The position numbers and the translations under genes are program-made. A stretch of 64,000 nucleotides of DNA from Okamejei kenojei (lineage: Eukaryota), in assembly GCA_035221665.1 (NCBI GenBank), contig CM069131.1:50592001-50656000 (forward strand), in the 5' to 3' direction. The notes beneath the pieces are model-generated. The model did no database searches. It was given only the letters and a program-made list of their open reading frames with translations, and was not told where the DNA came from. Positions 1 to 64,000 of the stretch are shown here, piece after piece. How positions within the stretch are numbered: position 1 is the stretch's first letter; every line of letters begins with the position of its first letter.

Positions 1-1690
1 GAGCCAAACCAGACCATGATGGAGAAGGTGAGGACAGACTCTATGATGGCAGTATAAAACTGGACCATCTTTGCTTGTGGCAGATTGTGTTTTCTCAGCT
101 GCCACAGGAAGTACATCCTCTGTTGGGCCTTTATGACTGTGGAGTCGATGGTGGCCTCCCATTTAAGGTTCCTGGAGATGATGGTTCCAAGGAATTTAAA
201 TGACTCTACAGATGTGACTGTGGTGTTGTTGATGGTGAATGAGGGGAGGGGGAGCTCTCCTAAAGTCTACAATCAATTCCAAGTCTTAAGTGCATTGAGC
301 TCCAGGTTGTTGTGATGGCACCAGGACGTCAGCTGTGACACTTCCTGTCTGTAGGCAGATTCCTCCCCATCCTGGATCAGTCCAATCAGGGTTGTGTCAT
401 CTGTAAACTTGAGAAGCTTGACAGAGGAGTCTGTGGAGGTACAGTCTTTGGTGTAGAGAGAGTAAAGGAGAGGGGAGAATACGCAGCCTTGCTCCTATGC
501 TGAGGGTCAGGGGCCCAAGATGCGCTTTCCCAGCCTCACATGCTGGTTCCTGTCTGTCAGGAAGTTGCTGATCCTGGATGAAGTGCAGGCCTGGGTTGGC
601 TGCATCATCCACTGATCTATTTGCCCGGTATGCAAACTGCAGGGGGTCCAGCAGCGAGTTTGTGATATTTTTCAGGTGAGCCAGTACAAGTCTTTCAAGG
701 GCCTTCATGATTACAGAGGTCAGTGCGACAGGCCTATAGTCATCAAGACCAGTAATCCTTGGCCTTTTGGGTACAAGAACAATAGTGGAGACTTTGAAGC
801 AGGCAGGGACAGTACAGGTTTGCAGGGACTGGTTGAGAATGTCTGTGTTTACTGGTGCCAGTTGTTCGGCACAGAGCTTGAGGGTCAAGGGGAAAACATT
901 GTCCGGTCCTGGAGATTTCCGGCTTTTCTGTCTCCTGAATAACTTTTTCACTTCCTCAATTGCTATTGTTAGTGATGGAGAAGTGGTCAGACTGATGTTA
1001 GGCAGCACCGAGGGGGTGGGTAGTGGATGAGGGCCCAGTCTTTGTAGACTGTAGTCAGGCTGTGAGTAGGTGTGATGTGGTGGTGATTGGGGAGGAGTGG
1101 GTGGGGGAGGGAAGGAGGGAGGGGGTATTGTCTATCTGTTGAACCTGCAGTAGAACTTGTTCAGATCGTTGGTCAGCTGACGATTGTCCAAGGAGCGGGG
1201 GGGGGGGGGGGGGGGGGGGGGGTTCCTCTTGTAGCTGGTGATTTCTTGCAAGCCCTTCCACACTGAAGAAGAGTCATTAGCTGAGAACTTGCTCCTCAAC
1301 TTCTCAGAGTACCTTTCCTTGGCAGCTCTGATTCCTCTTCTCAGCTTGTACTTTGCCTGCCTGTAGGGGTCTGCACCTCCGCTCCTGTAGGCCTCATCTT
1401 TAAACTGGCAGAGCTGTCTGAGTTCTGCTGTAAAGCCAGGGCTTGTCATTGTTGAACCTGATACGGGTCCTAGTGGGAAGCAACTGTCCTCACTAAAGTT
1501 GACATATGATGTCACCTTGCCTGTATATTAATCGATGCTTGTAGTTGCTTCCCTGAATACATTCCAATCCATGCAGTCAAAGCAGGACTGCGGGTTTTCA
1601 ATTCCCTCGCTTGTCCAGTTTTTAATTGTTCTGGCCACAGGCTTAGCAGATTTTAGTTTCTGCCTGCAGGTCGGAATAAGATGTTTTGAT
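1..1690 (-). mobile_element. Rex1/Babar-type non-LTR retrotransposon, degenerate ORF2 (RT), running off the window edge
   Basis: ORF 397..1008 has KSPGPD, VPACFK.STIV.VPK, DYRPVALTSVIMKALERLV and LDPLQFAYRANRSVDDA; ORF 1132..1515 is the linker upstream of RT; frameshifted. Confidence 0.9.
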
Positions 1691-2097
1691 TAAGATCCCA
1701 GCATTTGCAGTTTATTGTGTTCCTCTCCAAGAATGCTGCCTGACACGCTGAGTATTTCCATTACTTTCTGTTTTTACTTCTGATTTCCCAGTATCATTGG
1801 CATTTTGCCTAGCAACGACTTTGAGATAGATTTGCATTTTGTACTAGTGTTGTGTAACGCATCCATTAGCTGGCACTTCTGCTCTTGAGATTAAAACATC
1901 AAAACGCAAAGTATTGAAATGCAGCAATCACAGTTATCTCATCGGCACTGTATTCACAAGTGTTACATCTTCGTCTGACAGGATTTGTTTTGGGGGAAAT
2001 TGTCAAGCATGCTATGCATGTCAATTAAACAGACTGCGGATGGAAAGATCTGCAGTTTCTTTACCTGCAACATCTCCTCCTCTTGCAACCCTTGGGT

Positions 2098-2402
2098 GGC
2101 ACGGTGGTGCAGCTGTGGAGTTGCTGCCTCACAACGCCAGAGACCCGGGTTCGATCCTGACTATGGGTCCTATCTGTATGAGAGTTTGTACGTTCTCCCT
2201 GTGACCATGTGGGTTATCTCCGGGTGCTCCGGTTTCATCCCACATTCCAAAGATGTCCAGGTTTGTAGGCTAATTGACTTCTGCAAATCGCTTCTGGTGT
2301 GTAGGTTTGCAAAACTAGGATAACATGGATCTAATGTTTGTGTGATCATTGGTTGATGCAGACTCAGTGGGCCGAAGGGCCTGTTTCCACGCTGTATTTC
2401 TA
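2098..2402 (+). mobile_element. tRNA-derived V-SINE (HE1-like)
   Basis: tRNA-like head GGCACGGTGG...GGTTCGATCC, V-domain-like CTCCGGTTTCATCCCAC, CR1-like tail TGGGCCGAAGGGCCTGTTTCC. Confidence 0.85.
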
Positions 2403-2452
2403 ATTCACGCTGCATTCACCACCTTGTAGCATTTTGTGTTAACCAGAGGGCT

Positions 2453-2685
2453 AGCACAGTGGCCCAATGGTAGAGTTGCTGCCTTACAGCGCTAGAGACC
2501 CCGATTCGACCCTGACTACCAGTGCTGTCTGTACGATTCTATATGTTCCCCCTGTGACTGCACTGGCTTTCTCCGGGTGCTCCCACATTGCAAAGACATG
2601 CAGGTTTGTAGGCTCATTGGCTTTGGTAGGTTGTAAGTTGTGAGTAAATTGGGCTGAAGGGCCTGCTTCCCTGCTGTATCACTCT
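2453..2685 (+). mobile_element. V-SINE (HE1-like)
   Basis: Same head, central domain and tail motifs, more diverged. Confidence 0.8.
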
Positions 2686-2859
2686 ATGAGCCTAATATCT
2701 ATGCATCTGTCCACGTGCCTTTTAAATGCAGTGTTCTTCACACGAGGAGGAGAATTGTAGTTTGCTCAGTGGTTTTCTATGATCTGGGAGCAATCCCTGA
2801 AAGGTCCGTGAAAGCAGATTCAGCAGCAGATTTATAATGGACTAATAATTTGACCACCA

Positions 2860-3525
2860 GGCTCGCCGGGGAGATGGCTGCCCTGCCGGCAGTCTGTGCG
2901 CTTTTTCAGTCTTTTTGTTATTTTTTAGTTTGTTAAAAGTTTTGTTTTTAACGTTCTTCGGTTTCTTTAATGTGGGGGGAGTCGGGAGGGGATCGGGGGA
3001 AACTTTTTTTCAAGCTCTTACCTTCCCGGAGATGTGATCACATTTTCCGGGCTCTGCGGCCTTCCATCGATGGACTTAACATCGGAGCTGATCCCTTGCC
3101 TGGGATCGCTTCCACCGCGACCACAGTAGACTTCAACATCAAGGGCTCGCAGTCTCGAGTGAGGCTTGTCGGGAAGCTCCAACGTCGTGGAAGGTTCACC
3201 AGCCCCGACGCGAGGTTCGATCGCTCGGCACGGGCGAGCTGAAATCCCCCCGATGCGGGAGCAGATCGCCTCGACGGGTGTCAAGATCGTCCCGTCAACG
3301 GGGGCTCGAGGCCCACGACCGAGGAAGAACTAAGGGACGGACTTGAACTTTATTTTGCCTTCCATCACAGTGAGGAATGTGTAGGAGTCACTGTGGTGGA
3401 TGTCATGTTAAAATGTGTTTTTGAAGTGGTCTGTTACTTTTAATTGTGTGACTGACCTGGCCAATGAAATTCCTCGTATGTTGCAAAACATACTTGGCGA
3501 ATAAAGTCTCATTCTGATTCTGATA
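2860..3525 (+). mobile_element. CpG-rich non-coding retroposon with a LINE-like 3' tail
   Basis: 5' GGCTGCCCTGCC and 3' GCCTTCCATCACAGTGAGG...GTGGTGGATGT blocks shared with other copies in the window; ends in AATAAA plus (TTCTGA)n. Confidence 0.65.
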
Positions 3526-3985
3526 ATAGAAAAGGAGTTTAATCAGAAAAATTGGAGGTGCTGCATTTTAATAGGACAAGGAGTCTGTTCTCCGTGGTAT
3601 GGAGTCTAAGAGTAGAGGACACATTTATGGTGAGGTATAAAAGGGACCTGAAAGGCAACTTTTTCCACACAGAGGGTGATGCATCTATGAGCTGCTTTCA
3701 GTATCCTGGGGTGGCAGAAGAACACAACTGCTTCATTGGGAATCTGTTGGTAAATGTGCCCAGTAATAATGTTTGTTCATTCCGCTGGTATTCTATGGAT
3801 GTCCCTTCCACAATGGAAAGGTATTTGCCATGTCTACTCACAGTTAGCTGATATGTGACTCTATACTTACAATACCACCCCTCTGAGATAGTTATAGTCG
3901 GAGAGTGTTTTATTGTCGTATGTCCCAGAAAGAACAATGAAATTCTTTCTTGCGGCAGCACAACAGAATATATAAACATAGAATG

Positions 3986-4982
3986 TAGGTATGTTACAAA
4001 ACTTACCTTTAGCGGCGCTGCAGTTTTGGCGCCTTTGAGAGGGGGGCGGGTTTAAAATGGCGTTTACTCCAGACTATTCAAATCGATTTATCTCAAGGGA
4101 TTTCGTTGCTGAAGAGAAATCGCTCTGACATTTGTTTTATGGAGGTATTTTTAAACTACGCTGGATAAAGTATTAGCTGGAGTAAATTAAAAATCACCTT
4201 GTAAAGCCGTGAATGCCGACAACGGGACGGATCTCACGTTGGGGACACAACAAGGTACACAGTTTATTTTTACATAAAAACGTGCTTCTTAGGAAGCCTT
4301 TTATCAAAATGTAATGTTGCGAAAAGGTGACTAAAAAAATATACGAACCGGCAGTATTTTTCCTGTCGACTGGGGGTTAAATTCACCGCAACCGCAACGT
4401 TCCAAACGATCGCGTTCCACAAAAACCCACTCGCTAGTTGATTTAAATGGCCATTAATTTACGGGAATTAAACTCTAAATTCCTTCAATTTGGCCTATAA
4501 ATTCATGACAATAAGATTTTAAATCATGTTATATTGTGAATTCTTGTGTGAATGTTATTTGGACACTTAGGCTTTTTAAAAATGTTAACCTTTTCTTAAG
4601 AAATTGATAGATGTTTAGATCTAGCAATTGAATTTTGTAATTAGCTACAATTAGGTAACTAATTATATGCTTTAATTTCAGGTCATCCAAGTAAGATTGT
4701 TTCACATTTGTTTCACAATGCTTCAATCTATAATAACTGAAAATTTCATTCAGTTCTCTTAATTTTTAAGAAAGTTACGGGCTTTTGACTGTCCTTGTGT
4801 GTTGTCAATGGAAAAGCAATAGGGAACAAGATGGTAATTTCTGAGTATGAAAATGGCCATAACTTTTTTAATACTGAAGATATGAAAGTGAATTAGGTGT
4901 CAAATTAAACTTTTTATGCTTTATCTGATGGGATAAATTGCAGACTTGATTTTTTAAATCTCAAAATATTGTAACATTGCTA
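3986..4982. mobile_element. Non-autonomous DNA transposon (hAT-like MITE), copy 1
   Basis: Termini TAGGTATGTTACAA / TTGTAACATTGCTA (12/14 inverted match); flanks TAGAATG / GAGAATG; co-linear with 37780-38813. Confidence 0.85.
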
Positions 4983-5098
4983 GAGAATGGGGTTAGGAGG
5001 GAGAGATAGATCAGCAGTGATTGAATGTCGGAGTAGACTTGATGGGCCAAATGGACTAATTCTGTTCCGATTACTTATGATCTTATGACCTTATGACA
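4983..5098 (+). mobile_element. CR1 LINE 3' end
   Basis: GATTGAATG...GATGGGCCAAATGGACTAATTCTG followed by a (CTTATGA)n tail. Confidence 0.75.
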
Positions 5099-5189
5099 AG
5101 TTGCTTTGTCTGGCACAACTGGGTTTCAATCGCTCCTTATTTCTTTCACACCCAAGTGTGGCTTCACCAATCACAAGGTTAAAAGTTCA

Positions 5190-5477
5190 GTTTAGAGATA
5201 CAGTGTGGAAACAGGCACTTCAGCCACTGAGTCTGCATTGACCAGTGATCCCCGTACATTAACCAACACATAGTAGGGAAGACAATTTACAATTTTTTTT
5301 TTTTTTTTACCAAGCCAATTAACGTACAAATCTGTATGTCTTTGGAATGTGGGAGGAAACTGGAGAAAACCCACGCGTGTCTCGGGGAGAACGTACAAAC
5401 TCTGTACAGACAGCACCCATAGTCAGGATCAAACCTATGGCGCTGTAAGGAAGCCACTCCACCGCTGCGCCACAGTG
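5190..5477 (-). mobile_element. V-SINE (HE1-like)
   Basis: Reverse complement of the V-SINE motifs (GTGGGAGGAAAC, GGAAACAGGC). Confidence 0.85.
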
Positions 5478-5659
5478 ACGCCCAACCTTTTCAATCAGTT
5501 ACTTTTCTTCAGTAACAAGCTAGACATGTCAAGCCAATTTTCATTCAATTTAATATTGGGGATTCAGACTGAATTCAGAATCAATGGGTCAATAGTGCTT
5601 TATTTGTCACATGTCAACTGCACAGTGAAACTCTTTATGCAAATTTACACAACCAGGTA

Positions 5660-6192
5660 CGTTTTGGTGCCATATTATATACGGCCATCGTAGAGTCTGT
5701 CCTCACCTTCTCCATCATGGTCTGGTTTTACTCAGCAACCAAGCACGACATCCAGAGGCTGCAGCGAATCATCTGATCAGCTGAGAAGGTTGTTGCCTGC
5801 ACCTTCCCCCCCCCCCATTGACGAACTGTGCACTGCAAGGGCCAGGAAGCGAGTGGGTAAGATCATCTCTGAACCCTCTCGCCCTGGCCACAAACTCGTT
5901 GAAGCACTTCCCTCTGGAAGGCGACTCCGGACTGTCAAAGCTGCCCCAGGCAGACATAAAAACTGCTTTTTTTCTACGAGTAGTAGCTCTAATCAATAAC
6001 CAAAAGTCTGTAGCCTCCTTTTGCTCTGGTATTTTATTTCATTCACGTGTTTAAACTATAATGTTTTATTATTAATGTTTTATGTGTCATTCTTAATTGT
6101 TACTGTATGTCGTGTTGTTACTTGCGAGTGGAGCACCAAGGCAAATTCCTTGTATGTGTACATACTTGGCCAATAAACGTATTCATTCATTC
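5660..6192 (+). mobile_element. Rex1/Babar LINE 3' end
   Basis: ORF2 C-terminal motifs (HKLVEALPSGRRLRTVK), AATAAA and a (TTCA)n tail. Confidence 0.8.
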
Positions 6193-6194
6193 AT

Positions 6195-6985
6195 ATCCAA
6201 AGTTCAAAGTCCAGTCCGCCAGCGCTCTGTCTACTGACCCTGGTAAGCCCCAAGCTTCTGCAGGGCCTTCCTCCATTGCCTTCGACCGGATAGGCCCGCA
6301 AACCGACATCCTTTTCCTTGCCGGCCATCTTTGTGTCCCGGGGGCACCTTCGGCAGCCAATCTTGTAGACGCTGGAGGCATTATCCCGGGTTTACCTTCT
6401 TACCGGCCCATGCTCCACACATCCGGCTTCTCCAGTGGCTCCCTCCTGGTTCTGCAGTACGTTGAGCCTTCAGGTCCTCATGGCCTGCTGCAGGAGATGG
6501 TTAACGTGCTTTTTGCATGTAAGCTCTTGCGAGGCCCTTGCGTTCACTAAAGTGCTGCCAATGTGCTCCACTACATTGAATCTACATCCTCTTTTAACAC
6601 CAGATCTAAATGTAGTTGAGCCCACAGGTGCCAGGCCTTTTGTTGCTGGTCTTCAGGGCATTCCCCATTGCTGTAAGCAAATGTATGGGAATGTTGCTTT
6701 GGCATGTTGCAAGTGGGCTGTGGGAAATCAATGCCCCTTTTCCAGACACTTAACAAATGCCTACGCTCTTGGTATCCCGGGTGGCAGAAGGACACAGCTG
6801 CTTCATTGGGTATCTATTGCTTACCATCTCCGTCGGGCACCCATAAATGTGCCCAGTAATTACGTCCATTCAGCTGGTATTCTGTGGATGCCTCTTCCCT
6901 GGCGTCTGTAATGGGAAGGAATTTGCCATGTCTACTCACAGTTAGCTGTTATTTGACTCCATACTTGCAGCACCACCCCTCCGAG
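6195..6985 (-). mobile_element. Possible relic of a restriction-like-endonuclease non-LTR element
   Basis: Degenerate SFCHPGYQERRHLLSVW (CCHC knuckle-like), DLVL and YPVEG across frames; partly duplicated at 3701-3900. Confidence 0.3.
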
Positions 6986-7969
6986 ATGGTTGTGGAGTCG
7001 AGAGTGTTTTATAGTCATATGTCCCAGAAAGAGCAATGAAATTCTTACTTGCAGCAGCACAACCGAATATGTAAACATAGTACACTGTAAACAATATAAT
7101 AAACGAGAAAAAATGTTTTTGCTGTGTATGTAAAAAATGTATACACGGATGCACACAGACACTCAGATGCACGCCCCGTTACTGTTTTCCGGCTCCTATA
7201 TCTACATCCCGATTCCTGATCAGTCATACAGCGTGGAAACAGGCCCTTCGGCCCAACCTGCCCACGTCAACCAACATGTCCCATCTTCACTACTCCCACC
7301 TGCCTGTATTTGGCCCATATCCCTCTAAACCTGTCCTATCCATGTACCTGTTTGCATGTTTCTTCGAGGAAGTGAGGAAGTGACTCATTTCAGTAGTTGG
7401 CCAAAGACCACAAGCCTTCCTTGTGACCTTGTAAGTGAACAAAGAGAACATGGAGCCTCATGTGTATTTGAAACTCTTTCGCAACATTCATGAACAACTA
7501 ACTTCAATCTTTTCAAGCTGAAGTCTTCCAGGAGTTTGAGAGCCCCAAGCCTGTTACTTTTTAAAGGTTTATTTAAAGTTTTGCAGGTTAACAATCATAA
7601 GATAAATCCCACCCATTTTGTGCAAACCAAACTCTTGTTGCTGCCAACTCTCCTGACTCGCCTGAGGGTGAGAGTTGGCAGGACTCCCCACACCTCACCC
7701 ATAACCTCTGCTGTCCCAACATGCTGCTCCCAGCCCAGGTGTGGGCGTGAAGGCAGAACTGAACCTGACCAGACACCACCGTGACGTCAGCTCGGATGCC
7801 TGAGTTCCAAGCCATGCGGCTCGGAAGAGGAAGCATGAGATAGTCTGGGAGGAGAGGGGAGCGGTTCTTGTGCAGAGAGATGAGGAGAAGTAGCAAAGGC
7901 ACAACCTCCTGCAGCCACAGAGTCTGGATTTGGTTCCTTTGATTGAAAGCAGTGAATCTGATTCACCAT

Positions 7970-8100
7970 CTGTGAAGAAATGGCAGATGGAGTTTAATCC
8001 AAGCAAGTGTGACGTGTTGCACTTTGGGAGATTGAATATAAGAGGAAAGTGTACAGTTAATGGCAAGACCCTTAACAGAGGGATCATGAGGTCCAAGTCC
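7970..8100 (+). mobile_element. CR1 RT fragment
   Basis: KWQMEFNPSKCDVLHFGR. Confidence 0.85.
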
Positions 8101-8104
8101 ATAG

Positions 8105-8670
8105 CTCCTTTACCTCTAACCCCAGATTCTACTTTTTCCTAATTTCTACTCCACTCTGTTTACTCCATCACTCTACATCCCATTCCTTTATCACTTCCAT
8201 TCCCCTTCCTCTAGCACTCATTCATGTCCATTTATCCCCTTCCCTCTCCAAACCGAGGTCCCTCTCTCAGTCTCCCCACTCTACACTCAGTCATACAGCA
8301 CAGAAACAATCCCTTTGGGCCAACTTGCCTGTGCCATCCAAGATGCCCCATCTATGTTTGGCCCATATCCCTTTAAACATAAACCTGCCCCACCCCCCCC
8401 CCCCCCCCCCTCAATTCCTCACTTCCCCCCTAACCCACTCCCCCTTTAACTCCCGTCTCTCTCTCTCTCCCTCATTCATACTTGCTGCACATCTGACTCC
8501 CCTCTTTCCATGCCATCTCCTCATGCTACATCCCTTCCTCCTCTCCTCCCCTACCTACATCCTTCCCCTGCAAAGGTCCCACCCTCTCAAACACCCCACT
8601 TCCTCTCTGCATTGTTCACTTTCCTTGCCTCTTGTTGACCCTGCCCCTAATCACTATCTCCCACTCATTT
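8105..8670. repeat. Pyrimidine-rich low-complexity tract with poly-C
   Basis: C/T-rich composition; C-run at ~8393-8410. Confidence 0.8.
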
Positions 8671-9151
8671 GCATTATTTAGAAATGTTGGTATTCCATAA
8701 TTGTCTAATAATGTGATGAAAACCTCGATTAACTTGTGTTTTAATAACCACACAATTAATATTGTAATCATTTGACAGCCCTAATTATTATGTTAAGTGT
8801 GTTGATACAATTACATTTCATTATATTGTAAGGTTGTGATGCAAATAATGATCTCAATAGCTGAGAGGAATTATTCTTGGTGGAATTCAATTAATAAACT
8901 GTTATTCTTTCATTTTTAATACAGTGATTTGTATTACTGTCTCTTTTTATTTGCATAACTAATTTGCTCGGGTTAAATATGAAATTATACAGGATGTGAG
9001 CTTTGGGCATTATAGAATAGTTGGCGGGGGGGTGGCGGGAGGTGCTGAGGGAAAGTGATATGGCCACACAAAAATAACAAAACTAGTTTAAGCACCAGTT
9101 ATAACATTGTATTTTAAGATTAGGTTTATTATTGTCATGTGTATCAAGATA

Positions 9152-9543
9152 CAGTAAAGCCTCGCAGCAACGGACCTCTATATAACATATTTTGGTTATA
9201 GTGGACCGAGGCTCCCGCTCCCCCACTCTCACCTCTGCCAGTTACCTAAAGAGCTGGTGCCGCATGTCGTACTTCCGGTTGCAGCCGCAGAGAGAGCGAG
9301 CAGCATGAAGACTGCGTGAGTACCCGGTGCACTGCGTGTGGGGCCCGGGGCTCTGTGGTTCCCCGACCTGCAAATTCCCGCTTGTTTAAACTGTCCCCAA
9401 TGCTGAGTTTCTTCCCTTCTGGTCTGGGGATAAATGTTTCCCCCGTCCCCCTTCACTCGGTTATAGCAGACAATCAGCAATAGTCGACGACAGCATTCCC
9501 TCCCCACCCACCCTCCTTGGTCCATTATTGCGAGGGTTTACTG
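9152..9543. mobile_element. Tc1/mariner (Tigger-like) MITE
   Basis: 25-bp TIRs CAGTAAAGCCTCGCAGCAACGGACC / GGTCCATTATTGCGAGGGTTTACTG; TA on both sides; splits a LINE 3' tail at its TA. Confidence 0.85.
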
Positions 9544-10573
9544 TACAGTGAAAAACATCGGTTTTTTTTGTGGGCTATCCACTCAAATCAGACAAGTACA
9601 AAAGTCACAAGTACAAAAGGTAGAGCAAAAAGAAAAATAAGAGTGCAGAATATACAATAGTTCTCAGCATCGTGGTGCAACAGTTAAAGAGGAAAAGTCC
9701 AAGATCCGCAATGAGGTACGAAACCTATTATTGCCTACAATGCATTATTATTTAGAATTACTGAGAAAAGCCATTTATGTGACTGATGACCGTTTGATGT
9801 CAATGATAACAGTCGTTTCTTTGCATCTTAAAATTGCGTTCACTCCTAGATCCCAAATAACCATCACACCACTGCACAGGCAACTAGTCCAGATTTCAGT
9901 CTAACTGGCTCTGAGGTTTCATCATTTTTTCCCCCATGTTCCAACTGATCACTGTATGTGTGTGTGTGAGATCTGCTTTGTCATTACAGATGGGAGAGGT
10001 TTAGGTTTAGAGGGACATGGAGCAAATGCGTGCAGGTGGGACTAGTGTAGATGGGGCATCTTGGTCAGCATGGGCAAGTTGGGTCCAAATGGCACATTTC
10101 TGTGCTTTGTGACTCTCTGCCTCCTGTGGCTGTACAGCCCTTTAGGTGATGGCTAGGAAGCCTTGAAGTTCAGCAGGCTACACTGACGTGGTTTGCTGGA
10201 AAGTTCATCTTAAACTAACATAAGTTTTGTCCCATGCAACTCGCTTGTTGCCAAAACCAAGCCAGCCTCCAAATGGAGATAGCATCATTTCAAAGTGATG
10301 AAAGAGATTAAGAATTGAAATTGCCTATAGAATAGTAAGATTAAACGAGAACTCACCTGTTCGAAGTTTGATCGTTATTTTTTACGAGGAGTTATTACGA
10401 TGAGGGATTACGTGAAGAACCCGCCTCACGCTCCCCCCCCGGTAACCGGCATACTTCAAAGCAACGGCAAATGAAAAACACAGAACACCAAAGCCGGAGT
10501 AACATAGTAAGGCTCATAAAAAGACTTAGAACCACCATTTGATCATTTATTTTACGAGGGTGGGAGCGGAGGG

Positions 10574-10687
10574 CACGTAATCCCTCATCGTAACTCCTCG
10601 TAAAATAACGATCAAAACTTCGAACAGGTGAGTTCTCGTTTAATCTTACTATTTTACTTCGGAGTCACGTGAGTGACTACGTGAAGA
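10574..10687 (-). repeat. DIRS internal complementary region (ICR)
   Basis: First part is the reverse complement of 10331-10414, second part of ~15208-15239; junction reads TAATCTTACT-ATTTT-ACTTCGGAG. Confidence 0.92.
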
Positions 10688-10929
10688 GTTTTAAAAGCTT
10701 TCTGTGTTTTTTATGTCGTAGAATTAATCCGTACGACAATCCCGCTAAGTAAACACATACATGAGAAAGCACACAAATGTTAGATCTTTTCACAATCAAG
10801 TTTTTTAATGGCTGAAAGACCATATAATACCCTCCTTATATTTGAGGGAAAAAATGATTATAAGTGACAAAAAAATATCAGTGACTACACAACTGATTAT
10901 AGCAATTAATAGCAAACAAAGCAGGGTGA

Positions 10930-11900
10930 TTATAGTGCTCCCAACACCGCGTGTCCAAAGCTTGTCATAGTGTGAACAGGTTTGTTGTAGAACTTTGAAA
11001 AAGTTTCTTCTTTTTTACTCCACCCTGCGATTTTTAAAATATGCTCAAGAGGTACGTCCCGCCCCTTCGTCGCGGACGTAGCTGCCGCCCTGGTGGAGTG
11101 AGATTTGAAGACATCAGTGTCTATTCCCGCTAAAACCAACACCTGTTTCAACCATTTTGAGATAGTTTGAACTGAAGCTTTTGTGTGTGGCTTTTTGTGC
11201 GTAAGCAGCAATGTCTTTTCGTTTCCTCGAAAAGTGTCCGTCACTTTAATACATTGGTTCAAATGTCTAACCACACACAAAGCAAGCTCAATATGAAAAG
11301 CTTGAAAGGTTACCTTTGTTCCAGATCTCCCTGGTCTACTTTGTTTGATCAGATCGTAAACATAGAATACAAACGTTATCTGTAGTCACATGCATACAGT
11401 CTAAAACGCAACATTTGTAAAGTTTGCACTCTTTGGGCTGAGACCAGTGACATTAACATGACCAATTTCAATGTTAACCTATCCAATGACAACCCTTCAA
11501 TTGGCGTCCATTCTCTAAGTAGAGCAAGTACTATGCTCACATCCCAAATCTCTGTATATCTAGGTTTTGGCGGATTTCATGTGAAAAATTCCTTTCATGA
11601 ATCGTGATATTAATGGATGCGACCCAATTGATTTTTCACCAGTCATAAGTCCTAAATAGGACGACAAGGCACTGCGTGCAGTGTTTAATGGCACTGTAAC
11701 TTAAATGTTGGCCAAAGCGCAAATTGGCAAGGAATTCCAAAACATGAGTAACATTCACATAATCCTCAGAAATATTTTGACTGTGTGCAAATTCTTCCTA
11801 TTCTTAATATGTGTCATATATTGTTTCTGTGTGCTATCTCGTCATGATGTGCCAATAACTGTCAAGTTTGGTCCGACAATCCCAGTTCCTGTAGTGGTCT
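10930..11900 (-). pseudogene. DIRS tyrosine recombinase, frameshifted
   Basis: TARSALSS, SHPLISRFMKGIF, KPRYTEIWDVS, LVSAQR (catalytic R), FKSHSTRAAATS (HxxR), AGW, FSKFY (catalytic Y). Confidence 0.9.
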
Positions 11901-11902
11901 GG

Positions 11903-13562
11903 TCAAAACCTGCAGATTAACAAATTCATATATGCATATAATGGATAATCTTCATTTGTTACTGGATTAGTCAAGATATCACTACAGTTAAGAATCTGCA
12001 TATACGGTTCTTTAATCATATTCAGCATAACTGGGAACCAAGGTTGAGTTGGCCAATTTGGCCCTACCAACAATCCGGAAGCTGAATCTTGCTCTATTTT
12101 CTTCAAGCATCTCTGGATCAGAGCAAATGGTGGAAAAGCATAAAAGAACATTTTTCCCCAGTGTAATAGAAATGCATCTACTGCAACTGCGTCCGGATCG
12201 TGTTCCCAAGACACATAATGAGGCAAATGATGATTAAGCCTGGATGCAAAATCAATTTCTGGCAACCCAAATCGTCGAACAATATTCTTAAATATTGGTG
12301 GCTTAAACATCCATTTCGTATTATCTTTAAAAATCCTGGACCTTTCATCTGCTACCACATTGTCTTTACCTGGAGTATAGCTTACTGCAATCCATATCTG
12401 CCGACCAATACACCATTGCCATATTCTCATTGACCAGACAATCACATGATACTGATCCAACTCTCCCCATATGATTAATGTAAACCACAGCTGTTTTATT
12501 GTGTAATTGTAATTAAACACATGCAGACCTTGTTTAGCACAACAATATGCTTTAAGCCCATAAAAGGCCCCCAATAACTCCCAATAGTTAATACCATACT
12601 CTTGGAGAAACACTTGTTCTTCAGTTTTCCATCTACCTCCACAACTGGAGGATAAATCTGTGGCCCCCCATCCGAGAGCACTAGCATCTGTATGTAAAAC
12701 CATTTCAGGCTGTTTAATCATAATATTTATTTAGCAGCTTGTGGGACATTTTCCTTTTTTAACCCACCATTGTAAATTCCAATACAGCTTCTTTTGTTAA
12801 TTACATAGGCCTGTCAAATGCCTGCCTTCTCTTTGAGAGCTTGTATCTTGTACCTTCGAAGATATCAATAAATGTAATGAACCAAATTCTAATGCAGGAA
12901 AATGCTGCTAGCAGTTCACCAATGGTTGTCACCATTTCTCGGATGGAAGGATAAGGTTTTGAATGAGATAATGACAAGTTACCAAAATATCATCGACTTT
13001 AACTGTTGGTAAAGGTATTAACATAGTCACTGAGTTAATTACAAACCCCAAAAGTAAATTGTTTGTGCTGGCTGCAGCTGGGGCTTAATTAGATAATTAA
13101 GAACCTTAGCTTACCACAAAGCTTTAGTAACTGAAACTGAGTCCTCAGCTGACTCCTGATAATCACTAATGACCAGAATGTCATGAGATAAGCCATAATG
13201 ATGTGCATTTTGTGCTCTAATTGGGCTAAACTGGTTTCAACAGTTTCGTAAAAGAGTAAAAAGCTGAACTCAGTCCATTTGGCAAAGCTTAACTGCCATA
13301 ATTGTCACAACCAATTAAAATTTAAGTATCACCGAAACCTGATACATAGGTACAGAATAATAGGCGTCTTTTCATCAATCTTAGCCATATAACAACCTGC
13401 TGAATTAAATATTTTTGCAGTATTCCATGACTCCATTTGAACATGTTTGTATTCTACAAACTTATTTAGACCTGTAAGGTCCAGAAATACTTCTGCAACC
13501 ATCATCTGTATGCCTTCTAACATTAAAGACAAATTTATGCTCGTGTTCAAAATCTTTTCCAT
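11903..13562 (-). pseudogene. DIRS pol: RT, RNase H and N6-adenine-methyltransferase-like domain, frameshifted
   Basis: DLTGLNKFV, ALPNGLSS, YL(D)DIL with a 1-nt deletion near 13185, LHTDASALGWGA, NVVAD, IDFASRLN, FYAFPPF. Confidence 0.88.
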
Positions 13563-14642
13563 TACCCCTTTCCCAGATAATTAGGCAATGTGGACATAAA
13601 ACTCTGCTTTTTCAATGCAGAAACACGAAAACATAAGCAGGTTTATTCTGTACAGGAGGATTAACCTCTTGTTTTTAAAAGTAATAGTAGTTAATGAAAC
13701 TGCTCGTAATATACTGATCAAAAATAATAGTAAGCCAGTTTTAATAAACTTTTTGTAATCTCCCTCTAACTGGAGATTAATCCGCAGTTTCTTTAAGCAG
13801 GGAACACGTCTTTAATTCCTCTGCATATGAGCGTGGTGGTCTCCTTATCCCCTGAATTCGGTAAGTATTTGGTTGTGCAATACAATAAAACTTCCTTGAC
13901 ATATTTCTGCCTCTATTTCCAATATCAAATCCCCTTCTGGGCGAAAAATACCTTTTCGTCCAAAGACGAAGGTTTCATGCAGCTAAAATATTTTAGCTTT
14001 TCATCCAATTTCAATAAGTTAGGCAGATTATTCCAAACAGATAACCAAGAGCTTAAACACCACTTGCTCGACACAGGTATGCAACCTTGGGTGAAAAAAA
14101 TGGGCCAAATAGCCATTTATTTTATACAAAAGTTCATAGAAAAAATTGCACAATAGCGTCTTTATTTTATGTTTTCCTTTCATCTGCCCAAAAGCCATAA
14201 TAGCAGCAGAGTAATTTGTGAGGATTTTTAAACCTCACTATTTGACGCTCTCATATTTGGAGTCATGAATGCCCATATTAACGGATAAACCGTAGGCTCT
14301 TCCAATGAGGCACAATTTCCTGTGCTGTGCAATTTTAATATTTCAATCATCACAGAATCATGAAGTTGGTGAGATACCATATACATAATGTAGGTAGCTA
14401 GGTTTTTCCATAGCCTCACCACTTCCTTTAGATATAGCAAAACTTTTGCTATCTCAGGCACACCTGGCCTCACTTTTATTTTTATTTTATTTGTAGTGTG
14501 CATTCATAATTCACATCACCACTTGCAGGGTCTGTCTTTTGCAGCCCTGATCCACTTGGAATTATATCCAAAGAGACTTCCTCCACCCTATCCAGGGTCA
14601 GAGTTTTTATTTTTCAATTTGGCACATAGCCATATTTTGTAT

Positions 14643-14766
14643 ATTCAAGCCCCTCAGGGTCTTTTTTGGGGAACTGTTTGGGTACTGTGACCCTGGTCTT
14701 TAGTACATTCAAGTCCCTCAGGGTCTTTTTTTGGGGAACTGTTTGGGTACTGTGACCCTAGTCTCT
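14643..14766. repeat. Two-copy 64-bp tandem repeat inside the DIRS 5' region
   Basis: ATTCAAGyCCCTCAGGGTC...GGTACTGTGACCCT starts at 14643 and at 14707. Confidence 0.9.
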
Positions 14767-15604
14767 TTTTATATTATGGAGTACTTTCTCCATATCGCGA
14801 ATTTTATTAACTTTTTTAAAAATACAGTCTTTCTGATTTTTAAAATATCCTGCCAAAATTGTGGAGCATTTAAACCTTTCTACCGTATTTTAAACGGTAC
14901 CAGTATCGGAACCGGCCCCGTAATTAATCTCTCGTCCCGATCGCTGGGTATTCCCCTGGGACGTTCTTTTTTAAAAACTCCGTTATTTTAACAGAGTATA
15001 TCTGTTTAATTTAAACTTTTAGTTAGTTTTTTAAAACCTTTAAAATCCTGGTTTCCACCAGGCACGGAGTTTTCTAGTCCTAAAAAGTTTTTCAACAGCA
15101 CTTACCTGCCGGTTCCGAACCTACCGCTGTCGAGGAGCTGCTCCTTACTGCAGCTCCTGCTTCTGCCGTCAGCGTCGACGTAATGCCGTTACCAGCGTGA
15201 GGCGGGTTCTTCACGTAGTCACTCACGTGACTCCGAAGTTGCCTATAGAATTGAATTTCTGCACTATTCCATAAGAAGCTGATGAGTGAAAGTATTTTAG
15301 TCACTGTTGGCTTTCTTAAAGGACCAGTGACAAATTGACAAACGTTGTATTTGATATTGATTAACATCATCTCATTCTTTTGTATTTGGTACTTTTAACA
15401 TGATGTTCATGAACAATGTGCAACCTACATACTGATCAGCTATCAAAATCAACATGTGAAAGGCAATACGTGACTCTGGGATAAAATTGAATTTGGTCTT
15501 TACATATGGCTGCTGCTGCATGACCAGGCAATTGTGAACACTCTCTTTATATTCATGCTAGGATCATGTTTCTTCACTAGCTTAGCTAGATGAGACACTG
15601 GTTT

Positions 15605-15925
15605 GGGGTTAGGGCTATTAATGTCATGTGTACCGAGGTACAGTTAAAAGCATTATTCTGCATGCTTTCCAAACAGATCAGATACCATACATAAGTACAA
15701 TTAAGTCAAACTCTGCTTCAATATATAGAGCAAAGGGGAAGGTACAGAGAGCAGAATACAGTTCTCAGCATAGCAGCTAATCAGTTCCACCGAAAAAGTC
15801 CAATGCTCGCAATGGGGTAGAGGTGAAACGGATGGTACCCCAGCTTACGGAAGAACTGTTCAGAAGCCTGATGACTGTGAAGTAGCTGTCCCATGCCTTG
15901 GGTGATGTGACTTTCACCGTGTCCC
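15605..15925 (-). mobile_element. Rex1/Babar-like LINE 3' UTR
   Basis: TGTCATGTGTACCGAGGTACAG...GTTCAGAAGCCTGAT motif seen many times in the window. Confidence 0.65.
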
Positions 15926-17619
15926 AGGCTGTGAAACTGAAGGTCCACACGTTAGCTTTCCTGTATTCACATAAATAGCTGAGGCAGTAATTGGAGAGTG
16001 CCCAGTGAATCTGGAACAATACCACTTCACGGAGCCTACGTCTCAAGAGGAAGTGCAGGGAACAAGCAAAACTCCATGGGTAAACTGTTTATTTCTCAAT
16101 GGCGTCTTTGGAAGTATTTTAATCTTTGTTGTGAATAGTTCCATCACAACCTATGCTGATACACATTGGGCTTGAATGAAGCTGTCAGGCGGGGTAGTCG
16201 TGACTTAATTTTATAAAGCTGCTTTTGGCAGGCCAAATTGTTCAAGGCTAACTATCTGGAAACCTGTCAATAGAAGGTTGGCACCAGCAATAATGAATCG
16301 ACGAATGGATGTTTTCTGTTTCTATCCTGTCCACGAGTGAGATATGCTTCTCTGAAACCTTTTATTTTTGCATTGCCTGTTAAGTCAAGCTAATCGTGCT
16401 TTACCTTTGAAGTGTAAATGAACAATTAGGGATCTTTTATTTCACGATTCATATACACTGTTACCTGTTTTGGTTCTTGAACAAGCTCAACATGTTGCTT
16501 AACATAAGTCAGTTAGGCAAGTGATTCAGCGCAATCTGTCTAGCCTGCATCGTAGCTATGAGGAGTCTTGTTTTATCCAGTTAGGGAGCACACGCTGTGT
16601 ATTTGTTAATGCTCCATACAGAATACTCCATACAGTAAGGTGCAACATTCAGCATAAGAGGACTGTATTCATAGTCACGCTGTCTGCAAAATTCACTGTA
16701 AACTACAGAGTAGCCCACCTTCACTTTTTCTTCAATACGGAGATATCATGCCTTTGGAAATATTTGGTAACAGATTTGTTCTATCGCTTCACCACTGTGT
16801 TATCCTTCATTAAAATAGGACACTGACCTTCATTAACAAGATATGTTTTGCTAAGATCTTATTTTTCGTTATTTCACTCCATGTGTATGTTCTGTATTCA
16901 CCAGCAGCAAAGTGTTTGAAAATAATTTTTGGTGATAATTTTTCATTCTTTAAATCAATTTATAATTGTTTGCAAACACGTTTGGTCCCATTAAACGCAA
17001 TGAGACCGCCCTTTGTTGGAAATGAAACTAAATGGAAACATAGTTCAGAGTAAAGAAACGAGCAGGCGGAGGAACTCAGCGGGTCAGGCAGCATCTGTGG
17101 AAGCAAAGTGATGGTTGATGTTTCAGATCGAGACCCCGCATCAGGACTCTTGTGTCCCCAGGTTACTGTGTAGCCCACTGACCGGTTTACCACTGCCAGT
17201 CCCATCTACCTGTGGGATGGCAACAAAACTGAAGCTACAAGGTGTTGGGAATAATCTGTGCCAAGGGGGCAGGACCGGTTGGAGGAAGGGTGGTGTTTGT
17301 CTTCATTCACTCTATGCTGTGTCTGTAATTATCTCTAAGGTTTTGAATTCCAAGGCAACATTGAGAGTCTGCAAACAAAGGGTCTATCTGCTTTGGTGCA
17401 GACAATTTAGCACTGACATTCACAAGTTTGCCTATTTCTATCATCTACTCTAGAGGTTAGTTAGTTTAGTTTATTGCCAGGTGTACGAGGTACAGTGAAA
17501 AGCTTTCGTTGCGTGCTACAATTCGGGGCAGAAGATCAGGCAGCAGAGACTCCTTCATGAATAAGTTGGAGACATAAGAGTTGGCGGTTGCTGTAATCAG
17601 GAGCAAAAAACAAATGTTT

Positions 17620-17800
17620 ATAAACAAAGAACTGCAGATGTTGGTTTGTGCTAAAGATAGAGGCGAAGTGCTGGAGTAACTCAGCAGGTCAGACAGTATC
17701 TCTGGGTCTGAAGAAGGGTCCCAACCGGAAACGTCACCCATCCCTTTTCTCCAGAGATACTGCCTGACCCGCTGAATTACACCAGCCCTTTGTGTCTACC
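17620..17800. mobile_element. Penelope-derived fold-back repeat with a hammerhead motif
   Basis: Inverted arms GCTGGAGTAACTCAGC... flank TGGGT-CTGAAGA-...-GAAAC-GTC-ACCCA. Confidence 0.75.
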
Positions 17801-18334
17801 TTTTCAAAAACACAACCTGCTGGACGAACTCAGTCGCTCAGGCAGCATTTGTGGAGGCAGAGGGATTGTCATTGTTCAGGATCGAGAACCTGCGATTAAA
17901 GTATGTGGTGAAGAGCAGTGAAAACCACGGAGGGGGAGGAAGTTCTTTAAAGTGAAAATACCATGAAGAGACTTCACAGGGGACACACAGAGTCTGCAGA
18001 TGCTGCAATCTGGAGCAAGAAACACTGCTACTTCTCTGTGGTTTCTTTTGTGTTTTGACCACAGCTAGATCACTGTGTGAACCTGTATTACTCGCAACAC
18101 GGAGATTGCTGAGAGACATGGACGCAAATAATTACGATGGATGACTTGAGCACTCTGCCAACAACCCTACTTTATATAGCAATAAATTATGCATGTTCCT
18201 TTCCCTTCTCCTTCTCAGCTTCTGCTATGCAGGGAATTGCTGACTGTCGTAGGACATTAATTGCACTAGGTTGGTCAACAAGAGGAAGCTTATTCTCAGG
18301 CAGGATGGACAAGTATTCCCTCTCCCCTGAATCT

Positions 18335-18370
18335 CAGTCTGAAGAAGGGTCTCGACCCGAAACATCACAT
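18335..18370 (+). ncRNA. Minimal type I hammerhead ribozyme motif (Penelope pLTR-derived)
   Basis: CTGAAGA (18339-18345), helix II GGGTC/GACCC, GAAA (18359-18362), C-ATC; activity not established. Confidence 0.6.
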
Positions 18371-18621
18371 ATTCCTTTCTGCAGAGATGCTGCCTGACCC
18401 ATTGAGTTACTCCAGCATTTTGTGCCTATTCTCAAAGAAAGGCACACACAGTGTACAGAAAAAGGATAAACGGTACAACGTTTAGTGTAAGATAAAGTCC
18501 GATTAAAAATAGTTCAAAGGTCTCCAATGAGGTAGATGGGAGGTCGGGACTAGCCCGAATGGAGGACAGTTCAGTTGTCTGATAACAGGCAAGAAGGAAG
18601 AAACTGCCCCTGAATCTGGAG

Positions 18622-19935
18622 GTAGACACAAAATGCTGGAGTAGCTCAGCGGGACAGGCAGCTTCTCTGGAGAGAAGGTATGGGCGACGTTTTGGGTCGA
18701 GACCCTTCTTCGGACTGATGTCAGGGGAGTAGGCAGGACAGAGATAGAATGTAGTCGGAGACAGTAAGACTGGTGGGAGAACTGGGAAGGGGGAGTAATG
18801 GGGAGAGAGAGGGAAAGCAAAGGCTATTTGATAGTTCGATAGGTCAATATTCATACCGCAGGGGTGTAAACTACCCAAGCGAAATATGAGGTGCTGTTCC
18901 TCCAATTTGCGCTGGGCCTCACTCTGACAATGGAGGAGGCCCAGGACAGAAAGGTCAGATTGGGAATGGGAGGTGGAGTTGAAATGCTGAGTCATCGGGA
19001 AATCAGGTAGATTAAGGCGGACTGAGCGGAGGTGTTCAGCGAAACGATCGCCCGGTCTGTGCTTGGTCTCGCCGATGTACAGAAGTTGACACCTGGAACA
19101 GTGGATACAGTAGATGAGGTTGGAGGAGGTGCAAGTGAACCTCTGCCTCACCTGGAAAGACTGATTGGGTCCTTGGATGGAGTCAAGGGGGGAGGTAAAG
19201 TGACAGGTGTTGCATCTCCTGCAGTTGCAGGGGAAAGTACCTGGGGAGGGGGTGGTTTGGGTGGGAAGGGATGTGTTGACCAGGGAATTTCGGAGGGAAC
19301 GGTCTCGGCAGAAAGCAGAAAGGGGTGGAGATGGGAAGATGTGGCCAGTAGTGGGATCCCGTTGGAGGTGGCAAAAATGTTGGATGACTATACGCTGTGT
19401 GCGACGGCTGATGGGGTGGAAGGTGAGGACAAGAGGGACGTGTCGTGAATAGGGGGAGGAAGAGCAAGAGCGGAGCTGCAGGATATCGAGGCGACCCTAG
19501 GTAGAGCCTCATCTATAACGGAAGAGGGGATCCCCTGTTTTCTAAAGAACGAGGACAACCTTGGAAAACCTCATCCTGGGCGCAGATGTGGCGCAGATGG
19601 AGGAATTGGGAGTAGGGGATAGAGTCTTTACAAGAAGCAAGGTGGGAAGAAGTGTAGTCTAGATAGCTATGGGAGTCAGTGGGTTTGTAGTAGATGCCGG
19701 TCAATAGTCTGTCTCCTGTGATGGAGACGTGAGATCCAGAAACGGTAGGGAGATGTCGGAGATGGTCCAAGTGAATTTGAGTGCAGGATGGAAATTAGTC
19801 GTGATGTTGATGAAGTCAGTGAGTTCTGCATGGGTGCAGGAGGCAGCACCGATGCATCGTCAATGCAGTGGAGGTAGAGTTCAGGGAGAGGGCCAGTGTA
19901 CGCCTGGAACAGTGATTGTTTGGCGTACACTACAG
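18622..19935 (-). mobile_element. Penelope-like element: RT C-terminus, GIY-YIG endonuclease and pLTR
   Basis: FTCTSSNLIYCIHCSRCQLLYIGETK...RFAEH...GMN; YYKPTDSHSYLDYTSSH...SIPYSQF; YLHCIDD; inserted into a LINE tail at 18435-18622. Confidence 0.92.
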
Positions 19936-19944
19936 GCGATCACC

Positions 19945-20160
19945 CGTACACCAGTTTTACCCGAAACACTAGGGACAATTTCCAAAGCCAATTAACATAC
20001 AACCCCGCACGTCTTTAGAATGTGTGAAGAAATCGGAGCACCCGGAGAAAATCCACGCAATTACTGGAAGAACGTGTGAACTCTACACAGACAGCACCCA
20101 TAGTCAGGATCAAACCTGGGTTTCTGGCATAGTGAGGCAGCAACTCTACCGCTGCACCAC
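19945..20160 (-). mobile_element. V-SINE (HE1-like)
   Basis: Reverse V-SINE motifs ending in GGCAGCAACTCTACCGCTGCACCAC. Confidence 0.8.
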
Positions 20161-20752
20161 AATGTTTCAAGTCTGGCAATCTCCAGCTATGGGAACTCGC
20201 TGAAGTATCATCCCTCCATTAGGGGAAGCCCAAGAGGCTAGGCAACGAGTAGACTGGCCGCCTTACAGCAGGGAATGAAATCCAGGCTAATGCCGCTGTC
20301 GACGGCTGTTCAAAGCTCATCTCACAGCTGACTGCCGCTAATGGATTGTCTCATCATAGGAGCTGGCATTGCATCCTCCCCCACCCCTCTTCCGACCTCC
20401 AACCTCACCCTGGATCTATAAAATCCACTGTGCTGGAAACTAAATTGAAATGGGAATATTAAAAGTGCCTGGTGACAGACGTATTTAGGTCGCGCATGGC
20501 TTGTTTGCTATTCCTACTGGATATGCTTGCACCCAGGAGGATTTCTTCACAAAGAGTAAATTATAAATGTTGACCCCTGCTTTAAGGCCAGATATGCCTC
20601 GGTTTTCTTGGATAGAGTTATTCACTGTCCTCATTTCAAAGTACTTTTGATTTCATCACTGGTAGGATGGCCCCACTTCCCAGTTACTGTGCATTGCATT
20701 GCCACCAGCATTTGCATTTTAACTCCTCGTTACTGATGCACTGTTCCCAGAA

Positions 20753-21176
20753 AAGGACACAAAGGACTGGGGTAACTCAGTGGGTCAAGCAGCATCTCTG
20801 GCAAACATGGATATCTTTTCAGTCGTGGCACTTCTTTCAGGCTGATTGTAGGGGTGTGGGTTGAGGGAGAGGAAGAAATCTGGGGGCGAGTAGAGGCTGG
20901 ACGAAGCATGGCAGGTAATAGGTGGACACGTTCGAGGGGGGGGGGGGGGGGGGGTTAAATAGGCAGATAGTTGGAACAAAGGCCACAGATTAAAAAAGGT
21001 GTGAGACAGATGGATGGAAGAGTTGCAAATTGTGAAGCCGGAGGAAGGAAGGGGAGAAATAGGTGCAATTCCAGAAGGGGCACAAAGGGAGGGGAGAAAG
21101 GGGAGGGGGTGATTTTGAGTTATTCCAGTACGTAGTATCTTTTTGTGTAAACCAACATCTGCAGTTCCTTGTTTCC
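20753..21176. mobile_element. Short Penelope-derived insertion with a 15-bp TSD
   Basis: GCACTGTTCCCAGAA at 20738-20752 and 21177-21191; inverted pLTR segment followed by a forward tail. Confidence 0.8.
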
Positions 21177-21476
21177 GCACTGTTCCCAGAATTGCCTAAT
21201 TTCTTTTTTTAGATTGCCAGAAGTTGTCATTTTAGTTTTTACAATCTGCAGGTCTGTTCATGGCAAAAAATGATTGATTTTTAGATAGGGGATCAATTCT
21301 TATGGGAAGTGTGCAGTCGTGACCTTCTCTTCCTCCAGTCTCTTATATTCCGGTGTCCGTTGGAAACTAACATTTTAATTCCTTTATTCTTGGATTAGTT
21401 TCGTTTATTAATGTCACACGTACTGAGGTACAGTGAAAGCTTTTTTGTTGCGTGTTATCCAGTCTCCAATAAGGAT

Positions 21477-21765
21477 GGCACAGCGGTAGAGTTGCTGCCT
21501 TGGAGCACTAGAGACCTGGATTCGATCCGAACTACGGGTGCTGTCTGTACGGAGTTTGTACGTTCCCCCCGTGACGTGGTTGTCTTCGGTGTCTGGTTTT
21601 TTTTTACCAAAGACATACAGGTTTATAGGTTTTGGGCCCTGTAGAAATTGTAAGTTGTCCTAGTTTGTGTTGGATATGCTAGCGTTCGCTGGTCGGCGGG
21701 ACTCGGTGGGCCGAAGGGCCTGTTTCCAAGCTGTATCTCTAAACTAAACTAAACTAAAACTAAAC
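21477..21765 (+). mobile_element. V-SINE nested in a LINE 3' UTR
   Basis: Head and tail motifs, (AAACT)n end. Confidence 0.85.
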
Positions 21766-22740
21766 TATACATGATGACCATCAAGTTGGCCACTAGACTG
21801 ATGCAACATAAGAGGTCGCATTTAGTGCAAGATAAAGCAAATCAAATCACAGCCACTTATACAAGATAAGGGAGACTTTGCTTGTGATACTTTGGGAAGT
21901 CCCAGATCATTTTAAAATTGTTCAGACATATTCTGAAGTCCAATCTCCATGGTGATGTCTGATACATGACGGGCATTTCATGGATGGATCAGTCGGACCT
22001 GTATATTCTGTTCTTCAGTGATCTCGATTTGAAAAATTATGTAATTTATTTAACTTCCCTGCTTCAAACAAAAAACATTGGCTATATCAATTGGCTTGGC
22101 ACGATTATTGGGAAGTGTGGCCAGTATTTTTCCATTGAAAAGAAGGAACTGACTGATGTAACGATGAAGGAAATCTATCTCATAGATATCTTATTAATAT
22201 TGTAACGATCTGTCACATTTGTCGTTTTGTATGTTATTTCATAAACTGAATGTAAGTTATCTTTTGATTGCCACAGTTTCTTTCGGCTGTGATTTTGCGT
22301 GTAACATCCTTGAGAAGGTTCCAAGAGCTCTGTGCCAAGATGGAGAGATGATGAGGGGGATATCCATTTTTCAAACCTCTTCCCCTCAAAGCTAAAACAG
22401 GGAGCAGCTGGGATCAGTCTGGGTGTTGGAGAGCTCTTGAACTGAGGATCTGTGGACAACTCGCTCACCAAAATAATGCAAACAAATATGATACAGCTTG
22501 AAGACATCACACCCAGCAGCAGATGTCTTCATTGGTAAATCTTGAAATATGGATTAGTCCCTTTTTCCACTGACATCTGCCGAACATGAAGCCTCACAAA
22601 ACTCTTTCATTTAATGCCTGTCATAGACGGAAGCTACCAATTAGTTTCATGAGCAACTTTATTCCCAACTGACAACACAAGATAAAATCTTTGTGTGCAC
22701 AAGTCTGAATATCTTAGCAATTAGTTCTCACGATCTGTTA

Positions 22741-23570
22741 CAAAGTCAAAGTCAATTTTATTCGTCACATGAACCCGAAGGTGCAGTGAAATGAATTTGC
22801 CAGCAGCGATACACTTAAAAAGGACACACAATACACAATGAGATTTAACACAAACATCCACCACAGTATTCTTCACTGTGGTGGAAGGCAAAAGGTTCAG
22901 CCAGTCCTCCTCCTTTGTTCATCCGTGGTCGGGGCCATGAACCCTCCGTAGTTCCCGCTACGGACGGCCCGATGTACAGGCAGGTCCTCTCGTCGGAATG
23001 AACCAAACTCCGACGTCGGGACGGTCGAACACACTCTGCGGCCTGGAGTGCCCGAATCGGCAGTTTCATACCGGAGACCGCGGCTTCAGGATGTTATAGG
23101 CCGCCGGCCGGCAGTCGGAGCTCTTCGCTGGTGATTCCCAGCAAGGGATCCCAGACTCCGGATGGTAAGTCCATGCCACGCCCGCGGCTAGAAGCTCCGC
23201 AGACCACAGCCCCATGATGCTAAAGTCACCAGGCCTGCTATCGGAGCACTCCTCTCTGGCGACCCCCGGCAAGGGTTCACCCGGTCTGCGATGGAAAAGT
23301 CCACGCTGCGCCCGCTTCTGAAGCTTTGAGCGGGAAAGGCCGCTCCAATCCAAGCCGTTAGGCTGCAAGAGGGGCGACATGAAAAACTCGCCTCTCTGTC
23401 GAGGAGGTGACCGAAAACGGTTCCCCCCCCCCCCCCCACCACCCTCTACAAAAGACATACCGAGAGACACTAAAACAAACATTTGGACACACCAAAGAAA
23501 ACAAAAAAAGGCGAAATAACCAACACTCTGCTGGCAGGGCAGCCGACTCGCAGCGCCCCCCCACCGACCG
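22741..23570 (-). mobile_element. CpG-rich non-coding retroposon (family of 2860-3525)
   Basis: Shared 5' GGCTGCCCTGCC block and 3' GCCTTCCACCACAGTGAAG block; (TTTGAC)n tail. Confidence 0.7.
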
Positions 23571-23611
23571 ATCTAAGGATTTTCAAAGATTACAGCTCAG
23601 TGAAAACTCTC

Positions 23612-24305
23612 TTCAGTTTTAGTTCAGTTTAATTTATTGTCACGTGTACTGAGGTACAGTGAAAAGCTTTTGTTGCATGCTAACGAGCCAGCTGAAACAC
23701 AGTACATGATTACAATTAAACCATTGACAATGCACAGGTGCATGATAAGGGAATAATGTTTAGTGCAAGGTAAAGCCAGTAAAGTTCAATCAAAGATGGT
23801 CCCAGGGTCCACTATGATGTAGATAGTAGTTCAGGACTGCTCTCTGGTTGCGGTAGGATGGTTCAGTTGCTTGATAACAGCTGGGAAGAAACTGTCCCTG
23901 AATCTGGAGGTGCGCATTTTCACACTTCAATACCGTTTGCCCGATGGGAGAGAGGAGAAGAGGAAGTGGCCAGGGTGCGACTAGTCCTTGATTATGCTGC
24001 TGGCCTTGCTGAGGCAGCGTGAGGTATAAATGGAGTCAATGGAAGGGAGGTTGGCTTATGTGATGATATTGGGCTGTGTCCGCAAATCGCGTTCTTGGAT
24101 GGAGCTGTTCGCAAACCAAACGGTGATGCATCCTGATAAAATGCTTTATGTGGTGCTTCTGTAGACGTTGGTGAGAGTTTTAGGGGACATGCTGAACTTC
24201 CTAAGCCTTCTAAGGAAGTAGAGGCGTTGGTGTACTTTCTTCATTGTTGCTTCAATATGGGTGGTCCAGGAGAAGTTGGTGATATTGATTCCTAGTAATT
24301 TGAAG
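23612..24305 (-). mobile_element. Rex1/Babar-like LINE 3' portion
   Basis: ORF2 C-terminal relic plus the recurrent 3' UTR. Confidence 0.75.
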
Positions 24306-24371
24306 TTTTCAGCTTTGAAATGATTTTAAGCTGAAGGTGCTCTCAGTAGATGTATTACAATGAATACCTGT

Positions 24372-25070
24372 TATAGGAGCAGAATTAGGCCATTTGGTCC
24401 ATTAGGTTTACTCTGCCATTCAATTATGGCTGATCTATCTTTCCCTTTCAAACCTATTCTTCTGCTTTCACCCCACAAGCCCCTGACACCCTTATTAATC
24501 AAGAATATGTCAATCCCTGCCGTAAAAATACCCAATGACCTGGCCTTCACTGGAATTCCACAGATTGACCACCCTCTGTCTAAGGAGATACATAATGTTA
24601 TAAATTAAAACATAAAACAATACTGCACGGAGACTGACCCATCAGCCCACAAAATACTATCGTATCTGTCTCCACTACCACCCCTGGCAATGCATTTTAG
24701 GCCCCTACCACTGTCTGTATAGAAGACCTGCCAAGCAGTTATTAAAGCAACAATTATTATTTCTCCCTCTCACCTTATAGCTATGTCCTTTACTGTTGGA
24801 CATTTTCACCCTGGGAAATGTGGTTTAATCAAAGTCCCATAGGGCAGCATAATGAGTTACTGACTCTTGTATTCAATGCCGCTCGCAATGATGGCAAACA
24901 CACTGTACGCCTTCTTTGCCACCAATCTACTTGTGTTGCCACCCACAGTGAGCTATGAACTTGGACACCAAGATCCCTCTGCACTTCAGTGCTGTCAAAG
25001 GTTTTGACATTAATTGTATCCTTTTCATTTCCATACAACCTCCCAAGGTTATCTGACACATATTGACTCT
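24372..25070 (-). mobile_element. CR1 fragments
   Basis: CR1 tail and EVQRDLGVQVHSSL. Confidence 0.75.
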
Positions 25071-25454
25071 CATGTCCCTGTGTGTATTTGAAACTTGCAT
25101 TAGTGTAGACATTTGTATTGACATGTCTTGGTTATTAAAATAGAAATAGATTGTTAATCATGAGTTTTAAATAGATTAGAGATTTTTAGCTAGCAAAGCT
25201 ATGAAAGGATAGGGGTAATTGCAGAATGAAAGGGGAATAAGCACTTTTATTTTTATGTTAAGTGTATAAAATGATTTGTTTGACTTTATTTTCTTTATCT
25301 TTTGTTTTCCCTCTCTTTCACACACTATCTTTTGTCTGAAGAAGGGAGTTGACTCGAAATGTCACCCATTCCTGCTCTCCAGAGATGCTGCCTGCGCTGT
25401 GTTACTCCAGTATTGTGTGAATCCTCTGTGTAAACCAGCATCTGAAATTCCTTC

Positions 25455-26100
25455 CAACATCTTTCATTTTCTTTTTTTTTGCATATTGTTATTGTTCCCT
25501 CTTTTGTTATTGTTATTGTTCTACTCTTATATTCTGTATCTTTTATTCTTTGTCTTTTGTTTGTTTTCTCTTTTTTGTTCTTGTATTTCTCTTCTTTCCC
25601 TCTTTTTCTTTTGTTTTGCTCTTTTCACTTTTTCTTCTTCCCTATTTTTTTTTTGTTTTATCTTTCACTTTTTCTCCTTGGATCTTTCTGTTTACATTTC
25701 TTTCTCACTTTCATTTGTACTCTGTTTCCTCTTGTACTCTTTCCTTCTGCTTTTGTTTCTCACTTTATTTTACTCGACCTTTCATTCTCCTTTTTCTCTT
25801 CCCCTCTTCCATTCTTTTTTTACTTTCTTGCATATGTTCTAGATTTTGTAGTCTCCAGACTAATGTGGTTTCTTACACGCCTCCAAATAAGCAAACGGTC
25901 CACCCTCTCTGCACTCTTGCCTCCTTCATTGTCTCCTTTGTGTCCTCCTGCAACCCACCGCTATTCGCCCTTTCATAACATCTATCATTTTCTTTTGATT
26001 CTCTCAATCTACACCTCCTGTCTCTCCCTCGCAGTCTGTCTATCTCTCTGTCTGTCTTTCTCTCAGAGTGCTTCTCCGTCTGTCTGACACTCTCTCTCTG
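25455..26100. repeat. T/C-rich low-complexity tract
   Basis: Almost pure pyrimidine on the + strand; produces spurious F/L/S-rich ORFs. Confidence 0.9.
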
Positions 26101-26689
26101 CCCCATCAGTTCTATTTGTGTCTCTTGTTACCTGTCTCCATCTCACTGTGGATCTTCGACAGAAGTAGATGCAACCAGATGTAGTGTACTGCTGCAGAAC
26201 TCTGTCAGGGTTGCTAGTTTTCATTGAAATAAATGTTACCCCCTGATAAAGCAAGGCATCTCTGCCAATGCAACTTAATCCCACCTCGAGATGGTGATTA
26301 CCTTTTCCTTTACGAGTAAGAATCTTGTAAATATTATAATTCATGTCTCACGAATCTGGTGGGGCTTTTTGAAGAGATAACTAAGAGGATTGATGAGGGC
26401 AGGGCACTGGATGTTGACGTTGCTTCTATAGACTAGAGCAAGGTCCTGCATGGTAGGCTAGTCTGAAAGGTTAGATTGCATGGGAGAGTTTGGTGCTCGG
26501 ATGCATAATTGGCTTGATGGTAGGAAGTAGAAGGTGATGGTGGAAGGCTTCTTTTGAACAGGTGCACCGTGACCAGAAAGATAATGATAACTGAAAAGCG
26601 CACAGTAAAGCAGACTCATCACAGCAAAGTGATACTAAATCAGTTGCTTCTGGTGCCTCAAGATAGTGTTCAAAATTACTATCAAGTTT

Positions 26690-26950
26690 TAGAATTGCAG
26701 CATGGAAACTGGCCCTTCTACACCGACCATCACGATCACCTGTACACTAGTTCTATCCTACAAACTAGAGAGTGTTTATAGAGGTTAATTAACCTCCAAT
26801 CTGCACATCCTTGGAGTGTGGGAGGAAAACAGAGCACCCGGAAAAAACCCACGTGATCAGAGGGAGAACATACAAACTCCCTACAGACAGCACCCATAGT
26901 CACGTCTCTGGCTCTGTATTTCAGCAACTCTACTGCTGTGCCAGTGTGCC
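26690..26950 (-). mobile_element. V-SINE (HE1-like)
   Basis: Reverse V-SINE motifs. Confidence 0.8.
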
Positions 26951-26994
26951 ACCCTATCTCAAGGACAAGATATTTACAGATTAATTACTTGGAG

Positions 26995-27320
26995 TCATCG
27001 AGGCATACAGCCTGGAAACAGGCCCTTTGGCCCAACCTGCTACACGTCCCACTTGCCTGCATTTAGTCCATATCCCTCCAAACATGTCCTTCCATGTACT
27101 TGTCTAACTGTTTCTTAAACATTGGGATAGTCCCTGCCGCAACTACCTCGTCTGGCAGCTTGTTCTATACACCCACCACCCTTTGTGTGAAAACGTTACC
27201 CCTCAGATTCCTATGAAATCGTTTCCCCTTCACCTTGAACCTATGTCCTCTGGTCCTTGATTCCCCTACTCTGGACAAGAGACTCTGTGCATCTACCAGA
27301 TCTATACCTGTCATGATTTT
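26995..27320 (-). mobile_element. CR1 3' end
   Basis: SRTRGHRFKVKGKRF...FTQRVV. Confidence 0.85.
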
Positions 27321-27410
27321 TATCCCTATGTGATGATTAAAATAAAGCACCTTCTGCCCTTTCCCACCAATATAAAATATCCAGTGGTCCTATTCAAAGA
27401 AGAATAGGGT

Positions 27411-27700
27411 GGTACAGTGGCGTAATGGTAGAGTTGCTGCCTTACAGCACCAGAGAACGGGTTTGACCCCGACTACAGATGTTGTCTGTATGGAGTTGGT
27501 ACATTCTTCCCGTGACCGCAAAGGTTTTGTCCAGGTACTCCGGTTTCCTCCCACACTCCAAAGATGTACAGGTTTGTCGGTTACTTTGGCTTCGATAGAA
27601 ATTGTAAATTGTCCCTGGTGTATAGGATAGTGCTGGTGTACAGGGATCGCTGGCCGGTGTTTCGGCCTGTTTCCCGGTTGTATCTCTAAACTAAAGTAAA
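27411..27700 (+). mobile_element. V-SINE (HE1-like)
   Basis: CTCCGGTTTCCTCCCAC domain, head and tail. Confidence 0.85.
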
Positions 27701-27814
27701 TTAAACACGCACGTTTGTCCAGCGTTCTGACCAATATCTTTTCCCTTGGTGAACATGTACAATGTTGGGCCACTGCTGTTTCTGAGACATTGCTGGACAA
27801 TAATCAACATCTGC

Positions 27815-28590
27815 AGGTAAAGGGACAGGTGCTGCCTCTCCTGCGGTTGCAGGGAAAAATAAGCGCAGCCGCAGGAGATGCAACACCTGTCCCTTTACCT
27901 CCACCCCTTGACTCCATCCAAGGAACCCGACAATCTTGTCAGGTGATGCACAGGTTCACTAGCACCTCCTCCAACCTCATCTACTGTATCCGCTGTTCCA
28001 GGTATAAACTCCTGTACTTTGGCGAGATCAAGTGCAGGCTCGGCGATCGTTTCGCTGAACACCTCCGCTCAGTCCGCCTTAACCTACCTGATCTCCCGAT
28101 TACTCAGCACTTTAACTCCCCCTCTCATTCCAAATCCGATCTTTCTGTCTTGGGTGGACTCCATTGTCAGAATGAGGCCCAGCGCAATTTGTTGGAACGG
28201 CATCCATATTTCGCTTGGGTAGCTTACACCCCAGCGGTATGAACATTGACTTCACTCACTTCAAATAGCCCTTTCTTTCCCTCTTTTTCCATCCCCTCCC
28301 CTTCCCAGTTCTTCCACCAGTCTTACTGTCTCCGACTACATTCTATGTTTGTTCCGCCCACTCCCCTGACATAGTCTGAAGAAACATCACCCATTCCTTC
28401 TCTCCAGAGATGCTGCCTGTCCCGCTGAGTTAGTCCAGCATTTTATGTCTACCTTCGATTTAAACCGCCCAAAACGTTGCCTATTCAGTCTGAAGAAGGG
28501 TTTTGACCCAAACTGTTGCCTATTTCCTTCGCTCCATAGATGCTGCCACACCTGCTGAGTTCTCAGCATTTTTCGCTACCTTCTGCAGTT
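27815..28590 (+). mobile_element. 5'-truncated Penelope element (GIY-YIG plus tandem pLTR pieces)
   Basis: NLIYCIRCSRYKLLYFGEIKCRLGDRFAEHLRSVR; closely similar to the 18.8-19.2 kb copy. Confidence 0.9.
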
Positions 28591-28934
28591 ATTTCATTAA
28601 CATTTAAATATCTCCACATTACAACCACGAGGTACTCAAATAGTTAATCTGCTCACTGACTGGAAAACCCTTCCACCGAGTGCAGATGTTGCATTGTGCC
28701 AAATGCTGGGTTCAGCTACTGTTAACTCCCTAATGCAAAAAGCAGCCAATGGTTTTATGAGTGGCTGTCAAGAGTGTCTTAAATGGATAGTTTTCAAAAC
28801 CAGTTGGCAGTTACGTCGTAATTCGCCGACTATTGAAATATGAGTCACAACAGCTACACTTTGCCATGAGCTCTCCAAGATTTGACAATCTATTACAGTC
28901 GAAAATGGCTGCAATCTCGAGGTCGGGTTAATAT

Positions 28935-29630
28935 AGAGACATAGAAACATAGAAAATAGGTGCAGGAGTAGGCCATTCGGCCCTTCATTGACCATAGAAA
29001 CATAGAAAAATAGGTGCATGTAGGCCAAGCCCTTCATAGAAACATAGAAACATAGAGTAGGCCATTCAGCCCTTCGAGCCTGCACCGCCATTCAATATGA
29101 TCATGGCTGATCATCCAACTCAGTATCCCGTACCTGCCTTCTCTCCACCCCGTGATCCCCTTAGCCACAAGGGCCACATCCAACTCACTCTTAAATATAG
29201 CCAATGAACTGGCCTCAACTACCCTCTGTGGCAGAGAGTTCCAGAGACTCACCACTCTCTGTGTGAAGAAAGTCTTTCTCATCTCGGTCTTAAAGGATTT
29301 CCCCCTTATCCTTCGAGCCAGCACTGCCATTCAATATGATGATGGTTGAACATCCAAAATCAGTACCCCGTTCCTGCTTTCTCCCCAAATCCCTTGATCC
29401 CGTTAGCCCGAAGAGCTATATCTAACCCTCTTGAAAATATCCAGTTAATCGGCCTGCACTGCCTTCTGTGGCAGAGAATTCCAGATTCACTGGGTGAAAA
29501 GGTTTTTCCTCATCTCAGTCTGAAAAGGACTACCCCTTATTCTTAAACTGTGACCCCTGGTTCTGGACACCCCCAACATCGGGACCATTTTTCCTGCATC
29601 TAGCCTGTCCAATCCCTTAAGAATTTTACA
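28935..29630 (-). mobile_element. Stacked CR1 3' ends with (CATAGAAA)n tails
   Basis: Repeated CATAGAAA-ATAGGTGCA units; RIRGKSFKTEMRKTFFTQRVVSLWNSLP. Confidence 0.85.
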
Positions 29631-30224
29631 TGTAATGCTGGTCCATTGTAACTAGAATCAATTATAAATTGCTCCTGGGATTTAATTACTTCTACATGTT
29701 TTCTAATTCCTTGTATAATGTGTTTACTTTTTATTTTTACCTCTAACTCTATTGATGTATTTGTTAACTTGTCGATGGAAACTATACATAAGGCACAATG
29801 GATCCCCCAGCTATTTCTGCTGAGTGTCAGGTTACACCAGGGTTAAGAGAGAAATAATGCATTTTCAAGTTTAATGAAAAGCAAAAGTTCTTGGCATTTG
29901 GGGCTCATCGAACAGGCACACGGATAAAGGTCAGAGACGGCACAGCCAAGTCTGAAGCAAAGCATCTTCCAATCTGCTCCGACAAATGTGGCTACAGAAT
30001 AAAGCTCTGTTTCACAGCCTGACATCTCCAGTGTACTCAGCAGCCATCTTCCCCAAATGAAGTTGCCAGCTCTGTACTGTCGGCTGCATCAGCAGCCTCT
30101 AAAATAATTAAACCCTTTCTCGCTGAGGTATTTTCCAGGCAATGGAATGGAGATGTTTTTGTTCCATTCATCTGGACTGGATTCAGAACCAAATCCCAGA
30201 TGTAACGGGATATGATATTAACCC

Positions 30225-30460
30225 AAGGATAGACACAAAAATGCTGGAGTAACTCAGCGGATCAGGCAGCACCTCTAGAGAAAATGGACAGGTGACGTTT
30301 CGGGTTTGGGACCCCCCTTCAGACCGATTGTAGGGGGGAAGAACTGGAAGCAAAAAGAGACCAGGACAAAATCTGACTAAGGCCACACAGCACAGCATAT
30401 ATTTTGTATACACCCTCATATTTTGCTTGGGTAGCTTACAACCCAGCAGTATGAACATAG
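30225..30460 (-). mobile_element. Penelope-derived fragment
   Basis: pLTR motif and a GIY-YIG C-terminal piece. Confidence 0.7.
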
Positions 30461-30990
30461 GTACAGTAAAAAGCTTTTGTTGCATTCTATCCAGTCAGCA
30501 GAAAGACTATATATGATTGCAATCGAGCTGTCCACAGTGTAAAGACACATGATAAAGGGAATAATATTTAGTGCGAGATTATGTCCAGTAAACTCTGATT
30601 AAAAACAGTCGAAAGGTTTCCAATGAGGTAGATGGTAGGTGGTAGGTCAGGACTGCTCTTAAGTCGGTGATAGGATGGCTCAGTTGCCAGATAACAGTTG
30701 GGAAGAAACTGTCCCTGAATCTGGAGATATGCATTTTCACACTGCTATACCTCTTGTCTGAGGGGAGAAGAGGGAGTGACCAGGGTGAGACTCATCCTTG
30801 ATTATGCTGGTGGCCTTGCTGAGGCAGTGTGACGTGTGAATGGAGTCAAAGGGAGGTTGGTTTGTGCAATGGTCTGAGCTGCGTCCAAACTTCTCTGCAA
30901 GTTCATGCGGTCTTGAATGGAGCTGTTTGAAACCATGTGATGCATCCCGATAAAATTATTTCTACGGGGCATCTGTAAAAGTTGACGAAC
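30460..30990 (-). mobile_element. Rex1/Babar-like LINE 3' portion
   Basis: Co-linear with 23650-24170. Confidence 0.75.
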
Positions 30991-31189
30991 TGTAGATGTT
31001 CTACATCTTTTGACCAAAAATATAAATGTACGCATGCATTAAATTAGCATGCATTATTATCATAATTTGGACATTTTTGGACTGAATGGTTAAATAGCAT
31101 CTTCTAGGTAAAACGTTACAGCTGCCTTGATAAAGCTTAACATGTTGCACCCATGACTTAACAAAGGCTGATGTGGCTCAAAGCAGGCT

Positions 31190-31860
31190 TAGAAACATAG
31201 AAACATAGAAAATAGGTGCAGGCTCGAAGGGCCGAATGGCCTACTCCTGCACCTATTTTCTATGTTTCTACAAGGGCCACGTCTAACTCCCTCTTAAATA
31301 TAGCCAATGAACTGGCCTCAACTACCTTCTGTGGCAGAGAATTCCAGAGATTCACCACTGTGTGAAAAATGTTTTTCTCATCTCGGTCCTAAAACATTTC
31401 CCCCTTATCCTTAAACTGTGACCCCTTGTCCTGGACTTCCCCAACATCGGGAACAATCTTCCCGCATCTAGCCTGTCCAACCCCTTAAGAATTTTGTAAG
31501 TCTCTATAAGATCCCCCCTCAATCTTCTAAATTCTAGCGAGTGGAAGCCGAGTCTATCCAGTCTTTTTTCATATAAAAGTCCTGACATCCCAGGAATCAG
31601 TCTGGTGAACCTTCTCTGTACTCCCTCTATGGCAAGAATGTCTTTCTTCAGATTCGGAGACCAAAACTGTACGCAATACTCCAGGTGTGGTCTCACCAAG
31701 ACCCTGTACAACTGCAGTAGAACCTCCCTGCTCCTATACTCAAATCCTTTTGCTATGAATGCCAACATACCATTCGTTTTCTTCACTGCCTGCTGCACCT
31801 GCATGCCTACTTTCAATGACTGGTGTACCATGACACCCAGGTCTCGTTGCATCTCCCTTG
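31190..31860 (-). mobile_element. CR1 3' portion
   Basis: QRDLGVMVH...LVRPHLEYCVQFWSP...RRLRGDLIETYKI...RTRGH. Confidence 0.92.
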
Positions 31861-31861
31861 A

Positions 31862-32300
31862 TTAAGATCATAAGTGATAGGTCATTCGGCCCATCAAGTC
31901 GACTCTGCCATTCAATCATGGCTGATCTATCTCTCCTTCCTAACTGCTTTCTCCTGCATTCTCTCCATTACCTCTGACATCCATACTAATCAAAAATCTA
32001 TCTATCTCTACCTTAATATATCCACTGACTTTGCCTCCACAGCCTTCTGTGGCAAACAATTCCACAGACTCACCACCCTCTGACTAAAGAAATTCCTCCT
32101 CATCTCCTTCCTAAAAGAATGTCTTTAATTCTGAGGCAACTAGTGGGAGAGTCCTAAACTCTCCCACTAGTGGAAACATCCTCTCCACATTCACTCTATC
32201 CAAGACTTTCACTATTCTGTACATTTCAATGAGGTCACTCCTCATTCTTCTAAACTCCAGTGAATATTGGCCCAGTGCCGACAAACGGTCATCATATAAT
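31862..32300 (-). mobile_element. CR1 3' end, second subfamily
   Basis: CR1 tail and degenerate ORF2 end. Confidence 0.75.
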
Positions 32301-32449
32301 CATGCTCATCAAAGGGTCGCATGGCACGCGGTTTTCACAGCAAATGTTGGTGTGGCCCATATTTGGCTTGGTAAGTGGTAAATTAATTTCAGTGCAAGGG
32401 GATTAAGCATGGAAGTAAAAAGTGAAGTAAATTTGCTCCGAAGTGAAAG

Positions 32450-32805
32450 AACGGAGATGCTCGTGGAGTTGCTGCCTCACATCTCGGGTGATCTAAGTTC
32501 ATTCCTGACTTTGGGTGCTGTCTGAGTAGAGTTTGTATGTTCTCCTGATGATCGCGTGGTTTTTCTCTTGAGTGCTCTAGTTTCCTCTCACAACCCAATG
32601 GCATGCAGGTCGGGCGATTAATTGGCCAACGTAAATAATCCCTGGTGCGTAGATGAATGCTAGTATCTGGGCAGTGTTGCTGGGAGTATAGAGAGAATAA
32701 ATAACAATGGGATCAGTGTGGTTGAGTGTTTGATGGTGGGAACTCTGGGGTGAATGGGACTCAATGGGCGGAAGGGCCTGTTTCCATATTCTATGATTCT
32801 ATGAC
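32450..32805 (+). mobile_element. Older V-SINE
   Basis: GGAGTTGCTGCCTCAC head; GAAGGGCCTGTTTCC...(CTATGA)n tail. Confidence 0.7.
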
Positions 32806-32936
32806 TCCAGTGTTTTTGGTTAACTCAATGATCAGACTTTCCCTTGAGTTTGAGGAATATTCATATCATCACTCAGCAAAAAACAATCCAGTCAATACCT
32901 TCACTATACCTTGAAGAACAAAGCTCTGAAGAATAA

Positions 32937-33290
32937 TAGACACAAAATGCTGGAGTAACTCAGCAGGTCAGGCAGCACCTCTGGAGAAAAAGGATAGGTG
33001 AAGTTTCAGGTCGAGACCCTTCTTCAGACTGAGAGTCAGGGGAGAGGGAAACTAGAGGTATGAAAAGGTTCGGAACTAATCAGAGCCGGCACTAATGACC
33101 AAGGAAAGGTGGAGCCCACAATGGTCCATTGTTGGCTGTGGACGAGGTGATAACAAAGGGATACAAACAATGAAACTAACAGGATGACCTTGGCGAGGAA
33201 TGTAAAGAGGATGCAAATGTTATTTGAAATTAGAGAAATCAATATTCATACCGCCTGGTTTTGAGCTGCCCAGAATAATAATAGGTGCTA
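32937..33290 (-). mobile_element. Penelope 3' fragment with pLTR
   Basis: Reverse hammerhead motif at ~32997-33031 and the GIY-YIG end. Confidence 0.75.
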
Positions 33291-35384
33291 AAAGAGGACT
33301 GACAGGGATGAATGAAATAATGAAAGTAAACTGAATATACCTTTAAATGTATCTAGACTGCGGAACAGCGGGGGCTGAGAGCATTGATTGTGAAAGGTGA
33401 ACCAAGAGTCAGGAATCGGCAGAGACTTGACAAATGCAATTGGTTACTTGAAAGACAGGCTGATGTTTGAAGTCTGGATGAATGGAAAAATAGAAAAGCC
33501 CAGAGCAGCTCACATTGGCTTATAGGATTGCAACATGCTCATACAATAGTGCTCCGAGCAAAGTTAAAAGGATTTGGAAGGATGATTCCTAATCAGGAGG
33601 CTACACCTAATCTGGAAGGGAATAGCTGAACCAAGAGATGATACTGGTCAGCAATGATTAAAAGCACGGGGACTTTACTCTTTCAGAAGAGGACTGAGAG
33701 GGCAACTGATAAAGGAGTCTTTTAAATTTCTGAAATAATTTGATAGACTGAATGATCATATTGAACACTCAGAGTCATACAGCACGGCACCAGGCCCTTC
33801 GGTCCAACTTATTCATGGCAGCAAGATGCCCCATCTATGCTGGTTCCACTTTCAGCAACATCTCACTAAACATTTCCTATCCATCTACCTGTGGCTGCTG
33901 GGGGGGGGGGGGGGGGAGGATGGAGATAGTAATCAGTGCTGGGGGATACATGGAGAGAACTAAAGGGTGCAAATGGTACAACTTTGTAAGCAAGTAAGGT
34001 GAAAGTAAAGTAATAGAACCAGGGAAAGGATGGTGGGGAGAAGGAGACCGCGGTGTGCCGGTGAGCAGTGGAAGAATTGATGGGAATTTGGAGGGAATAA
34101 ACTGAATTGGGGAAGGATTAGTATAAAACTGTTGTTTGATCATTGGTGTGAACTCGGTGGGCTGAAGGACCTGTATTCCATGCTGTTTCACTCTACGAAC
34201 ATATGGTCTACTGAAGGCAAACCATTCTATGAGCACCAAAATATGTAGAAATTGAACGGAAGAGCTGTGATTCATTTAAGAGGCAGCTTGATGCAAGAAG
34301 GTAGCAACTGTGGGTGAGAAGGTGGGATAATGCAGAACTAGTTTGAACAGGTGATCAGCGGTTGGCTTGGAGTCAATGGCCTGTTTCCATGCTGTATCTC
34401 CAAACTAAATAAATCCCAACAGGGATAGAGGGAGATAATTTGAAAGGAACCTCCATCAAGCGGCATAGATGTATTAAGCAGCATAGATGAATCAGCAGAA
34501 TGTCTTGTTCTGTGCCATAAATTCGGCACAATTCCCCCTACACCTGCCTTCATCAGAATTGTCAATGCATAGCATATCAATCCACTGATAGAGTTAATGG
34601 GTTGCGAACCAGTAAAAGTGTTTAGAAAACAATCCCTTTATGTTTGTTTATCAAACACTCAATGCAATGACTCAATTTGTACCATAATTTCCTTGACAAG
34701 AACTTTCCAGGGAGCAGCGCCAGCTCTTCTCCGTGCTGCAGGAGTACCCATCAAGTCAGACAATACAGCATGATGGCAATGTTGAATGTGTTGCTGGTCT
34801 TCCCATGTATTACACATCCCATGGAACCACTTACATTTAATTTGAACGGGATTTGCATTTTCACAATTGTCATTGCCAAAATGCTTTCTAATTTCCTAAA
34901 GGCTGATAAGGAGGCAGAGGTATAATCATATCAGTAGAAACAAGGAACCGGAGATGTTGGTTTACGAAAGAATTACAGAGTGCTGGAGTAGCTTAGCGGG
35001 TCAGGCAACATCTCAGTAGAACATGGATGGGCAATGTTTCAGGTCGGGACCTTTCTCCAGACCGTAAGAGCACCAAAATATGTAGAGATTGAATTCAAGT
35101 GATTCACGGGCGAATCCAGATATTTCCTAATTGTTGCGAGGCTCTCTGTCTCCACTACCCCATGTGTGTTCGTGTGTTCCAGATCCCAAACTCTCTCTGG
35201 ATCAAGGAAATATTTCTCTAATCCCCTCTCGGTCACACATGTCCTCTCACTGTCTGACTTACCCTGTCGTTAGGACTCCACACACCGAGAGATCCTAACT
35301 TCCGTTGAAAATGATACCAGTGCAGATACGGGACGACAGTTGCAGCCTGACCTGTTGGGTATTCTACCATTTCATGTTTTTTGT

Positions 35385-35775
35385 TTAGAGATACAGCATG
35401 GAAATAGGCCCTTAGGCCCACTGAGTCCGTGTCGACCAACGACCTTCGTACGTTAACATTATCCTATACAATTTATAATTTAGTTTTTAGATTTTTTATC
35501 TTAGAGATACAGCGTGGAAACAGGCCCTTCGACCCACCGAGTCCGCATCGACCGGCGATCACCCCCTACACTAGCACTACCCTACACACTGGAGATAATT
35601 TACATTTATACCAAACCAATTAACCTACCAACCTGTACATATTTGGAGTGTCGGAGAAAACCCACACAGGTCACAGAGAGAACGAACAAACTTCATACAG
35701 ACTGGACTCGGAGTCAGGATGAAATCCGGATCTCCTGCACTATAAGGCAGCAACTCTACCCCTGCGCCACGGTGC
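35385..35775 (-). mobile_element. V-SINE with duplicated 3' tail
   Basis: Two successive TTAGAGATACAGC..GGAAAyAGGCCC tails. Confidence 0.8.
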
Positions 35776-36294
35776 TGCAGAAGATCTTGATTTGCCATCT
35801 TCATCTTAGAAAGGGCAAGAGGAGAAATACCTCCATTAAAAATAAATGATGCACGAAGACGCCAAGAATAATCTTTCAGTGATGAAGAAGCTTTCACGTT
35901 TGCAAAACCTTTTGAGGTTTGTTGGTATCAGTTCTTATAAAGGAATAAAATTCTCAGCTGCCTGACAGGAAATGAGAGGAAGTCGTGGTTAAGACTGGAG
36001 ACATCCTTCCAGCTACAGATCATCGGATTTCAAAGCTCGGTGGAAACGCAATTCAATATTTTCCCAGGCTGAGAATGAGCTTTACCCCTTTCTGCACCGC
36101 TGTCATTTTTAATGGATCTCTCGGTGTCTAATGTCCTAACAGCAGGGTGAGTCAGAAAGTGACAGGACATGTGTGCAGTTGCTGTAGTATTAGATAGTAA
36201 TCATCATCTTATTAATTCAGGCCATCTGCTTTCAGTCTCTTGTGCTCACTTTAGTTTGATTTGCTCAGACCATCGCCAGTGGTAGAATCCTTTG

Positions 36295-36600
36295 GACTTT
36301 AGGGATACAGCGTGGAAACAGGCCCTTCGGCCCACCGGGTCCGCACTGACCAGCAACCACTCCGTACACTAACACTATCCTACGCACTAGGGGCAATTTA
36401 CAGAAGCCAATTAACCTACAAACCTGTATGTCTTTGAATTGTGGGAGGAAACCAGAGCACCCGGAGAAAACCCACTCGGTCACGGGGAGAACGTACAAAC
36501 TCTGTCTGTACAGACAGCCAGATTTGATAAATCCCAAGGGAAGGATAATCCCAGGACACTGGCGCTGTAAGGCAGCAACTCGATCGCTGTGCCACTGTGA
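36295..36600 (-). mobile_element. V-SINE (HE1-like)
   Basis: Reverse V-SINE motifs. Confidence 0.85.
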
Positions 36601-36779
36601 TGCCCAGCCTGGTACAGTAATCCTCTGCAAGGATGAACCTGTATAAGCTGCACGTTGGCAATTGGTGTCTCGACTCTCTCATTTCATAACATTTAAGCTT
36701 GAAGTGATTTCATGCAATGAATCTGGCATTTTTTCCCCAGTTTATCGTTCCCTTAGGACTTACCAACTCAGACTAGACC

Positions 36780-37270
36780 AAAGGTTCCAAAGGTCTTTTA
36801 TTGTCTCGTGTACCAATACCCTGATATGCGAATTACCATACAGCCATACAGCAAAAGCATCGAGACACACAAATGCATATAAGTTAAGATAAACATCCAC
36901 CACAGCGGATTCCCCATATTCCTCACTGTGATGGAAGGCAAAAAAGTCCAATCTTCTTCCTCTTTATTTCTGGGCGATCAAAGCTCCTGCAGCCGGTGGT
37001 CAAAGCTCCAGCATCAGGGCGATCGAAACTCCTGCATCGGGGAGGTCGAAACTCCCGCAGCTTGGAGTTCCCGATGACCGCGGGGTCTGTGATGTTAAGA
37101 CCGCAAGCACCCACGTTTGGAGCTCCGAGGTCGATCCCTGGCAAAGGAATCACGAGCTCCACGATAGTAAGTCCGCAGGCTGCCATGGTGGAGCTCTCAA
37201 AAGTCAGTCTCCAGCAGAAGCCACCAACTCCTCGATGTTAGGCCGCAGTGCGGACGGAGATACGATACGG
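36780..37270 (-). mobile_element. CpG-rich non-coding retroposon, 5'-truncated
   Basis: ACATCCACCACAGC...CCTCACTGTGATGGAAGGCAAAA block shared with the other copies. Confidence 0.65.
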
Positions 37271-37450
37271 TAAAAAACAAGCTGGACACATTCCTGGGGG
37301 CGTCTTGATATGACCTCTCACCACCAATCAACCCACCACATATTCCCACCGTTGTTCACCAAACAGGTCCATTCTCACAGCACCTGACCCCACCAGAAAG
37401 GAAGAAACAAGGAACTTCAAATGCTGGTTTCCAAAACGAGAAAGTGCTGG

Positions 37451-37587
37451 CATCTTCTTGCGTACGGCGTGCACAGCCCAACGTTGTAGGTCAACTTGTT
37501 CTATTTGATCTATTTGTTTGTGCACGTCGGGTTGATTGCATTAGTCGAAACTGGTTGGACCACGTGAAGGTTGCAATCTCCTACCCC
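37451..37587 (-). mobile_element. 137-bp non-autonomous Ingi/Vingi-like retroposon
   Basis: 8-bp TSD AGTGCTGG (37443-37450) / AGTACTGG (37588-37595); starts GGGG, ends CGCAAGAAG; partial second copy at 46059-46125 with a (GAA)n tail. Confidence 0.75.
37534..37587 (-). ncRNA. Candidate HDV-like self-cleaving ribozyme (this copy degenerate in P1)
   Basis: GGGGTAG-GA-GATTGCA-ACC-TTCACGT-GGT-CCAACCA-G-TTTCGA-CTAA-TGCAATC fits the nested double-pseudoknot order; P2 7/7, P3 3/3, P1 4/7. Confidence 0.65.
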
Positions 37588-37689
37588 AGTACTGGAGTAA
37601 TGCTGTGGTACAGGGAGCATCACAAAAGAGGATGGCGAGGTGCCGTTTCGCATTGGGACCCTTCTTCAGACTGATTGTGGGATCGAATT

Positions 37690-39170
37690 AATGAATAAAT
37701 ACTTTATGGACACATGTGACAAGTGACAGTGAAATGTGTTGCTTACATACCCAAGGAATGCAAATAGTCGCCCATAAAGTAGGTATGTTACAAAACTTAC
37801 CTTGAGCAGCGCTGCAGTTCTGCAGCTCCCCGTGTGCGTGCCTTTGGCGCCTTTCAGAGGGGGGGCGTGTTTAAAGTGCAGTTTTTCCACAGATAGGGCA
37901 AATCGATCCATGTTAGGGGATTTCATTGCTGAAGAAAAATTGTTCCGACAATTTCATTCATGAAGTTATTTTAAAATTACGCTATATTATTTATTAGCTA
38001 GAGTAATTTAAAAATCATCTTCTAAAGCTGTGAGCGCCGACAACGGGAAGGATTTTACGTAGGGGAGAAAATAAAGTACACAGTTTATTTTTACATTAAA
38101 ACTTGGTTTTTAGGAAGCATTTAATCACATTTTCATGTTGCGAAATGGGGACAAAAAAATGTCTGAACCGGCAGTGTTTTTCATGCTGACTTCACCGCAA
38201 ACCGCAACGTTCTAATCCACCGCATTCCACTAAAACCCACTCGCAAGTTGATTTAAATGGCCATTAATTTATAGGAATTAAACACTAAATTCCTTCCATT
38301 TGGCCTACAAATTCATGAAAATGAGATTTAAAAATCATGTTATATTGTGAATTATTGTGTGAATGTTATTTGGACACTTAGGCAATTTAAAAAAGTTTAT
38401 CTTTTCTTAAGAAATGGATAGATGTTTAGATCTAGTAATTGAATTTTGCAATTATCTACAATTAGGTAACTAACTAATTATATGCTTTAATTTCAGGTCA
38501 TCCAAGTAATATTGTTTCATATTTGTTTCAGAATGCTTAAATCTATAATAACTGAAAATTTCATTGAATTCTCTTAATTTTTAAGAAAGTTCTGGGCTTT
38601 TGACTGTCCTAGATCACAGCTTTTGTGTTAAGTCAATGGAAAGGCAATGGGGAACAAGATGCTAATTTCCTAGTATGAAAATGGCCATAACATTTTTAAT
38701 ACTGAAGATATGAAAGTGAATTAGGTGTCAAATTAAACTTCTTTTTATGCTTTATCTGATGGAATAAATTGCAGACTTGCTTTTTTAAATCTCAAAATGT
38801 TGTAACATTGCTACACAAAGGGCGCTCACAAAGTGTACACAATATCTGCGCCAAGGTCCCCCTTTGTTCTCTCCCCCCCTCTCTCCCTCACGGTGGTCCC
38901 CCCAGGCCGGGTCCTTCTTTGTTCTTTCCCCCGGCAACAGCGTCCTCACTTCTACGTGGTCCGTCCTCGTCCGTTGGACGACGCCCCTATCGGCTGCCGT
39001 ACCAACCTCTCCGCTATCGCCGCCGGGTCCTCTCCAGATGCCTTTGTAGCGCCAAACCAGGCCCCAGCCGCCGGCTCCGTCGACCCAGGGGCACTTTGCC
39101 GCGGGGCTTCATCGACAGGTGAGGCTTCACCTCCAGCCTGTGAGGCTCCGGCCTGGAAGAAAGCTGGTCA
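37690..39170 (-). mobile_element. CpG-rich repeat split by MITE copy 2
   Basis: LINE-like tail at 37690-37779; CpG-rich sequence resumes at 38814 after the TSD. Confidence 0.5.
37780..38813. mobile_element. Non-autonomous DNA transposon (hAT-like MITE), copy 2
   Basis: Same TAG...CTA termini as 3986-4982; flanks CATAAAG / CACAAAG. Confidence 0.87.
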
Positions 39171-39386
39171 AGACAAAACATAGCAAGAAATCTGCCTATC
39201 AAAACCCCTCCTCGCCTGTGTTCACCTATTACCTGCTAGGCCTTGTCCTGTGCCTCCTCTCTTCCAGTTTTCTACCCCCTCCCTCCCCTGCCCACCCTAC
39301 AATCTGTGTGAAGAAGGGTTTCAGAACCGAAACATCACCTCTCCATGTTTTCCAGAGATGCTCCTGACCCACTGAGTTACTCTAGC

Positions 39387-39609
39387 CAGGGTGCTCTTAA
39401 CAGCATTATAGGCCCCCGGGCAAAGCAGTGCACTGGGGCCCCTACACTCCCAATTTCTTTATGCCAAATCAAATATGCCATCATGCACTTGTGATGTTCT
39501 TCTCCGTTTTCATGTTCTACAATAACATTCTACAATACATAGATTAGCATGGGGCCCCTATGCTCGTGGGGCCCGGGCAACTGCCCAGTGTGTCCATGCG
39601 TTAAGACGA
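39387..39609. mobile_element. hAT-like MITE, right end eroded
   Basis: CAGGGTGCTCTTAAC ... GTTAAGACG with internal GGGGCCCC palindromes. Confidence 0.55.
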
Positions 39610-40144
39610 GATTTATTTCTGACCACAAACAGACACAGTCTTCATTGTGTCATCGCAATGTGATTCATGATTGCTAGTAAAGACCCTTTCCTGCAGTGCC
39701 CAAACTGTTGTAAAATTACTAAGTAAAAGTGTTCAGTGATCTCTTTTTGATAGAGTAGGGGAATAATGGAGGTCTTGTAACTCCAGGCTGTGTCATGCGC
39801 CTGTCTATATTTAAGGGCATATTTCATTCCGTTAAGGGATGCAGGTCACAAGGCTGTATTTAAGACCATATTTCCTTCCTTTATGGTTTGTTAGTCACAA
39901 GTCTGTTCAAGGCTGGTAAACATCAGTTGCATGATAAAACAACCGATAAATTGACACAGGATTCCAAAGATGAAGGAAATGTGCCTTCAGTAGCAATACA
40001 GTACACACTAAGTCTGAGGTCAAAGCATTTATTTTAACCAGCGGGAAGCTATCTTCTGCATCTTAGCCAACTTAGAGCCTGATGCTGTTATTTTGTGGAA
40101 AGTTTTATACTATCCTTGTGGCTGTTAAAGTGGAACCATCACCG

Positions 40145-40300
40145 AAGATAGACACAAAAAGCTGGAGTAACTCAGCGGGACAGGAAACATCTCTGGAGAG
40201 AATGAATGGGTGATGTTTCGGGTCGAGACCCTTCTTCGGACTGATAGTCACGGGATAGAGAAGCGAGAGATATAGACGATGATGTAGAGAGATATAGATT
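40145..40300 (-). mobile_element. Penelope pLTR fragment
   Basis: Reverse hammerhead-like motif at ~40208-40243. Confidence 0.7.
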
Positions 40301-42699
40301 ACTGTGAAACTCACTATTTGGTCGTTTTGGATTATCTCTGGATGATTGATGCTGTACTGCACCAGTCTTAACTCGCAACTCTAAATGTTTGGCCACCAAA
40401 AAATGCTCAATCTGGCACACTGCCAAAAAGCAGCCCGGCGTTAGAATGGTGGTTCACTGATGTTAAGTAGCAGTCAACATTGGGATTGATCACGAGCCCT
40501 GTGTCATGAGCCCATGTACTAAAAGCCAATTTATCGCTAAATTGTTTGTAATGATATTAATTATTTTAAAGGGTACTATATCTGTTATCTTGTCGCAGAA
40601 GCATTGTAAGCCATACATATAGTATTCTGCTTTTCAGGTGGCACTGTGCTTAATCTTTAAAGATACATAGTTTAATCAGATAATCTTTAACGATATATAA
40701 TTTAATTAAACTGGGAATCTGGAAATCCTATGCAGATTGATGGATGCGTGTAGATAATTAGCTCCAAGTCATAAAATTACACAACATGAATGCTTTTCTT
40801 TGTCATTCCATCTGAAACGCAGTAGATACACTATGTTGCGCTTTAATGTAAGTGCTTGCCAGTGGCATTGCTTGAAGTGACTGATGATAGGTACTTTGTA
40901 GCACGGCTGTTTGTGTTGTTTAGAGCATGACATCAGACAAATAAATAAACACAGCTGCAATTTTAATTGAAATTTATTTGACAGTTTTGTTGGTATTTTG
41001 GAGATTTAGTTCTGTGCCAATACTATTTCTGCTTCAGCTGTACATTTGTAATCATGTATGGTCTTCTCGCTGACTGGATAGCTCACGACAAAAAGCTTTT
41101 CGCTGTACCTTGGTACAAGAGACAATAATAAACCAAACTAAACGATTTGGAAATAACAACCATAAAACATGGAGGCCATGCTCCTGACTAGTTTAGTTTA
41201 GTTTATTGCCATTATCAATGTTCATACCATTGGGTTATACGCTACTCAAGTGGAATATGAGGTGCTTTCCTCCAGTTTGTGTGAGGCCTCACCTTGGCAT
41301 TGGGGGGGGGGGGGGGCATGATTTAGCCAAGCATCCAATGCCTCTTGTGGAAGAGAGTTCAAAATCTGTGCCGAGTGATGGCAGGTGATCTTCCAGGCCC
41401 ACTTCCGCGTGAGGAGAGGATTCAAAACTCCACCAACTGGCAAAGAACCTTGCTACAAATAATCTGCTTCAATTATGATCTCCTGAAAACAAATTCAAAA
41501 GCTTAACCCAACCATAGCCCTAATTAAGTATCAAATGAAATAGTAATCACACCTGGCTTCTTCTTCCTCATATAACACTAGTCTACCATGTCATGCAACA
41601 TTAACTGGACGTTATAGTTGGCACTGAGAAATAGCTAATTTATTGAATTAGTACTTTGCATCATTTTTATTATGAAGAGAATTAGACTCCCAAGTGTTCA
41701 AACTGAAATCAAGGATTTATTATTTATTTAATAAGGATTCATTACTGGATTTTAAATAACAAAATGATAATGACAAAATAACAGGAATTATAATACATTA
41801 TTAATATTCAGGAGCTCAAGAGTCACAAAATAGTTACAGCACGGAGAGAGGCTATTTAGTTCATCAAATTTGGCTGGCAAGCAATCCAGCTAGCTCTAAT
41901 CCCCTGCTTTTGTCCTTAGCCCTGCAAATGAATTCCATTCAAATACTCATCCAGCATACTTTTGAACACTATAATACCTGACTCCACGACCAGATAAAGT
42001 ATTCCACTCCCTAACCTCTTGCTACATGAAACACAAGTGTTTGTGTTTCTTTTTGCATCTTTTGCCAATCATCATCTCTCCATCTCGCATGATTCTTGAT
42101 CAAACGTCTGCTGACTATGGGTTAGAGAGAGCATAAATTGACCAAAGTCCAGCTCTTGATTACTGCTTTGTTGTCCTACCACTGAGAGTTAACACTAAAT
42201 AGAATAGGCAAGAATGGTTACTGGAGCCCTCATTACAGCCTTTCAAACTTTTTAAGATTTGGGAATTGTGCCAATAATGTTCATAAGTATGTCGCTCCAC
42301 GCTTGAGAAAGTTGTAAAGGAAACCAGGTAATTACAATTTAACATCAATTGTTGGTAAGTTATTACAATCCGTCATTCAAAGCAGAGTGACTGAACACCA
42401 GCGAGCCAACATATCTTTGTTTATGTTTTTGATATGTTTTGTGTGGTTAATCCAGTTAGGGTTTTGGGGCAGTTTCTGGCAGGAGAGGAAAGTCTGTGCC
42501 CATGGATGTTATCTCAGTGTGCTTCCAGGTCCAACGGGAGAGGTCATGAGTAAATATCAAAGTGCATGTAGTTGGAAATGTCCTTTTGCCTTGGATTGGA
42601 TTTTGGTTGGTAGCAGAAGGGGTATAAAGGTGACTGGCAAGGATGTGACATGGTCCAATGGTTTATTTATTATGGCATGTACAGAGAGACAGTGTCTGT

Positions 42700-43960
42700 A
42701 CATGACACATCATGAAGTCCCTGGAGAGGCTCACTCACCTGCGATCCCTGGTTAAACCCTACCTGGACCCCCTGCAGTTCGCTTACCGAGCAAAGATGGG
42801 GGTTGAGGACGCCATCATCCACCTGCTCCATCATTTCTGTGCTCACCTGGATAAGCCGGGAAGCATTGTGAGGGTCATGTGTTTTGGCTTCTCCAGTGCT
42901 TTTAACACCACCCGGCCTGCACTCCTAGGGAGCAAACTGACAAAGATGCAGGTGGGTGCTCCATTGGTGTCCTGGATCACCAACTACCTGACTGGATGAC
43001 CACAATATGTCAGGCTACAGCACTGTGTCTCGGACATGGTGGTGAGCAACACAGGGTCTCCACAGGCAATGGTCCTCTCTCCCTTCCTGTTCACCATCTA
43101 CACCTCCGACTTCAGCTACAACTCGGACTCCTGCCACCTACAGAAGTTTTCAGATGAGTGCAATTGTGGGCTGCATCAGTGAGGGGAGGGAAGCTGAATA
43201 CAGAGGTGTAGTCAACGACTTTGTTGACTGAACTGAATCGCCTGCAGCTCAACACTGATGAACACCCCTGTCCCCTGTCTCCATCAATGGTGTGGATGTG
43301 CAGTTTACCAGGGAGTACAAATACCTTGGATTGTACCTGCACAGTAAACTGGTCCAGGAATGCCGAGGCCCTGTCCAAGAAGGGGCAGAGCTGGCTGTCC
43401 TGAGAAGGATGAGCTCCTTCAATGTCTGCAGTGAGAGGCTGCAGACGTTCTACCGATCGGTGGTAGCCAGTGCCGTCTTCTTCACTGCCGTGTGCTGGGG
43501 CAGCAGGGCGAAGGCTGCGGACGCCAATAGGATCAACAAACTCATCGGGACGGCAGGCTCCGTCCTGGGGGCGGAGTTGGATTGTTGGGGGGTGGTCTTG
43601 GAGGGGAGGATTCTCCTCAAACTGTGGAGCATCCTGGACAATACAGCTCACCCCCTCCATGACTCTGATCAACCTGAGGAGCACCTTCAGCAACAGACTG
43701 GCTCCACCAAGATGCAGGACAGAGCGCCGCAGGAGATCCTTCTGCCCTGTGGCTATCAAACTTTACATCTCCTCCCCTTTCTGTCGCGGGGTAGACTGAG
43801 ACTGACCCCCCCCCCCCCCCACGCCCCCACCTCCTCAATCTTTGTACATCTCCAAAGCCTTACCACTCGTCACTTTAATTTTGTGTTTCATGTATTTTGT
43901 GTTTTTTCATGACTGTTGGGAAATTAATTTCCCTCCTGGGATAAGTAAAGTTCTATCGTA
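42700..43960 (+). mobile_element. Rex1-type LINE, 5'-truncated RT to 3' end
   Basis: MKSLERL...LDPLQFAY...GVEDAI...FSSAFNT, GSPQ, QKFSD, YKYLG, FYRSVVASAVFF. Confidence 0.9.
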
Positions 43961-44067
43961 TATTTCTCACTTTAAGGTCTGGTGGCACTGGATTGAGTCA
44001 GCCTGGGCCAGCACGATGCCATCTGCTCCTTACCCTATGCTCTGTGCAGTCAATCCACTCACAGATG

Positions 44068-44325
44068 GGAGCACGGTGGCGCAGCTGTAGAGTTGCTGCC
44101 TTACAGTGTCAGAGACCCGGGTTCCATCCTGATTATAGGGTTTGTCCATTCCACCCGAGACTTGCATGGGTTTTGCATCGCCCACGACTTGCACGGGGAG
44201 CTCCGGGTTCCTGCCCCTCTCCAAAGACGTACAGATTTGTAGGTTAATTGTAGGATAGTGTTTGTGCGCTGGGATCTTGGTTGGTGGGCCGAAGGGCCTG
44301 TTTCCACGCTGTATCTCTAAACTAG
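44068..44325 (+). mobile_element. V-SINE (HE1-like)
   Basis: Head, central domain and tail motifs. Confidence 0.8.
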
Positions 44326-45739
44326 AAAACACACACCCGCCCATTTCAGGATTAAGTGTCCTGGAACGGAAGTGTCCATGAATTTAGAATAAGTTAATAA
44401 ACAAAGCATTGCAGATGCTGGAAATCCGACATAAACAATAAAGAAAGATACAAAGTGCTGGACTAACGCAGCGGATCAGAAAGCATGTCTGGAGAGGATG
44501 CATCGGTGACATTTCAGGTTGGAACCCTTCTTTAATAAGTCTCAGTCTACCCCACGTCGGGGGAGGGAAGGGGGGGTGGGGGGGAGGAGGTGTACACCTT
44601 GATAGCCACAGGGAAGAAGGAACTCCTGTGGCATTCTGCCCTGCATCTTGGTGGAACCAGTTTGTTGCTGAAGGTATTCTTCAGGTTGACCAGTGTGTCA
44701 TGCTCACACTGTGAAAGTTTATGAAAGGTTATAAGCAGTGTGATTTAGCCACAGTGTGATATACCCTCCATATACTGTAAAATATCAATTCACAGGGCTT
44801 TTCCAAGCAGTAGCTATGAAAGTTAAACACAGTCATGCTGATAGATGTGCTGTTGGCTTCATTTATAAGATCTGGGAATTATGAGGTAATTCATCAGATT
44901 ATGTTTCCATTTTTCAGACTCTGATTTGAAACAATTACTTTTTTTTTGAATAAGAAGAATTTTTTCACCCCCTGTTTAATCGGATATGTGATCCTATTAG
45001 CTAATGTTTCCTGGCAGAAAACTCCTGGGAAATAGGAATTCAGTGCCTTATTGAATTTCTGCATAAGTAGTAACAGAAGCATTATGACAAGAGAAGTCGC
45101 TTGACTTTATTGTGTAGAGTTAATGCTATAAACACATCTACAGACAAGAAGGCTCTATGTAGCACTTGGTGCAAAACTGTTCCCCAGACCGAATGCAGTT
45201 TGCTTCCAAAACAACCATTTTCTTTCTTTGTCCCTTTCCATTCCATTTTATTTGGATTCTGTGAGAGGCTATCAGGTTTATTACATTTTATCCTCTGTTA
45301 AAATGGGATCTTTGTAAACCTTGCCATCTATCTTTCCAGGAAGTTCATTGGAAATTTTTATCTCCATGTACAAATCCATAGGCTTACACGACATGACCTC
45401 TAACACTGACATATTGCGTAGCCAAAGCTGCCAGCCATACTCCCAACCTCTGAGCCAGAAGGTCATGTGTTCAAACTCAGCTCCAGGGACCTGCTCAAAT
45501 AGACCAGGATGGCGTTTAAATGCAGCAATCCGTTCTTTTTATGTTTTATCAAAATACTTCATTTGGGAGGTGTCCATTTTTGGTGAGTCTATGAAATGCA
45601 TGGGAGTTAAAATTGGAAATAACACTTTCATGCCATTGCAAACATCTTTAGTCTTCTGCCCTCACTTTTCCTCTTCAAGCCTGCTTCGTGTTATTTGTTG
45701 CGATATGGACGGAGGCCATGTGGCCCACCAAGTAAGCTG

Positions 45740-46020
45740 TCCCAGTGGCAGAATGATAGAGATGCTGCCTTACAGCGCCAGAGACCCGGGTGTGATTGTG
45801 ACTGCGGGTGCTGTCTGTAAGGTGTTTGTACATTCTAAAATGACACCGCTTGTGTTTAATCGGGGGGTTAAGCCTTCCTCTCACATTCCAAGGTCTGCAG
45901 GTTATTTGGCCTCTGTAAATTGTCCCTGGTGTGTAGAATGGAATATGTAATTGTGGGTGGCCATGGTAGGCACGGACATGGTGGGCTGGAGGGCCTGTTT
46001 CAACGCTGTATCTCTAAAAA
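45740..46020 (+). mobile_element. V-SINE (HE1-like)
   Basis: Head and tail motifs, diverged. Confidence 0.75.
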
Positions 46021-46058
46021 TGTAAAATTAAGTCCATGCTCAGAGCAATCTCATCAAC

Positions 46059-46125
46059 GATCAAACAGAACTAGTTGTCTTACAACTTTAGGGCGTGAAC
46101 GCCTTATGCAAGAAGAAGAAGAAGA
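46059..46125 (+). mobile_element. 3' half of the 137-bp Vingi-like element
   Basis: GATCAAACAGAACTAGTTGTCTTACAACTTTAGGGCGTGAACGCCTTATGCAAGAAGAAG matches the reverse complement of 37451-37510. Confidence 0.7.
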
Positions 46126-46249
46126 CGAACGCCACTCCCATTTCCCAAATAATTCCTTTGGTATCTACCCACTCCCACATGCCTATCAATTCTCCACAAT
46201 TCCCCCGCCATTCTTCTCTACAAAGGACATTTTGCAGGAACCATTTAAC

Positions 46250-49200
46250 TCGCTAGGACCCCAAGAAAGGGAGTTTGTAAAGTGCTTCTGAGATGGATTC
46301 TTAGAGCAGCTTGTACTGGAGCCTACCAGAGAGAAGGCAATTCTGGATTTAGTGCTGTGTAATGAAACGGATTTGATAAGGGAATTGAAGGTAAAGGAAT
46401 CATTAGGAGGTAGTGACCATAATATGATAAGTTGTAATCTACAATTTGAGAGGGAGAAGGTAAAATCGGAAGTGTCAGTGTTGCAGTTGAACAAAGGGGA
46501 CTATGGAGGCATGAGGGAGAAGCTGGCCAAAGTTGACTGGAAAGGGATCCTACCAGGGATGACGGTGGAACAGCAATGGCAGGTATTTAAGTGAATAATC
46601 CAGAAGGTGCAGGATCAGCAGAAGCTGGGTGCAGTGTGAACTGTGAGGAGGATGCTATGAGGATGCAGGGTGACTTGGACAGGTTGGGTGAGTGGGCAGA
46701 TGCATGACAGACGCAGTTTTATGTGGATAAATGTGAGGTTATCCACTTTGGTGGCAAGAAGAAGAAGGCAGATTATTATCTGAATGGTGTCAAGTTAGGA
46801 AAAGGGGAAGTACAACGATATCTGGGTGTCCTTGTTCATCAGTCACTGAAAGTAAGCATGCAGGTACAGCAGGCAGTGAAGAAAACTAATGGCATGTTGA
46901 CATTCATAACAAGAGGAGTTGAGTATAGGAGCAAAAACATCCTTCTACAGTTGTACAGGGCCCTAGTGAGACAACACCTGGAGTATTGTGTGCAGTTTTG
47001 GTCTCCAAATTTGAGGAATGGCATTCTTGCTATTCAGGGAGTGCAGTGTAGATTCACAAGGTTAATTCCCGGGATGGCGGGACTGTCATATGTTGAAAGA
47101 ATGGAGCGACTGGGCATGTATACTCTGGAATTTAGAAGGATGAGAGGGGATCTTATTGAAAGATATAAGATTATTAAGGGATTGGACACGCTAGACACAG
47201 GAAACATGTTCCCGATGTTGGGGGAGTCCAGAACCAGGGGCCGCAGTTTAAGAATAAGGGGTAGGCCATTTAGAACGGAGATGAAGAAAAATATTTTCAG
47301 CCAGAGAGTTGTGAATCTGTGGAATTATCTGCCTCAGAAGGCAGTGGAGGCCAATTCTCTGGATGTTTTCAAGAGATAGTTAGATGGAGCTCTTAAAGAT
47401 AGCGGAGTCAAGGGATATGGGGAGAAGGGAGGAACAGGGTACTGATTGTGGATGATCAGGCATGCTCATAGTGAATGGCAGTGCTGGCTCGAAGAGCCGA
47501 ATGGCCTACTCCTGCACCTATTGTCTATTTCATTCCAAAGAGGAAGAAAGATTTTAAGGGGAGTAAGCGGTGGCCATGGCTGACAAGGGAAGTCAAGGAC
47601 AGTATAAAAATAAAAGAGAAGACTTCTAGCAAAGCAAAGATGAGCGGGAAGCCAGAGGATTGGGAAACTTTTAAAGATCAACAGAAGGTAACTAAAAAGA
47701 CAATGCGGGGAGAAACGATGATGTACGAAGGTAAGCCAGCCAAGATTTTATAGGAGGATAGTAAAAGCTTCTTTAGGTATATAAAGAGGGAAAAAATTGG
47801 TTAAGACAAATGTGGGTCCCTTGAACAGGTGAATTTATTATGGGGAACAAGGAAATGGCAGACGAGTTGAACAGGTACTTTGGTTCTGTCTTCACTAAGG
47901 AGGACACAAACAATCTCCCAGGTGTATGAGGGGACATATGATCTAGGGTGACGTAGGAACTGAAGGAAATTCACATTAGTCAGGAAATGGTGTTGGGTAA
48001 ACCGATGGGACTGAAGGCTGATAAATCCCCAGGGCCCGATGGCCTGCATCCCAGGGTACTCAAGGAGGTGGCTCTAGAAATCATGGATGCATTGGTGATC
48101 ATTTTCAAATGTACTGTAGATTCTGGATCAGTTCCTGTGGATTGGAAGGTAGCTAATGTTATCCCACTTTTTAAGAAAGGAGGGAGAGAAAAAGCAGGGA
48201 ATTATAGACCAGTTAGCCTGACATTGGTAGTGGGGAAGATGCTGGAGTCGATTATTAAAGATGTAATAGCGGCACATTTTGATAGCAGATATAGGATTGG
48301 TCCGAGTCAGCATGGATTTATGAAGGGGAAATCATGCTTGACTAATCTTCTAGAATTTTTGGAGGATGTAACAAGTAAAATGGACAAGGAAGAGCCAGTG
48401 GATGTAGTGTACCTGGACTTTCAGAAAGCTTTTGATAAGGTCCACACAGGAGATTAGTGGACAGAATTAGAGCACATGGTATTGTGGGTAGGGTATTGAG
48501 TAGGGATTAACGGGTCCCTTTCAGAATGGCAGGCAGTGACTAGTGGGGTGCCGCAAGGCTTGGTATTGGGTCCACAAATATTTACAATATATATTAATGA
48601 TTTAGATGAAGGAATTAAAAGTAACATTAGCAAATTTGCAGATGACACAAAGCTGGGTGGCAGTGTGAACTGTGAAGAAGATGCTATGAGGATGCAGGGT
48701 GACTTGGACAGGTTGGGGGAGTGGGCAGATGCATGGCAGATGAAGTTTAATGCGGATAAATGTGAGGGTATCCACTTTGGTAGCAAAAACAGGAAGGCAG
48801 ATTACTATCTAAATGGTGTCAAATTTGGAAAAGGGGAAGTACAACGGGATCTGGGGAGTCCTTGTACATCAGTCAATGAAAGTAAACATACAGCTACAGC
48901 AGGCAGTGAAGAAAGCGAATGGCATGTTGGCCTTCAGAACAAGAGTAGTTGAGTACAGGAGCAAAGAGGTCCTTCTGCATTTGTACAGGGCCCTGGTGAG
49001 ACCATACCTGGAGTACTGTGTGCAGTTTTAGTCTCCTAATTTGAGGAAGGACATTCTTGCAATTAAGGGAGTGCAGTGTAGGTTCACGAGGTTAATTCCT
49101 ATGATTGTGAGACTGCCATATGATGAAAGAATGGAGCAACTGGGCTTGCATTCACTGGAATTGAGAAAAATGAGAGGGGATCTTATACAAACATATAAAA

Positions 49201-49572
49201 TTATGAAGGGATTGGACACGCTAGATGCAGGAAACATGTTCCCGATATTTGGGGTGTCCAGAACATGGGGCACAGTTTAAGAATAAGGGGTAGGCCATTT
49301 AGAACTGAGACGAGGAAAAACATTCTTTCACCACGAGAGTTGGAATTTGTGGAATTCTCTGCCTCAGAAGGCAGTGGAGGCCAATTCACTGGATGCATTC
49401 AAAAGAGAGTTGGATAGAGCTCTTTGGGCTAACAGAATCAAGGGGTGTGGGGAGAAGGCAGGAAACGGGGTACTGATTGTGGATGATCAGCCATGATCAC
49501 ATTGAATGGCGGTGCTGGCTCGAAGAACCGAATGGCCTACTCCTGCACCTGTTGTCTATGTATCTATGTCTA
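46250..49572 (+). mobile_element. CR1 LINE (endonuclease end, RT and 3' tail), interrupted by a nested CR1
   Basis: LDLVLCNE..SDHN, KSPGPDGLHPRVLKE, NYRPVSLT, QHGF, YLDFQKAFDKV, GVPQG, SKFADD; stops and frameshifts. Confidence 0.95.
46618..47527 (+). mobile_element. Nested 5'-truncated CR1 of the same family
   Basis: ORF 46723..47379 duplicates 48650-49560; the host reads through once it is removed (CAGGATCA|TTTCATTCC). Confidence 0.9.
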
Positions 49573-50228
49573 TGTATCTGTGTATCTTCGGGGTGTGGGA
49601 ATAAACTGGAGCACTCAGAGGAGACTCATGTAGCCACAGGGAGAATCTCCAAATTCGAATGGACAGTGCCTGGGATCAGAATTGAACCGGGTGTTTATGA
49701 CAATAAACTAATGTGATTCTCCTGGTTCCTTTGTCTCATTACTCTTTCTGAGACCTTGTGTGCGCATATTGGTTACCCTGTTTCCCGACATTACTATTTC
49801 CCGAAAGTAAACTTCAAAAGTACTTGACTTTGGGCACGTGTTATTAGCAACTCCTTTCATTTAAATGAACAAAATGAATGAAAATACAAATATACTATTC
49901 ATACTGTATTGTTGATAAATTCAGATATCAAAACATTTGTTGAAAAATGTTGAATTCATGATTCATTGAAAGATTAGCCACATGAACAAATATCAATGAT
50001 AATCAGGAAGCAACCCGCTGGTTCTCATGCCTTTTCCAAACAGCTACAATTCCTTGTTAATTAAAATATTTAAAACAAACGCAAACTCCACAAATAACTT
50101 TAATGCAGTCTTCTGCAGAACAAAACACATGGATTAAAAAAAAAACAGATAGCAAATTGTATCCAATTCTGAAAGTTAGTCTAATCTGAGTGGGTCTTTG
50201 CTGACCTTTAAATATGGCCCTTTTTAAA

Positions 50229-50441
50229 AAGTAAAGATAGACACAAAATGCTGGAGTAACTCACCGAGACAGGCAGCATCTCTGGAGAAAAGGAATAGGT
50301 GACGTTTTGGGTTGAGACCCTTCTTCAGATCCGAAACATCACCTATTCATTTTCTTCTGAGATGCTGTCTGTCCCGCTGAGTTACTCCAGCATTTTGTGT
50401 CGATCCTCCATATAAACCACCATCTACAGTTCCTTCCTACA
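50229..50441. mobile_element. Penelope-derived fold-back insertion with a 10-bp TSD
   Basis: CCTTTTTAAA at 50219-50228 and 50442-50451; ~75-bp inverted arms. Confidence 0.8.
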
Positions 50442-51164
50442 CCTTTTTAAAGCTCTACCATGAATGTAATTGTATTTTAGTTCTAACAACGTTATTGAAT
50501 ATGACCAGGTCTGTTATTAATTCATGCTAAATCTGCTACTAAGCATTATTTATCTAAGCGTATGGCTGGATCGCAGTAGCAGACACCCTGTGTCTGAATC
50601 TAATGGTATCCCTGATGCTTCTGTTTAATCTCATTTTCACAAATGTATAACTAAAGTTCTTGATTAATAAATCTTATTATGCTATTTAAACTCTGTATCA
50701 CTGAAGATGAATCTTGCGTATTACTGAATCAGGCAGGCTCATTGTAACTCAATGTTGCCTGATCTCACAGATCCAATGGCATTCTGTATTGCCAAATCAC
50801 TGTCCTTTTATTTCTTATTTCACAGCATCCCAAATGGTAGTGCTATTTTAGTTCAGAGTAGAACTAAATGTCTCCTGTTTTATTGCATGGTATTATTCTC
50901 AATGTTAATTTATCTCCTAGTATTGCTGTTTTATCGTCTCACAGTATTGCTGAATCTAAGTTATTTGACAATAATACTGAATCTCTTAATTTCACACGTT
51001 GTTTCTGAATATACCAACCCTTTGTTATTTTGTTTCATTTAATGTTGAATGTTCTCACCATTCCCTGAACTTAATTTTCACTCTTGATGTATCTGGTTGT
51101 TATTTTATCTCACTGTTACAGAGTGTCTCCTTATTGTTTTTTTTTTCATTTGTCTGGTTGTTAC

Positions 51165-52790
51165 TGAGTCTCGGGCTCAGTCACGGCCCCTTCGGTCACC
51201 GGCTGCCCGTTTTTTTTCTCGCTCCCTCAAAAGTGGTGCCTTTGCCGAGAGTGAAGGGGGACGGAAAGGGGTGGGTGGATCCGCCCGCTGCACCTTGTGA
51301 CGGCGGCAGGTAGAAAGAAGGGGCGGGGGAAAGAGGGAGAAGGAGAGGGGCGTGGAGAGTGCCGACCTGCGGGGCAGGGTGGGCGTTGTGGTCCGGACGG
51401 GGTGGCATCAGCGATCCTTTCCCTCTACCTGTGTATATGGGGGGTGGACGCTGGTTTGCGCCACGTGTGTCAGAAGTGGGCTGGTCTAGAGATCTCTCCC
51501 CGGTTGATGCAAACACTAAGAGTGGAACACCATACACACACACACACACACACATACATACACATACACAGGGCTCTCTCTTCCTTCGGGCGGGGGACAG
51601 GGTTAAGCGGGGGAGCGTTGTCTGGGTGAAATTCACACGGTGCAAAGCCAATGTGAATACAGACACACACCACGATGGACAGGAAAGTTGGCGCTGTGAT
51701 TAAGACGGTGAAAGCAGAGTGTACGGGAAGGGTCACTGAAGTACTTTAAAACTTAGTCAGACCCTGAAAGACAGCTGTGAGGCGGGTGAGTTGGGTGGAG
51801 GGGGGTTCGGGTCCGTCGTGAAGAGGCCAGGGTCTGTCGGGAAGACGGTGATCTGTCCAGGGATAGTACAAAGCAAACACGGCACAGGCTGGGTGGGTGT
51901 GTAATCGGGAGAGAGGGATGGTGCAGAGACACGCAGTTCACAGAGTAGAGAGAACGTGTGTGTGAGAGAGAGAGACTGCACAGAGCCTCTGTGTACAGCA
52001 AGAGAGAGGGTGTATATAGAGTGAGACACAGCAGAGAGTCGGTGTGGAGGGGACGGAGAAGATTGTGTGAAAGAGAGAGAGAGAGGGAGTGGGAAGAAAG
52101 AAAGAAACGGGGGAGAAGAAGAGAGAGGAGGGGTTGGGGTTGGGGGGGGGGGGGGGGGTTGAGGGACTGTACGCAGCGGAACCCTGGGCAGCCAGAGGGA
52201 GAGACTGGCTGCACAGAGGGAAGGATCGAGAGGCGACAGAGAGGGGAGCCGGCGCTAGTATATCTGCCGCCGCTCAGTTTCAGGGCCGGAGGGAGGTCGG
52301 CAATGACAGGGTAAGGAACACTCGCAGTTTGTTGTCGCACCGTGTGATATATGCGGTGCGTTAAAGCCTTCACTTCAGTAACGCGATCGGGCTGCCAAGT
52401 GAGGCAAAAATAAACCTTCCCTTCGCTTTCTGTTGTGTTGGTTGTTCTTGTCTGATCCATGTCGCTGGTTTCCAGCGTCCGGGTGAAAGCGATAGGAAAA
52501 GGCACAGGAGGCGCAGGCTGGGTGCTGGCTGGATGCTAATTGTGAGCGGCCACCGGTTCACAGCGCTCGCCTCTCCGTCTCCCACCCGCTGACCACTGTG
52601 CCAGGACCAAGCCCAGTGTCATCCGAGCCCCGGCCACAGCGCTGACATCAGCTGCCAGCTCAGTGCTGCCGCTTATTCGGGGCTTGTCGCTGACTTTAGA
52701 GACACTCTAAAAACGAGACCGTATGTTGCCGCCAGTAATAGGGCGGGCGGGCGGATGGATGGATGGGGAGGAGTGGTGGGACTTCGTGGT
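51165..52790 (+). promoter_or_regulatory. CpG island: probable promoter and first exon(s) of an unidentified gene
   Basis: Unique GC/CpG-rich DNA free of recognisable TEs; GC boxes, (CA)n and (GA)n; plus-strand donors G|GTGAGT (51786) and ATGACAGG|GTAAGG (52311). Confidence 0.65.
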
Positions 52791-52934
52791 GAAAGGGTAA
52801 AAGGCATTCTGCTGTTCCCCGTGCATCTATCTGGGCTTTACCAGTGCCATACCGTGTGGCTGCTAGTTAGTGGCTGTCTGTGGGGGTCCCAGGGACCATC
52901 TCTGGTGCCTGTGAGAGGTGACGCTTCAAACTCA

Positions 52935-53335
52935 GCTTGCAGCGGTGGAGTTGCTGCCTTGCAGCGCCGGGGATCCGGGTTTGATCCTGACTACGGGTGT
53001 TCTCTGTACGGAGTTTGCACATGTGTTTCTCCGGGTGTGCCCCCCCCCCCCTCCCCCCCCCAAGACGTACAGGTTTGGTTTGTTGGTTGTGAAGCAGATA
53101 TTGTATGTGGAACACCATTCCTCCTCTCCAGAGATGCTGCCTGTCCCGCTGAGTTACTCCAGCATTGTGTGTCTATCCCAGGTTTGCAGCGCAATTGGCT
53201 TCGGTAAAATTGCAAATTGTCCCTCGCGTGTAGGATAGTGTTAGTGTGCGTGGGTCGCTGGTCGGCAGAGACTTGGTGGGCCGAAGGGCCTGTTTCCGTG
53301 CTACATCTCTAAACTAAACTAAATGAAACTAAACT
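52935..53335 (+). mobile_element. V-SINE interrupted by a Penelope fragment
   Basis: SINE head and tail flank a pLTR piece at ~53115-53180. Confidence 0.8.
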
Positions 53336-53799
53336 CAGTGCCACTAAGTCAGAGTGAGGAAAAATAAAGTCAGGCTCGTCTTTCCCTTCCTTTGCCAGTC
53401 ACTTGTGTGCGTATGGCTTTCGTATTGTACCGTGCAGGCTGCGTGCACTGAGTTAATGGGAACATGGATGAGATGGGGAGAGAGCTGCGTCCATTAATAA
53501 CAGACGATGCGTGCAGGCAGGCAGGGAGCAGAGTAGACCATTGGGTAGAGTCATTCTGTCGTGAACTGTGTAACTCTAAGTCGCGCACACAGTGGTTTGC
53601 AAATGTATCCAGACTGTGCAATCCCTCAACCGTCTGCTGTCTTTATGCATCTAGCATTGTTGGTCTGAGAGACACAAAGTGGGTTCTTTGTGTCCCTTGC
53701 TCTCGTAGCAGAGGGAGATGCTGCTGCAGTTTCATGCAGAATTAATGCAATGAAAAAAAAACCTACTTGCGAGTTATACACACTCTGTGGGCAAAAGAA

Positions 53800-54110
53800 A
53801 AAGACACAAAAGACACAAAGTACCGGAGTAACTTAGTGGTTCAGACAGCATCTCCAGAGATCTCTAGTCTCCCTCTTCCCTGACTGTCTGAAGAAGGGTC
53901 TCGACCCAAAACATCACCAATTCCTTTTCTCCAGAGATGCTGCGTTACTCCAGCATTTTGTGTCTATCTCCATAGAACATGGACTCCAGCATGAAGAAGG
54001 GTCTGACCCTAAACATTGCCTGTCCATGTCCTTCAGAGATGTTGCCCGACCGCTGAGATAATCCAGCATTTTGTGTCTTTTATTTTGTAAACCAACGTCT
54101 GCAGTTCAAT
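53800..54110. mobile_element. Cluster of Penelope pLTR fragments
   Basis: Two hammerhead-like motifs (~53888, ~53992) and an inverted arm. Confidence 0.7.
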
Positions 54111-54484
54111 TCAAGTGGGTTGATTAAGCCACTTCTTTAAGTCTTAAAATATTTCTAATTTTAATCCATGAAGTAAAAAAAAATAATTATTTGGTTATTA
54201 AACCGGGGACATGAACAGCTCATTTTCTGCTGCTGATTCAGACTCGAGTGCTTTCCATAACGGTTTGCAGTCTTGGCACTTTAGCTACACTCGTAAGTTA
54301 TCAGTGATTTATTGGCCTCAATTGAATTGCCATGTGATGGGTCAGATGTATGTGCAATGCAACAAGCATTTCGACATGAGAGATATTTTGGACTATTGAG
54401 ACTCTTTTGGAAAAAACTGACGGATGGTATTTCTGGTCATGGTTTGAGTGGTATCAGTGTGAATTTCTCAGAAATAATGAGCAA

Positions 54485-54720
54485 AAGACACAGTGCTGGA
54501 GTAGTGCAGCAGTTCAGGCAGCATCCTTGGGGGGACCGAATAAGCAACATCTCCGGTTGGGACCCTTCTTCAGTCACTTCTTGAGTTTGAATAAGGGTCC
54601 TGACCCGAAACGTTGCCTTTTAATTCCCTCCACAGCTGTGGTCTGCCCCCTGCTGCGTTTCTCCACCCACATTGTTTTACTTGATTTCATCATCATTATC
54701 AGTTCCATGTGTCTCCATCT
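54485..54720. mobile_element. Older Penelope fold-back repeat
   Basis: Head-to-head pLTR motifs. Confidence 0.6.
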
Positions 54721-55134
54721 CAGAAATAATACTTTGTAATGCAACTTCAATACCAATTGCCATTCTGCCTTTGTTCCCTCATCACATTGGTGAGTACAAG
54801 TCTGTAATTATTTTGTTAATCATACGTAATTTACAACTGGAACATGGGAAAGGTATTTTGTCTTTTGAAATACCACTTTGGTCATTGGTGTGCGCGTGTG
54901 TGCATGTGCACGTGTGCTGTTGTATCTCATTTGAAAATTATATTTTAAACATGTGATTCCAAGTCCCCAAGCTTCCCAAAATTGGGAAGCTTATATTGCT
55001 GTTCACTTTATTCATGGTTAATTACATCCATTGGTTGAAAATATAAATGGTGGTCAAGGAAGATTGCTGTCAGCACATTCATTGAAATTAGTCAGACTGA
55101 GGTTGAAGCTGGTATATAATTTTGAATTATATAC

Positions 55135-55595
55135 CAGATTGCTGCTTGGATTACAGGGTTTCAGCACGAAGGAGAGGTTGGATAAACTTAGATTGTTTAC
55201 CCTGGAACGTCAGAGGTTGTGGGGAGACCTGGTAGAAGCATATAAAAATATTAGAGGCATAGAATGGCTAGACAGTCAGAAGTCTTTATCTCAGGGTGGA
55301 ACTGTCCAACACTGGAGGGCATAGCTGTAAAGTGAGAGGGGGAAAGTTTACTGGAGATGTGTGGGGCACGTTTGTTTACATAGAGAGTGGTGGGGGCCTG
55401 GAACACATTGCCAGGGGTGGTGGTGGAGGCAGAAAGTGGTGTTTTTAAGGGGCTTTTAGATAGGCACATGGAAGTGCATGAGTAGAGGGATATGAATCAT
55501 GTACAAAAGATGAGATCAGTTTAACTTGCATCATGTTTGCCGCAAACATTGTGGGCTGAAGGGCCCTTTCCTGTGCTGTGCTGTTCTATGTTCTA
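55135..55595 (+). mobile_element. CR1 3' end
   Basis: ERLDKLRLFTLERQRLWGDLVEAYK; (TTCTATG)n tail. Confidence 0.85.
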
Positions 55596-55775
55596 TTGCC
55601 ATGGTACAGTTTACTTTATAATTAAAAACACTTGTAGCCTTCGAATAAAGGTGGCAAGAATGTCGAGTATCCATGGAAATTCTAATGGTTAGCTATTATT
55701 GTCCATAGGTATTCACAAACTACTTCCCAATTAAAGTTGGGAATCATTGAGATCAGTGGATGGTGAACAAATACC

Positions 55776-55916
55776 TGGGCTAATACCTACCTGATGGATC
55801 AATTTGTTTCACTGTATTGCACAATGGACTCATCCACACCTGGTCTTTCCTGATGTGGATTAATCCTATTGTGCAATACAGTATACTCATTGATCCATCA
55901 GGTAAGTATTTGCCCA
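55776..55916. repeat. 141-bp imperfect palindrome (hairpin)
   Basis: ~65-bp arms with exact blocks TACCTGATGGATCAAT and ACTGTATTGCACAAT. Confidence 0.9.
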
Positions 55917-56749
55917 CAAACAAAGATAAAACCATATAATTCAATTTGTTGGTGTAACTTGTGATATTGTGGCATGTTTATTACTCAAAGTGACTTTCCT
56001 TGCTCCCAATCTCATTGTTTAACATGAATAAATCTTCTTTACACTGTTTACATTTCCCTTTTAAACAAACAACAAAATTTATTTCTATAGTGCTGGTGTC
56101 CTAACCTCTAACCTAACTCCATGGCAACTATTGTGCTGAAGTCAGCAATCTTTTCCCAGCTGATTCATTTTACATAGTCCAAAACATAATATATATATAT
56201 ATATATAATATAGTGATCTGTATTAGTGACAAACCCAAAATAGTTACCTATTTTAACTTATGTCTTCATTAACGGAAAATGCTAAAGGTCTATTGGGAAT
56301 GAGGAGAGAAGAAAGGGCGAGGTGGGGAAAGAATACTAATTGGACTTTCCTTTCAAAGAGTTGGCATCTGGTGATAGGTCTGCAATGGTGTAACTAAAGA
56401 TTTATTAATTGCATGTAGTTCTGAGCATTTTAAAGTTATCAATGCAAACTAAATGCAATTACTGTAAGTTAGTTTTATTTTTAATTCCCTTTAAAAAACA
56501 TTTTTTAACATAGCTTCACAGAAGTTGTAAGAATAATAACTATTTTGCATCGAGTTTGAAGAAGAAAAACTCCATTGATGTTTGATAATGGAGAATTGAA
56601 AAGGAATGGGTGACGTTTCAGGTTGGAACCCCTCTTCAGACTATCGTCAATATACTTTTTTTCCAGAGATGCTGCCTGACCTGCTGAGTTATTCCAGCAC
56701 TTTGTGTCTATCCTCGGTATAAACAACAGTTCTTTCCTACACATCAAGA

Positions 56750-57110
56750 TAGTCTAGAGTGTTTTATTGTCAGATGAACTGAAACAGAACAATGAAATGT
56801 TTTTGCAATTCAGCAGCACCTCAAGTTTGTAAATGCAGTATTCAATAGATAATATAATAAACAATTTTTTTTTACATGTTCAATAAATAAAAAAATCCAA
56901 TGTAATGCAAAAAAAAAAAACGAAGTCCGAAGTCCCCAGTGCAATCACGCAGATAGTAGTTCATAGTTTAGTTGGAATTCATTGTGTTCAATAACCTGAT
57001 GGTTGTTGGGAAGAGGCTCTTTATGAACCTGGATGTTGCCGTTTTCAGGCTCCGAAACCTGCTTCCCAATGGCAGGGGTGAAACGAGAGTGTGGCCAGGG
57101 TGGTGCGGTC
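56750..57110 (-). mobile_element. Rex1/Babar-like LINE 3' UTR
   Basis: AGAGTGTTTTATTGTC tail family. Confidence 0.6.
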
Positions 57111-57579
57111 GCCTCGATGTAGCAGTTTGATTTTAAGCTGCGCCCGGTGGAGAAAGGCCCCGCAAACGGGCCAATTCAGCCTTCAGAAAGCGTCTGATAA
57201 AGTCCGGATTACAAAACATGGGGGGGATTGTCCCGCACCTCTCAAAGCATGGGGGCCCTGTCCCCCCAGGATTTCCGCCCCCTGCTGGGGCTGTTGAATC
57301 TTTCCACCACCGACCTGTTGATGAAGGCAGGTTTTGGGATTCGCAGCTTTTCTCTTAAGGAATAAAAAATCTCTTCTGCTGTATGATTCCTTGAACGTGC
57401 CAAAGTTGCACATAGTATGCCATAATCTAGCCGATTTTAGCCTGTGCTGTCACTTGATGGGCTGAAGGGCTTGTTTCCATGCTGTATCTCTTAAAACGAA
57501 TAAAATCTAAAACGCTTCTGAGCTTATGGTGGAAGGTTGGTCATACATGAAGTAGCACAAGATGGTTGAGTCCAAGACA

Positions 57580-58140
57580 CTGCCCTAATGCTGAGGCTTT
57601 GTAAGGCACTGGTCAGACCGCACTTGGGGTATTGTGAGCAGTTTTGGGCCCTGTATCTGAGGAAGGATGTGCTGGCAATGGAAAGGGTCCAGAGGAGGTT
57701 TAAAAGAATGATACCACAACTGATTGGGTTAACATTTGATGAGCGTTTGACAGCACTCTGCCTGTGCTTGCTGGAGTTTAGAAGAATGAGGGGGGACCTC
57801 ATTGAAACTTACTGAATAGTGTAGATGTGGGGAGGATGTTTCCACTGGTGGGAGAGTCAAGGACCAAAAGCCATAGCCTCAGAACAAAAGGATGTACCTT
57901 TAGAAAGGTGATGAGGAGAAATGTATCTAGTCAAAGGGTGGTGAATCCGTGGAATTAATTGCTGCAAACGGCTGTGGAGGCCAAGTCATTGGGTATTTTT
58001 AAAGATTGATAGATTTTTGATTAGTAGGGGTGTCAGGGGTCATGGGGAGAAGGCGGGATAATGGGGTTGGGAGGGAGAGATAGATCAGCCGTGATTGAAT
58101 GGCGGAGGAGACTTGTTGGGCTGAATGGACTCATTCTGAT
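57580..58140 (+). mobile_element. CR1 3' portion
   Basis: ALVRPHLGYCEQFWA...RRMRGDLIETY. Confidence 0.88.
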
Positions 58141-58619
58141 CCTTGAACTGATTACCACTTCCCGCGTTGTCTTTGGGCTGGGGCGATTGATTTGCAACAA
58201 GCACGAACATCTTTCTTTGTGCAAAGTGTGACTCCTGCTGTTGGAGTGTTTAAGAGGTGTTTAGATTGGCACATGGATACGTTGGGAATTTACTGGTAGA
58301 TGAGGTTAGCTTATCTTGGCATTACGTTTGGCACAGGCATTGTGGGTCAAAATGCAGCATATTTTTGATGCTGCATTTTTCTATGCTCTGATTCTAAAGA
58401 TGTTGCATGACCCACTGGGTTCATCCAGCACTTTGTTTTTTGCTCAGGTTTCTAATATCTGCAATCTCTTGTGCCTCCAAGGTGCACCTCTAGCTGTGCA
58501 GTGCTGCCTCAGAACGCCACTGAAGTATCAGGCTTGATAACATGCTCCTAGCCACTTGACCCCGCAGTGTCAGAGCTTATACAAGATCAGTTAACCTTCC
58601 CTCAATTAACCTGTATCCA

Positions 58620-58890
58620 CCTACCATCCACAGTTCAAACTTCTTCTATCCTTATCGCGCACATTTCTTTTCATCTCTGGCCGTTGTCCAACCATCTGCC
58701 GATCAAAATCAAAAAACCCTCTCACCTGTATCCATCTGACTCTCATCAGACATCTTCCGGCTTCACCCCTCCCGTCCCCCACCACCCCCCACAATCAGTC
58801 TGAGGAAGGTCCTGGCCCAAAACGTTACCTATCCATCTGCTCGAGAGATGCTGCATGGCCTGCTGAGTTACTCCAGCTCTTTGTGTCCTT
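58620..58890 (+). mobile_element. Penelope 3' UTR/pLTR fragment
   Basis: Hammerhead-like motif at ~58800 followed by GCTGAGTTACTCCAGC. Confidence 0.65.
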
Positions 58891-59944
58891 TTTAAAAAAA
58901 AACCTTATAATAAGCTCTTAGCATTACACAGAACTATTGCAATATATTGCCATTAAAATTGATCGGAAATTGTGGAAAAATATTAGAAATCTAAAATCAA
59001 GATCAGAATGCGAATCTAAAAATCTCAGATTCCGCCTTTTAATTTGTACATTTAAGATGCCAGCAAATATGTGCCCGTTTTAGAAATGTGTGTCACCTTG
59101 TGCCAAAAATAATCTGTCACAATCATACTGATTTCATCCCTGTTGTCACCCATCTCCGGAGCGGGATATACATTAAAATTTATGTTATTGCCTAAACAAC
59201 AGATTTCCATGTGAATTTTACACCTCGAGTCCTTTGTCATCATACCGTGAGTATATATTTGTGCAGTCCTATGTGACAGATATAGTGATTGTTGGAATAA
59301 GTGATGTTCAGAAATTACACTGGTACATTTAGAGTGGAGTTCAGTTCTGACACAACCTGTCCCATTGCGGCAGGTTTTGTCGAAACAACAGGAATAGAAA
59401 ACTGTTACTGCCAGGGAAACTCAAATGGATTAGGTTAGCAATGAGATTATGAAATTTGCATTTCTGCAGTAATATAAGATGTTCTGTTACAACATGTCCA
59501 CCAGCTAAGAATGTAGAGGTTATGCACGTCAAACAGTGTTATCTTTGCTCTGGAAAAACTGTTCCAGTTAGCGAAGGTTTGTTTTTGTATTCACATTGAG
59601 TAAATAATGCCACTTCGCTCCAAGGCAAATGACTGTTTACAAAAGCAGGAATGTTTTTTATGCTTGTCTTGAGCTTCTTAAAACTTGCCTTTGGAATGAG
59701 CACAGTTTGATGGAGCCAAGAGACTTGTGATTAACAGAGAAAGTGCTCTCCAATGAGATCCAAGACCTTCGACCAGTTTACTTTGCTTCTCCGATAGTTC
59801 AAAGTCTATAATGTTGCAGAGCAAGGCTAATTATTCCTTAATGCAGGTTTTAAACTGAAGGACTTCCTGTAATGAGGTAGAATATGGCCAAGTCTGAGCT
59901 CATGCATATCACGTGGCTTTACAAAGTAGTTTAGGAATGTTTTG

Positions 59945-60250
59945 TGGTTTAGTTTAGTTTAGAGATACAGCGTGGAAACAGACCATTCAGCCCGCTGAGT
60001 CCCTGGCGACCAGTGATCCCCATACACTAGCACTATCCTACATACACAGGACAATTTACAATTTTACCAAAGCCAATTAGGCTATAAACCTGCACGTTTT
60101 GGGAATGTGGGAGGAAACCAGAGATCCCAGAGAAAACCTACGCAGGTCACGTCGAATGTACAAACTCCGTACAAACAGCACCTGTAGTCAGGAGTGAACC
60201 TGGATCTCTGCCGCTGTAGGGCAGCAACTCTACTGCTGTGCCACCCGTGC
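59945..60250 (-). mobile_element. V-SINE (HE1-like)
   Basis: Reverse motifs, (TTTAG)n tail. Confidence 0.85.
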
Positions 60251-60607
60251 CGTGGGGCTAAATTATTGATGTCTTCAGCTGAACTGTGAGGTGAAATGGG
60301 AGGAGTTACACAGACCAAAACATTTAATGTGCTGCTAATTACCATTGTAAAATCCTGACTCCAGCAGACCAGACGAGGGGTCTAGACCTGAAATGTCAAC
60401 TATCCATTTCCCTCCACAGATGCTGCCTGACCCGTGGGAGTTCCTCCAGCAGTTTTCTTTTGCTCCCGATCCCAGCATCTGCAGCCTTTTGTGTATTCAT
60501 TAAGTCCTTTTGACTTGCCCTAACGTTGACATTCTCTTTGTTCTACACATCCCCCTCTCCTGCTTTCTCTATTATTGAAAATGAACTTTTATCTTTATCT
60601 TTTTATC

Positions 60608-60810
60608 AAAGTGCTGGAGTAACTCAGCAGGTCAGGCAGCGTCTCTGGAGAACATGGACCAGTGATGATTCAGGTCAGAACCCTTTTGAATAATGGTCAC
60701 GTCTCAAATGCCGCCTATCCATGTTCTCCAGAGATGCTGCCTGACCCGCTGAGTTACTCCAGCACTTTGTGCCCTTTTTTGTAAACTAGCATCTGCAGTT
60801 CCTGTTTCTA
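60608..60810. mobile_element. Penelope-derived fold-back repeat
   Basis: AAAGTGCTGGAGTAACTCAGC...GAGAACATGGA arm and its reverse complement, followed by the tail. Confidence 0.8.
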
Positions 60811-61244
60811 CGTATATTTTCCAGTTCTGAGCAAGGATTGCAAACCTGAAACATTTACAGTTTATCTTTCTGTCGATGGAAACGTAAATGGATGAACTTC
60901 AATGTACATTAATATTAGGTGATCTTCAGTGAATCAAAGCGCTAGTTCCCTGTTTTTCCCCCATAGTTGTCTGCCTTATTTCTTGCCATCCCTTCGCCCA
61001 TTCACCAGCAGCAGTTATTTCCACCAAATAAGTATAGCTCTGCCTGGAATCAGATAACCCAGGCAATGAACAGGCATGAAGGCTATAATTTACCTAAGTT
61101 TGACATGGAAAATAGGTGCAGGAGGAGGCCATTTGGCCCTTCGAGCCAAATGCACATTTGACATTGGGTTTGACATTGCAAACCCTACTGCGAAACCGGA
61201 AGCAAATTTGTTCTTGTCAATCACCTGCTTACCTTTCACTTGTG

Positions 61245-61550
61245 GGGCGGTGCGGTGGCGCAGCGGTAGAGTTGCAGCCTTACAGCACCAGAGAGTCGGA
61301 TTTGATCCTGACTATGTGTTCTGTCTGTACAGAATTTGTATCTTCTCCCTGTGATCACGTGGGTTTTCTCTGGGCGATCCGGTTTCCGCCCACATTCCAA
61401 AGATGTCCCGGTTTGTAGGTTAATTGGCTTCAGTAAAATTGTAAATTGTCCCTAATGTGTGGATTAGTGTTAACGTACGGGGTGATCGCTGGTCGGCGCG
61501 GACCTGGTGGGCTAAAGGGCCTGTTTCCACGCTGTAACTCCAAACTCTAA
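61245..61550 (+). mobile_element. V-SINE (HE1-like)
   Basis: Head, central domain and tail motifs. Confidence 0.85.
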
Positions 61551-63134
61551 AGTCTTGTTCCTTCATTTGAATGTTACTGACAATGTCACCTTTTATTGTT
61601 CATCCCTAATTTTCTATTTCCAAAAATATGTTTACAAGATTTTCAGGTATAAAATGATAAGTCATCCCTCACAGTACAAACTATCTCATGCCATTTGCTG
61701 TGGTTGAGTGCTAACTAGAATGGGGCAACCTGTGACAGCCAGAATTTCCTTCTTGCACTCAAGTATCTCAACTGGAACCTTGATGGGTGGGAGGGGGGAA
61801 GAAATTTGTTGTTTTCAGTTGGAGGCGCAGGCTTCCTTTGCAATGCACAGAGACAACAAGGGGGCAAACTCGTGGAAAATCGTTCATTTTGAAAAACAAA
61901 CCCACTATTGCTCCTATTGCTCTCCCTACTCTGACCTGGTGACTTTCTTCATAGGTTTATGGCATCGTAGGTCATGGGCGCTGAATCGGGCCAATCGGCC
62001 CGTCGAGTTATGCCACCGTTCTGGCTGATCTTCCTCTCCCTCTCCAAATAGATCAGATATACCATACATCAAAACATCGTTGGATAAGTAGATCGATGGG
62101 ATAGGGTGATAGAGTAAACCCTTGTTTCAATGGACTCCTTTATAACAATTTTGGACGGAGCTGCCGAAGCCATCCCCAGCTTGCAAGGGGCACCAGCGAG
62201 CCCTTCCTCACCCACCATGTGGTCCAGTTGGCACGGCTGTTGTTGCGGCTCACGTTGTAGCCCTTGGGACAGACAGGATGCGCCCGGTCACCATGGGCTC
62301 CCTCCCATCTCACAAGCTGCCTCTTCTTACTGTTGGCCGTGCAGAAGTGCAGAATATAACTTGCAGCATTACAGTGCATCAGTTCCAGAGACAAAGTCCA
62401 ATGTCCGCCATGTGGTAGAAGTGAATTGGACAATACCCTAGTTTATGGCCAGACTGTTCAGAAGCCTGATAATAGCGGGTGTTAGACTGGCCTACCATCA
62501 ACACTGAGACCCACCCCTATGCCAGGTACTAATACCAAAACATGGCCTGAAAGAACACACGAAAACAAATAAACCCACAGACACTGGAAACTAAAACAAA
62601 ACAAAAAATGTTGGAAGAACACAATGAGCAAATTTAGAAAGAGAAACCGGACAGTGTTTCAGGTTAGGGACCCTCCCTCATCAAGTTCTGGGCAAGCAAG
62701 TTCCATAAGCCCCAGTTGTGATGGAGAGTCCGAGACCTGAAATGTTGACCAGGCTCTTTTTTTCTACTAGTTCTGCTTGACTGGCTGAGTTCTTCCAGCA
62801 TATTCTGTTTCTGTTTGAGAACAGCAGGAAACCAATGAACTGTCAACACATACCCTCAGGTATAAACATGCAAATCTCGTTAGTCAGGAATAAGCGGTTA
62901 TGGCGGAAGGCCAAGCACCTTCAATGCTACTTTAAATCACCTCTATCTAATCTGGTTCATTCAATCCTCACCTGGCGGCCCTGCTCAAGTAAAAGGTATT
63001 CCTACCCATGATTCCATGTGCATTCCTACTTCTACCGGTCTATAAACATGCAAAAAATGACACATTTTCCTTGAACTTTGTCCCCATTGATCTCTCCTTT
63101 TCACACCTCACCCATCCATATCTCTCGGTTCCCT

Positions 63135-63375
63135 TTCGGGAACTGCGGAGGCCTCAATAGGACCCGACTATAGGTGGACATGGGGATGGGGACTGGACTT
63201 TGTGCCTTTCCTCACAGTGGGAACCATTGTGGGGGGATGTTTTTATGTTTATTATTAAATTCTTTAATGTTGTGTCTTATCTTTATCTGTGTGCTGCATG
63301 GCAAGTCAAATTCCACTGCACCAATTGGTGTATGTGATAATAAATGCCCTTTGACCTTTGTCCTTTGACCTTTGT
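63135..63375 (+). mobile_element. 3' end of the CpG-rich retroposon family
   Basis: GCCTTTCCTCACAGTGGG...GGGGGATGT, AATAAA, (CCTTTGA)n tail. Confidence 0.6.
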
Positions 63376-63500
63376 CCTCTGTCCTGACTCTCAGTCCGAA
63401 GACGGGTCTCGACCCAGAACGTCACCCATTCCTTCTCTCCAGAGACGCTGACTGACCCGCTGAGTTACTCCAGTATTTTGTGTCTTATCAAAAGTGACAT

Positions 63501-63660
63501 GGCACGGTGGCACAGCTTGCAGAGCTGCTGCCTCACAGCATCAGTGACCAGGGTTTGATCCTGACCCCGGCTGCTGTCCGTGTGGCGTTTGCTCATTCTT
63601 CCTGTGATCGTGTGGGTTTCCTCCGGGTGCTCCAGTTTGCTCCCACATCCCAAAGATTTG
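63501..63660 (+). mobile_element. V-SINE, 3'-truncated
   Basis: GGCACGGTGG head and central domain. Confidence 0.8.
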
Positions 63661-64000
63661 TACATAGAACATAAAACAGTATAGCACAGCACAAGAACGG
63701 TCATTTTTGGCCCGCAATGTCTGTGCCAAAAATGATGCCAAGGCCTTTTCCTCCAGAGATGTTGCCTGACGCGCTACCCCAGTTACTCCAGCACTTTGTG
63801 TCTATCTTTGGTATAAACCAGCATCTGCAGTTCTGTGTTTCTGCATGTTGCCAAGATCATCTGTCATCTACTTGCATGTAATCCATTTCGCTACATTCAC
63901 TGCAAATCTATATGCCCATCCAAAAGTATTTTAAATGCCACTAATGTATCTGCTTCAACCAGCACGCCCGACAGTGCATTCCAGGTGCTCACTTCCCCCT

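Follow-up and report, generated by a model that had tools for sequence, protein, structure and literature searches.

On the minus strand of the window, that is, the whole stretch of 64,000 nucleotides of Okamejei kenojei DNA that was analysed, lies a 137-nt retroposon copy that begins with a predicted HDV-like ribozyme and joins segments from the two ends of a LINE (Table 1). Its 3'-derived segment holds the final codons of the LINE ORF, a short 3' UTR, the terminal motif and the start of the GAA tail.

Table 1. Parts of the short element and related features, in positions of the window
Feature	Position	Strand	Remark
Left target-site duplication CCAGTACT	37588..37595	-	
Whole short element, 137 nt	37451..37587	-	one decayed member of a family in which at least 8,360 copies bear the core
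Segment from parent LINE 5' end (element nt 1-80)	37508..37587	-	identity 74/78 nt to L215, 71/74 to L203
Predicted 54-nt HDV-like ribozyme	37534..37587	-	predicted cut 5' of 37587
Ribozyme P1	37587-81/37558-52	-	4/7 pairs in the window copy
Ribozyme P2	37578-72/37540-34	-	
Ribozyme P3	37571-69/37561-59	-	
Ribozyme L3	37568-62	-	
GT after P1, single P1.1 pair	37551-50	-	
5-nt connector replacing P4	37549-45	-	
Candidate catalytic C	37544	-	J4/2 of the predicted ribozyme
5' pairing arm GACGTGCACA	37519..37528	-	directly after P2'; pairs with the 3' arm in 3/3 folds
13-nt linker at deletion junction	37495..37507	-	first 8 nt repeat element nt 72-79
Segment from parent LINE 3' end (element nt 94-135)	37453..37494	-	identity 38/42 nt to L167, 38/42 to L203
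3' pairing arm TGTGCACGCC	37466..37475	-	directly before the terminal motif
Right target-site duplication CCAGCACT	37443..37450	-	
Copy from a sister subfamily of the short element, truncated at its 5' end	46059..46125	+	(GAA)n tail

All ribozyme segments named by the first-pass annotation were found exactly, on the minus strand from 37587; P2 (7 bp) and P3 (3 bp) are perfect Watson-Crick helices, and the three mismatches reported for P1 are G1.A, G4.A and A6.C. The duplication said to mark the predicted cleavage site is likewise present, in that CCAGTACT and CCAGCACT are identical at seven of eight positions and adjoin 37587 and 37451, respectively. Taken by itself, this duplication is weak (score 5, threshold 8); other window copies of the host repeat carry the 8-mer once at the same place (60733-60809). 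A 1-kb repeat pair of 83% identity (3982-4991 and 37776-38822) also lies in the window, beside the element. Of the claim that the 3' 60 nt or so recur further on, the recurrence stands (46059-46116 match at 81% over 58 nt), and the tail shared with the LINE measures 42 nt rather than about 60. The stretch 46059-46125 was considered as a LINE end and rejected, being a 5'-truncated copy of the short element; a query with the tail gave only short-element copies. The annotated lack of a tRNA head agrees with ARAGORN, which reported none, and with the derivation of the head from a LINE 5' end. An HDV descriptor, composed after the element had been seen and thus not blind, matched this site alone within the window and none in 10 shuffled windows on both strands. 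When the element and 10 loci of its family were scanned with Rfam, no relevant match was returned. The descriptor selected a shifted P1 register with 5/7 pairs, against 4/7 for the register of the family, and the window copy is likely to be inactive as a ribozyme.

A DNA search of the genome with the element returned 3,393 candidates. Among the 40 that were scored is the window copy itself; the remaining 39 are 93-96% identical to it. A 25-nt core pattern matched the genome exactly 8,360 times (control, 0); because the core was exact in no more than 18 of the 29 copies in one sample and 5 of the 19 in another, extrapolation suggests a family total of roughly 13,000-32,000. The insertions are dispersed. 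A positional sample was formed by the 30 matches that come first on contig C1, picked out by a core starting at nt 13. Every copy in it reaches G1, 27 retain all seven P1 pairs and none continues into a LINE body; interruptions occur in three, and two stem from a single insertion that was duplicated. Target duplications, called at a score of at least 8 with the upstream search limited to 8 nt from G1, flank 30 of the 47 full-length copies examined (mismatched controls, 1 of 150); among the positional copies the figure is 20 of 28, and the duplications measure 8-19 nt. Since the upstream search reached only 8 nt, longer 5' extensions are possible among the copies without a clear duplication (17/47 full-length, 8/28 positional). 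The duplication ends directly before G1 in 35 of 45 non-redundant copies and 1-3 nt earlier in the other 10; a single extra G occurs in 0/45. The 5' ends therefore cluster at G1, as the ribozyme reading had anticipated. In the contigs of three sequencing runs labelled as other organisms, matching records number in the thousands and have loose ends at G1; in the raw reads of a run from a fourth organism, of which about 6% was covered, no read fell on the element. In runs guessed to be RNA, the element sits inside contigs that continue into its flanks, which shows neither the start nor the level of transcription. Some short-element copies lie in or beside Vingi-like LINEs (L149:2069-2202, L172:3609-3742 and L200:1362-1497, the last locus adjoining a parent copy).

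The autonomous-type partner sharing both ends, whose existence had been predicted, was found as family F of a set of compact LINE families (labelled A-K) that was reached from a weak tail match in an endonuclease match. Locus L190 of family F is 97% identical to nt 8-80 of the typical short copy L009 (73 nt); past this stretch it enters an ORF, and its tail corresponds to nt 94-135. It is thus nearly certain that the short element is an internally deleted, non-coding derivative composed of the first 80 nt of family F, a 13-nt linker, the last 42 nt and (GAA)n. The linker has no match with up to two mismatches in the parent bodies at 33 loci. Searching with the family F 5' part gave 54 candidates, of which the 40 scored are 80-97% identical to L190; many family F copies have undergone 5' inversion, their heads having lost a few bases. 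Such 5'-inverted Vingi-like copies, with a ribozyme head trimmed by a few bases at the internal junction, include L191-L220, L167, L184 and L284-L286. The parent ORF starts about 105 nt after G1 and continues into the endonuclease, but no intact ORF occurs among 15 loci, where the longest open stretch is 338 aa. Its Pfam domains are EEP and RVT_1 (AP-endonuclease and reverse transcriptase, RT), the closest homologues are proteins of about 1,000 aa with the same domains, and RNase H is absent from the C-terminal parts of families F and B, although present in the I-group control L099. In a tree without named Vingi or Ingi references, the LINE families form one group (support 0.998) apart from controls that we take to be I-group and CR1/L2-like. 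Judged by its domains and ORF, the parent appears to be a degraded, single-ORF, RNase H-less, Vingi-like LINE. Its features match those given for Vingi elements, namely a compact single ORF, APE plus RT and no RNase H (PMC13708176; this and the other papers are cited from portions of their text).

Several other candidates for the parent were rejected: families A-E, G and H differ in stems and tails; the 30 best PF14529 loci belong to an unrelated two-ORF I-group LINE with RNase H; and a pattern with a guessed Trp codon in the parent tail yielded one truncated short copy only. Within the I-group, L099 (contig C2) represents a young family with many near-identical copies; in it, a gag-like ORF1 precedes an intact ORF of 1,276 aa that encodes endonuclease, RT and RNase H. 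A 453-aa open stretch at L141:220-1578 is unrelated to the LINE and is presumably envelope-like. In the tree, family F (L192, L195 and L205) falls together with P0001 and proteins of arthropods (support 0.936) and not with the genome's other families, a placement that hints at a possible horizontal transfer.

Most copies of the short-element family retain a complete predicted HDV-like fold within 54 nt, in which P4 is cut to 5 nt. Across the family, 96.3% of 684 cells are paired in a nested double-pseudoknot of P1 (7 bp, G1.Y), P2 and P3, and the expected restoration of P1 was obtained, the consensus being GGGGUGG/CCRCCCU with a G1.U wobble. This wobble is present in 32 of 36 distinct rows, P1 position 5 is U-A in 19 rows and U.G in 16, and P1.1 consists of one pair, C22-G37, in 35 of the 36, plus a U.U as in the Rfam CPEB3 consensus; in family B the P1.1 pair is U-A. 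For comparison, the canonical HDV descriptor has two C-G pairs in P1.1 (PMC6326823). T20 and G25 of the conserved L3 motif U..CG and C44, the candidate catalytic C of J4/2, are invariant in 48/48 aligned heads, and the neighbour of this C differs among subfamilies. Covariation in P1 and P2 had been predicted for the family consensus; it is lacking within the short-element family (one two-sided change; 277 of 500 shuffles as high), as is to be expected from the neutral decay of near-identical copies, and is seen across seven LINE families, represented by one copy each. All seven P1 pairs form in families F, A, B, C, D and E (L181) and six in G, with 3/7 in the second E copy, L187; relative to F, each sister family has one to three two-sided P1 changes, and P2 comprises 6-7 pairs of differing sequence. 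P4 measures 5 nt in F and 16-46 nt in the other families, and an HDV-like fold stands at the heads of all sister families examined. Secondary-structure prediction is less favourable: in the folds of the window copy and L009, nt 2-5 pair with nt 56-59 in competition with P1, and in none of three folds does whole-element energy beat shuffles (z -0.99 to 0.74), the program being unable to form pseudoknots. In family B (L137, L130), the 3' end carries the 7-mer of the P2 5' strand, which could compete for P2' and would, judging from its sequence, make a possible ribozyme switch.

A further feature joins the two ends of the element. The 10 nt after P2' and the 10 nt before the terminal motif are complementary at 9/10 positions in the window copy and at 10/10 in a sister subfamily, and both arms are present in the parent, about 3 kb apart. 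In a pairing test, the 5' window of each of nine families was compared with all 3' windows at sizes of 20, 30 and 40 nt. The family's own end gave the strongest pairing in 6, 7 and 8 of the 9 rows and in 7, 8 and 9 of the 9 columns, respectively, and 1, 2 and 1 of 362,880 permutations scored as well. For families A, C, D, E, F and G the pairing had been seen by eye before the test; for family H it was predicted before the head was read, and its 5' arm scored higher with the family G end at two of three window sizes. Families I and K were included at a later stage, and in a set of eight each came first in both its row and its column. Because family B is weak (own rank 2, 6 and 2 of 9) and family C (rank 3, 1 and 1) rests on a single copy, the family-specific pairing that these sequences suggest is clear in nine of 11 families. 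From this complementarity we infer that the RNA may close into a panhandle carrying both the ribozyme and the tail.

Heads of the sister LINEs also bear on the CPEB3 ribozyme. Against the Rfam model RF00622, 59 candidates were scored, and among the 42 matches listed, 30 clear the 35-bit cut-off, the best at 66.8; the heads of families I, J and K (L251-L262, L276, L280, L283 and L289) pass, those of family J including the P4 stem. Over the 46 nt that begin with G1, L252 departs from the model consensus at two positions (44 identical); no ORF was found near this locus. In L253, L257 and L262 a change in P2 is compensated. At L289 and L283 the head is followed by an EEP-RT ORF on the same strand, and at L253, L257, L259 and L280 it adjoins ORF fragments on the opposite strand (5' inversion). 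Since the stems vary freely between families, such identity to CPEB3 is hard to explain by convergence, and the mammalian CPEB3 ribozyme likely arose, as far as these sequence matches can indicate, by domestication of a related LINE head. In mammals this ribozyme is present as one conserved copy in an intron (PMC8233481); it is active, cleaving at 0.10 per min (PMC6326823), and the human genome keeps a Vingi trace (PMC5753468). In the available portions of text, neither "origin" nor "retrotranspos" occurs in PMC8233481, and PMC10919898 proposes no source. The short element shares with CPEB3 the L3 loop and the GU after P1 of the Rfam consensus, together with the J4/2 sequence CGAA in one subfamily, but it differs in having no RF00622 match, other stems and no P4.

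With respect to classification, the first-pass label of a ribozyme-headed SINE holds in so far as the element is a retroposon with a predicted ribozyme head; in the terms used by Kojima (PMC5786205, PMC4494074), however, it belongs with the bipartite non-autonomous LINEs and not with the SINEs. Both ends come from one LINE with the ORF deleted, and insertions are dispersed, with duplications and a simple-repeat tail, whereas a tRNA, 7SL, 5S or snRNA head, proper to SINEs, was found by neither ARAGORN nor Rfam (0 each). Bipartite non-autonomous LINEs are reported from the RTE, Ingi, Vingi and R2 clades, and the list of six clades with a 5' ribozyme in the available part of the same paper does not include Vingi (PMC5786205). 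The two-ended architecture is already known from NARTc, RIME, R2 SIDEs and the hedgehog Vingi derivatives. NARTc/RIME and the R2 SIDEs are likewise short and non-coding, consist of LINE 5' and 3' ends and carry an HDV-like ribozyme that cuts before +1 (PMC3383444, PMC4035085); NARTc, of 263 nt, is 97% identical to its LINE in the first 77 nt and 77% in the last 30 (PMC3383444). In contrast to NARTc/RIME, the present element has half the length, a parent without RNase H, a (GAA)n tail and a 54-nt predicted ribozyme with a 5-nt P4, and it occurs in an animal genome in more than 8,000 copies. The derivatives of Vingi-1_EE from hedgehog similarly arose by internal deletion that kept both ends of a compact, single-ORF, RNase H-less APE LINE (PMC5786205, PMC13708176); for these and for bipartite LINEs in general, the portions of text at hand mention no end pairing, unlike here. 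The drz-Mtgn minimal HDV-like and theta ribozymes also lack P4 and have the same P1/P2/P3 core and J4/2 cytosine. Such P4-less ribozymes are about 99% confined to tailed phages, the eukaryotes searched being human, mouse and protists (PMC10879173), whereas the present one heads an animal retroposon and has a single pair in P1.1. Ribozyme-bearing SINEs have been noted in metazoans (PMC6765202), and the words "ribozyme" and "vingi" do not occur in PMC5499810. In a search of the full-text literature, with Repbase, Dfam and patents outside its scope and prior naming possible, neither the short-element family nor a Vingi ribozyme, Vingi end pairing or LINE source for CPEB3 was found. Not found in print, more specifically, were a nearly P4-less HDV-like ribozyme at such copy number in an animal genome, family-specific pairing of the post-ribozyme sequence with the sequence preceding the 3' motif, and sister LINE heads above the Rfam CPEB3 cut-off.

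Considered together, these observations make it probable that the short element is a LINE-derived retroposon whose predicted minimal HDV-like ribozyme would cut before G1 and whose paired arms would present the tail for copying in trans. As inferred steps, the element would be transcribed by host read-through, from an internal Pol II promoter or by both; the predicted head ribozyme would likely cleave the transcript directly upstream of G1; the tail would then be held out to the LINE protein by the two paired arms; and binding of this protein would lead to target-primed reverse transcription in trans. The G1 boundary, the target duplications, the cross-family fold, the end pairing and the existence of active relatives, namely CPEB3 and the P4-less ribozymes (PMC10879173), count in favour of this mechanism. 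Against it stand the single Watson-Crick pair of P1.1, the near absence of P4, the lack of an Rfam match and of within-family covariation, the rival helix predicted between nt 2-5 and nt 56-59, and the inactivity of some well-folded SIDER ribozymes (PMC4035085). If the element were an ordinary Pol III SINE, or its fold a product of chance, this would account for the missing Rfam match and for a folding energy not above shuffles; this explanation has a negligible probability and is already refuted by the parent alignment, nt 1-80 being a LINE 5' end without a tRNA, the descriptor finding nothing in shuffles and the fold recurring in all sister families examined.

A promoter starting at +1 would equally yield ends at G1, and this too weighs against the cleavage mechanism. 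With the same origin, an internal Pol II promoter lying within the first 80 nt could fix the 5' end, the ribozyme being slow or acting on read-through transcripts only. The first-pass view that the element needs no promoter has to be set against its closest known parallel, the dual Pr77/L1TcRz system, in which Pr77 of L1Tc/NARTc works as promoter and ribozyme at once (PMC3383444). Dispersed insertion, a weak P1.1 and a missing P4 would suit such a start; nevertheless, the catalytic core is kept across families with differing stems, and a cap-derived single extra G is seen in 0/45 junctions (a weak point, since cap copying by the RT is not established), so that a promoter-set end seems rather improbable. 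The double-pseudoknot might also be kept as a protective or protein-binding 5' structure, with cleavage lost in the short-element family. The R2 ribozyme fold gives cap-like protection (PMC13708176), the R2 protein binds a 5' UTR pseudoknot (PMC6765202), and a competing fold is predicted here; a purely structural role is, all the same, very unlikely in view of the boundary at G1 and of a candidate catalytic C that is invariant in 48/48 heads beside a variable neighbour. Extending the preferred mechanism of cleavage and trans copying to the whole group, we lean, with some reserve, towards the view that Vingi-like LINEs carry a 5' HDV-like ribozyme and an adjacent arm pairing with the 3' end, forming a panhandle recognised by the protein; such an arrangement would explain two-ended mini-elements, the 135-nt one being near the minimum, and CPEB3 would be a domesticated head of this kind.

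The element is of practical interest as a natural minimal template for a LINE class in development for RNA-only gene insertion, in which the donors carry both Vingi UTRs (PMC13708176), and end pairing would supply a testable design rule for such donor RNAs. In addition, a near-minimal predicted HDV-like ribozyme of a form described almost only from phages here occurs thousands of times in an animal genome, and the sister families offer a concrete, checkable candidate source for the CPEB3 ribozyme. Other short derivatives are present as well. A second, unrelated two-ended family of about 165 nt (L272-L275, L277, L279 and L291-L301; 11 exact core matches) has its own P4-less HDV-like head with the same 5-nt connector length, a 12-bp end pairing and a GAA tail. 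At L266:1510-1605, an element of about 95 nt, in which a family K-type ribozyme head stands almost directly before the terminal motif and GAA tail, is possibly a third, smaller derivative.
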